A stretch of DNA of 64,000 bases from Endomicrobiales bacterium (GCA_963794945.1 CAWCFT010000009.1:72139-136138); one strand, 5' to 3'; shown: positions 1-64,000, counted from the stretch's first letter. The notes: generated by a model not told the origin, from the letters alone. Numbers and translations are program-made.

Positions 1-300
1 TTTCTCGGCAAAAGCGTACATGTCTCCCGAAAGCTGGCTTGTGACCTTGACCGTGTGCAGTTTTGACAGTTCTGTTATAAGCTCCACAAAGTTAGGGTAG
101 ATAGAAGGTTCGCCGCCGGTTATCATGATGTGGCACTCGCCGTGCCTGTCGTAGATCCGCCGCCACACTTTCATAAGCTCAGGTACCGACATATAGCGGG
201 TTACTTTCTCCATCGTATCCCAGTTCTTGTCGAACCAGCAGTAAGGGCACCTGAAGTTGCATTTGTAATGTATGTCCCAAACAAAATTTACTTTTTCCAT
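1..300 (-). CDS. Radical SAM protein, 5' part (runs off window; one frameshift)
   Basis: Not in ORF track. Manual translation from ATG at 300 gives MEKVNFVWDIHYKCNFRCPYCWF (CxxxCxxC), then after a frameshift VWRRIYDRHGECHIMITGGEPSIYP. It resembles the 11761-12615 protein. Confidence 0.8.
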   Translation of the reverse strand, partial: MEKVNFVWDIHYKCNFRCPYCWFDKNWDTMEKVTRYMSVPELMKVWRRIYDRHGECHIMITGGEPSIYPNFVELITELSKLHTVKVTSQLSGDMYAFAEK

Positions 301-335
301 TTTACCTCTTTAATTATAGTCTAAACATTACCGCA

Positions 336-518
336 CTAAAACAGCACGTAAATGAAAGGAACCACACTACTGCTTTGCGCGAATATTATCAAAAGGCCCA
401 GACCCAACAGAACTACGAACATAGGCACAAGCCACCAGAGTTTCCGTTCCCAGAAAAATTGCCAGAATTCACCCAGTATCGAGAACCTAGACATAAATTG
501 CTTTAATGTAACCATCAA
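336..518 (-). CDS. Small membrane protein, DUF5989-like
   Basis: EFWQFFWERKLWWLVP...PFIYVLF pattern typical of this family. Confidence 0.7.
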   Translation of the reverse strand: MMVTLKQFMSRFSILGEFWQFFWERKLWWLVPMFVVLLGLGLLIIFAQSSSVVPFIYVLF

Positions 519-529
519 ATTCTCCTTAT

Positions 530-1642
530 TTAGAGACCTTGATCTTTGGTTATTTGACCTTTACCTGTCTTTATTGCCTCTCCCAGCATAAAACCGTTAG
601 TGCAGGTGAGCCAGCAGTGGCATGTTTTCTTGTTGAAGAACTCTCTTATGTCTTCCGCTTTTTTCGACTGCCAAATACCGTCAAATCCATCCTCCAGAGC
701 GTTTCCTGCTATAAGGTTTTTATGCACGGGACAGAAATACAGGTTACCGTAAGGGTCCAGCATAGCGTATTTCTCTCCGCACGGGCAATCCGGGAAAAAC
801 CGTCTTCTTTCGAGTATATATTTCTCTATGTAATGAATGCCCATAAGCATGGACAGCAGGCCATCATTGTTTAAAAGCATTGAATAGTCGGTGATGCCTG
901 GAAAGTATTTAGCGATAATACCGTCTATGAGGGCATCCAGCTGGATGCGCACGGTTTCGATGTGTACATTAGTCCACGCGAACTCTTTTGTCTCCTTCTT
1001 CTGCACCATGACCTGGAAGGAGACGTGGTAGCCGTTATCACTGCACCACTGGTATGCTGGAAGCATTTGCCCACAGTTTTCTGGTGTCAGGGTGAAATTA
1101 AGGCTGAAGTAGAGCTCAGGGTACTCTTTTCTTATGAATTTAAGCGTGTTGGATAACAAGCGAAAACTGTCCTTCCTGCCCCTGATATTATCATGCGCCG
1201 CGCCTATGCCGTCCAGCGAACTGCCTATTGACACGTTCTTTAACCCTATTTCATTTTGTATTTCCCTGATATTATTTAAAGCCAGCTCGGTGTCTACAAG
1301 GTTCGAAAGAATCAGTATCTCCACTGCAGGGTAATTATTCCGCAGGTATTTAATTAATTCTATCAGGTCTTCCTTAAGCCAGGCTTCCCCACCGCTAAGC
1401 ACAATATAACGGACGTCTTTTAGCAGCTTAGCATCTTCGATCAACAACTTCCATTGTTCAACAGTTAGCTCGTTTTCCGGCTTATTAATATAGCGAAGAT
1501 TGCACATTATACAGTTAGTATTACATCTGTAGGTCAGCTCGATGTGCAGCTCCCTGGGCGGAACGCAGGATACCTTATTTTTTAAAGCGCTTGATTCCAG
1601 CACTTTGCCGCATTTTTCCAGGAACTCTCTCGCTTTATTCAT
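530..1642 (-). CDS. Radical SAM/SPASM-type protein
   Basis: CNTNCIMC, SGGEA, SLDG...HDNIRG; C-terminal CPCG...CPVH...CHCWLTC. Confidence 0.85.
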   Translation of the reverse strand: MNKAREFLEKCGKVLESSALKNKVSCVPPRELHIELTYRCNTNCIMCNLRYINKPENELTVEQWKLLIEDAKLLKDVRYIVLSGGEAWLKEDLIELIKYLRNNYPAVEILILSNLVDTELALNNIREIQNEIGLKNVSIGSSLDGIGAAHDNIRGRKDSFRLLSNTLKFIRKEYPELYFSLNFTLTPENCGQMLPAYQWCSDNGYHVSFQVMVQKKETKEFAWTNVHIETVRIQLDALIDGIIAKYFPGITDYSMLLNNDGLLSMLMGIHYIEKYILERRRFFPDCPCGEKYAMLDPYGNLYFCPVHKNLIAGNALEDGFDGIWQSKKAEDIREFFNKKTCHCWLTCTNGFMLGEAIKTGKGQITKDQGL

Positions 1643-3214
1643 AGCTTCCGGCGCTCCTAAGGCATTCGTCCATAAGCTGTCTAGTTAGCTCATTGTTTGA
1701 TTCCAGGTCGAGTGATCTTTTAAAGCATTCCACCGCCTTTACTGAGTCATGATCGTACTTGTAATACTGCCCCAGAAGGAACCACTTGTCAGGCTTAACT
1801 CTCAGCACTCCGGATGTCTCTGGAAGGCCAAGCTTAAGCGCGGTAGCGCAAAACTCTTCATATCTCCTGAACCGTTCAGGGTAATCATTTTTCCCTTCGT
1901 CCGATTTCCAAAAGAGATGGTGTTCGCTTCCGGTGATCCCGAATATTCTAGGGTTCTTTCGAATATACGTCTCTTTTTCCAAAGTAAAGAATGACTGGCT
2001 GGCAAGTATGGAAGTGATATACGGCCTGGCCTTCGTTAGAAACTCAATCGTCTTTTCAAAATCCCGTCTGGTCTCGCCCGGGAACCCGAACATTATGTTA
2101 ATCTGGAAATCTATTCCGGCTTCCCGAGTGTCTTTTAGTATGCCAACGGCTTTTTCGATGTCGAAGTGCTTATTCATCAGATCAAGTATTCTCTGCGAAC
2201 CGGATTCTATACCGTACCCGAGCCACACGCATCCTGCCTTTGCCATTTTGTTTAACAGGGCCCTGCTCATATCTTCGCGGACCATCGCCTGGCCGGCCCA
2301 CTTGATTTTCGTATTGTTCTCTATCATCTTATCGCAAAAATCCTCAAGGACTTTCAGGTTCCCGTTAAGAAGCAGTCCGTTAAAATAGAAATAATTGATC
2401 CGCGGATAATCACGGACATGCTTTTTTATCTGTTCAAATATTCTGCCACCACTCATCAGTCCGGTATCTAGGCCAGAAAAGCCTCTCATAACAGAAATGG
2501 CAAGCGTTTATACATCCGCGGGAATCTAGTATATCAAGCCTGTGTGGTTCGCTGTATTTATTATCCCTTATGTCACTGTCAAAATCACTATAATCCGGAA
2601 AGGGCATCACGTCCAGGTCTTTAACATAATCCGGCACGCCGCAATCCTCTACTATTTCCCCGTCTCGTTTTACCAGAAAACCATTTTCTAAAGGCAGCTC
2701 GCCAGCCTTTAAAATCCTCCAGTTTAGCTAACAGGTTTTTGAGCGGTATATCCGCTTCGCCAGGACACACGTAATCTACGAACGGCTGCTTTATAAAATC
2801 CAAGGCCATCTGAGCGCGCGAAGCTTTGTGACCCATGAAAATATTAATAATTCCCGGGTAATTTTCCTTGAGCCTTTTTGCTATTTCATAGCTGACAAGT
2901 ACTGACGGCGTGTGCGTAACGAATACAGCTACTCGCGCGCCTGTGCCGCCGATAAGTTTGACGTATTTTTCGAAAACAGTTTCAGGTATGGCCTGGCTGA
3001 TAAAAGCTTTATTTTCCCAGATTGAATAAAAGTCCCTGTCTTCCCAGTACTTTCGCCTTTCAGGCTCGGCATCGTGATACATCCTGTTGTTAAGGTCGAA
3101 ACACGACACCTCGTGCCCGTTACCGCGAAGGTATGCCGCGAAATATCCAAGTATATAGGGCGGGCAATACCTTACCCACCACGGAGAGTTAATCAAGGCG
3201 ACTTTTATAGACAT
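1635..3214 (-). CDS. Cobalamin(B12)-binding radical SAM protein (frameshifted into 3 ORFs)
   Basis: N-terminal B12-binding-like domain with GEAD, then SRGCINACHFC, GIESGSQRIL, MFGFPGET across ORFs 2621-3214, 2434-2637 and 1635-2489. Confidence 0.85.
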
Positions 3215-3229
3215 TAAATTACCTCTTAT

Positions 3230-4725
3230 CTAGCGCAGCAATAACTTTTGATCGAAGATATTTCCCCTGCCAAGTATTGCGCTTGGGTCGAGCCGTTTCT
3301 TTAAGCCGCCATCTCTTCTACGCCGGCCTTGCCCACCATTTCCTCAAGAAAAGTGTGCTTTAGTTTTCCTATACCGTGTTCAGCCGATACTGTCCCGCCA
3401 AGACTCACCGCTTTTTGTGCTAGCTTTAGGTAGATATTTTTGCTCTTAGCGAAATCTTTCTCATTATCCGGGAGAAAGTTCGCGTGCATGTGGCTCTCGC
3501 CTATATGCCCGAATATCAGGTACCTTATCCCGGAACTTTTAAGCTCTTCGCCGTAATATTTTATCATTTCCTTTAGATATTCATCAGGCACCGCGAGATC
3601 TGTCCCTGTTTTCGGGAATTTGTTCCTGCGGACTATTTCATTGACCTTCTCAGGAAGCCTGTGCCTGAACTCCCTGAAAAGCTTTTCTTCCCTTTCAGTT
3701 GTCCCGAACCAAACCTTATCAAGTGAAACCCCGTATTTTTCCAGTGCCTGCGCCCAGCCGTCTATTATGATATCATTTCCGTTGTTAGCTATTGATTGTT
3801 CAAAGAATATTGCCGAGCGCGCTCCCGCCGGAATGTCCCTGTAGTCTTCCTTGAGCAGTTCCAGAGCACCGTGATCGAAATATTCTAAGGACATCGCGTC
3901 TACGCATTCAAAATCGCCGTTCCTCGAGGCTTTTGACAGGCGTTTTATCTCCAGGACGAATTCCCACGATCTCTCTTCATCCTGGAAGAAAGCGATCCCG
4001 GTAAGTATTTTCTGAATTCTAGGAATAAGCAGCACATCCGCTTCGGTTACAACGCCCAGAGTTCCTTCCTGTCCGATAAAAAGGTCTATCAGGTCCATGC
4101 CCGGGTAGTTAAAGTATCCGGCGGCGTTTTTTATGGCCGGCAGTTTGTAAGCTGGCAGTTTGAGTTTAATCTCGCCGGACTTTAACGGAATATTTAATGA
4201 GCTCTCGGTATCTGCAAATACCTTTCCCCTTTCAATATCCAGTATTTCACCATTTGTCAGAACAACCTTAAGCCTGTTTATGTAGTTCCTGGTCGGCCCG
4301 AATTTTAGGCCGCGGCTGCCGGACGCGTTAGTGGATATATTGCCGCCGAGAAATGACCCTTGCTCAGTCGGATCCGGCGCGTACATCCATCCTGCAGACT
4401 TCGCCTTTTCTTTTATCTCCTTGATCGATACTCCGGCGCCCGCGGTCATTATGGCCTTATCTTTGCCCAGTACAACTATCTCACTTGTTGTGTTGAACTT
4501 CTCAACCGAAATCGAAGCCCCACCGAATGGCACCCTGCCCCCAGTGACACCTGTTCCGCCTGCGGAAACAGTTACCGGCATTTTATTGTTCGAGCATTCT
4601 TTGAGTATATCTGAGATTTCCTGCTCGTTTTCGGGTACAAACACTATTTGCGCAAAACCGCCGCGCAGGCCGGATTCATCTTCGGTGTAGGATTTAATAA
4701 GTTCGGGGTCAGTTTTTGTAAGCAT
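3230..4725 (-). CDS. FAD-linked oxidoreductase (GlcD/D-lactate dehydrogenase family), C-terminal frameshift
   Basis: GGGTG-like AGGTGVTGG, PDP, GGNISTNASG, GQEGTLG, GHIGESHMH, SAEHGIGK; tail KRLDPSAILGRGNIF lies in another frame and ends at 3230. Confidence 0.85.
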
Positions 4726-4742
4726 GATTTGTAGAGCAGTTA

Positions 4743-7103
4743 TCAGCGGAGGGTAATTCCAAGCTCTTTGTTGAACGCACTCACTATGCCGTCGAATTGG
4801 GTGTTGACTTCCGAGTCCGTAAGAGTAAGCTCGGGATGGCGAAAAGTAAGATGGAACGAGTAGCTTATGTTTTCCGCGCCGATCTTTTCATCCTCGTATT
4901 TTGAAAACAGCTCAAAACCGGCCAGATGGCTGTCTCCGCCGGTATATTTGTCAAGCAGAGCGGTGACGCTTTCGAAAGCCACCGTCTTTTTTGCAAGTAA
5001 AGAGATATCTCTTTTGACCAGCGGTTTGCGGCTTATCGGTTTGTACATCTTCTCGGAGCTATTCCAAATTTTTTCTATCAAATCGAGGTCTATTTCGCAG
5101 TAGCAGATATCTTTCCCAGCCTCATTAGAGAGCTCGGGGTGAAGCATGCCCGCCTCGCCTACGTTTTTACCGTTCATCTCAATAATAGCTGTCTTTCCTG
5201 GGTGATAATACGGAGCGCACTTGGGATTCTCTTTGAGGCTCACCTTGTTGCCGCTAAGCATGTTCTCAACTATACCGGCGAAATAATAATAGTCATAGTT
5301 GACATCTTTTATCTTGCCTTCCCAGCCCCACCACTCGTGCCAAACGCCGCCGCTGGCGATCACGCCGAACTTGCGGGCCTCTGCGCCGTGAGAGAACACA
5401 GTGCCTGCTTCAAAGAGTTTTATGTCGTTATAACCCTGGCGCAGGTTAAGGGTCAGGTTTCTCCAAAGGCCAGTAAGCATTGACGGCCTCATTACCTCGT
5501 TCTCTTTCGAAAGCGGGTTAGACAGCTTTACTGTAACCGGTAGTTTCAACAGGTCAAGCTCTTTTTGTTCGGCAAAGCTGCAGTTTACGGCCTCTGAAAA
5601 TCCAAGCGACAACAACCTGTCACGCAGTATATCAGAGATATTGCTTTTCTTCATTTTCTTGTTGTCCGGCATAATCGGCATAATTGTTACCGGAACTTTA
5701 TCATAACCTTTGATTCGTATTAATTCTTCAATGAGGTCTATCTCTTGATGGATGTCTATTCGCCAGGAAGGGATTTCCGCCGTGACTTTGTCTGTGCTTC
5801 CGAAAACTTTCATGCCGAGCCCTGAGAGTATGCTTTCTATCTCTTCTTTTTCGAACATGACGCCGGTTATCTTTTTTGCTCGTGCGTAACGCATATCAAT
5901 TGAAACGGGCACGTAAGCTTTGGCTATCTTGTCGCATCTTGATTCTATTTTTCCGCCTGCGATCTCGCATATGAGCTTAGCAGCCCTGAGCACCGCGGTT
6001 TCGGAGACTGTCCAGCCCGTGCCGCGTTCGAACCTATAGGATGCGTCGGTTGAGAGATTTAGTTTTTTCGATGTTTTTCTTATGCTCTGCGGCTTAAACA
6101 TTGCGCTCTCAAGGATCATCGTAGTGGTAATGGAAGTAACTCCTGAACGTTCCGCACCCATCACTCCGGCTATAGCCTGCGCGTTTTCCACGTCAGCTAT
6201 TACAAGCATATCTTCATCCAGTTTATATTCTTTTCCATCAAGCGCCAGTATCTTCTCGTCCTTGTTAGCCCGCCTGACTATAATCTCTTCACCTTTCATT
6301 TTCTGGGTATCAAAAGCGTGAAGCGGGTGGCCCAGCTCAAGTAAAACGTAGTTCGTTATATCAACTATGTTGTTAATAGGCCGCAAACCGCATTTCTTTA
6401 GCTTATCGGCAATCCAATCAGGCGATGGGCCAACCTTGATACCAGATATTTTCATGCCTATATAGCGTGAGCAAAGCTCCGGCTCTTGTATAGTTATCTT
6501 GTTCCAGGTTTCGGTAAGCGGGTTTGAGTATATCTCAGGCATTTTAAGCGGTTTGCCCAGCTTAGCCGCTATCTCCCGTGCCGTGCCCCAGTGGCTGAGC
6601 GCATCAGGCCTGTTTGTAGGTATTTCTATCTCAAGGATTGAGTCAAGCTCGCCAAGGGCTTCTTTTAGCGGTTTCCCCAGGGGCGTGTCGCCTTTTAGCA
6701 CCATTATGCCGCTGGATTCTTCAGAAAGGCCGAGTTCTCTTTCTGAACATATCATTCCTTCGGATTCAACCCCGCGTATTTTTGCCTTTTTGATCTTTAG
6801 ACCGCCGGGCAGTTCTGCGCCGATAGTCGCGAGAGCGACAATCTGCCCAAACGCCACGTTCGGCGCGCCGCATATTACGGAATAAGTGTTTGTGCCATCG
6901 GTTAAATTGCAAAGGGTGAGCTTATCTGCCTGCGGATGTTTGTTTGTCTCCAGCACCTTAGCTGTTATAATGTTGGTCCAGTTTAGGTCTCCTGAAGAAA
7001 TAACGTTGGTTTCTATGCCGGCGAACGTGATAAGGTCAGCCGTTTCTTTAGGCGAGAGGTTGATATCTACGAATTCTTTTAACCAGTTATATGATATCTT
7101 CAT
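4743..7103 (-). CDS. pheT: Phenylalanine-tRNA ligase beta subunit
   Basis: MKISYNWLKEF start, HPQADKL, CGAPNV, SEGMICS, NRPD, TDASYRFERG. Confidence 0.97.
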   Translation of the reverse strand: MKISYNWLKEFVDINLSPKETADLITFAGIETNVISSGDLNWTNIITAKVLETNKHPQADKLTLCNLTDGTNTYSVICGAPNVAFGQIVALATIGAELPGGLKIKKAKIRGVESEGMICSERELGLSEESSGIMVLKGDTPLGKPLKEALGELDSILEIEIPTNRPDALSHWGTAREIAAKLGKPLKMPEIYSNPLTETWNKITIQEPELCSRYIGMKISGIKVGPSPDWIADKLKKCGLRPINNIVDITNYVLLELGHPLHAFDTQKMKGEEIIVRRANKDEKILALDGKEYKLDEDMLVIADVENAQAIAGVMGAERSGVTSITTTMILESAMFKPQSIRKTSKKLNLSTDASYRFERGTGWTVSETAVLRAAKLICEIAGGKIESRCDKIAKAYVPVSIDMRYARAKKITGVMFEKEEIESILSGLGMKVFGSTDKVTAEIPSWRIDIHQEIDLIEELIRIKGYDKVPVTIMPIMPDNKKMKKSNISDILRDRLLSLGFSEAVNCSFAEQKELDLLKLPVTVKLSNPLSKENEVMRPSMLTGLWRNLTLNLRQGYNDIKLFEAGTVFSHGAEARKFGVIASGGVWHEWWGWEGKIKDVNYDYYYFAGIVENMLSGNKVSLKENPKCAPYYHPGKTAIIEMNGKNVGEAGMLHPELSNEAGKDICYCEIDLDLIEKIWNSSEKMYKPISRKPLVKRDISLLAKKTVAFESVTALLDKYTGGDSHLAGFELFSKYEDEKIGAENISYSFHLTFRHPELTLTDSEVNTQFDGIVSAFNKELGITLR

Positions 7104-7119
7104 TTGTTTAAATGTTATT

Positions 7120-8146
<1,027 letters not shown>

Positions 8147-8163
8147 CGGCAGTATCCGTAACC

Positions 8164-8541
8164 TTATTGAACAGGTTTCTTCTCTACTGTTGGATATGAG
8201 CTTTTTGCTATCTCTGCGAGCTGTTTGAATGCCACATTGTCGTTAACCGCGAGTTCTGCGAGCATCTTCCTGTCTATGATAATGTTCGCTTTCTTAAGGC
8301 CGGAAATGAACCTTGAATAACTCATGCCGAATTCTCTTGCGGCCGCGTTGAGCCTTACGATCCAGGTCTGTTTGAAAGTCCCTTTTCTGTCCTTTCTGCC
8401 TACGTACATGTGGCGCATGGACTTTTCAAGCTGCTGGATCACCATTCTCCAGCGGTTCTTCTTAGACGCATAAGCGCCTTTAGCCAGCCTGTAATATTTT
8501 TTCTTTTTCTGTCTTGTGTGGACTACACTCTTTGCTCGCAT
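8164..8541 (-). CDS. rplT: 50S ribosomal protein L20
   Basis: WIVRLNAAAR...YSRFISGLKKANI.IDRKMLAELAV; operon position. Confidence 0.97.
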   Translation of the reverse strand: MRAKSVVHTRQKKKKYYRLAKGAYASKKNRWRMVIQQLEKSMRHMYVGRKDRKGTFKQTWIVRLNAAAREFGMSYSRFISGLKKANIIIDRKMLAELAVNDNVAFKQLAEIAKSSYPTVEKKPVQ

Positions 8542-8573
8542 TTTTTTGCTCCTTCGTATTTAAAATATATTTT

Positions 8574-8783
8574 TTATCCGTTTTTTCTTCCGTACGGCAG
8601 ATAGAGGTTGATCTTTTTGTCGTTAATTTTGTCAAGAACCGCAGAACGGCGCAGTTTTCTTCCCCTGTTCGAACTCATCCCGGTCATGAGATGCCTGAGG
8701 CCCATCTTTTTGTGCTTTACTTTACCGCTTTTTGTTACGCTGAATCTCTTTTTCGCTCCGCTGTGAGTCTTCATTTTCGGCAT
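8574..8783 (-). CDS. rpmI: 50S ribosomal protein L35
   Basis: MPKMKTHSGAKKRF. Confidence 0.97.
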   Translation of the reverse strand: MPKMKTHSGAKKRFSVTKSGKVKHKKMGLRHLMTGMSSNRGRKLRRSAVLDKINDKKINLYLPYGRKNG

Positions 8784-8918
8784 TTGTTCCTCCTGTTTTT
8801 CTAATTTATTCTTTATATAAGTATTCTAATCACTTAATACCCTGCTGGCATATATAACGTTACGCGCCACCAATAATATTATCGTGGATTGTTGTCAGGC
8901 CTAAAGGTGTGTTTCAGG

Positions 8919-9434
8919 TCAAGCCGTTTTTTTTGGCATCAGGCTAAGGAACAGCCGGTTTCCAAGCATAGACGGGTTGTGCTCGACATCTGCGACATCC
9001 GCCAGGCTGATCTTGATCTTGTTGATCAAGGCCATCCCTAGGTCGCGGTGCTGCATTTCGCGGCCCATGAACATCACTGTTATCTGCACCTTGTCGTTGG
9101 CAAGAAGGAACTCACGGGCATGTTTAAGCTTTATTTCGAGATCGTGTTCCCCTATGCGAGGGCGGACGCGAACTTCTTTAAGCTGGCTGGCCTTCTGCTT
9201 CTTTCTTGCTTCCCTTTCCTTTTTGTCCTGCTCGTAACGGAACTTTGAAAAATCAATGACTTTGCATACCGGTGGGGTCGATTGTGGAACTATTTCAACT
9301 AGATCTTTCCCCCTCGTTTGGGCCAGGGCTAGAGCTTCATTTATCGGCTTTATCCCGACCTGTGTTCCGTCCTCATCGATCAGTCTGACCTGCGGTACTC
9401 TAATCTGGTGATTAATACGCATTCTTCTGTCTAC
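8919..9434 (-). CDS. infC: Translation initiation factor IF-3 (start uncertain: GTA at 9434 or ATG at 9422)
   Basis: RINHQIRVPQVRLID, DLVEI..PPVCK, KEVRVRPRIGEHD. Confidence 0.95.
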   Translation of the reverse strand, partial: VDRRMRINHQIRVPQVRLIDEDGTQVGIKPINEALALAQTRGKDLVEIVPQSTPPVCKVIDFSKFRYEQDKKEREARKKQKASQLKEVRVRPRIGEHDLEIKLKHAREFLLANDKVQITVMFMGREMQHRDLGMALINKIKISLADVADVEHNPSMLGNRLFLSLMPKKTA

Positions 9435-9494
9435 GGGGGCCTCCCACACTGCTTATAATATAGTCCAACAAAAAAAATAAGAGAAAGCGTTAAT

Positions 9495-9590
9495 AAACGC
9501 CATCCCTTGGTAACATTGCCCAACGAAATGTTTCTTCATGTTTAACCTTTTTTCCTAAGGATCAAGGTGAGCCGGGATGGCTGCTTCAAT
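9495..9590 (-). ncRNA. Putative L20 ribosomal-protein leader RNA
   Basis: Minus strand GAAGCAGCCATCCC-GGCTCACCT...AGGT...GGGATGGC, with GCCATCCC/GGGATGGC pairing. It lies between a consensus promoter and infC-rpmI-rplT and resembles the L20 leader. Confidence 0.5.
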
Positions 9591-9600
9591 AAGTATGCGT

Positions 9601-9629
9601 ATTATATTAGATTATCAATAATATGTCAA
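9601..9629 (-). promoter_or_regulatory. Sigma70 promoter for infC operon
   Basis: TTGACA (9629-9624), 17 nt, TATAAT (9606-9601): perfect consensus. Confidence 0.8.
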
Positions 9630-11392
9630 ATAGTATTTAACAATTCCGGGTATACCGCTTCTTTCGTAAGTTCAGTTATAAAGCTATCGACATCCTTTAC
9701 GCCAAGGTCCTTGTTTCCCCTAGCTCTCACGGCGACCGTTCCGGCTTCCTTCTCTTTATCGCCTATGACGATCATGTAAGGTATCTTTTTTAGGCTTGCC
9801 TCGCGTATCTTGAAACCTATCTTCTCGTTTCTGTCGTCAAACCTCACCCGGAGGCCGGACTTTTTCATCTTGGCAACTACGGATGCTGCGCAATCGATCT
9901 GGCTGTTTGTAATGTTCATGACAACTACCTGCTCGGGCGCGAGCCAAAGCGGGAACGCGCCGGCGTAATGTTCTATCAAAACACCGAAAAACCTTTCGAG
10001 CGAGCCCATAAGCGCCCTGTGGATCATGTACGGACGCACTTTTTTACCTTCTTTGTCAACGTATGTCATATCGAAACGCTGAGGTTCATTAAAGTCGAAC
10101 TGTATAGTAGAACACTGCCACTCGCGGTTTAACGCGTCTTTAATTTTTATATCTATTTTAGGCCCGTAAAAAGCTCCACCGCCTTCATCCATTATGCATT
10201 TAAGGCCTTCGACTTTGACGGCTTCCTGCAAAGCGCTGGTGGCATCGGCCCAATCCTTGTCGTCTCCAACTGAATCTTTCTTGGGTTTCGTTGCAACATA
10301 AATACTATACTGAGTAAACCCAAAAGCGTTCAGCATCGCAAGGCAAAATCTTAGAACTCGCCTTATTTCGGACGGCATCTGTTCCGGGCTGCATATAATG
10401 TGCGCATCATCCTGCGTAAACCCTCTCACTCTCATGAGACCGTGAAGGACCCCGCTTTTTTCGTATCTGTACACTGTGCCTAGTTCGGCCCAGCGCACGG
10501 GCAGGTCTCTGTATGAGTACAGGGCGTTGTTATACATCATTATATGGAACGGACAGTTCATGGGTTTAACATAGAAATCCTGCTCATCGACTTTCATCGG
10601 TGAATACATGTTCTCACTATAGAACCCCAGATGTCCGCTTGTTTCCCACAGCTTGCCCCTGCCTATGTGCGGGGTGTAAACCAGTTCATACCCGTTAGCG
10701 AGATGCTGGTTGCGCCAAAAGTTCTCTATTTCAAGCCTAATCCTTGCACCTTTGGGATGCCACATCACAAGCCCCGGCCCAACTTCTTCGTTTATTGAGA
10801 ATAATTCTAATTCTTTGCCGAGCTTTCTGTGATCGCGCTTCTTTGCTTCTTCTATTCTGGCGAGGTACTCTTTGAGCTCTTCTTTCGTAAAGAACGCCGT
10901 TCCATATATCCTCTGGAGCTGCTCGCGTTTCTCGTCGCCGCGCCAATATGCGCCTGCTATCGAAAGAAGCTTAAAGAACCTCAGCTTGCCCGTAGCCTCA
11001 ACGTGAGGCCCGCGGCAAAGGTCAATGAAATCGCCTGATGTATAAAAAGTAATTTTCTGCCCTTTGAGTTCTTTTATAAGCTCAACTTTATATTTCTCGC
11101 CCTTAGAAGCAAAATATTCTTCCGCTTCATCGCTTGTCTTTTCAGTGCACGCGAACTTGTAATTCGCGTTAACTATTTCTTTCATTTTCTCTTCGATCTT
11201 TGGCAGGTCTTCAGGCACGAATGGCGTAGGCCGGTCAAAATCATAATAAAATCCGTCTTCTATTGAAGGCCCAATAGCAACTTTTGTTTCCGGGTATAAC
11301 GACACCACTGCCGCAGCCATGACATGCGCCGCCGAGTGCCTAAGTGTTTCTAGTTCTTTCTGTTTGTGCTCATTGCTCATTGATTTACCCAA
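9626..11392 (-). CDS. thrS: Threonine-tRNA ligase (start may be 11380)
   Basis: LRHSAAHVMA, DLCRGPH, GAYWRGD, RDHRKLG, KPMNCPFH, RVRGFTQDDAH. Confidence 0.98.
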   Translation of the reverse strand: MGKSMSNEHKQKELETLRHSAAHVMAAAVVSLYPETKVAIGPSIEDGFYYDFDRPTPFVPEDLPKIEEKMKEIVNANYKFACTEKTSDEAEEYFASKGEKYKVELIKELKGQKITFYTSGDFIDLCRGPHVEATGKLRFFKLLSIAGAYWRGDEKREQLQRIYGTAFFTKEELKEYLARIEEAKKRDHRKLGKELELFSINEEVGPGLVMWHPKGARIRLEIENFWRNQHLANGYELVYTPHIGRGKLWETSGHLGFYSENMYSPMKVDEQDFYVKPMNCPFHIMMYNNALYSYRDLPVRWAELGTVYRYEKSGVLHGLMRVRGFTQDDAHIICSPEQMPSEIRRVLRFCLAMLNAFGFTQYSIYVATKPKKDSVGDDKDWADATSALQEAVKVEGLKCIMDEGGGAFYGPKIDIKIKDALNREWQCSTIQFDFNEPQRFDMTYVDKEGKKVRPYMIHRALMGSLERFFGVLIEHYAGAFPLWLAPEQVVVMNITNSQIDCAASVVAKMKKSGLRVRFDDRNEKIGFKIREASLKKIPYMIVIGDKEKEAGTVAVRARGNKDLGVKDVDSFITELTKEAVYPELLNTI

Positions 11393-11532
11393 GGATTTCC
11401 GGTGTGTATTTCGACTTTTCAGGTATTTAAAATTAAATGCCTAATGGCGGGTCTACCTCTGGTGGAACACGAAGCTCTGACCCTCCGCTGTTGCGAATAC
11501 TCTAACCAACTATGAAAGATTTGTTGAAATGT

Positions 11533-11609
11533 TGGTGCCCGGTAGAGGACTCGAACCTCTGACCCCTTCCATGTCAAGGAAGTACTCTAACCAACTGAGC
11601 TAACCGGGC
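11533..11609 (-). tRNA. tRNA-Val(GAC)
   Basis: GCCCGGTTAGCTCAGTTGGTTAGAGTA CTTCC-TTGACAT-GGAAG GGGTCAGAGGTTCGAGTCCTCTACCGGGCACCA; cloverleaf with encoded CCA. Confidence 0.97.
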
Positions 11610-11692
11610 ATTTAAGTCGCAATACTGTTATATTTCTAGTTTTTAGACCGAAATGTTACTTCTGAAAAAACACAAGACTAGAACGTTTTTTG

Positions 11693-11721
11693 ATTATACA
11701 AAAAATATGTCTTAAATTCAA
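11693..11721 (-). promoter_or_regulatory. Sigma70 promoter upstream of tRNA-Val/thrS
   Basis: TTGAAT, 17 nt, TATAAT. Confidence 0.6.
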
Positions 11722-11760
11722 ATTTTAGTTTCTAAGATGAGAGAACATTTTCATTTTGTA

Positions 11761-12615
11761 TCATCGCGCCAGCCCCCTGCGCCTGCAATTACTTTCGATA
11801 CAATTTAGGGGAAGCTCTAAAAGCTTTAAGTCATATTTGAAAATATTGCCCAACAGCGGGCCTTGCAATTGGCCACAAGGCCTCACCGAACCATCGACCC
11901 CAATAACTGCAAAATCCATGCCGGCATTACAGCAAGCACCTGATGATTTTTGATTTGTTTCGAGATTTATCGAACCAGATGAATCTCTTTCTTCACAAAG
12001 CATATTCATGTCATCTTGATCCTTACCCCATCTTTCCGTAATATCCATTAATTTTAGTTCTTCAATTGAATATGCGTGCGGATATTCTTTGCCATTATAT
12101 TTGCCGCAGAATTGTGTCAAAGCCATATCGATATTTAAACCTTTAAAATACCTCTTGTAGTTAAGCATTTCTCTCAGTTGAAGTGGATGCGCCAGATAGC
12201 ATACATTACAGATAAACCCTGCTTTTCGCAGTTTTATGACATTGCCGGCAAATTTAAAGTGATCAGTTTTAAGAGGATGAAAAGTGGAATTAATTTCCAC
12301 CTTTGAAGCGTCATTCTTTAAGATAAACTCTTCCAAAGGGACAGATAGGTTAGTTGTAACATGAATAACATGCATTTTACTTAATTTGTATATAATATCA
12401 GCAAATCCCGGATAGAGAAAGGGCTCGCCTCCAGTAATGTATATCTTAATCGGTCCGTGCTCATCATAAATATTTTCCCACGCGGAGCACACTTCATCCA
12501 CGCTTCTGTCCGTACCATGCTGCTTTTTGATGTTATCCCATCCTGTTTGCGTAAAAAAGCAATATTCACACTTGTAATTGCACTCATATCCCATATCCCA
12601 GGTAAATATCTTCAT
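11761..12615 (-). CDS. Radical SAM protein with short Cys-rich (Twitch-like) C-terminus
   Basis: CNYKCEYC, ITGGEP, CNAG...DGSVRPC. Confidence 0.85.
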   Translation of the reverse strand: MKIFTWDMGYECNYKCEYCFFTQTGWDNIKKQHGTDRSVDEVCSAWENIYDEHGPIKIYITGGEPFLYPGFADIIYKLSKMHVIHVTTNLSVPLEEFILKNDASKVEINSTFHPLKTDHFKFAGNVIKLRKAGFICNVCYLAHPLQLREMLNYKRYFKGLNIDMALTQFCGKYNGKEYPHAYSIEELKLMDITERWGKDQDDMNMLCEERDSSGSINLETNQKSSGACCNAGMDFAVIGVDGSVRPCGQLQGPLLGNIFKYDLKLLELPLNCIESNCRRRGLAR

Positions 12616-12710
12616 AAATATCTCTCTTTATCTGATTCAATAATGTTGCAATAACCATTATTAGAATTGCCGCCGCTCACACGGAAACCGGTGCCAACAT
12701 GAAGCTAGCG

Positions 12711-13808
12711 TCATTTTGAAAGTTCCACAAAACACATCTCATTATCAGCCGCAATATCTATCAACTTAAAACCGCTGGCGGCGGCCATTCCCCCGATTTC
12801 AGTTATTCCAAGCTTATATTGTATCACATGTTTACTTACAGTCACAGAATCACTGCCAGGACCATTATAGGATTTGCCAAGCACGGCCGACCATATCTTT
12901 CTCTTTAATACGTTAACTGCCTTCTCTTTGAGGTCGATCCACGAAATCAATATCCTCCCGTTCTGCGAAAGGCACTTTTTAAGCTTCTTTAATGTTTCAA
13001 GCTGCTTTGCGGGATCCAGAATATTAAGCATTCTGGCAAATATGATGTAGTCATATTGTTCATCCGAATTAATGTTGTTTAAATTAATAGTTTTCACTTG
13101 CTTTCCCTGCCTTATTAATTTTGCGGCTTCTTCGGAATAGCCTCCGGACGACTGGATGTCAGCTATATTCTTTTCTAGTCCAACGTTTTGTATTTTACTT
13201 TCTGTAATCTTCAGGCTTTGCTGCCATTTTTCTAAAGATACGCCCATATTTGACCGCAATAATATATAATTTTTATAATAGCTTAAATCGGTTTCAGGTA
13301 AAATTAACGATAGTATTGCTTTAATATTAAGGCGGAACCGCTTCAAAACAAACGAAATATAAGATAAATTTAATATATTAATCGTGATAGAACAATATAG
13401 CAACAAAATACTTATGCTTTTCCCGATCGGCGAATCGAGGTTAATTTCATATCCATTCTTTTTTATCCTCACAACTCGGCCCAGGATATCATCATAAATA
13501 ACAAGCCTATCATCTTTAGCCACGTTGTTATCGCCCTTTGTGCAGAAACAAGGCCCGTTTTTGCCTTTAACCTTTTTTATAACTCTATGCGCGGTATTGA
13601 TGTCCAACGACCTGTCAATATTTTCATAAACAACTATATCTCCAACACGAATTATATCGGGAGATACCTTTTTAACAAAAAGTGAATCGCCGGATATCAG
13701 AAGGGGCCACATACTTCTCCCTTTTGACTTAAATATTACCTCATTTCCTTTTACAAGCGACTCTTTACCCAGTTCGTTCAAAGTCTTCCGAAATTTTGCT
13801 GAATCCAT
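12711..13808 (-). CDS. S24/S26 signal-peptidase-like protease fused to a methyltransferase-like domain
   Basis: GRSMWPLL.SGD, GDIVVY, AHRVIKK, TKGDNN; one hydrophobic segment; C-terminal YDYIIF...LKKCLSQNGRILI Rossmann-like motif. Confidence 0.7.
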   Translation of the reverse strand: MDSAKFRKTLNELGKESLVKGNEVIFKSKGRSMWPLLISGDSLFVKKVSPDIIRVGDIVVYENIDRSLDINTAHRVIKKVKGKNGPCFCTKGDNNVAKDDRLVIYDDILGRVVRIKKNGYEINLDSPIGKSISILLLYCSITINILNLSYISFVLKRFRLNIKAILSLILPETDLSYYKNYILLRSNMGVSLEKWQQSLKITESKIQNVGLEKNIADIQSSGGYSEEAAKLIRQGKQVKTINLNNINSDEQYDYIIFARMLNILDPAKQLETLKKLKKCLSQNGRILISWIDLKEKAVNVLKRKIWSAVLGKSYNGPGSDSVTVSKHVIQYKLGITEIGGMAAASGFKLIDIAADNEMCFVELSK

Positions 13809-13866
13809 TATAACGCCTCTATGCCCATGCTTATAGCTTCTATGATACTCTAAAGGACTGAATTTC

Positions 13867-14787
13867 CTATATTAATAATACACTATACTCATTTGTAATT
13901 TTCTTAATAATCATTTTTTCAATTGTTTTACTGAACTTCATAGGGCAATATCCGCTGTAGCAGGACCTGGATATTGTGATAATGGCAGGGTTGATAGCTT
14001 TATTTTTCAGCGTGTCGAATATTCTATTAATCTCTCCGTTTATAGCTTCGGTATCCTGAAAATATTCTTTCACTCTGGACTTTTTATGGCTAACAACAAC
14101 AATATACCTTCCATTGTCTTTAGAGAATTCTAACTTAATATTATCGTACAACAAATATTTATTTTTCGATAATAATTCCCTTTTTAAATATTGCCCGCGC
14201 GTTATTTCAATAGTGTGAAACAGCTCATTGCCGACAGAATCCCTGCAGGCAAAATAGTCCAGATCAATATCAAGCAATACTTTTTTATTTTGCGGAATAT
14301 GATCCATATCACATATATGTGAATCGAAATGTTTTATGTCGGGGAAAGCTTTGGTGAACATTTTGTTTTTTATAGGCGGTTCACTGCTTTTCTCGCACTT
14401 AATTATTTTCCCTTCCCCAAAAACAGAATAGACGATCATTTTGTGGTCTTCGGGTTTAATTTTTCTCCATTTTGGAAATACAAAATAAGCGTTTTTTACT
14501 ATTCCGCCAAGAATGGCCGGTAGGATAAAACTTCCTATATCGATTTGCATATCACCGCGGATAAAATCATTATAATAACCCGCGTAATCGGCGTATTTAT
14601 TCTTTGGTATGTAAATCGATTTTGACAGCGTATTCGGCGTACCCATATCGCTATGCGCATCCAAGTGCAATATATCCAACGGCTCATTAATATTATTTTT
14701 ATTTTTTTCTTTATGCCAGCAATAAAATGATTCATTGTGTTCGTCAACAATATAGACTGGAATTCTATTATTTTTTTTGGTTATCAT
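13867..14787 (-). CDS. UPF0489-family protein (arginase-fold; peptide-arginase candidate)
   Basis: IVDEHNE, LHLDAHSDM, IDIGSFILPA, LLDIDLDYF, ITISRS..SGYCP. Confidence 0.75.
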   Translation of the reverse strand: MITKKNNRIPVYIVDEHNESFYCWHKEKNKNNINEPLDILHLDAHSDMGTPNTLSKSIYIPKNKYADYAGYYNDFIRGDMQIDIGSFILPAILGGIVKNAYFVFPKWRKIKPEDHKMIVYSVFGEGKIIKCEKSSEPPIKNKMFTKAFPDIKHFDSHICDMDHIPQNKKVLLDIDLDYFACRDSVGNELFHTIEITRGQYLKRELLSKNKYLLYDNIKLEFSKDNGRYIVVVSHKKSRVKEYFQDTEAINGEINRIFDTLKNKAINPAIITISRSCYSGYCPMKFSKTIEKMIIKKITNEYSVLLI

Positions 14788-15048
14788 AATTTAATTCCTT
14801 ATACATACCGCCTATTAATTTCGAGGTTGAATCCCAATAAGTCAAACTAAATGCTAAAATTTGTGAAGAGTGAGAGAGTAGAATAAATATCTATATTACT
14901 CATTAGTAAACCCGCACACAATATATTTTTGTTATTAGATCAGGAAGGGAACTTTCGAGCATTTTTTCATCTCTATTTATGCCAAATGGTGACCCTTTTA
15001 TCAGAGCCCTCTGAAATCTATTATGTTATCAGATAGTATTTAGACGCT

Positions 15049-16161
15049 TTACACTTTTAAGTCGGTATTTAAAACCCTCGTTTCAGGGAAGAGACCTTCA
15101 TCGCGGGCAATTTTACAGAAGACAAAAGGCGCTAAAAACGATTTTTGCTCCCAATAAGCTTCCGCCCTGCATTTTCCAAGGCAGAAATTCTTCATCATGC
15201 ACTTCCCGCAAATTCCCTCAAGCTTTAAAGGCACGTCTTTTCTGATAATATTAAGAATCTTGTTATTTTCCCACACCTGCTTAAGTTTTGTGTCCTTAAT
15301 ATTGCCCATATTGAGTTCTTTAACGACACTACCTATTCCGCAAATTGATATTGTCCCATCACCCGTAATACCGATTATAGACTTTATTCCGCATACGCAC
15401 TTTTCAGTTTTGAGCTCTTCTATTGTTTTAAACGCCGGAGGAATATCAAAACACAGCTTGAGTTTTTTCTTAAGCCTTGGTCTGGACATATAGCTTTTCA
15501 TTTTTTTATTTGTTTTGAGTATTTCGCCAATAGTAAGCAATTCGCCTTTACTCTTCATAATATCCGCGCGGGAAACATTCATTATCGGGTTTATCTTCAG
15601 GCTGTTCACCCGCAAGGCCGCGCAAAGATCTATCATTTGTTTCATTTTACTTTTGTTTTCGTTCCAAAGGCTGCATATTACTTGTAAACTTAGCCCGGGG
15701 TTATATTTTCTCAACTGCCTTATTCCGTTTACAGCATTTTTGAATGACCCTTTTACATTCCTGAGTTTTTCGTGTGTTTGTTCATCAGGCCCGTCCAATG
15801 ATACCGCTACTTGCATCACTTTATAATCTCTTACAGCCTTAGCCTCTTTCTCGCCGATCAGGGTGCCGTTTGTTTCAATATGCATGTTCAATTGATTCTT
15901 TTTGATCCATTTAAACAGCTCTATAATATCTTTTCTTAAAAAAGGTTCTCCGCCGGTGATCTTCACTGTTCTAAGCCCCAGCTTTTTGGCTTGTTTTAGC
16001 GCGTTTATTATATAACGCAGCTCAATGTCTTTCTTGTTGCCGCCATTGTCATCAGGCATACCAGTAAAATCGGGGTTTATCCAGCAGTGCCTGCAGTTAA
16101 GGTTACAGTATTTTGAAAAATATAAATACACTGATTTTAAAAGATATTTTTTTGTTTTCAT
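15049..16161 (-). CDS. Radical SAM/SPASM peptide maturase, SynChlorMet ScmF-like
   Basis: YLYFSKYCNLNCRHCWINP, FDIPPAF, CGIKSIIGITGDGTISICGIG, LEGICGKCMMKNFCLGKCRA. Confidence 0.8.
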   Translation of the reverse strand: MKTKKYLLKSVYLYFSKYCNLNCRHCWINPDFTGMPDDNGGNKKDIELRYIINALKQAKKLGLRTVKITGGEPFLRKDIIELFKWIKKNQLNMHIETNGTLIGEKEAKAVRDYKVMQVAVSLDGPDEQTHEKLRNVKGSFKNAVNGIRQLRKYNPGLSLQVICSLWNENKSKMKQMIDLCAALRVNSLKINPIMNVSRADIMKSKGELLTIGEILKTNKKMKSYMSRPRLKKKLKLCFDIPPAFKTIEELKTEKCVCGIKSIIGITGDGTISICGIGSVVKELNMGNIKDTKLKQVWENNKILNIIRKDVPLKLEGICGKCMMKNFCLGKCRAEAYWEQKSFLAPFVFCKIARDEGLFPETRVLNTDLKV

Positions 16162-16164
16162 CGC

Positions 16165-17199
16165 TTAGTTTTCCCTTTTCCAGCAGTAAAGTTCAGTATT
16201 TTTAATCCCTCCGGGATAATGGTACGGGTAACACCTGTGCCCCCAGAAACAGATATACTGATGCTCGCATTCAACGCATTCCGGCATTTTTGTAATATCA
16301 ACATGCAGATCCTTCCTGAAACTCCGCAGCACTTTTGAATTTTTCCAAATCTCCTTAAAGCTGTTTTTGTAAAGGCTCCCGGCTTTTACTTCCCAAATAA
16401 CTTCACACGGAGTCACTGATCCGTCAGGCCGAATAGCGCACCTGGAAGTTGCCGCACCGCAGGGTGGGACTGTTATTTCCTTCATTTTAGGTTTAAACTT
16501 GCCAAGCCCTTTCAATTTATCATTCTGCTGCAGGTACGAGCCCGTTATAAAACCCGGGTATAGTTTCGAAAGCTTGACAATTTCTTCGATCGCTTTCCGC
16601 TCTTCATCAGGTGAAACATACACTTCCTTAAGGAAACACGCTGCGTTCCCGCCGTAAAATACGTGGTTAAACCTGACACTGCTTGCTCCGATCTCTTTTC
16701 CAAGCTTTACAACTTTTTCTATATCTCCGATATTAAGCTTGGTCACGGTAAACGAAAGAAGCGCCTGCCCGCCGTATTTGATAATATTTTTTATTCCTGC
16801 TACGGCGCGGTCAAACGTATTTTTGCCTCTTTGCCTTTCATGCGTACCTTTTGCGCCGTCTATGGACACAACGTAAGACCTAATATTAAAATCTTTTATT
16901 AGCATTTTTGCCATTTTATCCGTCATAAGAGTGGCGTTAGTGTTCATCGAGATCTTAATTTTATACTTTCGGAACCTTTCAAGAAGAGCCGGCAGGTCCT
17001 TCTTTACAAGCGGTTCCCCGCCAAAAATTGAGACATTGAATACTTTTGCCCGGCCCACTTCGTCGATAACGCTAAGCATCTTTTCAGTGGACATATCTCT
17101 TTCCCCCCAGCTTTGCTTGACTCCGCAATGCCTGCATCGTTGGTTGCATTTGCCTGTTACAGTGAAACATAATGACGTAGGTGCGGAATATATCTTCAT
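16165..17199 (-). CDS. Radical SAM/SPASM peptide maturase, ScmE-like
   Basis: CNQRCRHC, FGGEP, CGAATSRCAIRPDGSVTPC, ECVECEHQYIC...RC. Confidence 0.8.
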   Translation of the reverse strand: MKIYSAPTSLCFTVTGKCNQRCRHCGVKQSWGERDMSTEKMLSVIDEVGRAKVFNVSIFGGEPLVKKDLPALLERFRKYKIKISMNTNATLMTDKMAKMLIKDFNIRSYVVSIDGAKGTHERQRGKNTFDRAVAGIKNIIKYGGQALLSFTVTKLNIGDIEKVVKLGKEIGASSVRFNHVFYGGNAACFLKEVYVSPDEERKAIEEIVKLSKLYPGFITGSYLQQNDKLKGLGKFKPKMKEITVPPCGAATSRCAIRPDGSVTPCEVIWEVKAGSLYKNSFKEIWKNSKVLRSFRKDLHVDITKMPECVECEHQYICFWGHRCYPYHYPGGIKNTELYCWKREN

Positions 17200-17395
17200 C
17201 GCTTATCTCCTCTCAAACACTAACTTCCTGCTTAAAGACAAACTTTTTGAGTTGTGGCACAGGCTCTAAATTCGAAGGGTTCCATGTCGCTGGAGTGATT
17301 GAACAAGCTTAGCCTTTGCTTTATCCGCTTCAAAGTGTATTATTTCTGTCTCCGGCCATAAACAGTTCCAGCAGTCGTTGACTAAACCATTGATA

Positions 17396-17659
17396 TTAAT
17401 CCGCCCGCAACAGTATCTTTGATTTAACCAGGTCTTTAATTATGTTATTAATATCATCTTTAATGTCATCTATTTTAGCCACGTAGGCCTTTGACAGCTC
17501 ACCGTAAATATTTTCAATGTCCAGCCCTTTGTTTACCATTTGCCATACCTCACTGCCTGTCTTGTTAAGGTAACAATTTTCATTTGTATCAATGTTTACT
17601 ATCACAACCTCGCCGTCAATATCCCGCCAAAGAACATCCTTGTTAATTTTATATTTCAT
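17396..17659 (-). CDS. PqqD-family peptide chaperone (RiPP recognition element)
   Basis: 87 aa, VLWRDIDGEVVIVN...YLNKTGSEVW...L.K.Y...DI..IIKDL. Confidence 0.85.
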   Translation of the reverse strand: MKYKINKDVLWRDIDGEVVIVNIDTNENCYLNKTGSEVWQMVNKGLDIENIYGELSKAYVAKIDDIKDDINNIIKDLVKSKILLRAD

Positions 17660-17936
17660 TTCCCGCCTCCAGCAAGCCGTCCTTTTTCATTTTTTTAATG
17701 AATAATAATATATCCGGCCTTATCTTTTTATTGTTTTTGCCGTACTTATCTGTTGCTTTTGCGATAATATCTTCGATGCTGTATTTTCCGTTGCAAAACC
17801 CGCATATATATGCGCCGGTTTCATTGAGCGTTTCCATACTCCCTGTTTCCGAATTAAATACAATAGCCTCTTTGCCTTCGCGCCTGAAAACTATTTTTGG
17901 GTTTATAACGAAATAAATATTTTTCCTACTCATCAA
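17649..17936 (-). CDS. PqqD-family peptide chaperone (RRE), ScmD-like
   Basis: NPKIVFRREG.EAIVFNSETG...LNETGAYI...NGKYSIEDI...DILLFIKKM. Confidence 0.85.
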   Translation of the reverse strand: MMSRKNIYFVINPKIVFRREGKEAIVFNSETGSMETLNETGAYICGFCNGKYSIEDIIAKATDKYGKNNKKIRPDILLFIKKMKKDGLLEAGNEI

Positions 17937-18191
17937 AACCTCCTGTGCCGCTTTATGTAAATAATTTCTTGAATCGGCTTTTTAATAAACCTCGATTTTT
18001 TATTCCTGTTCCACCTAACCTGTCATTCAGCAATGAATTGCCGCACGTTAAGTGTTATAAACAGCAGCCTTTTTCATGGAATGTTGAAAATCCGTTTATG
18101 GTTTAGCGGCTGGACACATTTTTAAACTGGGCTCACAGTTATTGTTAAGAATTGGTATTTTATCTTATGGATTCTTTTAAGCCAAAAAATA

Positions 18192-18401
18192 TTAGTCCAG
18201 CGGAGCTGTGCCTGGCCCACATGTGCTAAAAGGATAGCTACCTCGGACACATTCCCCTTCCGAAACACCACTACTACCACCAACGCACAGCGGAAGCGCA
18301 CTGTATCCGGATGCTTCAAACTTGTAGTCTGTTTTGTTCCCGAATAGTATCTTTTCAGGTTTTATCCATTTCATCTTGCTTTGCTTCTTCCTGCTTTTCA
18401 T
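18192..18401 (-). CDS. RiPP precursor peptide 6 (3 CxxG)
   Basis: MKSRKKQSKMKWIKPEKILFGN...FEASGY; core has CVGG, CVRG, CGPG. Confidence 0.85.
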   Translation of the reverse strand: MKSRKKQSKMKWIKPEKILFGNKTDYKFEASGYSALPLCVGGSSGVSEGECVRGSYPFSTCGPGTAPLD

Positions 18402-18480
18402 CTTTCTTTCTCCCAAAACAACTTACACCATTGGTTAGCTGTTGTGTTATGACAAGATTGCTGGAAGTTTTCAACATCTG

Positions 18481-18699
18481 TCACCATTCTATTATAGGCC
18501 TGTTACCAGTATTGCAAGTGTTTACTCCGACAGCGGCACCACCGCCATTACATATATAGCCTGCAAAACCTTCACCACCGGTGACGCACTGAAAATCGTA
18601 TCCGGATGCTTCAAACTCGTAGTCTATTTTGTTCCCAAATATTATCTTTTCGGGTTTTATCCATTTCATCTTTTTATGTTTCCTGATGTTTTTATTCAT
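18481..18699 (-). CDS. RiPP precursor peptide 5 (3 CxxG)
   Basis: MNKNIRKHKKMKWIKPEKIIFGN...FEASGY; core has CVTG, CNGG, CNTG. Confidence 0.85.
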   Translation of the reverse strand: MNKNIRKHKKMKWIKPEKIIFGNKIDYEFEASGYDFQCVTGGEGFAGYICNGGGAAVGVNTCNTGNRPIIEW

Positions 18700-18752
18700 T
18701 TTTCCCAATCCTGGAATCTGGCCTGCAATGGCCAGGCATCTCGCCCGTACTG

Positions 18753-19040
18753 CTACTGCGCTATCGGCGCAACAGTAACAATTTGACCGTCGCTACACGC
18801 ATTCCTGCTAGGGCCAACAGCGCTGATACCTAGGCTACAATCATACAAAGCAGTGTTACCGTACGTACAATCTGACGCATTGCCGCTACCACTAATACAA
18901 CCGAGACCAGCAACACAAGATGCCGCATCGCCAATACCAGTGGAACAATTGGCAGCTACAATCATTGCTTCATTCCCAAAGGAGATTTTTTCAGGTTTTA
19001 TCCATTTTATTTGTTTTTGTTTCCTAACGTTTTTATTCAT
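18753..19040 (-). CDS. RiPP precursor peptide 4 (6 CxxG)
   Basis: KWIKPEKISFGNEAMIVAAN; core has CSTG, CVAG, CISG, CTYG, CSLG, CSDG. Confidence 0.85.
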   Translation of the reverse strand: MNKNVRKQKQIKWIKPEKISFGNEAMIVAANCSTGIGDAASCVAGLGCISGSGNASDCTYGNTALYDCSLGISAVGPSRNACSDGQIVTVAPIAQ

Positions 19041-19238
19041 TCTTTATCCAATTACTAGATTATTGAAAACCCCAACAAGGCTCAACTTGATCATCCGGAC
19101 TTCATCTACATTCACTCGCCCTCTTTCTATATTTGTTTCAATTAAATCAAGACAGGGCCCAATTTACCTGTCATGCAATCGTAATTATTCTAGGGTTAGA
19201 ATAAACATCACCACTTAAGCTGAAGAAAGATTATAAAG

Positions 19239-19475
19239 CTACCTCAACATGGGGTTGCCGCCTCCAGTACAATCGCTAGAAGGGTACGAACCGCCTGAAC
19301 AGTGCAAGCCTTGGTTACCTGGGGTACACGAAAAAGCGCCTCCACCACTACTGCATTGGTTAGCATCACTGCCGCCGGAAGTACAATTAGCAGATGAAAT
19401 AATTGAGTCATTACCGAATACTATCTTTTCAGGTTTTATCCATTTCGTTTTACTTTGCATCTTTCTGTTTTCCAT
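19239..19475 (-). CDS. RiPP precursor peptide 3 (5 CxxG)
   Basis: AAGGAG RBS; KWIKPEKIVFGNDSIISSAN; core has CTSG, CSSG, CTPG, CSGG, CTGG. Confidence 0.85.
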   Translation of the reverse strand: MENRKMQSKTKWIKPEKIVFGNDSIISSANCTSGGSDANQCSSGGGAFSCTPGNQGLHCSGGSYPSSDCTGGGNPMLR

Positions 19476-19557
19476 TATTTCTCCTTCAATAGCTTACGCC
19501 ATTAGTAAACTGTTGTGCCCTGACAAAATTGCCGGAAGTTTTCTATATCTGTTAAAT

Positions 19558-19761
19558 TTATTCTGCAGCACCGACGCCCGGAGTGCAAGGACTTCCAGTA
19601 TCGTCGGAACCACCGTTACAAAGAAGAACAGCACGATTGCCAGGGCCACACTGATGGCCGATATCGTATCCAGCTGCTGTAAACTCGTGGCCCAAATTGT
19701 TCCCGAATACTATCTTTTCAGGTTTTATCCATTTTATCTTACTTTGATCTTTTTTTGTCAT
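19558..19761 (-). CDS. RiPP precursor peptide 2 (3 CxxG)
   Basis: GGAG RBS before ATG 19761; KWIKPEKIVFGN...FTAAGY; core has CGPG, CNGG, CTPG. Confidence 0.85.
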   Translation of the reverse strand: MTKKDQSKIKWIKPEKIVFGNNLGHEFTAAGYDIGHQCGPGNRAVLLCNGGSDDTGSPCTPGVGAAE

Positions 19762-19881
19762 TTTTCTCCAAGTTGCTTGTGCTTGTTCTGAACACAACCT
19801 TTTGCTGTATCTCCTTGGCAAAGCCACATCAGTCATCTGTATGGATACAGCGTACGCAAAAAGTTCCGCGGATATACGCCG

Positions 19882-20133
19882 CTATAACATTTTTATAGGG
19901 CGAATACCTGGGTTGCAAGGGCTGCCATCTCCACCGCCTGTCCAGCAAGCGGTATAATCAGCGCCATTGCCAGAGCTACACATATTACCAGACGGTTGAG
20001 TCGAGCCATCTTGACAACCTGCAGGTATAGTGTATCCAGCTGCATTAAAATTGTCACCCATATCGTTCCCAAATGTGATTTTTTCAGGCTTTATCCATTT
20101 CATGTTATTTTGATTCTTTCTGTTCTTTGTCAT
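19882..20133 (-). CDS. RiPP precursor peptide 1 (4 CxxG)
   Basis: MTKNRKNQNNMKWIKPEKITFGN...FNAAGY; core has CQDG, CSSG, CWTG, CNPG. Confidence 0.85.
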   Translation of the reverse strand: MTKNRKNQNNMKWIKPEKITFGNDMGDNFNAAGYTIPAGCQDGSTQPSGNMCSSGNGADYTACWTGGGDGSPCNPGIRPIKML

Positions 20134-20158
20134 TTTCTTTTCCAATATTATTTATAAT

Positions 20159-21429
20159 CACTTCTGTCCGGTTAAAAAGCGAACGCCATTGTTAGTTGGC
20201 GGTCTGTGTTTTTGATTTTAGGCAGCAATCGATCATTCAAATTAAGTAAGTCAATGAGATTGAGGCGTTCAAGAAGCGTTTCCTGAATGACTTTGTGCAG
20301 GTAGAACAGTGAATATTTATATTTTGACTGATATTTGATGTAAGACAGAAGCAAGTAGTAGCACATGGCAATCCAGATCTGCGTAAGCACAGCGTTCTTT
20401 GAAGTGCCAAAGAATGTTTTGATTTTAAGGTTCTGCTTGATCCACTTGAAAAAGACTTCAACTTGCCAGCGGGCTTTATAGATACCAGCAATAGTAGAAG
20501 CGGCAAGCTTGAAGTTGTTGGTAATAAAAACAAGCAGTTTATCGGTTTGCTTGTCATAGTAACGGATCAAGCGCAGTTCTTTGGGATAATCCTGCTTCTG
20601 ATAAAAGCCGTTCAAGGCGATAATTTCATCTGAAATTACGCTGTTTTTTGATGATTCAGGATGCTGTCCGGAAACAGTGTAATTGATGTTGTCTTTGGCT
20701 CTGGTAACGAAGAAAGCGCCTACTGTGTCTATTGAATTAAACCAGGCAAAGTCTATATAGCCCTTGTCCATGCAGTAGATGCTGTCCGGCACAATGTCAA
20801 AAGAAGAACGGGCAACGGTTATTTCGTGCTTTTTGGCATCTGTGACAACCATGAACGTGGGTATCTGCCCGGCATGGTCTAACTGGCAATGCAGTTTTAT
20901 AGCCCCTTTGGTAGTGCGGAATTTTGCCCATGAAAACATTGACAGGCACAAGTCAATGACTGTGGCGTCAAAAATGAACAATGGGTTTTTAAACTTGAAT
21001 TTGTGTGTAGGGGTTATATTCTTACAGCGTTCAAGCAAGGCATAAAACAACCCTTCATATATGCGGTAGTCGCGTTTCTGGTTGGCATCGGCAAGAGTAG
21101 AACGGCGCACAATGGCAAGGCCGACATGGTAGAGCTTTCCGGCTTGCGCCAGAAAAGCATTAACAATATCACGCAAGCTGTCCTTGCCGCTGATTTGGGC
21201 ATAAAGCATGACTGTTAGTTGTTTCCAGCAATTGAAGGTTTTGACGTATCTGTCCCCGAAATGACGAGAAACGAGGTTTTCAAAACGATGTCTCGGAATA
21301 AACGTTTGCAATTGGTTCATGATAGTGTTATAATGCATCTTATCAATCCTCCGTCAGTAGATTTGTTCCTTTGCAGAAACATTCTACCTGATCGGGGGAT
21401 TTTATTCAAATTTTAACCGGACAGGTGTG
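20159..21429 (-). mobile_element. IS4-family insertion sequence, 1271 bp
   Basis: IRs CACTTCTGTCCGGTTAAAA (20159-20177) and TTTTAACCGGACAGGTGTG (21411-21429), 17/19 match; 9-bp direct repeat ATTTATAAT at 20150-20158 and 21430-21438. Confidence 0.92.
20172..21338 (-). CDS. IS4-family DDE transposase (DUF4372-like N-terminus)
   Basis: FDATVI, MDKGY, IYKARWQVEVFFKWIKQNL (YREK motif). Confidence 0.95.
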   Translation of the reverse strand: MHYNTIMNQLQTFIPRHRFENLVSRHFGDRYVKTFNCWKQLTVMLYAQISGKDSLRDIVNAFLAQAGKLYHVGLAIVRRSTLADANQKRDYRIYEGLFYALLERCKNITPTHKFKFKNPLFIFDATVIDLCLSMFSWAKFRTTKGAIKLHCQLDHAGQIPTFMVVTDAKKHEITVARSSFDIVPDSIYCMDKGYIDFAWFNSIDTVGAFFVTRAKDNINYTVSGQHPESSKNSVISDEIIALNGFYQKQDYPKELRLIRYYDKQTDKLLVFITNNFKLAASTIAGIYKARWQVEVFFKWIKQNLKIKTFFGTSKNAVLTQIWIAMCYYLLLSYIKYQSKYKYSLFYLHKVIQETLLERLNLIDLLNLNDRLLPKIKNTDRQLTMAFAF

Positions 21430-21507
21430 ATTTATAATAATTAATAACTGCCTTTGTTCTGAAGCCCGATCACGGATTTCCGGCAATACAAACACATTAT
21501 GTGAGGA

Positions 21508-22611
21508 TCAAGTATTATCAATTATTCCATATAACTTTTTCATCGCCGTTTCGAACGTTTTTTCGCCGAAACGCCTTTTTGCCATATTAAAGGCGTTAAA
21601 TGACAGCTTGTTCCAAAGCATTTCGTTATTATATACTTTTACTACCTTTTTCGCAAACTCTTCCGGCTTATCAGCGACTAAAACCTCTCTGCCGTGTTTC
21701 GCGCCTATGCCTTCGACACCGATCGAACTCGTCACAACCGGGGTCCTTGAGATCATTGAATCAACTATCTTCTTCTTTACACCCGCCCCATAACGCATGG
21801 GGCATACAAAAACACGGTATTTGCCGAGCTCATCAAAAATATCATCTACGCGCCCATGGGTCAGTAAACCTCCGCCCATTCTATGAAAATGGTCCGCCCC
21901 ATTGCCTGCCACATGGAATTTTATGCTGGGGATCTTTTTTTTGATCAAAGGAAATATTTTTCTCATAAAATATTTTATAGTATCGTCATTGGCCCCTTCA
22001 TTTCCGTATTGCCCGAAAAACACAAGGCCGGACCTTTCCGCGAACTTTCTCGGAACTGTTCCCTTTTCAGGAACTTCCGTGGGCGTAGGTATGATCATTA
22101 TTCTTTTGCCTGGAAGTTCTTTCCTGAATATATCCCTTTCGGGCTTTGATATTGCGATTAGCGTGTCAGCCAGCTTGAGCCCTTCAAGTTCATTAATTTT
22201 ACTTTTTCTAAAAAAAGAATCACGGCTTTTTACGCCGTTTATTTGCATTTCTCTTCTTTGCCTGATGTATGTGATCTCATGAGTGTCAACAATAATGCGG
22301 TTAAATAACGGCAGGCAGCTGCGGAAACCGGCTATGCAGTAATATGACCTGAATATCGCTGTTTTTATTCTGTTTTTTAAAATAAACCTGTTGATGTTTG
22401 CAACATGATTCTTATCCAACGGAAAAACAATTTTTACTCCCATATCTATAAGCGCTTTGCCGCTTAAACCACTATTCCATCGGACGGTGAGCGGCAGCAG
22501 AAACACTCTGTACCTTTTTGCCAGGCTTTTACAAAGGCGGTAAACCCTCCAGTCTCCTGCATTAGTTTCAAAATGTGGGATATGAGTGACGACAACAAGG
22601 ATGCTTTTCAA
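21508..22611 (-). CDS. Glycosyltransferase family 4 (GT-B)
   Basis: VDTHEI..IR..RE, PMRYGAGVKKKI, PVVTSSIGVEG. Confidence 0.85.
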   Translation of the reverse strand: MKSILVVVTHIPHFETNAGDWRVYRLCKSLAKRYRVFLLPLTVRWNSGLSGKALIDMGVKIVFPLDKNHVANINRFILKNRIKTAIFRSYYCIAGFRSCLPLFNRIIVDTHEITYIRQRREMQINGVKSRDSFFRKSKINELEGLKLADTLIAISKPERDIFRKELPGKRIMIIPTPTEVPEKGTVPRKFAERSGLVFFGQYGNEGANDDTIKYFMRKIFPLIKKKIPSIKFHVAGNGADHFHRMGGGLLTHGRVDDIFDELGKYRVFVCPMRYGAGVKKKIVDSMISRTPVVTSSIGVEGIGAKHGREVLVADKPEEFAKKVVKVYNNEMLWNKLSFNAFNMAKRRFGEKTFETAMKKLYGIIDNT

Positions 22612-22644
22612 GTAACGTTCCTTTTGCTTTAGCCTTACTCTTCT

Positions 22645-23532
22645 TTAACTTGCATAATTCCGCGCCGTCCGCCAGTGGTGGGCCTCTACAACAGAGGCAC
22701 GGCCTTCTGTTTGCTGTTTTTCATAAATGCTGTAAAATCTTCTCCCTGCTTTTCCCCACTTCTTTAAGAATTTCTTCTTGGCCGCGCGGCACACCGCGTC
22801 TATTCTTCCGTATTTGTGCTTGAATATTCCGGACTTCGTGGCTTTGCTGATAAAATGAAATATAAAAACATTCATGGCATTAACCAGTTTGTACCCTGCC
22901 TTTTTTGCCCTGAACGAATATTCAAGGTCTTCACCGCTGCATGGATAGAACCTTTCGTCAAACAGGCCTATTTTGTCGACAACGCTTCGTTTTATCAGCA
23001 TGCACATTCCGTGAATATAAAGCGCCTCATCATACTGCCCTTTTCTACTCAGCGATAACATCACCGCGGCTTTTTGGATTTCTTTTATATTTCTAAACCC
23101 GGCGATAGCTGGAAAAAGGCCATAATCGTTTATGACATTATTGCTCGCGCAGCCAACAATGCCTGTCTTTTTATCGCTTTCCGCGCAGCTTACCAGGCCC
23201 TCAAGCCAGTTAATAGTCACTATTACGTCATTGTTCAGATAACAAACATATTTACCTTCGGATATATATATCCCGCGGTTTAACGCCCCGGATACGCCAA
23301 GGTTCCGTTTGCTTATTATCGGCTTAAACGCCCGTATCGAGCTCCTGGCTCCAACGGCCAGCCTGTTTTTAAGGGTTTTGAAATACTTTCCGGTGCCATC
23401 GGATGAACCGTTATCAATTACTATCAGTTCAAAAGGGTATGATGTGTATTTAAGTATGCTGTTAATGCACATCTTTGTGAATTTAAGCTCATTGAAACAA
23501 GGTATTATTATCGAGACAATATTTTCTGTCAT
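22645..23532 (-). CDS. Glycosyltransferase family 2
   Basis: SIIIPCFN, IVIDNGSSDGT, LNND, GLFDERF...EDLEY. Confidence 0.9.
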   Translation of the reverse strand: MTENIVSIIIPCFNELKFTKMCINSILKYTSYPFELIVIDNGSSDGTGKYFKTLKNRLAVGARSSIRAFKPIISKRNLGVSGALNRGIYISEGKYVCYLNNDVIVTINWLEGLVSCAESDKKTGIVGCASNNVINDYGLFPAIAGFRNIKEIQKAAVMLSLSRKGQYDEALYIHGMCMLIKRSVVDKIGLFDERFYPCSGEDLEYSFRAKKAGYKLVNAMNVFIFHFISKATKSGIFKHKYGRIDAVCRAAKKKFLKKWGKAGRRFYSIYEKQQTEGRASVVEAHHWRTARNYAS

Positions 23533-23642
23533 ATAGAATTATTGATCTTTTTGCGGCCAGAACCAGCTAATATTAGCAACAATAATTATAAAATAATGCG
23601 CAAGAGTTTTCCGGAAGAACAGAAAACATCAAACAAAGACGC

Positions 23643-24425
23643 TTAAAGTATTTTAAAAACAACCTCGCTTTGCTTTTTTTCCTTAATTCTGACACTTTGC
23701 TCATATTGCCCTGTTATTTCATCTATATTTCCAAAACCCAGCTGTTCACCGTGATTTATGTAAAGCGCCCTTTTACAGTATTTTTTTATACTGCCGATCC
23801 CGTGCGAAATGAACAATATCGTGCTGCCACTATTAAGAAGCCTTTCGATCGCGCCGATGCACTTAGTCTGGAATGAGGCATCGCCAACGGCCAACACTTC
23901 ATCGATCATTATTATGCCGGAAACTGTTTGTATAACGGTAGCAAAAGCTAGGCGGGCTCTCATGCCGGATGAATATTCTCCAAGCCTCGTTTCCATAAAC
24001 CCGTCAAGCTCGGCGAATTCCGTTATTTCCGGCAGTTTTTGGTCTATTTGTTTTCTCGTCATGCCGTGCAGAGCTCCGTAAAGATACACGTTCTCCACAG
24101 CGGTGAACCGCTGGTTAAAACCGAGCCCGAGCTCAAAAATACATGAAACCTCTTCCCTGACCACGTAGCTCCCGACGGTCGGGGCCATGATACCTGAAAG
24201 GATCCTTAACAGGGTTGTTTTGCCCGCGCCATTCGGCCCGATAATAGGCAGCATCTCTCCCCTGTTCACCGTAATGTTTATATCACGCAGCGCCCAAAAA
24301 TCTTTTGTAGGGTATTCACCGCTCAACTTATACTTTAAAGTTGTAAACAGCGTATGCCTTTCTTTTGTGCCTATCCTGAATTTTTTAGATAGGCCCTTGG
24401 TCTCTATCAATGGTTCGTTCAGCAT
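23643..24425 (-). CDS. Polysaccharide ABC exporter ATP-binding subunit (Wzt/TagH-like)
   Basis: FWALRDI, GPNGAGKTT, YSSGMRARLAF, DEVLAVGDASF. Confidence 0.9.
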   Translation of the reverse strand: MLNEPLIETKGLSKKFRIGTKERHTLFTTLKYKLSGEYPTKDFWALRDINITVNRGEMLPIIGPNGAGKTTLLRILSGIMAPTVGSYVVREEVSCIFELGLGFNQRFTAVENVYLYGALHGMTRKQIDQKLPEITEFAELDGFMETRLGEYSSGMRARLAFATVIQTVSGIIMIDEVLAVGDASFQTKCIGAIERLLNSGSTILFISHGIGSIKKYCKRALYINHGEQLGFGNIDEITGQYEQSVRIKEKKQSEVVFKIL

Positions 24426-25189
24426 ATCTTTTCCACAAAGAATCCTTCCATTTTTTTAAACAACCTGTATCCCACGATCAAAATTACTGTCGAGAGCACG
24501 AATACATAAATAAGCCCCGGCAGGTCGGGGAATTTATTGTCGATTAATATTTGCCTGGTAGCTTTTATAATATGCGTCATAGGGTTAAGGAGGATTATCC
24601 TCTGCTTGCCTACGCTAAGCATATCCATTGAATAGAATATCGGAGTTATGAATATGCCTATGCTCATCAGTATGCCCCATATCCTTGATATATCAAGAAA
24701 ATATACGCCTATTGTGGCAAGAACAAAAGAGAGCGCGACCACAAGATAAATATTCAAAGCGAGTATCGGGAGCAGTAGAATAACTTTTATGCCAACGTGC
24801 CCTTTAATAATAAGAAAGACAACTATCAATATAAATAATTCCAGCAAATGGATGTAGAGAGCGGACAATACCGAGCACATGACCAGCACCGACTTCGGGA
24901 AGTTTATGCTTTTAATATACATGCTGTACCTGATAAGCACAAAAATGGCCGAGCTCGTAGCGGACGCAAAAAAGTTCCATTGAACGAAACCTATGATCAG
25001 GTAAAGAGGGAAATCCGGTATACGCGAGCCCATCCATTTTACGAACAATCCGTAAAGGACAAGATAGTAGATCAGCGGATTGAGCAACGTCCACAAGAAT
25101 CCCGCGACCGTACCCTGATCCCTCATTTTGAAATCAGCCGTGGCAAGAGAGAAAACCATCGTCCAGTAATTTTTCTTGAGCATTTCCAT
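24419..25189 (-). CDS. Polysaccharide ABC exporter permease (Wzm/TagG-like)
   Basis: DFKMRDQGTVAGFLWTLLNPL, TPIFY, NPMTH. Confidence 0.9.
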   Translation of the reverse strand: MEMLKKNYWTMVFSLATADFKMRDQGTVAGFLWTLLNPLIYYLVLYGLFVKWMGSRIPDFPLYLIIGFVQWNFFASATSSAIFVLIRYSMYIKSINFPKSVLVMCSVLSALYIHLLELFILIVVFLIIKGHVGIKVILLLPILALNIYLVVALSFVLATIGVYFLDISRIWGILMSIGIFITPIFYSMDMLSVGKQRIILLNPMTHIIKATRQILIDNKFPDLPGLIYVFVLSTVILIVGYRLFKKMEGFFVEKIC

Positions 25190-25361
25190 TATTACGCCGG
25201 ATCTCCTTCAAAACATGGGCACAGGCAAACAGTCGAAAGGGCCTGAATAAATATTGAACGCGGGGCTAATAAGCAACCCAGCGTTCCCTGTATTCGCGTT
25301 CATTAAGCTCACTGTTCATTGACACCGGATTTTGAATATTTAATACAAACCACCCCAACAC

Positions 25362-26323
25362 TCAGTTTATGCCTTTTTTAAATGACCTGAGAGCATACCC
25401 TATACATCCTCCGTGGCATGTTTTTCTGATAAAATGCTTGCATTTACGGCACTTCGGTTCTGCTCCAAGCTCTTGTATATTTTTAAACCTGTCATTAAAA
25501 TATTTATCCGCGTCTCTCACAGTATTAAAATCATTCATCGAAGCGTTGAACAACCCCGATGTTGCAAAGCATCTCCACATAGTTAAATCTATATTTATGT
25601 CATTTGCACCCTTGCAGAATAACAATGGAAAATTATCATCATAGTACAACTGTCCAATCTGCTTTTTTGTAAAACTGCATAGCCTGAAGCCGCAATCGAA
25701 ATCTATTCTAATATTATGCTTGTCACATTCTTTAGAAAAACTTACAACATATTTTCCGATTTGCCCGTGGTCCAGTGCTGACAAATGTTTGTTGCCGCCA
25801 TCAGCTAACGGAGCAGCTAACCCCAGCCTGACCACCTTTTTTAAATTATATTTTCTTATTAAACTGATAAGCCAACTACCATTAAAGTTTCTGTCATGTA
25901 TGGTATAACCTGCTCTTGCTATTTTATTGAGCCCTTTCATTGTTTTATTAAGTATTTTCCAAGACTTAATAGAATAGCTTTCGGGGTTATTTACGTTTAA
26001 AATGACATTTACTTTTTTCGGGTCGACCCCCTTCAAATATTGCAACACCTTGTCTTTCATAATGCCGTTTGAAAATATTCTAACACTTATCCCTGACTTC
26101 AAGATCATATCAATAGCCGCATTAAATTGCGGATGAAGAGTCAGCTCGCCCCAAGTATTCCCAAAGTATTTTCATTGGATTTTTTCGCGAAATTAATTAC
26201 TTTATTTATATTTTCAAGAGTAACATAATGATCCTCTCCTGCGCTTTTTGTGTCTTGTATTTTGCCTTTTGCAAAACAATACTGGCATTTTAGATTACAG
26301 ATATTTGTGAACAGGACATTCAT
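25362..26323 (-). CDS. Radical SAM protein with C-terminal Cys cluster (frameshift near 26150)
   Basis: TNICNLKCQYC; G-run indel in GILG(G)ELTLHP joins the two ORFs; C-terminal CRKCKHF...CHGGC. Confidence 0.8.
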
Positions 26324-26545
26324 TGTTTCCTCTTTTTAAGGGCCGTCTAGCCATTGCAATAGAACAAAAAGGTACTGTAAAACCAAATTAAAGTGTCGTA
26401 GGTATCAATGAAATATTTTACAGATAGGCTGAAGAAAGGAATTATATATGCTGTCTTATTAGTGGTTCCCATGTCAATGAAGTGCTATAACCAACCGAGT
26501 TAAATGGATATATATTAGATTATAACTTGCAAATGAAGGCTAAAA

Positions 26546-26621
26546 TGGAGGTGCGGGTCGGAGTTGAACCGACGAATGACGGTTTTGCAGACCGCCCCCT
26601 TAACCACTTGGGTACCGCACC
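26546..26621 (-). tRNA. tRNA-Cys(GCA)
   Basis: GGTGCGGTACCCAAGTGGTTAAGGGG GCGGT-CTGCAAA-ACCGT CATTCGTCGGTTCAACTCCGACCCGCACCTCCA. Confidence 0.97.
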
Positions 26622-26633
26622 AAAAGAGATAAA

Positions 26634-26662
26634 AGTATACATAAAATACCGTTTTATGTCAA
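26634..26662 (-). promoter_or_regulatory. Sigma70 promoter of tRNA-Cys
   Basis: TTGACA, 17 nt, TATACT ending 12 nt before the tRNA. Confidence 0.75.
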
Positions 26663-26689
26663 CATTCCATCAAACATTCCATCAAACGT

Positions 26690-27397
26690 CTATCTAGATG
26701 CGTTTATAATACCCCTAACTTTTTTAACGCATTCATTTGAATGGCTTAAAATACTCTTCTCTTGAAAACGAGCCACTTTCCAGCCATGCCTGCGCAGGAA
26801 ACTATCTTTTGCCTTATCCTTCCTTTTCTGAGCCCTGCCCGAGTGCGCCTTGATATTATCGCACTCAATAGCTATCTTCACACTTCTTTGGAGTACAACC
26901 AGGTCAATCCGAAACCTTTTTCCTTTAACCGATACACTGAACTCTCTTTTCGTTTTTATGCCGGCGCGGTGTAGCGCTCTTTCCAATATGCTTTCGGTAT
27001 CAGGCACTCCGTAAAGTTGGAGGATATTCCGTGCGGAAAGCAACGTCTTTAGTTCAGTGAACCCGAAAGACACCCTGCGCGGTACAATATTTTTTATCGG
27101 CCTTGCCAGTTTAATTATTTTCTTAAATTCGTACTTATAATATTTACACTCCGCACTCGGATGCCCGCCCTCATTGGGCAGCAGATATTTCCTTTTAACT
27201 TTCCTCTTTTTCGATATACGTGCATAAAATTCTATGCGCTTCCCTCTCTTGCCGAATAATGAAGGCTGGTAAAAAGCGATGTAGTCGAATTTTCGCTTAA
27301 ATGAAAAGGCCACCGGTATCCTGTACCAGTGGTCTTTCAAAAGGATATCAAGATCTATCCGGCGCTTCAACACCCCAACCAAAACATTTTTTACCAT
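26690..27397 (-). CDS. DUF559/Vsr-like endonuclease-domain protein
   Basis: HWYRIPV N-terminal domain; RIDL...IAIECD..KAH...DKAKDSFLRRHGWKVARF. Confidence 0.75.
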   Translation of the reverse strand: MVKNVLVGVLKRRIDLDILLKDHWYRIPVAFSFKRKFDYIAFYQPSLFGKRGKRIEFYARISKKRKVKRKYLLPNEGGHPSAECKYYKYEFKKIIKLARPIKNIVPRRVSFGFTELKTLLSARNILQLYGVPDTESILERALHRAGIKTKREFSVSVKGKRFRIDLVVLQRSVKIAIECDNIKAHSGRAQKRKDKAKDSFLRRHGWKVARFQEKSILSHSNECVKKVRGIINASR

Positions 27398-27572
27398 AAA
27401 GTGAAACTCCGCCAGCAGGAGCTGGCGGCTTTTTTACTACGCCAACAACCTGCGTGTCGCCTTCGGCGGCCGCCTAGCCATCCTCAAACAGGAGCTTGGG
27501 GTTTAACATGGCGGACTAATTGATCTATAAAATACTTTTATATTTATTCAAAACTGCCGCCGTGCGCAGCGC

Positions 27573-28086
27573 TTACAGGCGCTGCTCAGAAAGGCCCATG
27601 TGATCCGTCTCAATTTCAACAAGAGCTGTAAATATCTGTTTTATTCTTTCATCGGTTGATTCCGCCGCGCTTTTTTATAAAACTCTATGGCGCGAATTTC
27701 GCGTTTATGGGACTCTTCGAGATTCTCATTATTAATCACAAAACATTGCTCCGAACCCTTAGGCGTCGCATCAAGCTTCAGTATTTTTTTCCACATGGCC
27801 GCATGTTCGGCTTCTACTTTGGCAAGCGCTTTAAATAATTGTTTGCCTTCAAGGTCATTAGTCTTGCCGGCTGCAGAAATAGAATGTCGAATTGCTTACC
27901 TCTACCTGCAGGGCGTGCTCAGCATTCTCCTTATCTTTCGCGTTCAAACTTACATTAAAGTTCACATTAGCGGCTTTCGCATTTTTGATGTATTGCCTGT
28001 GAGCGCCGCAAAACGGACAGTTATCCGGCGGATTTTCGCCGAATGTATGGGTCTCCGCAAATCTCGCATCTCCAAAGTTTAGCCAT
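27573..28086 (-). CDS. Rubredoxin-like + ferritin-like (rubrerythrin-type) protein, multiple frameshifts
   Basis: Not in ORF track. Manual reading gives MAKLWRCEICGDPY..PPDNCPFCGA, KALAKVEAEHA, EIRAIEFY, ALVEIETDH. Confidence 0.7.
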
Positions 28087-28132
28087 TTTGTTCTTCTCCT
28101 TCGACCCTAGGCTTTCCGGGTGATATCAGTTA

Positions 28133-29213
28133 TTATATAAAAGACAACAGTTTTTTATTATTTGTGAATGTTTTGACCTGCTCCAGCAGGAAATTCATTG
28201 CCTCTTCCGGCTTCTTATGGGATAATATTTTTCTCAAGTCGATTATTGATTTGATGTCTTCCTTATCATAGAGCAGTTCTTCTTTTCTTGTGCCGCTTTC
28301 CATTATATTGATGGCCGGAAATATTCGTTGCTCTGCCAGCGCCCTGTCCAAAACTATTTCACAGTTTCCCGTGCCCTTGAATTCCTGAAAAATAAGGTCG
28401 TCCATGCGCGAACCCGTGTCGACCAGCGTTCGTGGCGAGTATAGTGACCGAGCCGCCATTCTCTATTTTGCGGGCTAGGCCGAGGAAACGGCGCGGTATC
28501 TGCAGCGCTTCGCTATCCACCCCCCCGGACATGGTCCGGCCGCTTGACGAGCCCCTCTGATTGAAAGCCCGCGCCATGCGGGTCAGGCTGTCAACAAGTA
28601 TTACCACATCCTTTTTGCATTCCAATTCTATCCTTATCTGCGCTAATACAAGTTCTGTCAGCGCGACGTGTTCCGCTACCGTGCGGTCGCTGCTGCTTGC
28701 GATAACCTCCGCATCGACACCGCGTTTGAAAAATGTTACTTCTTCGGGCCGTTCATCTATAAGTAATACTATTATCCGTGCGTCGCCATCAGCCTCGCGA
28801 ATGGTCTTTGCGATCTTCATCAAAAGCGTTGTCTTGCCCGCTTTTGAAGGTGAAACTATTAGCCCTCTGGTACCTTTGCCGATGGGGGTAATCAGGTCAA
28901 GTATCCGCATACTGATATCCGTTGACTTTGAAAGATCGAACCTTTCATTTGGGTCTACAGCTGTCAGCTCATCGAACGGTGTCCTATTGGAGAACTCACT
29001 TGGAGAAAGGCCGCAGATGGTATCTATCGAAGTGATCTGTTTATTTTCTTCTTTCCCTTCGACAAAAGCGCCGGATATAAGATGATACTGTTTGACTGAT
29101 GCCTGAGGCACAACAACATCATCAGCGCACGGGACAAATGATCTTTTAGGGTCGCGCAGCGCCCCCGCTCCATTGCGCGTGAATTGAAAAATACCTTTTG
29201 TTTGTATAGACAT
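28133..29213 (-). CDS. rho: Transcription termination factor Rho, short form (frameshift near 28430)
   Basis: PIGKGTRGLIVSPSKAGKTT, LIDERPEEVT, DSLTRMARAFN, DTGSRMDDLIFQEFKGTGN, SGTRKEELL. Confidence 0.9.
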
Positions 29214-29580
29214 TTATTTATTCCTTTTAACTAAACAATCATCAACATAACAATGACAAATCAATTTGATGTTCACTTATAGTCCGAATGATGAATGGAG
29301 GTGCGTGTTGGTTAGTTTCTTGCATCAATTATATCAAATTATGCGAAATATAGTATGTTTTAGCTAAAATATATTTATGTTTAATATATTTGCGTTTATC
29401 CCGGTTGAAATTCTTTCAAAATGCATAGAATTAAGTCAGTAGAAACACGAAATATACTATTTTAAACGAACGAGGTTAAATGTATAATTTTTACTAATGC
29501 ATCTTAATGACAGCGCGAAGCGGGAGGTGATCCTCTAAGTCCTCATACAGTAAATATTTACGATAAAAGGAGACCGTACC

Positions 29581-29991
29581 ATGAAAACTTCTATACTAGC
29601 GTTAGTTTTATCGGCAGTGGTCATCATGTTCGCAGGATATTTATCAGCTGACGATAATGGATTTGTGTGCCCGTTGGACAAAAAAACAGCAAAAAAAATG
29701 ATGGATGAAGACCACGCGAAAAGAGTCGCTTACTACACCACATTGCTAAACCTCACACCGGATCAGAGTAAAAAGATCTCAGATATCATGGTTGAATACA
29801 GGGACAGGCAGCTTGCCAAAAAAGACGAGTTCATTCAAAGCCAGGTAGATGCCGTAAATGAATCAGATAGAAAAATTAAGGCGGTATTGACGCCTGAACA
29901 GGTTGACAAATATAAGGAAGCGCAAAGCAATCAGAATAAAACTCTTGGTGATAAAATGAGGGATTGGTTCCAGAGCGGGATGTGTTATTGA
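29581..29991 (+). CDS. Secreted Spy/CpxP-like (LTxxQ) helical protein
   Basis: Signal peptide; LNLTPDQ and VLTPEQ motifs; AGGAG RBS. Confidence 0.6.
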   Translation: MKTSILALVLSAVVIMFAGYLSADDNGFVCPLDKKTAKKMMDEDHAKRVAYYTTLLNLTPDQSKKISDIMVEYRDRQLAKKDEFIQSQVDAVNESDRKIKAVLTPEQVDKYKEAQSNQNKTLGDKMRDWFQSGMCY

Positions 29992-30025
29992 ACCGGCTGA
30001 TAACCGTGTTAAAATATGCTTGTTA

Positions 30026-30421
30026 CTAAGGATGTTCGTATTCTTTGATCCAGCACATGGCTTCATCCATCGACTTGAACACTATAGATTTCAGCGCTTC
30101 AGGGTCTTTCTGTATTGTTGCCGCGTAACCGGTATATACACGGGCTAAGCCGTACTTTAACAGGCCTGACACAACTATCAGGTCTATACAACCCCGCCTC
30201 GCTTTTCCGGAAACACTGACCTGTGTTCCAAGTTTTTTTATATCAACATTGTTAAGTTTACCTATTTCTGCCGCGGTAAAATCCCATATCGTGTACTTTG
30301 TAAGATCTCCTCTGTAGTACAAGTCTATCGCCTCTCTCAACTCTTCGTAGCTGATCTCCCCCTCCATAGTGTAAACAGCGATATCGAACTGAAGATCTTT
30401 CGATAAAATAATCTTTCCCAA
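30026..30421 (-). CDS. Hypothetical protein (STAS/SpoIIAA-like)
   Basis: 131-aa ORF with GAGGGG RBS; WDF..A, YGLAR.Y, VFKSMDEA..W. Confidence 0.5.
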   Translation of the reverse strand: MGKIILSKDLQFDIAVYTMEGEISYEELREAIDLYYRGDLTKYTIWDFTAAEIGKLNNVDIKKLGTQVSVSGKARRGCIDLIVVSGLLKYGLARVYTGYAATIQKDPEALKSIVFKSMDEAMCWIKEYEHP

Positions 30422-30597
30422 TCACCCCTCCCTTGAGACCGGCATGACTCAGTCGTTTTTCTATAAGGCAGTTGTAAAACTATAACAGATTTATCTTCAT
30501 TTTCAAGCGCTAAATAGCGATTTATGTGATATAATACATTCCCAACTTAATGTGGCTGTGCTAATTTGTGCCAATTTAAACAACCTAGGCGGTATAA

Positions 30598-32480
30598 ATG
30601 TCTCTGATCAGTTTACGCAATATCAGCATAACGTTTGACGGGCCTCCGATACTTGGGGATCTCTCCCTGGACATCCACAAGGGCCAGCGCATCTGCATTC
30701 TTGGCCGCAACGGCACGGGCAAATCAACGCTCATGCGAATTATAAACGGAGAAATTAAACCTGACTCGGGAGAGATAATAGTTTCACCAGGCTTGAAAAT
30801 CTCGTATCTGGCGCAAGACGTCCCGGAGAATATCACCGGATCGGTATTCGATGTTGTCGCGGCGGGCGCAGGCAAGATAGGCGAAAGCCTTGCCCAGTAC
30901 CATCACCAGCTTGAGAACCCGACTGATGATAACCTGCTTCACACCCTTCAGCACGAACTTACCGAGCACGACGGCTGGAAAATAGAGGCGGTGGTAAACC
31001 GTGTCCTGGAACAAGTACAGGTTAGCCCCGATGTAGAGTTTTCATCCCTGTCGGGCGGGATGCGCCGCAGGGTTTTTCTTGCCAGGGCCCTGGTCAGGGA
31101 GCCCGACCTTCTTTTACTTGATGAGCCCACCAACCACCTGGACCTCGAGTCCATCAAGTGGCTAGAAGATTTTCTGCTGTCCGCTCGTCTTACCGTAATG
31201 TTCGTTACCCACGACAGGCGGCTTCTAAAAATTTTGGCGACACGGATAGTTGAGATAGACCGCGGCAGGATAATAGACTGGAGCTGTGATTACACCACTT
31301 TTCTTGAAAGAAAACAGGCCGTTTTAGATAACGAAGAAAAAGCTAACGCTGATTTCGACAAAAAACTCGCGCAGGAAGAGATATGGATACGGCAGGGCGT
31401 AAAGGCCCGCCGCACCAGGGCTGAGGGCCGCGTCAACGCGCTCAAGAAAATGCGCGAGGAACGCAGGATGCGCAGGGACCGCACCGGCAATGTTTCCATG
31501 GCCATCAGCGCCGGGGACCGTTCCGGCGACAGGGTGCTTGAAGCAAAGAACGTGTCGTTCTCTTACGAAGACAAACCGATACTTAAGGGCTTCTCTTATT
31601 ACCTTACCCGCGGAGAACGTGTTGGAATTATAGGCCCCAACGGCTGCGGAAAGACCACGCTGCTTAATATTTTGCTCGGAAAACTCCAGCCCCAAAGCGG
31701 CCATATCGAGCTCGGCTCAAATGTGCTTACATTATATTTCGATCAGTTGCGCAAGGGCATAGACCCCGAGAAGACCGTTTGGGAGAACGTGGCCTCCGGC
31801 GGCGACAACGTGTACATAAACGGAAGGCCCCGCCATATAATAAGCTACCTTCAGGATTTCCTTTTCACGTCAGAACGAGCCAGAACCCGCGTTAAGTGGC
31901 TCTCCGGCGGCGAACGCCACCGCCTCTTGCTCGCCCGTTTGTTCACTATGCCTTCGAACCTGCTGGTTTTCGATGAGCCTACGAACGACCTTGATACCGA
32001 AACTCTCGAACTTCTCGAAGAGGTCCTTCTGCAGTACGAAGGAACACTGATAGTTGTAAGCCACGACCGCGAATTTCTAAATAACGTAGTGACCTCGGCC
32101 CTGATATTCGACAACGGCCGTATCAAAGAGTATATCGGCGGTTATGATGATTGGGAGCGCCAGATAACTCACGCGGCCGAACAGGAGAAACCGGAGCTTG
32201 CCCCCCAAAAAAAACCCGCCCCGCGCAGCCGGCGGCAAAGGGCCCGAGAAAGATGTCTATGAAAGAAAAGCGCGAATTCGAAGCCATGCCGGCCGTTATC
32301 GACGCTCTTGAGGCTGAACAACACAATATCAACGCTCAACTGGCTGATTTTACTCAGTGCCAGAAACCCGGCTTTGTCACGCAGTCAAAAACCCGCCTTT
32401 CGGAAATTGAATCGGAACTCTCTAAAACATATTTGCGCTGGGCCGAACTTGAAGCTCTTTCCAAAGACAAGGCAAAATAA
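30598..32480 (+). CDS. uup: ABC-F ATPase Uup (C-terminal frameshift)
   Basis: Two ABC cassettes, LAQEEIWIRQGVKARRTR linker, C-terminal KMSMKEKREFE...YLRWAELE. Confidence 0.9.
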
Positions 32481-32608
32481 TAGGGCGGTTTTATTTGGAC
32501 CTGGCCCACACCTCAACAACAACAACATCTACATCAACTTCCACTTCTACTGCTACTGCTTTTGAGCCTGGCCCTATGTCTCTAATAAAACCGCCCGTTA
32601 TATATCTT

Positions 32609-33283
32609 TTATCTTCTTAAAATGCTTAATGAATTACCGCCTTGCGACAGCGTTTCAAGGAACAAAATACCGCTTATCGCCAGCAGCCCCGAAAGCGCGA
32701 GTATCGTCGGGTTTATACCAATAACCGCAAGCACCCCTACCGCAAGCGCTCCGAGCCCGCCCAGTGTCCTGATGTCCGCCGATGCGGCCGATATCGATAT
32801 CATCACGTTTTTAGCGAACTGGTTCTTCATCGTCCTGCTCGCCTGCAGGGAATTGATCATCGCTATGCTTCCCGCGCCAAAAGCTATCGCCGCGCCGAAT
32901 ATTATTACCGCGATAGAATTGAGCGCCATCGAATTAATGCCCAACAGGGCTATAATCCCAAGCGTCACGCCGCTTATGCCCGCGATAGTTTCAACCGAAG
33001 TTCCGCCTGGCGTAATACTAAGGTCCGCCGCGCTCTCGCCTATATCCTGCACTATTGAAGAAAACCTTCCCATAACAGCGCCCGCCTCTATTATCAGGCC
33101 GGCTCCCAACGCTATCGACGCGATAGATAGCATCATCTCCGGAAGAGCGCCTGCCAGGCCAATTATCGCTATCACTCCGGCTGCAAGCCCAACGATGCCT
33201 TCCATCATCGAACCTCTCGCGATGGTTTTACTCTGCCTTCTTTCAACAAGAACTTTTTCCAACACCTGCTGATTAGTCTCCAT
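32609..33283 (-). CDS. Gly/Ala-rich membrane protein
   Basis: Repeated hydrophobic hairpins. Confidence 0.6.
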   Translation of the reverse strand: METNQQVLEKVLVERRQSKTIARGSMMEGIVGLAAGVIAIIGLAGALPEMMLSIASIALGAGLIIEAGAVMGRFSSIVQDIGESAADLSITPGGTSVETIAGISGVTLGIIALLGINSMALNSIAVIIFGAAIAFGAGSIAMINSLQASRTMKNQFAKNVMISISAASADIRTLGGLGALAVGVLAVIGINPTILALSGLLAISGILFLETLSQGGNSLSILRR

Positions 33284-33435
33284 TGTATCCCCCTATCATT
33301 GAATTTGTGCCCGCGTTCTACACAATTATTGTTTATCAAATATTGTTTAAAATATCACTGATCTGTTTGAACCAGGCACTGCCATATTTCCACCGCCATA
33401 ATTGAGCCCTCATCGACAATTGAAACCTTCAATTT

Positions 33436-33523
33436 TGTCATTTCGATCCCGTATGAGCGGGAGAGAAATCTTCCCTGTTGTCATAGACAAGATCCCTCTC
33501 CGCCTCTGGCGGATCGGGATGAC
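33436..33523. repeat. Palindromic REP/MITE-like element (GTCAT...ATGAC family)
   Basis: Same family as 35712-35786 and 38649-38740, in opposite orientation. Confidence 0.75.
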
Positions 33524-33593
33524 CAACACCTAACTTAATTGGAAATACTCTTTAAGGCATGACATGCTTGCAAGGATTTTTTAACTTTTTAAT

Positions 33594-35342
33594 TTATATT
33601 TTAACGGCTTCGGCCGTTGGCTTGCGTTCCACTATCGCTCTCGCGGTGCCGAATATGTTTGTGATGTTGCCGGACATATCAATTTGCGACTCGCCCTTCA
33701 TAATAACGTACTTCTCGGAACCGTCCCGCAGTATTACCCGCACTATCTGGTTGAACGGCAAAGTCCCTGGAACACCCTCAAAAGGTTTCTGTATAACGTT
33801 CCAATCCCCGTGATGTATAATCCCCCTAAGATCTCTTACGGTCATCTTGGTCTGCCCCGGGTCGACACCTAAGACGGCTGCCATCTCGCTTGATATGGAC
33901 ATGGTTCTGAGTATTATTGTCAAAGCTCCAGCTTCCGATGTGTTCTCTTATAAGCGACATCTCCAGCAGCTCGTTCTTTCGCCTCACTGCTTCGTGCCTG
34001 TCGATGTGCGCGGATATATCCCTTACCGTCTCGATGTAATATTCGTTCCATTCCATTATGATCTGTTGCGATTTTACTTCCGCTGGAAATGTTGTCCCGT
34101 CCTTTCTCTTATGCACCGCTTCGTAACAAGCGCTGCCTTTTCCCTCACTCTGTTAAAATCACCTTCGCAGTACATTACAGATTCTGACGCCCTCAGGTCT
34201 TTTAGGGTTTTTTGCATCATCTCTTCATGAGTGTACTGGTAAGTCTTAAGCGCCATGTCGTTGGCTTCGATAATATTTTGTTCCTTATCATAGATCAGCA
34301 TTATTTCATTGGCGTATTTGATTATCGAATCATATTTTCTTGATAAGAGCCTGTGCCCGGCTTCGGCCTTGTATAGCGCCCTGTAAAACATACTTATTTG
34401 CTGATGCAATATGAGCCCCATCAACCCGCCGATCCCTATCAGAATACTTGCGACCAGAATGCCAACCGCTAACCCGCGCGCCCGCACAGGGCCGTAAACT
34501 TCTTCCGCGTCCATTTTTGCCATCAGGCTCCAGTCAGTATCAGGTATGGTTCTTGAAAAAGCGAACACCGGTATCCCCCTGTAGTCAACACCTGCCACTA
34601 CATTATTATTATTTGAGGATTCGGCGATAACTGCGGCTGCCGGTGCGTCTAAAGATATCCTGAACGTCAGAGCCGCGTTCTTTTGGTATTTAAGTTCGTT
34701 TAAGAACACCTCTTTCCCGTCTTCCTTTTCCATTAAGATCGTCTCGCAGCTTTTAACCGATTCGGGACAGTATCCCTGAATGTACGGATATAGGAATTTT
34801 TCCGGGTCTATCTTTAACACTACCACGCCTATGGTTCTTTTTTTCGCCCGGATGGCCTCGCTGATAGGCACATCGATATCTATTCCAATAGAGCCGTCAT
34901 GTTCGTTTTTATAAAGGTCTGAAAACTTGATCTCGCCGTTCCTAATTGCCTCCAGCGCTTGTATCTCTTCATATTCATTTAACGGCACATACCGGCCATT
35001 CTGGCTAACGGACGCGATATTATTTAGTGAAACATCTACAAGAGACATGCTTGCGTACTCCGGCTTCCAGTTAATTGATTTTGTGTATTCATAAAATGAC
35101 CTGTCCCTTTGCCTCTTTTTAGAGATATCTTTTATCTCGCGCAGCATAACGGGGTTAAAATACAGCCTTCCCAGCTCAACAGCGTCATCCATGCGTTCAC
35201 GCCTCCAAGTCGATATCTGGTTCGCTTTCAGCGCAGCCAGGAGAACAAGGTCGTCTTTCTTTTCATTGACGATAGATCTTTTTTCCGAAATAAAATAATA
35301 ATATCCCGCGGCAAGGACAAGTATTGCCAGCAGGACATACAT
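33594..35342 (-). pseudogene. Cache/PAS sensor protein, frameshifted, no output domain visible
   Basis: TM, Cache (GVDYRG.PV), TM, PAS (RKDGTTFPAEV), second PAS; ends without kinase or GGDEF domain. Confidence 0.6.
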
Positions 35343-35711
35343 GGACAGCAGCTCGTTTTAGCGGCCGTCTTCAATGTTGTGTCCGTCTTTAATAATTCAT
35401 CTATATTATTAATTATATTCATGATGATCGTCTAGCCGGATCTTTAAGCCTATTATACAAACAACGGCAATTTTCAACGCTGGCTTATTTCATCATGATT
35501 CTGACTTAATTCTGTTGTTTTGATAAACCTGTCATTTCGGGCCTGCCAAAGGCGGGCGCGGCAATCTCGACGTTGCGAAGATTCGCCGGAAGACACTTGA
35601 TTGGTGATAGTTCCATAAATGACTGGGATTTACCTGAGGGTTATTGTAGTATTTGGCTGGAGTTGGGGGGTGTGTTACTGTATCGTTGTCATCTCGAATC
35701 CCGCTATAAAT

Positions 35712-35786
35712 TGTCATTCCGATCCGCCAGAGGCAGAGAGGAATCTTAAGATTTCTCCCCGCCTATTCGGCGGGATCGAAATGACA
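35712..35786. repeat. Palindromic REP/MITE-like element (GTCAT...ATGAC family)
   Basis: TGTCATTCCGATCCGCCAGAGGC...CGGGATCGAAATGACA. Confidence 0.75.
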
Positions 35787-35808
35787 GAGTTATAGCTCTT
35801 ACGAGATT

Positions 35809-36624
35809 TTACCGGAGAGGATTTGCCCTGAAAGCGTAGTAGAAACCGTCCCTGGCCTCAAGTTTAATGGGCGTGTTGTACAGTTCGCTTATCTTTTCGC
35901 TGGTCAGTATATCTTGTTTCGCTCCGTCTATGGCTATCTTTCCGTTCTTCATGAAAACCACCCTTGTTATCTCTGGTATAATGTCTTCAATGTTCTGTGT
36001 AACAAGTATCACGCTTATACCGGATTTCGCCAGCTTGCTGAGTATGTCGGTAAATTTAAAGAGCGCGTGAGGGTCAAGGTTATTCATGGGCTCATCGAGT
36101 ATCAGCGCCTTTGGTTCGTGCACCAGCGCCCTGCCTATCAAAAAACGCCTCGCCTCACCCGAAGACATTTCATCCATGTCCTTATCCTTCAGATGGGCTA
36201 TTTCCAGGAAGTCCATGACCTCTTTAACTTTCTTTTCCATTTCCGGCGTCACCGGCTCTTTATATATGCCGATACTGCTGAAAAAACCGGAAAGGATAGT
36301 CTCAAAACCCATCACGTCCCTGTCGCACTCGTGCTGCAGGTCGCTCGAAACAATGCCAAGTGTGGAACGCAGGTCAAAAATATTCCATTCGTCCTGTCCC
36401 CATATCCTGGCGCTGTATTCTTCTTCTTTGTACGAAGGGTAATGCTGCCTGGTTATAGTTTTTATCAGCGACGATTTCCCCGCCCCGTTCGGGCCCAATA
36501 TCGCAACATTCTCGCCCTGATTGATGGTTATTGTTATCGAATCCAGCACAACGCGGTTAACATTTTTTAAAACCGTAATATTCTTAAACTCAATTAAAGG
36601 CCTTTTGTTTGTATCAGTTGTCAT
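35809..36624 (-). CDS. ABC transporter ATP-binding protein (ModF-like)
   Basis: GPNGAGKS, MSSGE, LILDEP. Confidence 0.85.
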   Translation of the reverse strand: MTTDTNKRPLIEFKNITVLKNVNRVVLDSITITINQGENVAILGPNGAGKSSLIKTITRQHYPSYKEEEYSARIWGQDEWNIFDLRSTLGIVSSDLQHECDRDVMGFETILSGFFSSIGIYKEPVTPEMEKKVKEVMDFLEIAHLKDKDMDEMSSGEARRFLIGRALVHEPKALILDEPMNNLDPHALFKFTDILSKLAKSGISVILVTQNIEDIIPEITRVVFMKNGKIAIDGAKQDILTSEKISELYNTPIKLEARDGFYYAFRANPLR

Positions 36625-36764
36625 TTTTTGTTCCTTTAGTTGGGATCGTAGCCGTGTAGTCCCCCCTCTTTTGTTTAAAGAGGGGTCGGGGGAGTTTAGG
36701 CATGTAACTTCAAACCGCAACCTGGAAATTCAAGGTCGATATTCACGTTCGGCTTAGACCTACC

Positions 36765-38570
36765 TCATTCAGCATACGTCCTTATAACTTCCGTAAAAAC
36801 CGCTCCGTACTCTTTTTGTTTCGCGGCTCCCACTCCAAAAACCGTGGCGAACTGCTCTATGGTTTTCGGTTTAATCACCGCCATATCCCTCAACGTCTTG
36901 TCGCTGAATATTATATAGGCCGGCACGTTCTTTTTTCCGGCAAGCTCTGTGCGCTTTGTCCTTAGCACATCGAACAGCTTTTGGTCGACGCCTTCCCACT
37001 CCTGCGACCGTTTTGAACGCCTTTTCTTTTCAATGTCTTTCTTCTTGGCGGCCACGACGGGTTTCGCAAGCACAGGCGTTGCCTCGCCCCTCATAACTGC
37101 CCGTCCGCTTTCGGTTATCGCAATTGTCATGAACTCGCCCTGACGAATAAGAAAACCCTGGCCTATCAACTGCTCTATCATAAACCTTATGAAAACTTTA
37201 GTTTCGCCGCTCATGAGCCCGAACGTGGAAAGCTTGTCGTGGCCTCTCTGCTCTACAGCCGCGCTGGCATTCCCTTTTAGTATATCCGCGATGTAGTCCG
37301 CCCCAAAACCTTCGTGCACCCTCGCCACGCAGGAAATTATCTTTTGCCCTATAACAAGCGGCTCGTCGGCCATATCCACTTCCCCCAGACAGAAATCGCA
37401 CGCGCCGCAGGTTTTGTTCTTGTATTCCTGGGCGAAATAGTTCACCAGGTACTTATGCCTGCACTCCGGCCGCACGCAGAAGTTGTACATTGCGCCGAGC
37501 TTTTTTAAAAGCACTTCCCTGTCCGCCGAATCGTGAAGCATATACTCCCAGGTGCGGTAATCCGCCCCGGAGTAGAAAAGGTAACAGTCAGCGGGCAGCC
37601 CGTCGCGCCCCGCGCGCCCTGTCTCCTGCTGGTAGTGCTCTATCGATTTCGGCATCGCGGCGTGTATAACGTAACGTATGTTGGAACGGTCCACACCCAT
37701 CCCAAAAGCTATCGTTGCGACTATTATGTTGGTCTTCTCACGGGAGAATTCTTCCTGGTTCTTTTTCCGCTCGGAGTCGGACAGCCCGGCGTGGTACGGC
37801 AGGTTGTTGTAGCCCAGGCTGTTAAGCTTTCTGGATATCTCGTCCACATCGGCGCGCCTTAAACAGTATATTATACCGGGCTCGCCTATGTGCTTCTCAA
37901 TGGTTTCCACAATCTGCCCCACCGCCGTGCCTTGGCGCTGCAATATCCTGTAGTTGAGGTTGGGCCTGTCAACGTTGCCGACATAAATATGAGGTTCAAC
38001 AAGGTTTAGCTGCGCCACAATATCTTCCTGCACCTGCACCGTAGCCGTCGCCGTGAACGCGTGTACGCTGATATTGCTGAACTCTTTCTTTATCATGCCA
38101 AGCATGCGGTATTCCGCGCGGAAGTTGTGGCCCCAGTGGCTGATGCAGTGAGCCTCGTCTATAACAAAGAACGATAGCTTGACGCTTTTTAAGAGCTCAA
38201 TAGTGTGTTCGGACATCAGGCGTTCGGGAGAAATATAGAGAAGCTTCAGCGCGCCCGCCCTTATCTGGTCAACAACGGCCTGCTGCACTTTCGCTGTAAG
38301 GCTAGAGTTGAGGCATTCGGCGGAAATACCCATATCCTTAAGGTAATCCACCTGGTCTTTCATAAGCGATATAAGCGGCGATATTATAACAGCCATCCCG
38401 TCAGATATAATTGCCGGCAGCTGAAAGCAAACCGACTTCCCGCCGCCCGTGGGAAGTATGGTCAGCGTATCCTTTTCGTCCATTATCGAAAGGATAGCCT
38501 CTTCCTGGAACGCCCTGAAAGTGCTGTAGCCCCAGTATTTTGAAAGTGTTTGTAGTATGCGGTTTTTCAT
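36765..38570 (-). CDS. recQ: DNA helicase RecQ
   Basis: PTGGGKS, DEAHCISHWGHNFR, ATIAFGMG, QETGRAGRDG, RQC and HRDC domains. Confidence 0.95.
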   Translation of the reverse strand: MKNRILQTLSKYWGYSTFRAFQEEAILSIMDEKDTLTILPTGGGKSVCFQLPAIISDGMAVIISPLISLMKDQVDYLKDMGISAECLNSSLTAKVQQAVVDQIRAGALKLLYISPERLMSEHTIELLKSVKLSFFVIDEAHCISHWGHNFRAEYRMLGMIKKEFSNISVHAFTATATVQVQEDIVAQLNLVEPHIYVGNVDRPNLNYRILQRQGTAVGQIVETIEKHIGEPGIIYCLRRADVDEISRKLNSLGYNNLPYHAGLSDSERKKNQEEFSREKTNIIVATIAFGMGVDRSNIRYVIHAAMPKSIEHYQQETGRAGRDGLPADCYLFYSGADYRTWEYMLHDSADREVLLKKLGAMYNFCVRPECRHKYLVNYFAQEYKNKTCGACDFCLGEVDMADEPLVIGQKIISCVARVHEGFGADYIADILKGNASAAVEQRGHDKLSTFGLMSGETKVFIRFMIEQLIGQGFLIRQGEFMTIAITESGRAVMRGEATPVLAKPVVAAKKKDIEKKRRSKRSQEWEGVDQKLFDVLRTKRTELAGKKNVPAYIIFSDKTLRDMAVIKPKTIEQFATVFGVGAAKQKEYGAVFTEVIRTYAE

Positions 38571-38648
38571 GATTTGTTAAACGGCGGGATCATCTGCGGT
38601 ACAAGTATAATATCTATTTATCGTTGTCATCCAGAACACCACTTAAAT

Positions 38649-38740
38649 TGTCATCCCGAATCCGCCAGAGGCGGAAGAGGGATCTTGTTGTTGTACTACT
38701 GAAGATTTCTCTCCGCCTATTAGGCGGAATCGAAATGACA
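38649..38740. repeat. Palindromic REP/MITE-like element (GTCAT...ATGAC family)
   Basis: TGTCATCCCGAATCCGCCAGAGGCGG...GGCGGAATCGAAATGACA. Confidence 0.75.
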
Positions 38741-38984
38741 ACTGTAACTAAGCGTCTAGTTGTAGTTTATCGACTCATCTCTAGTAAGTATATTAGTATT
38801 TCGTCCCCCCCCCTTGTCAAGTTTTCCGCTGCAGAGCAATTTATCCCAGATTTTGTAATATGCATAAACGCTGTTGTAGCGGCAGAGCTTGCTCTGCCGG
38901 TTGACGTGAAAGGTATAAAATCAAGCTTGATTATCTGTAGTGCTTATAAACTTACTTCAAAAACCGCTTCTCTTCCGCGCCGTT

Positions 38985-40070
38985 GTCAGCTTCCTTTGCC
39001 AGCTCAAACTCCCCTACGATCTTCATAGCCATTGTGGCCTCCTTTCAGCCCTGATACGCCTTCATCCATCAGACTGTGCCGTAAATATTATGCTTCCGCA
39101 TAGCTTCACTTTATGCTTCCTGAATAGCTTCACTTATGCTTCCAGTTTAGCTTCCATTTCAGCTTCTTTTTTCTTCCATACTTGCTTCCAGTCCAGCTTC
39201 CATTTTAGCTTCCGTTCAGCTACCAATCCAGCTTCCTATTTGCTTCCAGCTAAGCTTCCTCTTAGCTTACAATCAAGCTTCCACTTAGCCATAGACACGC
39301 AATCAAAGCGGTATTGGATGTATTTTGTTTTCCTTCCTCGCCCTGTACGGGTAAGACTTTGGGCCTTGAGGAGTTGATTATTAACTCCGAAAAGGAAGAG
39401 GATTGAGGTGAGGGTAAGTTTAGCCAAATTTCAGTTTCCACTTTAGCTTCCTATTTGCTTCCAGTTAAGCTTCCTTTTAGCTTCCAATCCAGCTTCCGTA
39501 TTGCTTCTATTTGTCTTCGCGAGTCCACCACCAAAGGCTGATAAACTCCGGGACGCCTGCCCGCCGAAGATTCAGTGGCGGGTGGCGATCTCGCTGTTCG
39601 CCTTCGTAATATTTTAGTAAAGCAGCCTTAATTTAGCCAGTTTTCAGCTTCCATTCCAGCTTCCTTTTTGCTTCCAGTTTAGTTTCCATTTCAGATTCTC
39701 TTTTGCTTCCATACTTGCTTCCAGTCCAGCTTCCATTTTAGCTTCCGTTCAGCTACCAATCCAGCTTCCGTTTTGCTTCTATTTGTCTTCGCGAGGCCGC
39801 CTCTGGCGGGCGTGGCGATCTCGATGTTCGCCTTCCTTTCAGCTTCCAGATAAGCTTCCTTTTTGCTTCCAATCCAGCTTCAGTTTTACTTCTATTTGTC
39901 TTCGCGAGTCCGCCTCAGGCGGACGTGGCGATCTCGATGTTCGCCTTCGAAATATTTTAGTAAAGCAGCCTTAATTTAGCTAGTTTTCAGCTTCCATTCC
40001 AGCTTCCTTTTTGCTTCCAATCCAGCTTCCATTTATGCTTCCCGATATGCTTCCGTATCTGCTTCCTTTC
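38985..40070. repeat. Degenerate tandem array of GCTTCC-N5-6 units with internal block duplications
   Basis: Dozens of GCTTCC/GCTTC cores at 11-12 bp spacing; duplicated blocks. Confidence 0.85.
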
Positions 40071-40503
40071 AGGCATAACCTACAGCCCCATAAGCCCTGT
40101 TTAAATAAGTAATATTCACTCATAATACAATATATTAATGTATTTGGTATAGGCAAACGCTACGGTGTACCTAAAGTGAATACTTTGGTGAATATTTGCG
40201 CAATTAATAACGCTTGTACGCGGATGGTTAGCGCAATACAATTTGCACAAATATTAATAACAGATTTTTTGGTATTTTCAAGGGTTTGAGAGTTTAGAAT
40301 TGGAGATCGAGTTAGAGAGATCGAAGATCCGGAACAGTCGCCGACTATTTGGAGGCCGACAACGTGTCCGCCAAAGATGTTGGTGGAGTACGCCTCAGCG
40401 GCATGCCAGGCACATTTTACTTTAATTAATTACACTGTTGTCCCCATTTACATATTAAGCAAGCCTGACACCGAAATTCTTTACTATTACAATAGTTCAC
40501 AAA

Positions 40504-41151
40504 TTATTCCAATGTTATTTCATCTTGACAATAATTGCCTTTTATCTTAATTGGGGAATCTTGTGATAATTTAATTTCTATTGTTGGATATCCTGCTCCC
40601 ATTAAAGAATAGATTAACCTTGCCGACTTTCCATCCGGTGCAATTGTTTTAGATTTATCTCCGGCTATAAATGGCCCGGCAGCGGCATTGGGCCAAAAAT
40701 CAGTAATTTGTGCCTTTGTTTCTATTGGAAGAAAAATATCAAATTCAATTTGACCCAAAGGTTCATTTTTTAAAGGTTCAAATGAAAGAATCCAACTAAT
40801 GCCTGACGCTATATTAGTTTTACTTTGAGAATAGAGCTGAATTGTATTTGGTGCTGTATTTGTTTTAATTTCCTTAAGTTCCTTTTCGAGTGAATCAATT
40901 CTTTTATCTTTATCTTTAATCATCTCAATTAGTTCTGGTTTATCTAGGGAATTAAAATTATAATTATAAACATCTCCTTTTATCGTGTCGTGTTGACTTG
41001 CAATAGTCTCAACGTTCCCAGATTTTGTAATTCCAAACTGATTAACAGGCATAGTTTTCGCATTTTTACCATTCGCACATCCAATGATAAAAAAGCATAA
41101 AAAACAATATTTTAGATTCTTCACACTTTCCCTCCTATAACATATTTTCAT
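40504..41151 (-). CDS. Hypothetical AT-rich lipoprotein
   Basis: FFIIGC lipobox-like motif; markedly AT-rich ORF. Confidence 0.55.
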   Translation of the reverse strand: MKICYRRESVKNLKYCFLCFFIIGCANGKNAKTMPVNQFGITKSGNVETIASQHDTIKGDVYNYNFNSLDKPELIEMIKDKDKRIDSLEKELKEIKTNTAPNTIQLYSQSKTNIASGISWILSFEPLKNEPLGQIEFDIFLPIETKAQITDFWPNAAAGPFIAGDKSKTIAPDGKSARLIYSLMGAGYPTIEIKLSQDSPIKIKGNYCQDEITLE

Positions 41152-41453
41152 AAATATTTATACATTTTATGCGAGGATTTACAAGTTATAACACAAATTA
41201 GTGGTCAAATGCTTACACCAAAGTAATTGCTTTTATACAAATGGGGACGGTTCTAATTATTACCCCCCTTATCAGCGGATCATTCGCCCCTGCGAATGAA
41301 AAAACCACACCCGTCTTTCCGACGGCCACGGCCACTCGGGGCGTAATGTGGCTTATGTTTCAACAGCATTTCTCTCCCAATTAATATCAAATGCCATAGT
41401 AACGAGATTCTAACTCTTTTTTAGGGGTTTATCAAGGAATGAGGCAGGAACTG

Positions 41454-41996
41454 TCATTGTATTGTCTTTTCCAGTTGTGACACATCGTACCCGTTAGCTT
41501 CGATGCGTTTAAGCAACGCTTCGTACAAAGCAGGGTCCATGCGCGGCGTTCTTGAGAGTATCCACAGCTTTTCGCGGGAGGTGTTGCCGACAACGGCATA
41601 ATCATAGTTATCACCGAGCTCAATTATATAGAAAGTGCCCGTAAAGAACAAAAAGAACCTCACGACTATCTCCGCGTTGGTCTTTTTGTCCGCTATATCG
41701 GCCTTAAGAACTTTGTAATAATACTTCCCTTCAAAATTATTTTTATAAGCCTTTATGGTAGTAAGCACTTTTCCGTCAGGCAAAGGGCTGTAGGTCACCA
41801 TAGTACCTTCCAGCCCGCTTTCAAACCAGTGCGGTATCTTGGCTATCTCGTACCATGACCCCATGTACCTGTTTACGTCCGCGTACGGGACAGTGCGCAG
41901 TTCCGGGGTCTTTGCGTCGCCGCCCGGAATTATAATGATCAGCGCTGACAGAACGCACAATGCCGATATTTTCAGCTTCGTTATGGCTGCCTGCAT
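41454..41996 (-). CDS. Lipocalin family protein (Blc-like)
   Basis: RYMGSWYEIA, YDYAVVG, LWILSRTP. Confidence 0.9.
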   Translation of the reverse strand: MQAAITKLKISALCVLSALIIIIPGGDAKTPELRTVPYADVNRYMGSWYEIAKIPHWFESGLEGTMVTYSPLPDGKVLTTIKAYKNNFEGKYYYKVLKADIADKKTNAEIVVRFFLFFTGTFYIIELGDNYDYAVVGNTSREKLWILSRTPRMDPALYEALLKRIEANGYDVSQLEKTIQ

Positions 41997-42125
41997 AAAC
42001 CTTCCTCGCGCACAAATATATACCCCGAAAGAATCCCTTCTGGAATTTTCCCGGGGTATACCGCAAAAGCCGATGTTATCGCCATGGCGGCAGTGCGGTG
42101 CTTTAATAACATTTCGGAGATGCTC

Positions 42126-42671
42126 CTATTTCTGCCGGCTGTACGTTATCTCCATCATCTTGTATTCTTTTTTGTTCTTTTCTTCCGAGTACATCTCGAA
42201 AGTATATGTATTGGAATCGATTATCTTTGTCACCGAACGGTTTTTCATCGGGCCCCTTACGGGGTCGTCAAAATAACTTTCCATTGTGATGGATTTTCCG
42301 TCAGCCCCTGCTGTCCCCTCAAAATACAGGATATGCGTGCTCATTGAATCCAGCCAGAACGAAACGTATTTCTTGGTATTATTGTCATAGCCCGTGATAC
42401 CCATACCCTTGTAAGGCGCTCCCATCATGTCCATGCTTTCCTCATCATAAAGGTAACGCCCGTCGAATATCATTTTCTGCTCGCTGGTTCCCTTGTGCTC
42501 CTGCGGCGGCTTGTCCGGGTCCATCCATGTCCTTGCGCTGGCTTTCCAGCTGCCGGCCATCCTGGAAAGGAATATGTGCTGCGCACCCGGCGTTCCCAGT
42601 TCCTTATACACTTTCATCATGTCCTGCGTGCTCGTTTTTACGCTCGATTCTTTTTCTTGTACTGTTACCAT
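42126..42671 (-). CDS. DUF1579-like protein
   Basis: PGAQH..L..MAGSW, GYDNNTKKYVSFWLDSMST. Confidence 0.75.
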   Translation of the reverse strand: MVTVQEKESSVKTSTQDMMKVYKELGTPGAQHIFLSRMAGSWKASARTWMDPDKPPQEHKGTSEQKMIFDGRYLYDEESMDMMGAPYKGMGITGYDNNTKKYVSFWLDSMSTHILYFEGTAGADGKSITMESYFDDPVRGPMKNRSVTKIIDSNTYTFEMYSEEKNKKEYKMMEITYSRQK

Positions 42672-42875
42672 AAAAACCTCCTGTACCGCGTCCGGTTTAA
42701 CCAGCGGGTTAGTAGTGTTCGTATAAACACACGATACTAAAACTGCAGGCTCAGCTCAATGACCTGTATCGACATGTTACTGACCTATTAACAGGTTGGT
42801 TTCTCGTTAAACAATGAATCATCTACAGTAAACTGCGAAGTACCAGATGATTATTTCTACTTCCTCTCCCTAGAT

Positions 42876-42942
42876 GGGTAAGACTTTGGGCCTTGAGGAG
42901 TTGATTACTAACTCCGAAAAGGAAGAGGATTGAGGTGAGGGT
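42876..42942. repeat. 67-bp dispersed repeat, second copy at 39349-39415
   Basis: GGGTAAGACTTTGGGCCTTGAGGAGTTGATTAyTAACTCCGAAAAGGAAGAGGATTGAGGTGAGGGT, one mismatch between copies. Confidence 0.9.
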
Positions 42943-43020
42943 GAGCTTTCAAATGCAACTTCAATTTTGCCCCCCCTCATCCCTACCTTCTCCCACCTGG
43001 GGAGAAGATAAATTCGGTAA

Positions 43021-45538
43021 TTAACTCAACAGCTTTTGCAGTTTATCTGTAACATTTGCGATATCGAGCCTGCGCTTATATAGATCTTTCCAGGGATCAC
43101 CGTGTTTTTCCAGCCTCTTCGGCACGGTGTTGATATTGAATCTGGCGGGGTCAAGTTTTAAGGTAACTTCATTCCATTCAAGAGGCGTCGACACCGGAGC
43201 TCCCGGCCTCGGCCGCAGGGAATATGCCGCCGCTGTAGTTGCCCCGTAGCGGTTCTGCAGATAATCAAGATACACCCGCCCCTTTCGCTTTGCAGGCGAG
43301 CGGTCCAGGCTCGTTACCTCTGGCAGACCGCCTTCTTACTACCATATTGATAAGATGCGCAAGGTCCTGAGCCTGTTCGAACCCGTAAACCGGTTGTATG
43401 GGCACGTAAATGTGCATGCCCTTGCCGCCTGAAGTCTTGCAGAACGCGGGAGCTTCGATCTCGTCTAAAACCTTTTTGGTCGCAAGTACCGATTCCACAA
43501 CTTTTGAGAAAGCTACGTCCACGGGGTCAAAATCGAGAACTATGTAGTCCGGCTTATCAAGCCTTCCGGCAACGGAGTTCCATACATTAAGCTCAATGCA
43601 GCCTAAATTTGCGAGATAAAGCAGAGTATCAGTGTCCTCGCAAAGAAGATAATTGTTCAGTTTTCCGCCTTCCTGAATCTTGACGGTCTTTACCCACCCG
43701 GGGGCGGTGTCTCCCGCGTCCTTTTGGAAAAAGCTCTCGCCTGTAATGCCGTCGGGAAAGCGATTGAGCGATTGCGGCCGGTCTTCAAGGTACGGCATTA
43801 TCCACTCGGACATGCGCCAGTAATACTCGATGAGATATTTTTTTGTGATACCTTCATTGCGGCCAGAACATCTTATAGAGGTTGGTGAACCGTACTTTTG
43901 TGTGTCCGGGCTGGTTATCAGCTTTCGTGCTTACGGGCTCCTCAGGCACTACTTCAGCTGGTTTTTTGTCCTGCGCAAGGCCCAACACTATGGGCTGGCG
44001 CATCAGGCCGTCTTTGGTCCATTCACTGAATTTCACTTCTACAACCAGCTCGGGCTTTACCCATGTGACCGGCATATTGGTTTTTGGCTTGTGTTCGAAC
44101 GGGCTTTTATCTGTTTCTAGGGGTTTAAGTTTATCATACATCGCTTTGAGCCCTTTATCGTCAAAACCGCCGCCGGCGTGGCCGGCAAAGGTAAGTTTGC
44201 CGTCCCTGTAAACACCCAGCACCAGGGCCCCGAAGTATTTCCTTGAAGAACGGCCTTCAGTGAAACCGCATACCACGGCTTCCTGCCGTTTCTGCGCTTT
44301 GATTTTGATCCAGTCCCGTGAGCGCATGCCCGAGCGGTACGGAGCTGTTAAGGTTTTTTGCTATTATCCCTTCTAAACCGTTTTTAACCGCGGCCTCGTA
44401 AAACTGTTTCCCGTCGGTATCCACGTAGCCGCTAAGCCTTATGGTGTTTGATACCGGCAGTATCTTTTCCAATATTTTAATTCGCCGCTTTAACGGAAGG
44501 CCGCGCAGGTCGTACGAGCCCGCGTAAAGGCAGTCGAACACATAGTAAACAAGCGGGCCTTTTCGGCTCATCAGGTACGCCTGAAGCATCTGGAAGTCCG
44601 AGCGCCCTTCTTTGTCTAAGACAGCCAGCTCGCCGTCGAATATCGCGTTGACCGCAAGCCCCTTCAAACCTTCAGCGACAGCCGGGAACTTTCCGGTATA
44701 AACTTTCCCCGCCCTGGAAAAAAGCTTTACATCACCGTTCTTTACTATCGCTATAGAGCGGTACCCGTCCCATTTTACTTCAAATATCCAGTCGTAACGG
44801 TCGAAAGGTTTTTCGTCCAATGTCGCGAGCATGGGCTCTACAAAGGCCGGCATGCTGTGTTTGACAGCCCCGGCGAGATCTTTACCCGAAAGCAAAACCT
44901 CGTGATCTTCTATTGCCTTCGCGGGCCTTTTAACGGCGGCAGGCGGATCGTCCGGCACGTCAACCTTATCACCTTCGACGTCTTCCAGCGTCCGGCCCGA
45001 ACGTGCTGAGCGCTCGTCCGTAATGCCCGTAGGCGCCGCGTACTCATCCGCTTTTTTGATTATAAGCCACTGGTTCTCGCCGTTCTTTAATTTCACCAGC
45101 GAATACTCGCCATGCATTTTTTTTCCCTTGAATATAAGCGTCAGGTGCCCTTTCTCGAGAGCCTGGGCTGTTAACTTTTCCGTCTGTTGAAGGTCATCTT
45201 TGTCGGCGCCATACAAACTGTAAGTTCCTTCATCCCAGATAATAACGCTTCCCGCGCCGTAATTGCCTTTTGGTATAAGGCCCTCGAAATCTTTGTAGTC
45301 GTAAGGGTGGTCCTCCACCATTACCGCGAGCCTCTTATCCGCGGGGTTCATCGATATGCCTTTAGGCACGGCCCAGCTCTTAAGCACTCCTTTGTGTTCA
45401 AGCCTCAGGTCGTAGTGCAGGCGGTGCGAACGGTGTTTTTGAACGACAAAACGCAGCCCCGCCGGCCTTACGAGCCGGCGCCGAAGGCTCGGGAGTCTTG
45501 GTGAAATCCCTTTTTTTAATATATTCTTTTAAAGGCAT
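43021..45538 (-). CDS. ligD: NHEJ DNA ligase D (phosphoesterase-ligase-polymerase), several frameshifts
   Basis: YIKKRDFTKTPEP, LKSWAVPKG, EVKWDGYR, LEGIIAK, RFPDGI, DFDP, KTSGGKGMH, YLDYLQN. Confidence 0.92.
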
Positions 45539-45545
45539 AGCTTCG

Positions 45546-46312
45546 CTATTTGACGGACACAAGGCTTTTCTTGAGCTTCTCAAGTATATCGCCTGCGGCT
45601 GTTTCCTGCAGGGGGCCTTTTTCAACGTGAACGGTTTTGCCGTGCTTTTTGGCATCTATAATGTGTTTCAGGCGTTCGTTGTAGGTATCTTTAAATTGCT
45701 CCGGCTTGAAATGGCCTTTGAGCTTATCTATAAGCTCGAGAGCAAGCTCTTTCTGGTTCTTAGGTATATCAGCGTTTTTGGGAAGTTCGAGTTCCGAGGT
45801 TTTTTCAGTGTGTTAGCGAAACGCATTACGATCAGCATTATCACGTCGCGGTCGGCCTTAAGCATCACGAGATGCTCCCGGTTTTTTAGCACGAACCTTC
45901 CTATGCCGGCCATCTTCGATTCGGCAAGAGCCTCGCGGAACAGGGCGTACGTTGCGTGCGACTTTTTTTCCGGCTCAAGATAATATGGTTTTTCAATATA
46001 TTTAAAATCAACTTCTCTTTCGTCAACGAATTGTTCTATGTCTATCGTGTAGGTCTTCTTTGAAGCGGCCTTCTGAAAATCCTGCTCGCTCAAGACCACG
46101 TAATCATCCTTTTGGTACTGGTACCCGCGGACTATATCTTCGAACGGAACTTCTTCGCCCGTCCTTCTGCACACCTTCTTGTACTGTATCGGGCAGAGGT
46201 CGTCTTTCCTAAGGTAATTCATGGATAAAGTGTCAGGCGTCACCGCGGTGTGCAGCTTGACCGGTATGTTGACGAGACCGAATGAGACCATCCCCGACCA
46301 TATAGCGCGCAT
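45546..46312 (-). CDS. ku: NHEJ Ku protein (frameshift)
   Basis: MRAIWSGMVSFGLVNIPVKL, KPYYLEP. Confidence 0.92.
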
Positions 46313-46401
46313 TGTAACCTCCGTGCACCTATATTTTACCTATATGTACGAAATAACTTATAACATTATTCCGCTTTTCGCTGATGTTTTTCTCTGTTGA
46401 T

Positions 46402-49400
46402 TTATTGCGGGCCGGCAGTGTTGGAATTACCGTTGAGGCTGGTAAACCAGAGGTATGAAAATATCCCTATTGCTATAATTGCCGCGGTTGAGCTGAATAT
46501 ATTTGACGGGCATGGGTTGAGTATGATCTGTCTTACCTGAGCCAGTGCCAGCGGCCCGCCCAGAGCCAGTGGCACAACCTGAAGATTGCGGCGGAATAGA
46601 TAAATATAGCCCACGAGCATCGTTGTACCTAACATTAGCCCAAACGCGGTCCAGGACAACAACGTATTTATTTGGTTGTTCCCTCTACTAATAAGACCAA
46701 AGATAATTATAAGCAGAGCAGCAGGCGCTTTTCGTTTGGTCCACGAGCCTGTGAACAGCTCAACAGCCATGAATACGAACATGAACAAACTCGACTGCTT
46801 TATGAGGCCCACCGACACTGAAATAGCTTCGTCAATTACCGGGAATGTCGCGCCCAGCGAACCGAAGTCTGGCCACACGGGCATTGTGTACCGCGTTGCC
46901 GCGGAAACAGCCGCCGTTACGCCCGCAAGAATTAACGCCCATGCGGCTGCAAGCCTTAGCGCTTCCTGCAGCTGCAGATTCTGTTCTGGTTTTAGGTTCC
47001 CTGCTACCATCGCGCTGATCAGCGCCACATTGAACGATGAAACCAGCGCCGTCATAGTGTACAGCCCGATCTTGGTAAGAGCCTGGTTCGCGAACGGCTG
47101 AACTGCGGAGTATTGCGATAAAGCTGTCTGCCAGTTATTGGCGAAACTTACTGCAAGCATCAATAGTACCGACCCTAAAAATATGTAGAACACATTTACC
47201 GTGAACCTTTTTTTGCTCCACGCTACTATCGCCGTAGCGAACGCGGCGAGGTATAAAAGAAAGATCAGCAGCGAACACATGCTCGATATTGAATCCGTTA
47301 CCGCCGTCCTGTTAGCTTCGTTCCTCTGCCACTCCTCTGGCACGTGAACGTAGCTGTTTGTGTCTGTAACTTTATCGCCCGCTATCGTTACCGATATCCT
47401 GGGCTGTCCGTCTTTCAGCGGGTAGCCGGACGGGTCGGAGAACTCGAACTTCCAGTCGGTCCTGTTCGGCCGCTTCTCGTTTAGCGCCGAGACCTCGGTT
47501 ATCTTGCTCGTATCAACGCCGAATCTTTTTAAAACAGCTTCGTGCGCGGCTTTCCGCGCCACGTCTTCGCTAAGCGACGGCGCGGGCGCGCTCTCGGGAA
47601 GCTTGTGGTACGTCTTGATAACTTTCCCTTTCCAGGAAACAGGTATAAGGTACTCTTCCGCCCTGTCCGCCAGATCCCCCTTGAACATCGCGTACCGCAC
47701 TATCCATCTCGGGGGCTTAAGGTAGCCGTTTTGCATAAGGATAGAATACGCCTTTGCCCCGCCGCTTTGCCAAACGAACCTGTCTTCGCCTCCGGGGCTC
47801 GCCGCGACGTAGGCAAACGTCTCCCACGGCTTTGAAAGCGATATGCCCTGCTCTTTAAGCGCCTCCACACTTGCCGAGACAGCCTCTGACCTGTTTATTT
47901 CTATTAAAGGCACCGAACTGCGCAGCCTTGAGAACGCGCCCCACAGGATAAGCCCTGAGGCAGACCGCTATAATTAATATTTCAGGTTTTATCGTATATT
48001 TCCGGGCGGCAGGCGCTGGTTCTTCGGCCTGACCTGCAGGCGTCGTTTCACCAGCGATCCATACTTTATTGAAAGGGATCTCGCTGTCCTCAGGTTTTTT
48101 GCCGTACTTCAAGCGGGCAATAATAGCGTATGCCAGCGGCACAACCACAGCCGCTATCACCACCACCTGGTTGACCAGCGCCCCTTTGCCGGAATAAAAG
48201 AACAGAGGCAGGGACATCCACGAAGCGTCAAAAGTAAAGTGAAGTATTATAACTGGAAGAAGGCCGTAATAAATATACAAGAGCCCAAAAACAAGGGCCG
48301 GTATAAGAAGTTCTACGGGCCTCGCGTAGGCGGGCTCATTGACATAATTAGCGTGCGCCGACCCGAATATCACGGCCTGCAAAATGAGCGCCCCTATTAT
48401 CCAGAGTTTTCTCTTGCCCAACCGCTGGCCGATAAGCGCCGCGCCGGCTATAGGTACCGCTCTGAACAGGCACTCTTCCCAAAGGCCCGCGTGCACGGCC
48501 GGAGCCAGCGAATTGAACCACGGGACGTAGGACGCAAGCACGTTCGGGTCGAATATCGTATCCGACGGCGACCACCAGCCGAACCACCTGTTCGCGCCGA
48601 AGTAAAGCGCCACCTGGTACGCGCTGAATACCGCCGCAAGCAGGTATCCCGCCGATATCCTTCCGGCTATCCTGGGTGATGCCGGCGTGTTCTTTGAGAA
48701 CAGCTTCCAGAACTGTATGTGCTCGGGGAAGGCTTTTCTTGTCAGTCCTTCCGCGGCCATAAAGCTTACGGCAAGAAGCGCCGAATCCTTAAGGAATTCC
48801 GACAGCATCGAGGTTATGTTCTGCATCAGAAAACCCTGCTGCGATAAAGCCGTATCGTACGACATCAGCGATAGCGGCCACTCGTTAATCCTAGCCACAA
48901 GCTGAAGGAAGCCTACTACCACTCCCAGCATTACAGGCTCACGCCATATAACAAGCTTTTCTTTGAGCAGGAAGTACAACCCGATAACACAGCCGCCCAA
49001 TATATAAAGTATTATGAACGACACGGACGCGGAAGTTGCTATGACATTGTTCGATGAGCGCATGTGCTCGAATCGCAGTTTGAACGCCTCAGGGATCTTG
49101 AGGAAATGCTCGAGGCCCGTCGGCTCGCTGCCGGACACTACAAGCTTCAGCCTGTACCTCGCCTCGCCGATCTTGACATCGGGCCTTTCGTACACGAACG
49201 TGTGGTCTATCCGCCCGCCGGGCTTTTTCTCGCTGGACTGTTCAACGAGCGCATAAGTTGAAATATTGACGCCCCACGCCGCGAGCAGCGTTTTCCGCTA
49301 CTGTCCTTGCTTCCGGGCTGCTTATGTTCTTTCCGGGCTCTTGTTCAGGAAGCTTAAGGCTGAAACCGTACGGTCTGCCTTCCGGAGTGAAAGCTATGTT

Positions 49401-49745
49401 AGCCTCTCTTGTCACCCGCGTTTTAAAATGCCTGACCGTCCAAACGTAAGGCGAGTACAGCCCGCCTTTGAGCATTTTGGTGAAAGCTTCCTTCCCGCCG
49501 CCTTCAAGCTCAACGTAGTTTTGCGCCTCGTTATCCTCATCGAAAAGCCAGGCCTGGCTGTATCCCGCAGGGCCCCAGCCGTATTTAGCGTCAAGTTTAG
49601 CGGCCTCGGCGAGCGCGGCGCCGCGGTCCATCACGAAATTCAGCGTGACTATCGGGAAAGCCTTAGAAAAAAAGCGCACCGTGAACAATACCGATGCGCA
49701 GGATACGGCTATAAGCGATATCCAGAAATACAATTTTCTTGTCAT
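46402..49745 (-). CDS. Large CPBP/Abi-family intramembrane metalloprotease (3 frameshifted ORFs, internally duplicated)
   Basis: EECLFR, FGSAH, LHFTFD motifs; repeated extracellular modules (W.VR.F...E). Confidence 0.75.
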
Positions 49746-49755
49746 TAATTTTCCG

Positions 49756-51231
49756 TTACTGTTTCTCAGAGAATGATAAATACAAAAGCGTGCCCTGCCT
49801 GTCGACATCAATAACGACGCCCTCCGACAATTTGACCTTTGATGTGGCGGCAGTGAACTCTTTTACGGTCGGGGTCAGCGACTGGTTAATAGATCTTATC
49901 AAATCTCCCTGCATAATTCCAATCGATTCAGCCGTACTGCCCGGAGCCACGTCGATAACCACGCAGCCTTTCTCGTTCTCCGTTATATTATACCGCTGCG
50001 CGAGTTCGCTGTTAACGGTCATCACCTTCATCCCTGCCCACTGCGTCGATGACCTTTCCGAAGGCTCGGCACCGCGCCCCATTTCCGCGAGTTTCTCTTC
50101 GAACGGTGTCTCTCCGGCGGTAAGGCTTACTGTCATCTCTTTTTTGTTACGTATTATAAGAAGCTTTATTATGGTCTTCGGTTCAATGTGCGTGACTATG
50201 TTCTGTAGCTCGTCCGGCGTGTTTATAGTTTTCCCGTTTATCGCCCTTATGACGTCTCCTCTGATGAGCCCCGCTTCCTTCGCGGGTGAGTTATCAAATA
50301 CGGAATTGATCAGTACACCCGACTTGTCAGCCAGCCCGAACTGGCTTGCTATCGCGCTGTCTACCGGCCGTATCTCCACCCCCAGCCAGCCCCTCACCAC
50401 TTTTCCTTTGCGTATCAGCGAGTCTAATATTTCCTTGGCGTTGTTTATCGGTATGGCGAAGCCTACACCTGCGAACACTCCCGTAGGCGCGTAGATAGCC
50501 GTGTTAATGCCTATAACCTCGCCGTATATATTGTAGAGAGGGCCTCCTGAATTTCCTCGGTTTATAGCGGCGTCGGTCTGTATAAGGTTATTGTACATCT
50601 TACCTTCTATCTCTATCGACTGCCTCTTAGCGGATATTATGCCGGTCGTAATGGTCTTTTCCAGCCCGAACGGGGAACCCGCCGCTATCACCCACTCGCC
50701 GACTTTTATCTTGTCGGAATCCCCAAGCCGCGCGAAAGTTATGTCTTTTCCTGCGTTGATCTTTATTATAGCTATGTCGGTGCGCTCGTCCCTGCCCACA
50801 AGCTTGCCGGTATATTTCCTTTCGTCGGACAGCGTAACCTTTATGGACTGCGCGCCGTGCACAACGTGCTCGTTTGTGAGGATGTACCCCTCTGCGCTTA
50901 TTATCACGCCCGAACCTTCCGCTTCAGCTTTCTGCGTCTGGCTCTGGCCCGGCATCTTCGGCGTGCCGAAAAACTCCTCGAAAGGCGACCCGAAAAAGAA
51001 TTCGTACTGCGGGAGCTTCTCTTCAAAAACCGTAGATATATTAACTACTGTCGGTTTTACAGTACTCGCGAGCTTTGAGAACGATTCCTGCATCGAAACC
51101 ATCGCAGGGCTCGGCTTTAGAAGTTCTGTTTCGTCGGCATAGCCCAAAGAGACCAGCAAAAGCAGCGCTGCAGCGGTACTTAGAATATGTTTAGCCATAA
51201 TATTTGTTTTCATTGTATTTATGTAACACAT
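49756..51231 (-). CDS. htrA: HtrA/DegP (Do) serine endoprotease with 2 PDZ domains
   Basis: GSGVII, TNEHVV, DIAII, QTDAAINRGNSGGPL. Confidence 0.9.
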   Translation of the reverse strand: MCYINTMKTNIMAKHILSTAAALLLLVSLGYADETELLKPSPAMVSMQESFSKLASTVKPTVVNISTVFEEKLPQYEFFFGSPFEEFFGTPKMPGQSQTQKAEAEGSGVIISAEGYILTNEHVVHGAQSIKVTLSDERKYTGKLVGRDERTDIAIIKINAGKDITFARLGDSDKIKVGEWVIAAGSPFGLEKTITTGIISAKRQSIEIEGKMYNNLIQTDAAINRGNSGGPLYNIYGEVIGINTAIYAPTGVFAGVGFAIPINNAKEILDSLIRKGKVVRGWLGVEIRPVDSAIASQFGLADKSGVLINSVFDNSPAKEAGLIRGDVIRAINGKTINTPDELQNIVTHIEPKTIIKLLIIRNKKEMTVSLTAGETPFEEKLAEMGRGAEPSERSSTQWAGMKVMTVNSELAQRYNITENEKGCVVIDVAPGSTAESIGIMQGDLIRSINQSLTPTVKEFTAATSKVKLSEGVVIDVDRQGTLLYLSFSEKQ

Positions 51232-51247
51232 TAACGCTTACTCCTTC

Positions 51248-52322
51248 CTATTTATTAAACAACGCTTTATACTTTCCGTAACCCTGCTTTTCCAGCTCTT
51301 CTTTCGGAATGAACCTCATTGCCGCCGAGTTCATGCAGTACCGCAATCCTGTCGGCTGAGGCCCGTCATTGAAAACATGCCCCAGGTGCGAATCGGCATG
51401 TTTACTCCTTACTTCTGTCCGCGACATAAAGAAGCTGTTGTCCTGCTTTTCTACTATATCGCCGGGCTCGAGAGGTTTTGTAAAACTTGGCCAGCCCGTC
51501 CCTGACTCGAATTTGTCAAGCGAGCTGAACAGCGGCTCGCCGGATACGATGTCTACATATATCCCGTCTTTATGGTTGTCCCAGTATTCGTTATGGAAAG
51601 CGGGTTCTGTGCCTTTTTCCTGTGTCACTTTATACTGTATAGGCGTTAGTTTTTTCTTAAGTTCTTCTTTTGAGTAACTTACCGAATATTCACCCGGCGG
51701 GTCGGAGTGTATAGTTTCTTTACCCCAGAACCTTATCGAGGTAGCGGTCGCGCCCGCACGAGGTCCTGTAGTATTTGTATCGTATCGGGTTTTTTTTGTA
51801 GTAATCCTGGTGGTAGTCTTCGGCGGGATAGAAATTGGTGAAAGGTATTATCTCCTCCGCGAAAGCCTTGCTGAACCTGCCGGACTTTTCCAGGCGCTTC
51901 ATTGACTCTTCAGCTGCGGTTTTCTGGCGGGCGTCGAGATAGAATATCGCCGGCCTGTACTGGGGCCCGCGGTCGCAGAACTGGCCTCCTCCGTCCGTAG
52001 GGTCTATCTGGGTCCAGTAAACGTCAAGGAGGGCCGGGTAGGTTATTTTTGACGGGTCATATGTCACCTCGACGGCTTCAACATATTTTTTTTCGGCGTA
52101 ATCTTCATATGTTGGGTTACTGCCCTCACCCCCGGCGTAGCCGGACACTACTTTTATTACGCCGTCAAGCTTTTCGAAAGGCGGTGTCATGCACCAGAAA
52201 CATCCGCCCGCGAAAACGGCTTTTTCCTGGCTTGGGCCGGCGAAAGACGACGTTCCTGCGAACAGGCATACAAAAGCGAGACCGGGTGCGATAAGTGCTC
52301 TTATCATTTTATTGTCCTCCAT
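51248..52322 (-). CDS. msrAB: Peptide methionine sulfoxide reductase MsrA-MsrB fusion (frameshift near 51720)
   Basis: [39 protein letters not shown]. Confidence 0.9.
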
Positions 52323-52557
52323 GTGGCACGAACTGTAGCGAACTGCTGTTGTATATATTTTACTTATATATTATTGCACTAAGCTAACCTAATTCCCTGA
52401 TCTACTGACATTTTTATCATTAAACGGGCATGAAAAATACCATCCGAGTCAACAGGATAGTATAATATTGTTTTAGATTATTAAGAGCCGGCTATTTATT
52501 CTTCTTTTTTATCTTTACTGCTCGACAAAGCTTTCATCGGACGACATTTTTAGCCAT

Positions 52558-53385
52558 TTAGATCTTAACCCTTAACAACTCTTTGTCGGACACTCTTGGT
52601 GTAGGCAGTTTAAGACGAGAAAGAGCGTTTTCTACTATAGACGCTACCGCGTAGTTGCGGTACCACTTGTGGTCCGCCGGTATAATGTACCATGGAGCGC
52701 ATGCCGTTGATGTGCTGGACAGGCAGTCGTTGTAGGCCTTTGTGTAGTCTTTCCAGAATTCCCTCTCCTTAAAATCCGCCCACGCGAGTTTCCATTGTTT
52801 TGCCGGGTCCTGCTGGCGAGCGCGAAGCCGCCTGCGCTGCTCGTCCTTTGATATGTGCAGGAAGAATTTTAGTATCGTGACACTATCCTTGGCCAGCATC
52901 TCTTCAAAAGTGTTAATAAGGCCGAAACGCCACTTCCAGAGGCCTTTAATTTTCCGCACGTCGGGCGGCAGCAGTTTGTCTGCATGCACGCGGACTATCA
53001 ATGTGTCTTCGTAGTACGAGCGGTTGAATATCCCGATGGCTCCGCGGGGCGGAACAGAATTGTGGGAGCGCCAGAGAAAATCATGCTGTTTTTCAACAGT
53101 GGTCGGCTCCTTAAAACTTGTAACAACGCAGCCGGCAGGGTTAACGCGCCCGAATACGCGGCGAACCGTGCCGTCCTTACCGGAAGTATCCATACCCTGT
53201 AAAATGATCAACGCCGCGCGCGACCCGTTTAAATGCAGGCGCATCTGCTGTTGGCTTATCTTTTTTACAATTTTGTCCGTTAGGTCTTCCACTTCTTTCT
53301 TTTCTGAAGCGCCTGGTGTTGCGCTGGTATCGATGCTGGTGATATCTACATTTCTCGGGCACTTGAGTATTTTCGATAGATCCAT
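52558..53385 (-). CDS. ppk2: Polyphosphate kinase 2 family protein
   Basis: QGMDTSGKDG, HDFLWR, FNRSYYE, APWYIIPADHKWYRN. Confidence 0.9.
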   Translation of the reverse strand: MDLSKILKCPRNVDITSIDTSATPGASEKKEVEDLTDKIVKKISQQQMRLHLNGSRAALIILQGMDTSGKDGTVRRVFGRVNPAGCVVTSFKEPTTVEKQHDFLWRSHNSVPPRGAIGIFNRSYYEDTLIVRVHADKLLPPDVRKIKGLWKWRFGLINTFEEMLAKDSVTILKFFLHISKDEQRRRLRARQQDPAKQWKLAWADFKEREFWKDYTKAYNDCLSSTSTACAPWYIIPADHKWYRNYAVASIVENALSRLKLPTPRVSDKELLRVKI

Positions 53386-53410
53386 ATAACGATTCTCCCG
53401 CTTTGTTTTG

Positions 53411-53979
53411 TCAGAGGCTCTTTCCAAACTCCACTGCCTTTTCGCGTGCTCCTGGCTTCTTTCTAACGTCGCCTGAAACTCCGGCGTTAGGCACTATCAG
53501 CGAAGCGTATTTCATGCCCGTGTATTTGGCCGTCATTTTGAAAGGTTCCTCTAGCGCCGCGAACCCTTCCCCCTCGAAGGCGCTAGCTATCACGGCGAAC
53601 GTTTTTCCCTTGAGGGGCGTTTTCATCGTCCCGGCCTCGTTGTCCCATTTGTAAAGAGAGAACATCCTGTCGAAAACACCTTTTATCTGCGCGCTGGCAG
53701 AAAAGAAGTAAAGCGGTGTAGCCATAACAATAACATCAGCGGTCAGCATCTTATCGAGCGTAAGTTTCACATCGTCCGCAAAAGCGCATCCGTATGCTTC
53801 GCGCCTCTGGCACGCCCTGCAAGACTGACAGCCGTTGACCTTGCTCTTAAGCAACGCGGCATTGACTATTTCTACCCCGGCGCCGCGAGCTTAGCCCCTT
53901 CGGCGAACCATTCCACAAGCGCCGCGGTGTTGCCGTCTCTCTTTGGACTTCCAGTGATAACCAATATAGATGCGCCCAT
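53411..53979 (-). CDS. Flavodoxin-family / NADPH-dependent FMN reductase (frameshift)
   Basis: ITGSPKRDGNT, CQSCRAC, ATPLYF. Confidence 0.8.
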
Positions 53980-54239
53980 CAGGTATTGCGTCCTGTTTTC
54001 GACAACCCGCCTTTTGTCAGATACTCCTGCATCTGCTTTTTTGAATAGTAGCGGGAATATTTTACGTGTATCCTTGAGAATTTGAGTTCGGCAGCTTTTA
54101 TCACGGCCTGTTTGACGTTCAATCCCAGAATATCAGCCAGCTGTTCTTCGGTGAGGAACTTTCCCGGAGAGCTCATTATCGTTGTTATGTTTTTATCTTC
54201 TATCTTTGGTGTGTAGTGCTTAGTGGGTTTTAACTTCAT
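53979..54239 (-). CDS. Hypothetical HTH-like protein
   Basis: FLTEEQLADILGL. Confidence 0.45.
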   Translation of the reverse strand: MKLKPTKHYTPKIEDKNITTIMSSPGKFLTEEQLADILGLNVKQAVIKAAELKFSRIHVKYSRYYSKKQMQEYLTKGGLSKTGRNT

Positions 54240-54254
54240 TAGATTCCTTTACAG

Positions 54255-54500
54255 TTAGTGGCCGGAACATTTCCCGCCGCAGCAGGGTCCGCCCGAACCC
54301 ATCGCTCCTCCGCACCGCTCGTCGCGGCTAAGGCACGCCTTGCCTGAACTTCCCTTCTTTGATGAGAGGGGTGTAGCCGCGCTCAACATCTTGCGGACAC
54401 TGCCTTTGCATTTGGGGCAATTGGGCTTTCCCTCGTGCATCTCCTGAAGATGTTCAAAACGTTTACCGCAAGACTCGCACTCGTACTCGTATATAGGCAT
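54255..54500 (-). CDS. FmdB-family zinc ribbon protein
   Basis: MPIYEYECESCG..FE...CPKC. Confidence 0.85.
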   Translation of the reverse strand: MPIYEYECESCGKRFEHLQEMHEGKPNCPKCKGSVRKMLSAATPLSSKKGSSGKACLSRDERCGGAMGSGGPCCGGKCSGH

Positions 54501-54518
54501 TTGATCTCCTTGTAATAT

Positions 54519-55724
54519 CTACTTGCTTTCGCCGCGCCCTGGTGTGCCCGCGGCGACTGCCGCGGTCATGAACTGCAGTATATACATGAACGGCCTTATA
54601 AAGCGCGCGGGGCGTTTAATCTCCACCGCTTTCGACGGACAAAGTTCCTGGCAGCAGAAACAGCGTATACAGCCCTCAAGATCGGCATGAGGTTTATTGT
54701 CCTTCATAATAATGACCCGGGCCGGGCATGAACGGATGCACTCACCGCAAGAAGTGCATTTGTCATGGTTAAAAACCGGCTTCGGCTTTGTGTAGCGGGC
54801 CAATAACGAGGGTATCGCGCCGTCAGTCATTGATATGCCGGCCTGGTTGCCCAGCATAGGTACGTCGAAGGAGTCAAGGCGCGCTTTTTCTAAAAGCATT
54901 CCGGAAATTTCAATATCGTTCACACTTTTGGGAGCAAGTCCCCTCACCGCAGCCTGCTTGAGCACCGGCACCTGGTCAGGCCTCAACCCTATAATGTGCG
55001 CTGCCGCTGTATCAAGCGCGAAGGCGTCCGTGCCCGCAAGCACAAGCCCTACCTGTTTCGGCTTGCCGGCAGACGGCCCTTCGCCTTCCATTCCTACAAC
55101 GGCGTCCATTATGGTTAACGCCGGCCTTACGCTTAAAAATATATCTATCAATGCGTCAGCAAACTGGTCGTGGCCGGACAGGCGCATGTGGTACTCGATC
55201 TTAGTCGTGCCGGCTATTGCGCCGAACATGTTCTTTACCGCGCCGGTGTAGATCATCTGCCCATGAGTTTTTAACTTTGGGATATTGATAACGATGTCCG
55301 CGTCAACCAGCGGTTTGATAATACTAAGCTTTTTGAGGTATTTCGCGCCGGGGTTTGAAACAACGGCTTCCGTAACATCATAGTTAAGCAAACAACCGGT
55401 CTCTTTTGCGATATCCGCGAAGCCGCAGGCTTTGTAAACACCTTCTAGGTAATGCTTGAAGTACGGCCCGCCCGGGCTGTCGGCAATGGTAACAATACCT
55501 CCAGCTTGCTGTATAAGCAGCACAAGCTCTCGCACAAAAGCCGGGTGCGTCGTTGTCGCGTCTTCGGGGCGCTTGCCCATCAGAAGGTTGGGTTTAAGCA
55601 GTACCTTGGTGCCTCTTTTGACGAACTGGTCTATACCGCCAAGGTTATTAAGCGCCTGCTCTATGGCTGCCGATACCGTTATTTTTGAATAGTCACTGCA
55701 TGGTATGATAGTAACAAGGCTCAT
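54519..55724 (-). CDS. DUF362 protein with 2x[4Fe-4S] ferredoxin domain
   Basis: VLLKPNLL, PKLKTH, GAVKNMFG, CTSCGECIRSCP, CIRCFCCQELCP. Confidence 0.85.
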   Translation of the reverse strand: MSLVTIIPCSDYSKITVSAAIEQALNNLGGIDQFVKRGTKVLLKPNLLMGKRPEDATTTHPAFVRELVLLIQQAGGIVTIADSPGGPYFKHYLEGVYKACGFADIAKETGCLLNYDVTEAVVSNPGAKYLKKLSIIKPLVDADIVINIPKLKTHGQMIYTGAVKNMFGAIAGTTKIEYHMRLSGHDQFADALIDIFLSVRPALTIMDAVVGMEGEGPSAGKPKQVGLVLAGTDAFALDTAAAHIIGLRPDQVPVLKQAAVRGLAPKSVNDIEISGMLLEKARLDSFDVPMLGNQAGISMTDGAIPSLLARYTKPKPVFNHDKCTSCGECIRSCPARVIIMKDNKPHADLEGCIRCFCCQELCPSKAVEIKRPARFIRPFMYILQFMTAAVAAGTPGRGESK

Positions 55725-55761
55725 TATACGATCCTAATATACTTTTCGCGCAACAAAAATA

Positions 55762-56821
55762 CTAGCCGCGCGGAGGGCCGAAACTTCTACCGCCCGCTTT
55801 TGTGAAACGAGAGAACGGCTTGTCCTTTCTAACTCCTGAACTGCGCCCGCTGAAAGAACCGTTCCTTCTGGGCTTAAACTCCGGCCTGCCCGGAGAAAAA
55901 GAGTTCCTGCCTGAAGATGACGCGGGCCTACCGCCCGGCGAATAGGGCTTACCAAAAGGCCGCTCGCCTCTCGGTTTAAATTCCGGTTTTCCCGCCGAAA
56001 AGCTTGGCCTGCCTTCAGGCGACGAAGGCCGGCCGGTTGAAGCATATGGTTTTCCTTTCCATTCAGGTCGGCCAGTTTTTGGATATGCAGGCCTGCCTTC
56101 AAAAGTTCTATTACCCGAAAAGGGTTTTCCGCCTGTTCCGCGTTCGTCTATTGAATATCTTTGTCTCCCAGCCGGTGAATACGTCTTGCCGGAAGAAGAC
56201 GAATAAGTTTCCTGCTTCTTAAATCCCTGGTAAGGCCTGGCTCTTTCGCCGGCGCCGTAGCTGCCGGTTGAAGGCTCTGTCCTGGTGAAGGGCCTTTCCC
56301 CTCTTGGTTTGTATTCAAGCCTGGCTTCACGTGCAGGGAAAGGTGCTCCGGGTTTACCGCCTCTCACTCTTGAACCGTACCCGTAACCGCCCTCGCGCCT
56401 TGGGGCAAATCCGGGCTTTCTATACGGACGCCCTTCTTTTCTTTTAAATCCAGGTTTTTCCGAAGAGGCCTGTCTCTGTGAATTGTCAGGCCTTGGTTCC
56501 CTGCTGACAGGCCTTTCATCATACATCTGAGGCGCGGCTTTTCTCAACTGGTTTAGCCCGGAAAAATATTCAGGGCCGAACTTAGGGTTTGCTTCCTTGA
56601 CCCTTATCTTCTGCTTAAAGAATTTAGAATGGTTCAGAGCCTTTATCGCGGCTTTCCGCTTCCGCCTGCACGGGCATATCAACAAACCCTATACCGGTCG
56701 GCTGTTCATTCATCGGGTCAACGACTATATAAGCCGTGGTTATGGTTCCGTACGGGCGGAACTGCGCCATTAGTTTTTCCGCGCTTGCCAGATCCGACAG
56801 GTTTCTTACAAGTATTATCAT
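55762..56821 (-). CDS. RRM RNA-binding protein with long basic disordered tail (frameshift)
   Basis: ILVRNL, GIGFVDM, IRVKEA; R/G/P/S-rich tail. Confidence 0.7.
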
Positions 56822-57018
56822 ATTGTCTCTTCAGATTTGTCGTTGTCATCCGGCGCGATTATTGGCGGCGTCTCCTGCGCGGGTTCGAGGACATTAACAA
56901 CAGCATCGTCGGGTAATTCACCGCCCTTATTTAGCTTGCGCTGCCTTTTCGCTTCGTTCTTCTTCTTCCTCTTTAGTTCCTTCATGTGCTTCTCGTAACC
57001 GTAATTCGGTTTTTTCAT
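56818..57018 (-). CDS. Small basic hypothetical protein
   Basis: KPNYGYEK..KEL.RKKK.EAKRQRK motif. Confidence 0.55.
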   Translation of the reverse strand: MKKPNYGYEKHMKELKRKKKNEAKRQRKLNKGGELPDDAVVNVLEPAQETPPIIAPDDNDKSEETI

Positions 57019-57019
57019 C

Positions 57020-57328
57020 TTACCTTCCTTTTGCTAGATTATCATCCCGCTGATCATTGCCGCCCAAGGCGGCATCTTCCGCTCTCTGTCTTTCTGATTC
57101 CCTGTATATGTCTTCAACTTTCTTTCTCGCCCACGGTGTACGCCTTAAGAACGTCAGGCTGGACTTGATACTGGGGTTGAACAGGAAGCACCTTATTTTA
57201 ACATCTTCTCCGAGCGCTGTCCACCCGTAACGCTCGACGAGACGCGTCAATATCATTTCCAGCGTTACGCCGTGGAGAGGGTCTTTCGAAGCATGTTTAT
57301 GTTCTTGCGCGTTTTTTCCGCTATCCAT
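57020..57328 (-). CDS. VF530/DUF2132 family DNA-binding protein
   Basis: [38 protein letters not shown]. Confidence 0.85.
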
Positions 57329-57346
57329 AATTTACCAGAGCAAGGC

Positions 57347-57937
57347 TTATTTCAAACAGGCAACGAAATCCTGAAGCTTTTTAATGTAACGGCCGTGGTG
57401 GTTGGGGCTGAGGTCGCCGGCGGTAAACCCCGTGCTTGCGATAACCGTTTTCCCGGTTATCTCCTGAATCTTTTTGACGGCTTTTCCCGGGCCCATACCG
57501 CTGGCCGTCGAGAACACCGCCACATTTTTGAACGACGACTTATTGCTGGTGACATACGTCCTTACCGCGGGCGTTAGCGTCCACGTCCATATCGGAGTAC
57601 CCAAAACCACGAGGTCGTACTTCGCGGGATCGTTCTTGATAGGCTCTATCTCTGTGAGGCTGCCGCTTATCGAATCCCTGCAGGCGTTTACATATCCCCC
57701 TGCGCCGCTGCGGTCTTTTTTATCGATAAGCTGTTCGATATCAGCGTTGAGCGATCGGGCGATATCTTCCGCCGCCCTTTTCGTGTTGCCCGTACGGGAA
57801 TAATAGACGACCAATATCTTTTTTGAAGGAACCGCGGCCGTACTTTCGGTGACAGGAACATTTAAAGACTGTGCCGAGAACAATTTCACCGCGCTCAACA
57901 TGACTGCCGCCAAAACAAGATACTTTACTGATCGCAT
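57347..57937 (-). CDS. Secreted flavodoxin-like protein
   Basis: VVYYSRTGNT, LGTPIW. Confidence 0.8.
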   Translation of the reverse strand: MRSVKYLVLAAVMLSAVKLFSAQSLNVPVTESTAAVPSKKILVVYYSRTGNTKRAAEDIARSLNADIEQLIDKKDRSGAGGYVNACRDSISGSLTEIEPIKNDPAKYDLVVLGTPIWTWTLTPAVRTYVTSNKSSFKNVAVFSTASGMGPGKAVKKIQEITGKTVIASTGFTAGDLSPNHHGRYIKKLQDFVACLK

Positions 57938-57955
57938 CGTTTCCTCTCCCGCCTG

Positions 57956-58507
57956 CTATTTTGTTATAGGTATCACATATAGCGTTTTTTTGTTTGGCAT
58001 ATCGTAGATCTCGTATGTTTCCCGGGCTTTGTAGCCTTTGCCCGACATATACTTCATCAGCACCGGATATACCTTCATCGGCGCTATCATGTACGACACG
58101 ACGCTTTTTGTCGGAAAATCTACCACCATGCAGTCGGCCTGCGGGAATGTTCCCACCTTGAGTTTTTGCTCTGTAAGGCTAAGGACCTTTTGCACGTCTA
58201 TGTCCTCTACTATACTGCCGCAATAACTGCGAAGCTTATCCGAGCTGACCATATCCGGATTGTCGAAATACACGCCTATACCTTCCCTGTGTTTTATTCC
58301 CTGAGCGTCAAGTTTGCTATTTACCCTCGCGAACACAGGGACAGTCTTCTGGTAAGGGCCGGTGAATTCTTCGTAAGCGTAGGCGTATGGCCCAATTTTC
58401 TGCTCTTTAACTATAACGGTCGAGAACATTCCCAGGTACGAGAGCATCCCAAAGGCCGCGGCTGCAAGAACCACAACGATTATACCGACCCAATTGCGTA
58501 CTTTCAT
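57956..58507 (-). CDS. GyrI-like domain protein
   Basis: GPY, GVYFDNP...KLRSYCG, KVYP, EIYD. Confidence 0.7.
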   Translation of the reverse strand: MKVRNWVGIIVVVLAAAAFGMLSYLGMFSTVIVKEQKIGPYAYAYEEFTGPYQKTVPVFARVNSKLDAQGIKHREGIGVYFDNPDMVSSDKLRSYCGSIVEDIDVQKVLSLTEQKLKVGTFPQADCMVVDFPTKSVVSYMIAPMKVYPVLMKYMSGKGYKARETYEIYDMPNKKTLYVIPITK

Positions 58508-58531
58508 TTTGGCCTCCTAAAGCTCTGTTAT

Positions 58532-59173
58532 CTAGCTTGGCGAGCCTACCATCGGCACGAAGCGAACAGGCAATATGTTATGCTGAATTACTTCATCGTT
58601 AACTTTTTCCAGCAGCATCAGTTCCTGGTGCGCCGACCCCACCGGCAGAACCATTCTCCCGCCCTCGGCAAGCTGTTCGACAAGGTGCGGCGGTATCTCA
58701 TCCGGCGCGGCCGTGGCTATTATCCCATTGTAAGGCGAATGCTCCGGCCAGCCCAGGTAGCCGTCACCTGTTTTTATATTTATGTTGTTGTAGCCCAGGT
58801 CTCTTAAGAGTTTTGCAGCCTTTTGCGCGAGACGAGGCACCACCTCGACAGTATACACTTCTTTCGCGGTCATTGAAAGCACCGCGGTCTGGTAGCCTGA
58901 CCCTGTGCCTATCTCCAGGACTTTTTCACTGCCTTTTAGGCCGAGCAGGGCCGTCATCAGGGCCACCATGTACGGCTGGGATATCGTTTGCCCTTCGCCT
59001 ATGGGCAGCGGGTTGTCATCATAAGCCGACGACTGCAGTGTTTCGGGAACGAACATGTGCCTTGGCACCGCGCGCATGGCTTCCAACACTCTTTTGTCTC
59101 TGACGCCGCGCGCTTCTATTTGGTATTTTATCATGTCATCTATCAACATGTGTACTTCCCCGACAGGGCTCAT
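58532..59173 (-). CDS. pcm: Protein-L-isoaspartate O-methyltransferase
   Basis: VPRHMFVP, GQTISQPYMVA, VLEIGTGSGYQ, VRFVPM. Confidence 0.95.
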   Translation of the reverse strand: MSPVGEVHMLIDDMIKYQIEARGVRDKRVLEAMRAVPRHMFVPETLQSSAYDDNPLPIGEGQTISQPYMVALMTALLGLKGSEKVLEIGTGSGYQTAVLSMTAKEVYTVEVVPRLAQKAAKLLRDLGYNNINIKTGDGYLGWPEHSPYNGIIATAAPDEIPPHLVEQLAEGGRMVLPVGSAHQELMLLEKVNDEVIQHNILPVRFVPMVGSPS

Positions 59174-59559
59174 TCAAAAATGGCCTTTTTCATCAAAGGC
59201 AGGTCGCTTAAAATATGTGTGACCGCGCCAACGGCTACCGGCACGACGAACGGCCTGAAGAACATGTCCGCTACTAGGACTATAAGCGAAGCGAACAAAA
59301 GATGCGTCACCATGGCGTTCTTAAGGACTCCGGTCTTCCATATGGTTCTGATGAAATTGTCGTAAAGCGAGTATATCTTTAGAGGGTTCTTAAACTCCCT
59401 AAGGCTCGCGTGCTGTTTCGCCCCGGCCCAAACCAGGGCAACCACGTCAAGGTCTATCACAGCGGACGTAAGCCCGCTTACCAGTATCCATTCCGGCTTG
59501 CTGATGGCGAATGGCGCCATTACCGCCCCTGAGATAAGAAAGTGCTTATGCGGAAGCAT
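59170..59559 (-). CDS. Membrane protein (metal-dependent hydrolase-like His/Asp motifs)
   Basis: HKH, IDLD, TH, THILSD. Confidence 0.5.
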   Translation of the reverse strand: MLPHKHFLISGAVMAPFAISKPEWILVSGLTSAVIDLDVVALVWAGAKQHASLREFKNPLKIYSLYDNFIRTIWKTGVLKNAMVTHLLFASLIVLVADMFFRPFVVPVAVGAVTHILSDLPLMKKAIFE

Positions 59560-59774
59560 CTAACAACCTTTCCGGCAGACCATATTAACATCGCCGGCTG
59601 TCTAACCACTTATTTTAGTTTTTGATAAATGCTTGGTTTGTATATGAACAAGGGCGTTTGCAGTATAGCCTAAACGCACGGCTTCATTCCCCACAACAAG
59701 ATTTTACCATTCCGGCTTAAATAAGTAAACCCCCGCCGCATTTCCGGGTTTAAATAAAGTATGAGGTCGCAGGT

Positions 59775-62194
59775 TCACTCCGCCCAAAACTCAGCCACCA
59801 GCTCGCGCGCGTGCTCGATGCCGCCTGTCTTAAGGTGTTTGATCGGATGCCAGTGGCCCGGGATAAGCTCGCTGTACGGCGGCCGGGCGAAACGTTCGTC
59901 CATCAGCAGTATCACGCCCCTGTCCGTCTCGGTGCGGATAACCCGGCCCGCGGCCTGCAATACCTTGTTCATGCCGGGATATATGTACGAGTATTCGTAA
60001 CCCGACTCGCGAGTCTCCTGAAAATATTGGCGTATGATGTTTCGCTCAAGCGATATCTGCGGCAGGCCCACACCAACTATCACGACGCCGGATAGCCTTT
60101 CGCCGACAAGGTCTATACCCTCGCCGAACACTCCGCCCATTACCGCGAACCCCACAAGCGTTGTTTTGCCGAACCGGGAGAACTCTTCTAGGAACAGCGC
60201 CCGCGCTCCCTCGCTCATGCCCGGCCCCTGGCAGACAACCGATACCCCGGGGTTGGCTATCCTGAACCTGGCGCACACCTCGTTCATGTATTTGTACGAC
60301 GGGAAATACGCGATGTAGTTTCCCACCTTGCCGCTCGCGAGCGCCGCGATACCCTGGGCTATCCTGTCGTAAGAATATTCGCGTGTCTTGTAAGTAGTGG
60401 AAACACGGTCGTCCAGGAGCACCTTCAGGTTGTCCTGAAGGAACGGCGAGCCCAGCTTAATAAGCTCCGTGTCCTCGCCCGCGCCCAACAGCTCCCTGAA
60501 GTAAGGAAGCGGGGTAAGCGTCGCAGAAAAGAATACGGCGCTCTTGGCGCGCCTGAGCGCGTCTTTGAGCAGGTACGAGGGGTCGACGCAAAACTGTTTT
60601 ACCGTGAGATCATTTCCGGTAAGCTCGTAGTAGCACCTGTACCTCTCGTCGAAATACTCGGCGGTGCGCAGGAAGTTGTGCGCCTCGAAATACAGCTCCA
60701 GAAGTTTCTCGCTGAAAGGGTACGGCTTGCCCGTCTCGAGTATCTTTTCCGAAACAGCAATGAGCGCCTTAAGGTCGGGCAGGATCTCCACCGGCGCTTC
60801 CTGTCTAACCACGAAACCCAGGAGCCGCCCCTCTTCTTCACCGCCCTGCTCGCAAGCCGAGCGCGCCCTTGCCATGTATTCGTATAAACAGTCCAGCACG
60901 ATCCCAAGCTTAACAAGACGGGCGTCCGGCCGCCTGCGCTCGGGCCTCGCGACGGCGTCGCGCACTTCGCTTATCATCGACTGGGTAAGCTGAGCCGAGA
61001 ACATCTCACGGGCGCGGTCCACAAGGTTGTGTCCTTCGTCCACCAGAAATAGGTACTCTTCCGAGCCGGTCCGCTCTTCGTCGGCAAAGAAACGGCGGAG
61101 ATAGACCCTGGGGTCAAAAATATAGTTGTAGTCGCAGATGATGCAGTCGGCCCAAAGCGCCATGTCCAGAGTGAACTCGAACGGACAAAGCGAGTGTTTT
61201 CGCGCGCAAGCTTCTATCGTCTGCCTGTCGAGCCTGTCGTTATCAAAAAGCTCCTTGACCGCGGGCCGGAGCCTGTCGTAGTAGCCCTTCGCGAAAACGC
61301 ATTCTTCGGGCGTGCACTCAGCGCCCGGGTTAAAACAGATCTTGTCCTTCGCGGTTATAGTTATAGTTTTAAGCCGCAGACCCCTTTCGCCGCATAGTGT
61401 CGAGCGCGTTCTCGGCTATGGCCCGGGTTACGGTCTTGGCGGTCGCGTAAAATATCTTTGAGACAACGCCCTCGCCCGCCGCTTTCACAGCCGGGTACAG
61501 CGTTGCCATTGTCTTGCCGATACCCGTCGGCGCCTGCGCGAAAAGCATTGAGCCGTTATTTACCGTCTTCCAAACGGTTTCGACAAGCTCCTCCTGCCCG
61601 GCGCGGTATGTTTCAAAAGGGAACGATAAGCTTTTTATGGATGTGTCCCGTGTCAGGGCCCACTTCTTTAGCACCTTGGCCCAGGCGATGTATTCGAGCG
61701 CGAGCCGCTCGAAGAATTCCTTGAGCTCTGGAATGGTAAAGCTTTTTTCGAACGCCCTTGTTTGCCGGCTGTCCAGCTGTGAATAGATTATCTGCACGGC
61801 AACCGATTTTATCTTGTGCTCCTTCGCGTACATGAAGGCGTAGCACTGCGCCTGCGCCCAGTGGAGCGGGTGGGTCTTCATCCGTCAAGTCCTCCAGCGT
61901 TTCGGAAGTGGACTTTATCTCCTGGATGGTTACCGCGTCTTCGGATTCGAACACTCCGTCTATGCGGCCTCCTACTTCAAGGCGTATCCCGCTCTTTGTG
62001 ACTGCATGCGAAACCATTACCTCTGAAGTATATCTGCAGCCCGGCGAAGAAGCGAGCCTGTTTGCCCGCTGTATTGCCTGGTGGTGCCATATCCCCTCGG
62101 CAAGCCGCGACGAGCCGATGAACCCGGAGTCTATGTCCCCCGATTGAAGCGTGAAAGCGATGAGGTCCCTCACCGAAACCCTGACCGTGTACAT
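59775..62194 (-). CDS. DinG/Rad3-like Fe-S DNA helicase with N-terminal Cas4-like PD-(D/E)xK nuclease (frameshifts)
   Basis: GRIDG...EIKS, HWAQAQCY, APTGIGKT, CPFE, DEGHNL, SATL, QAAGRVIRT. Confidence 0.85.
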
Positions 62195-62229
62195 TTAAAC
62201 CCCTGAGAGACAATATCTAATAGATAGGG

Positions 62230-62798
62230 GCGATCGATGCGCTGACCGGCGCGGACAGCGCGCCGGTGCAAGCGTCGAACTGGAAGCTGTGGCTGATCGC
62301 TTCGCCTTTCATCATGACCGCTCGAGCTATGGCGGCCTGCGCGTGCTGATGGCGGTCCTGACCCAGTGGCGTGACGGTATTTTCGCGCGGGTGGCGATGC
62401 ACGCGGTGCGCAAGCTCGCCTTTCTCACCTTCGTGCACATGCACGAACTGTCGCTGCGCTTTCATCTGGAGCGCAAGACCGGCGGGCTGACGCGGGTGCT
62501 GGAGCGCGGCCGGCTCGGCATCGAGAGATCGTGCGGATGGTGATCCTGCAACTGGTCCCGACCATCGTCGAGGTCTCGCTGCTGATGGGCGTGCTGCTGT
62601 GGAAGTTCGACTGGCGCTATCTGGTCGCGACCCTGATCACGGTCGTGGTCTTCATGTATTATACCTATAAGGCGACCGAATGGCGGATCGAGATCCGCCG
62701 CAAGATGAACGAATCCGACACCGACGCCAACACCAAGGCGATCGACTTGCTCTGAATTACGAGACGGTCAAATATTTCGGCGCCGAGGCGCGCGAAGC
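62230..62798 (+). other. Internal fragment of ATM1-type ABC exporter, high GC, foreign to the rest of the window
   Basis: FVHMHELSLRFHLERKTGGLTRVLERG, EWRIEIRRKMNESDTDANTKAID..LNYETVKYF; no start or stop. Confidence 0.75.
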
Positions 62799-63407
62799 CA
62801 TTGAATTTGTAATTTTTCAAATTCAAATTTGCGCAAGTTTTTTATTTCTATAGATATTACAATGAATCAAAGACATTATGAAAGAGCAATTTAAGGGCTT
62901 TCTTATTTAAAAAATTATACTGTTATTAAAACCACTGTAATTCATTTAAAATACTTTATCAATTGATTCATAAATTCACTGAAAACAGTATAACTTTTTA
63001 AATTTGAAATGCATAGTATACTCAAAGACACATTATAAAAGCCCGCAAATGGCACTTTCATTATGTTTTATTCATTTTAATATCTGCAGAAATTAAAAAG
63101 TTACGTAAGTTTGAATACTCTCAAAAAATTTAAATATATTACACCCAGGAAACCCATCGGCCCCTTTCGATCACCGCCTCGAAAAGGTCCCGGTTCACGG
63201 CGAAAAGAAAATCCTGGGAGCGTTGAAGGTAATCCCCGTGATAACCGGCGGAGGGTTCGCTTAATCTCATCCCCAGGCAAGGAAGGGCCTGCAGGAGGCC
63301 GGGCAGGGGGGGGTGGTGATGCAGGGAAACCACGTCGCCCTTCCAATAAAAATAGCCGTTGGTTATTTCCGCGGGCTCGTCGTTGGTGGGGGAACCGGCA
63401 GATGACC

Positions 63408-64000
63408 TCACGTCCCGATGATCTTGTGTTCAATCGCGTACTTGATCAAGTCCGCCGTTCCGCGCAGATGCAGCTTGCCACTGATCATGGACTTGTGGAA
63501 TTCCACGGTCTTGATCGTCACGTGGAGAACGTCGGCAATCTCCTTGTTCAGATGTCCCTCGGCCAGAGTGGAGCACCTCTCGTTGACGATCCGTAAGATC
63601 GCCGGAGGACATCCTTCTTTTCATCGATGCTCCCGGTAGACGGCCGTCGAAACCCTTTGCAATGACGGGAGTGGATCGGTCCGCCCCTGAGAACTTCTTC
63701 AATCGCGCGGGTCAGCTCGGAGGCAACCGACCGTTTCAGGATGTAACCCGAAGCTCCGGCGCGAAACGCCTCCTTGACATAATCAACGTCCGCGTGCATG
63801 GTCAGGAAGATCAGCTTCACCTTGGGAAGCGACTTCTTAATCTGCCGGGCGGCCGTGAGCCCGTTCATCAGGGGCATGGAGATGTCCAGCAGAATCACAT
63901 CGGGTCTGAGGACTGGAGCAAGCCTTACGAAAGAAGCGCCCGGCCGTCTCCGGCGGTTCCAACGACCTCGAACTGTGGTTCGAGCAGTTCGCGCAACCCG
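63408..64000 (-). CDS. NarL/LuxR-family response regulator (partial, frameshifted)
   Basis: LLDISMPLMNG, FLTMH, GYILK; LTDRQREVL...KEIA..L....KTVEFH. Confidence 0.85.

Follow-up and report, generated by a model that had tools for sequence, protein, structure and literature searches.

A candidate chimeric RiPP operon, combining an SCM-type core with genes of a second module, on a tRNA-Val island of an Endomicrobiales bacterium

A tRNA-Val island of an Endomicrobiales bacterium carries what we read, with a probability of about 0.55 and from sequence comparison, as a chimeric RiPP operon, in which a SynChlorMet (SCM)-type core and a predicted peptide arginase are intermingled with tailoring genes from a second RiPP-like module that is specific to the lineage. 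The block occupies positions 11761..26323 of the 64,000-nucleotide stretch of DNA analysed (the window), and the gene content, order and single strand that a first-pass annotation had described between tRNA-Cys and tRNA-Val were all borne out. From the upstream end, the features are as follows.

26546..26621, minus strand: tRNA-Cys(GCA), a host gene directly outside the island
26468..26509, minus strand: degraded partial copy of tRNA-Val(GAC), corresponding to its 5′ half and forming an att-like scar at the upstream island boundary
25362..26323, minus strand: radical SAM/SPASM-like gene in two pieces, with a 1-nt frameshift in a G run at about 26141-26150
24419..25189, minus strand: Wzm-type ABC-2 permease (PF01061, 48.6 bits; NF050109, 58.7 bits against a cut-off of 380)
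23643..24425, minus strand: Wzt-type ABC ATPase (best models TagH and galactan Wzt, below cut-off)
22645..23532, minus strand: GT2 glycosyltransferase, second-module type (PF00535)
21508..22611, minus strand: GT4 glycosyltransferase, second-module type (PF13692)
20161..21422, minus strand: IS4-family element with inverted repeats; transposase at 20172-21338 (NF033592, 287 bits against 115)
19882..20133, minus strand: precursor P1, 83 aa, 4 CxxG, 1 core Arg
19558..19761, minus strand: precursor P2, 67 aa, 3 CxxG, 1 core Arg
19239..19475, minus strand: precursor P3, 78 aa, 5 CxxG, 1 core Arg (ScmA model, 18.6 bits against 35)
18753..19040, minus strand: precursor P4, 95 aa, 6 CxxG, 1 core Arg
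18481..18699, minus strand: precursor P5, 72 aa, 3 CxxG, 1 core Arg
18192..18401, minus strand: precursor P6, 69 aa, 3 CxxG, 1 core Arg (ScmA model, 14.4 bits against 35)
17649..17933, minus strand: RRE1 (PqqD), SCM type (PF05402, 49.4 bits)
17396..17659, minus strand: RRE2 (PqqD), second-module type (PF05402, 39.9 bits), overlapping RRE1 by 11 nt
16165..17199, minus strand: ScmE-like radical SAM/SPASM maturase (TIGR04250, 158.9 bits against 400)
15049..16161, minus strand: ScmF-like radical SAM/SPASM maturase (TIGR04251, 317.5 bits against 400)
13867..14787, minus strand: UPF0489/OspR-like peptide arginase (PF12640, 62.9 bits against 27; PDB 8BRP, E=1.7e-25)
12711..13808, minus strand: fusion of an S26 (Ser-His) peptidase with a predicted class I methyltransferase-fold domain (TIGR02228, 63.2 bits against 51.85)
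11761..12615, minus strand: small radical SAM, second-module type, from a family with multiple copies in the lineage and 9 matches in the host genome
11533..11609, minus strand: intact tRNA-Val(GAC), the downstream island boundary, with thrS next

The block is a tRNA-integrated genomic island of 14.9 kb, within tRNA-Val: a tRNA fragment lies at one end, the empty site is present in relatives, and the composition is atypical, with low GC throughout. In 25 of 29 relative loci tRNA-Cys is found 6–469 bp upstream of tRNA-Val(GAC). The scar matches tRNA-Val at 32 of 42 positions, where the best of 500 shuffled queries reached 27. No integrase was found among the island ORFs, and a promoter scan did not clearly exceed shuffled sequences (52 against 42.6 ± 7.7). 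The IS4 element, which sits about 25 nt upstream of P1, carries a 9-bp target duplication and has five further copies at 99.7–100% identity; its insertion is recent. Small shares of the locus occur in five public DNA runs and no RNA run was listed; contigs from four of the five, possibly from the source sample, cover the IS and, by short exact matches, parts of the island, but not the frameshift. The radical SAM gene at the upstream end is present as annotated, although its reading frame is not intact. Both of its pieces align end to end with a single intact homologue and, because the single-copy pheS of the same assembly is likewise frameshifted, an assembly error is the likely, though unproven, cause. 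The pieces are not in Logan, a weak negative since exact P1, P5 and Wzm are likewise unlisted there. One of two homologue loci of this gene lies within a PqqD/rSAM/ABC cluster.

The reading of the block as a radical-SAM RiPP cluster is supported, as is the relationship to SCM cassettes that the first-pass annotation had drawn. The ScmE-like and ScmF-like enzymes both have SPASM domains and their genes are 3 nt apart. For the ScmF-like enzyme TIGR04251 is the top model, by 175 bits, and four homologues score 300–344 on it; for the ScmE-like enzyme the top model is TIGR04250, on which an Omnitrophota homologue scores 163. The ScmD model TIGR04248 gives 28.5 and 20.2 bits for the two RREs (cut-off 100), and the ScmA model TIGR04252 matches two of the six peptides. 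Of the ScmA/D/E/F models run on the locus, ScmE and ScmF are the top NCBIfam matches of the two maturases, but all four fall below their cut-offs, as do the ScmE and ScmF of the Omnitrophota branch that were tested. In the tree both SPASM enzymes nest among SCM maturases, the ScmE-like enzyme in a clade of support 100 with Omnitrophota ScmE-like enzymes, and the best 14 matches of RRE1 are all drawn from ScmF loci. By these sequence relationships RRE1, both SPASM enzymes and the peptides are assigned to an Omnitrophota-type branch of the SCM cassette (NCBIfam TIGR04248–TIGR04252, covering ScmD, ScmC, ScmE, ScmF and ScmA), with which the block shares the RRE, the E/F pair, CxxG precursors with an aromatic-x-x-Pro leader, and an S26 neighbour (present in 30 of 59 long SCM loci). 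The leader here is of the Trp type, as are 9 of 90 related ones.

Cassettes of SCM type that carry CxxG precursors are common: they occur across hundreds of genomes and metagenome contigs, and two scans confirmed at least 494 and at least 388 ScmF relatives. The closest ScmF relatives are 54–65% identical, and context could be read for one, on a 1.96-kb contig; a single-protein ScmF search of genome contigs and plasmids returned no match. No paper on the chemistry of the SCM cassette was found in the open-licence PMC set or bioRxiv; subscription journals and supplements could mention it. The 59 long loci hold 0–3 precursors each, against six in tandem here, and usually contain an ScmC-like kinase (44/59), an ABC exporter (38/59) and a nucleotidyltransferase (33/59). 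A peptide-type ABC exporter, a kinase and a nucleotidyltransferase are all absent from the block. The earlier description of a complete system is therefore too strong and, given how common these genes are in SCM loci, the block may hold a partial cassette. ScmC (TIGR04249) has no match in the host genome, which is 85.9% complete, in agreement with the reported lack of an HprK-like gene; the nearest kinase-like gene belongs to a separate cassette on contig C14. The paeninodin and pseudomycoidin lasso clusters combine an HPr kinase with a nucleotidyltransferase, phosphorylation being followed by glycosylation (PMC8498205). By analogy they may serve as a model for ScmC and the nucleotidyltransferase of canonical SCM loci, but the block lacks the lasso cyclase as well as the kinase and nucleotidyltransferase. 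A lasso peptide was rejected as the product for want of a cyclase in the block.

The six paralogous CxxG peptides (67–95 aa) are as the first-pass annotation described them: the leader K-W-I-K-P-E-K-I-x-F-G-N is invariant and all 24 cysteines of P1–P6 (4, 3, 5, 6, 3 and 3) fall within CxxG, compared with a core Gly frequency of 0.21. In 89 related cores, a set chosen for at least two CxxG, 460 of 515 cysteines do so, with variable spacing, mostly 9–13. A search of five same-order genomes with the precursor profile, run without a positive control, gave no match. Cys counts are odd in 53 of the 89 related cores and in four of the six local ones, on account of which an obligatory disulfide ladder was rejected; together with the variable spacing, these odd numbers point to a local reaction at each Cys rather than fixed disulfide pairs. 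RRE1 and the ScmE/ScmF pair very probably act together on the precursors: RRE1 would bind the W-x-x-P leader and present each of the six to the two enzymes, which would modify every CxxG unit independently, forming a Cys-S to C thioether in or beside the motif. We lean towards such a thioether, with the α-carbon of the invariant Gly(i+3) as the simplest acceptor. Short, unnested thioether rings have precedent (PMC9389541), and CrpC cross-links CxxQ/D repeats (PMC13692751). Type 2 sactipeptides (GggB, QmpB) and the CrpC/CrpA protein thioethers resemble the present system in their short unnested Cys motifs and SPASM enzymes; unlike it, they rely on a single maturase, and in the case of CrpC the motif is CxxQ/D and the RRE is fused to the enzyme.

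One alternative keeps the cluster and changes the chemistry, with ScmE and ScmF epimerising, forming C–C cross-links or otherwise altering residues near Cys and leaving the thiols free. The nearest relatives with solved structures are remote and of several kinds (SkfB, PqqE and further radical SAM enzymes, E values 1e-21 to 1e-9). If two different enzymes serve a single motif, one or more of their reactions should be non-obvious, and the invariant Gly could be conformational. However, a strict motif of Cys plus a residue at a fixed offset is the pattern of known thioether RiPPs, and the cores offer few aromatic residues to cyclophane chemistry; we consider this alternative unlikely. Free thiols could, for example, bind metal or Fe-S on a repeat scaffold. 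No model of a characterised maturase reached its cut-off for the radical SAM enzymes of the block. A tryglysin-type Trp-Lys cross-link was rejected: Trp and Lys belong to the invariant leader rather than to a core WGK motif, and the WgkB/WgkC models score 128–143 against 650 and 17–31 against 110.

The UPF0489 gene of the first-pass annotation looks like an intact peptide arginase with a predicted Arg-to-Orn activity. It shares PF12640 with OspR of the landornamide system (PDB 8BRP) and with FlmR/OhkR, along with EEHNEAF-, DxHxD- and LDIDLDYFSC-like motifs, and all three Mn-binding motifs are kept (E16, H17; D43, H45, D47; D173/D175/D177). On the FlmR/OhkR model NF052474 it scores 161.7, below the 350-bit cut-off. 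It has 45 close homologues. An arginase of this kind occurs in none of 160 other ScmF loci and in none of 50 ScmF genomes, and the profile has no match in 401 genomes of the phylum of an Omnitrophota genome. A conversion of the single core Arg of each precursor to ornithine is somewhat favoured on present evidence; the lone Arg per core is no more than suggestive. Exactly one Arg is found in all six local cores, against 22 of 90 elsewhere. The pattern was noticed post hoc, and the six paralogues are not independent. The sole outside precursor with the P1–P6 leader, from 1.84 billion representatives searched, lacks a core Arg. PMC12703449 names NHLP, N11P, SCIFF, SCCRRSCN, DD(I/V)LF and MGXRRSSE as arginase substrate types, and CxxG/ScmA-type precursors fall outside this list.

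The remaining tailoring genes point elsewhere. In two genomes of the same order, G003 and G006, a module comprises a short Y-K-K-P peptide (32–37 aa) without CxxG, a GT2-PqqD fusion, B12 radical SAMs, an RRE, an S26-methyltransferase and a GT4; searches of these genomes turned up neither an ScmF orthologue nor an arginase nor a CxxG precursor. The block's GT2 reaches 174 bits with genes of the G003 module and 81 with those of SCM loci, its GT4 reaches 216 bits (36% over 347 aa) with the G003 GT4 and 81 in SCM loci, and RRE2 has its best matches in the RREs of the G006 and G003 modules. The small radical SAM also lies 3′ of the S26 fusion in G003 (47%). Its family occurs in 18 of 122 class genomes, in places without any SCM gene, and in none of 160 ScmF loci; multi-copy as it is, it was ruled out as an SCM-specific enzyme. 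Best matches thus partition the block between two sources, SCM loci and the G003/G006 module, to which five genes (GT2, GT4, RRE2, the S26 fusion and the last radical SAM) are traced by sequence. The gene order is similar in G003, whereas the block lacks the module's short peptide, GT2-RRE fusion and B12 radical SAMs; the Y-K-K-P-type peptide and the GT2-RRE fusion were absent from genome-wide scans as well. Wzm-like genes occur in 3 of 160 ScmF loci.

The S26 peptidase fusion reported earlier is present, and its partner could be given a candidate fold. S32 and H74 are invariant in 14 homologues, as expected of archaeal/SipW-type S26 peptidases. A structure model (pLDDT 79.5) with Foldseek methyltransferase matches supports a class I methyltransferase fold for the partner; PF08242 scores 19.8 against 30 and SAM-binding motif I is degenerate. 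A single-sequence model (pLDDT 38.5) was too poor to use, and the Atlas matches of the C-terminal part, all below 0.9, are leads only. RRE2 and the S26 domain would cut the leader after an A-x-G/A site, to which we give even odds. An [AV]x[GA] motif no more than 8 residues from the first Cys is found in 62 of 96 family linkers (26.8 ± 4.2 when shuffled) and in five of the six local peptides. The fused methyltransferase may then act on either the N-terminus exposed by the cut or the amine of Orn; in enteropeptin an arginase is followed by a methyltransferase (PMC12703449). It is doubtful, in our view, that GT2, GT4, Wzm and Wzt glycosylate and export the product in place of the canonical kinase, nucleotidyltransferase and exporter. 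The whole sequence, in which two RREs serve one chimeric leader and six poly-thioether scaffolds pass through ornithine formation, N-methylation, S26 leader removal, glycosylation and Wzm/Wzt export, is improbable in its entirety.

The two sources could also mean accreted cargo: two unrelated systems, with the SCM core working or decaying by itself, the arginase a passenger, and the GT2, GT4, RRE2, S26-methyltransferase, last radical SAM and Wzm/Wzt genes serving a surface glycan or another peptide missing from the assembly. A glycan-type locus on contig C4, which lacks an RRE and combines a GT2, a radical SAM and a GT4 with a truncated paralogue of the block's last radical SAM, fits this view, as do S26-methyltransferase homologues that stand alone among housekeeping genes in seven of nine genomes with neighbourhoods read, the old, decayed att scar beside a recent IS, and the incompleteness of the genome. 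However, the genes are interleaved rather than set in adjacent blocks, in that SCM genes flank RRE2 on either side and the two RREs overlap, and RRE2 and the S26 fusion have no other visible substrate here once the Y-K-K-P peptide and GT2-RRE fusion are missing, so that we rate accretion as rather unlikely. The full gene combination was found in one genome only. An ancient, self-contained new RiPP class with all 14 enzyme and transport genes dedicated to the peptides is very improbable: although the genes share one strand and one island of uniformly low GC, and the leader has that one outside homologue, the maturases nest inside the SCM family, five genes match a module that occurs without ScmF, precursors or arginase, and no second copy of the full set was found, so the earlier view of one coherent dedicated system or new class is not upheld.

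In conclusion, what is new in the proposed chimeric operon is its gene make-up: an arginase, S26-methyltransferase, GT2/GT4/Wzm/Wzt and other second-module genes, and six precursors, without ScmC, nucleotidyltransferase or peptide exporter. The locus looks like a natural module swap between two RiPP systems and exposes the second of them in related genomes, where it combines a short peptide with a GT2-RRE fusion and B12 radical SAMs. With six natural substrates that share a leader and carry 3–6 CxxG each, all for a single enzyme pair, the locus forms a test set for ScmE versus ScmF, made compact by the absence of the kinase and nucleotidyltransferase. The proposed pathway would give peptide arginases a new precursor type and would suggest that S26 peptidases remove RiPP leaders; were the whole scheme true, the product would be a library of cross-linked glycopeptides that contain ornithine and that the cell would display or secrete in the manner of a surface polysaccharide.

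By homology, we assign the core of the block to the SynChlorMet (SCM) type of cassette. The gene order, minus-strand orientation and placement from tRNA-Cys to tRNA-Val described in the first-pass annotation held for every gene of the block, and the resemblance to SynChlorMet that it had noted was also recovered, with ScmF (317.5/400) and ScmE (158.9/400) the top NCBIfam matches and ScmD and ScmA matching weakly. Every curated SCM cut-off was nevertheless missed by the block genes when checked against the NCBIfam models, and tested homologues from the same SCM branch likewise fall below the ScmE and ScmF cut-offs. Both maturases nest with Omnitrophota SCM-like maturases (support 99–100) in a quick tree of 88 rows, subsampled from 72 E-like and 83 F-like rows and supported by SH-aLRT only. 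Across the phylum, two of 401 genomes, this one included, carry ScmF-like genes; none of 40 close relatives does, the best match there having 34% identity.

We read 160 ScmF loci: of at least 494 in genomes and at least 388 in metagenomes, the best 80 each were taken, and they are not independent of one another. Fifty-nine of the loci span 15 kb or more; a ScmE-like gene is present in 55 of these, a ScmC-like kinase in 44, an RRE in 43, an MsbA-type exporter in 38, a PF14907 nucleotidyltransferase in 33 and an S26 peptidase in 30; 13 have no precursor, 40 have one, five have two and one has three. In contrast to these usual loci, the block is without kinase, nucleotidyltransferase and exporter. 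The absence of ScmC that had been remarked on stands, as TIGR04249 matches nothing in the 85.9%-complete genome. Since all curated cut-offs are missed and ScmC is lacking, the locus is best described as a divergent, chimeric SCM variant, neither a strict member nor a new class, though it works like an SCM cassette; the variant class first proposed was not borne out as a new one. No paper on the chemistry of the SCM cassette was found in the open-licence literature searched.

The chimeric character becomes apparent on comparison with two genomes of the same order, G003 and G006, which carry a second kind of RiPP-like module.

RiPP-like modules in two genomes of the same order
G003, contig C18, L255:7857-9353 and L250: GT2-PqqD fusion, short Y-K-K-P peptide, RRE(s), at least two B12 radical SAMs, GT2/GT4, S26-methyltransferase fusion, small radical SAM
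G006, contig C1, L251 and L256:1503-3089: the same gene kinds as the G003 module

Each has GT4, GT2, B12 radical SAMs, an RRE, a protein homologous to the S26 fusion over its full length (26% and 24%) and a GT2-PqqD fusion. Next to this fusion comes a peptide of 37 or 32 aa whose leader is basic and contains Y-K-K-P. The last radical SAM of the block has its nearest homologues in these two genomes (47% in G003, 40% in G006). Searches of G003 and G006 found no ScmF orthologue, arginase or CxxG precursor. The best matches of RRE1, ScmE and ScmF lie in SCM loci, and those of RRE2, the S26 fusion, GT2, GT4 and the last radical SAM in the second module or its lineage; by this clean split, and with the G003 and G006 homologues, the latter five genes trace back to another module. 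Genes of the two types are interleaved in the block, and the two RREs overlap by 11 nt. Counting against a dedicated role are the S26 fusions of G007 and of six other genomes from a single family, where the gene stands by itself in a housekeeping neighbourhood, and the family of the last radical SAM, which reaches nine copies and occurs in 18 of 122 class genomes; it is present in all 12 other S26-fusion genomes of one search, although these kin are not independent. Long arrays of B12-type radical SAMs alternating with paralogues of the last radical SAM occur at window 530-3214 and in L212 (contig C13 of this genome, about 3400-20050). A second RRE cassette in this genome (L213:2091-5400, contig C14 about 51090-54400) combines a kinase-like gene, PqqD and a radical SAM/SPASM with an S26-like gene, a very large protein and a 48-aa peptide that has three Cys and a Y-K-R-P leader. 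In G176 (L209:463) a short peptide similar to those of G003 and G006 comes before PqqD, radical SAM and AMP-binding enzyme genes, and this group faces glycosyltransferase, S26/beta-helix and UPF0489 genes.

The first radical SAM and Wzm/Wzt fit both gene sets poorly. Of two homologue loci of this radical SAM, one falls within a PqqD/radical SAM/ABC cluster:

G608, L253:4789-11860: homologue of the first radical SAM with an ABC exporter, a B12-type radical SAM, PqqD and a Cys-rich 63-aa peptide

The gene itself is split by a single-base frameshift within a run of G, and both pieces match one intact homologue end to end. This is likely to be an assembly error, since the single-copy pheS (window 7120-8146) is frameshifted too. 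Further frameshifts lie in a second rho copy (window 28133-29213) and a B12 radical SAM (window 1635-3214), and with pheS these suggest indel errors in the assembly.

All six CxxG peptides were confirmed, with Gly at +3 in 24/24 Cys. They are 67–95 aa long and have in common a basic N-terminus and the invariant motif K-W-I-K-P-E-K-I-x-F-G-N; between cores, identity is 29–49%. No further copies were found elsewhere in this genome. When 1.84 billion representatives were searched by profile, the matches were five of the window peptides, five chance hits to repeats and a single outside homologue, P0175, which has the same leader; a second search yielded no additional clear homologue. RRE recognition of a leader at an aromatic-x-x-Pro motif is established RiPP logic, and here the RRE would hold the precursor leader at such a motif. 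Among 89 related cores, CxxG accounts for 460 of 515 Cys, spacing is variable and Cys counts are odd in 53, and this speaks for each motif reacting locally and independently of the others. The simplest would be a thioether from Cys to the C-alpha of Gly(i+3), for which type 2 sactipeptides (PMC9389541) and CrpC acting on CxxQ/D repeats (PMC13692751) offer precedent. Ahead of the first Cys, a signal-peptidase-like [AV]x[GA] site occurs in five of the six local peptides and in 62/96 family linkers, against 26.8 ± 4.2 (maximum 43) in shuffles. The S26 domain scores above the TIGR02228 cut-off and keeps Ser32/His74; for the C-terminal domain of the fusion, modelling (pLDDT 79.5) gives a class I methyltransferase whose motif I is degenerate. 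Glycosylation of the product would be a plausible but speculative step, by analogy with the RRE-glycosyltransferase fusions on record (PMC7470986, PMC12710340) and the lasso peptide pseudomycoidin, glycosylated by a kinase and a nucleotidyltransferase (PMC8498205).

The most distinctive addition to the block is the UPF0489 peptide arginase. It matches OspR (8BRP, E=1.7e-25) and keeps the Mn-ligand residues identified in PMC10028609, whose conservation was checked over 43 aligned sequences. Arginase was found in 0/160 ScmF loci and, by profile, in 0/50 ScmF genomes tested (of 80); the same profile matches 6 of 401 phylum genomes, this one included. Two distant homologues in the phylum adjoin PqqD, radical SAM and S26-like genes and a short peptide. 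In G196 (L210:383-2714), the neighbours of a TPR-fused UPF0489 are a PqqD-like gene, a radical SAM, an S26-like gene and a short peptide that contains Cys. Each of the six local cores has exactly one Arg, at differing positions, compared with exactly one in 22/90 and at least one in 42/90 related cores; P0175 has none. The naive probabilities of 0.002 and 0.017 come from a post hoc test on related paralogues, and the pattern is suggestive as a pointer to the arginase substrate. The known peptide arginase precursor types named in PMC12703449 include no CxxG type; for enteropeptin, that paper places arginase action first and N-methylation after.

The block forms a genomic island. A decayed 5′ half of tRNA-Val(GAC) lies upstream of it at 26468-26509, 36 nt beyond tRNA-Cys, with 32/42 positions identical against 27 for the best of 500 shuffles. 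The fragment displaced by islands is more usually the 3′ half. Of 29 relative loci, 25 have tRNA-Cys 6–469 bp upstream of tRNA-Val, one has the two genes the other way round, and three, two of them at contig ends, have no visible tRNA-Cys. GC content is 39.6% (island minus IS) versus 46.2% and 49.1% in the flanks, and the island holds no integrase. The IS4 insertion is recent, given its 9-bp target duplication and five further near-identical copies in the genome. Outside the island, a DUF559/REase-like gene (window 26690-27397) adjoins tRNA-Cys on its upstream side.

The full gene combination is known from one genome. For the wider family, wza/wzc polysaccharide export genes adjoin 20 of the 59 long SCM loci (among L011-L170), hinting that SCM products may generally be tied to surface glycans.
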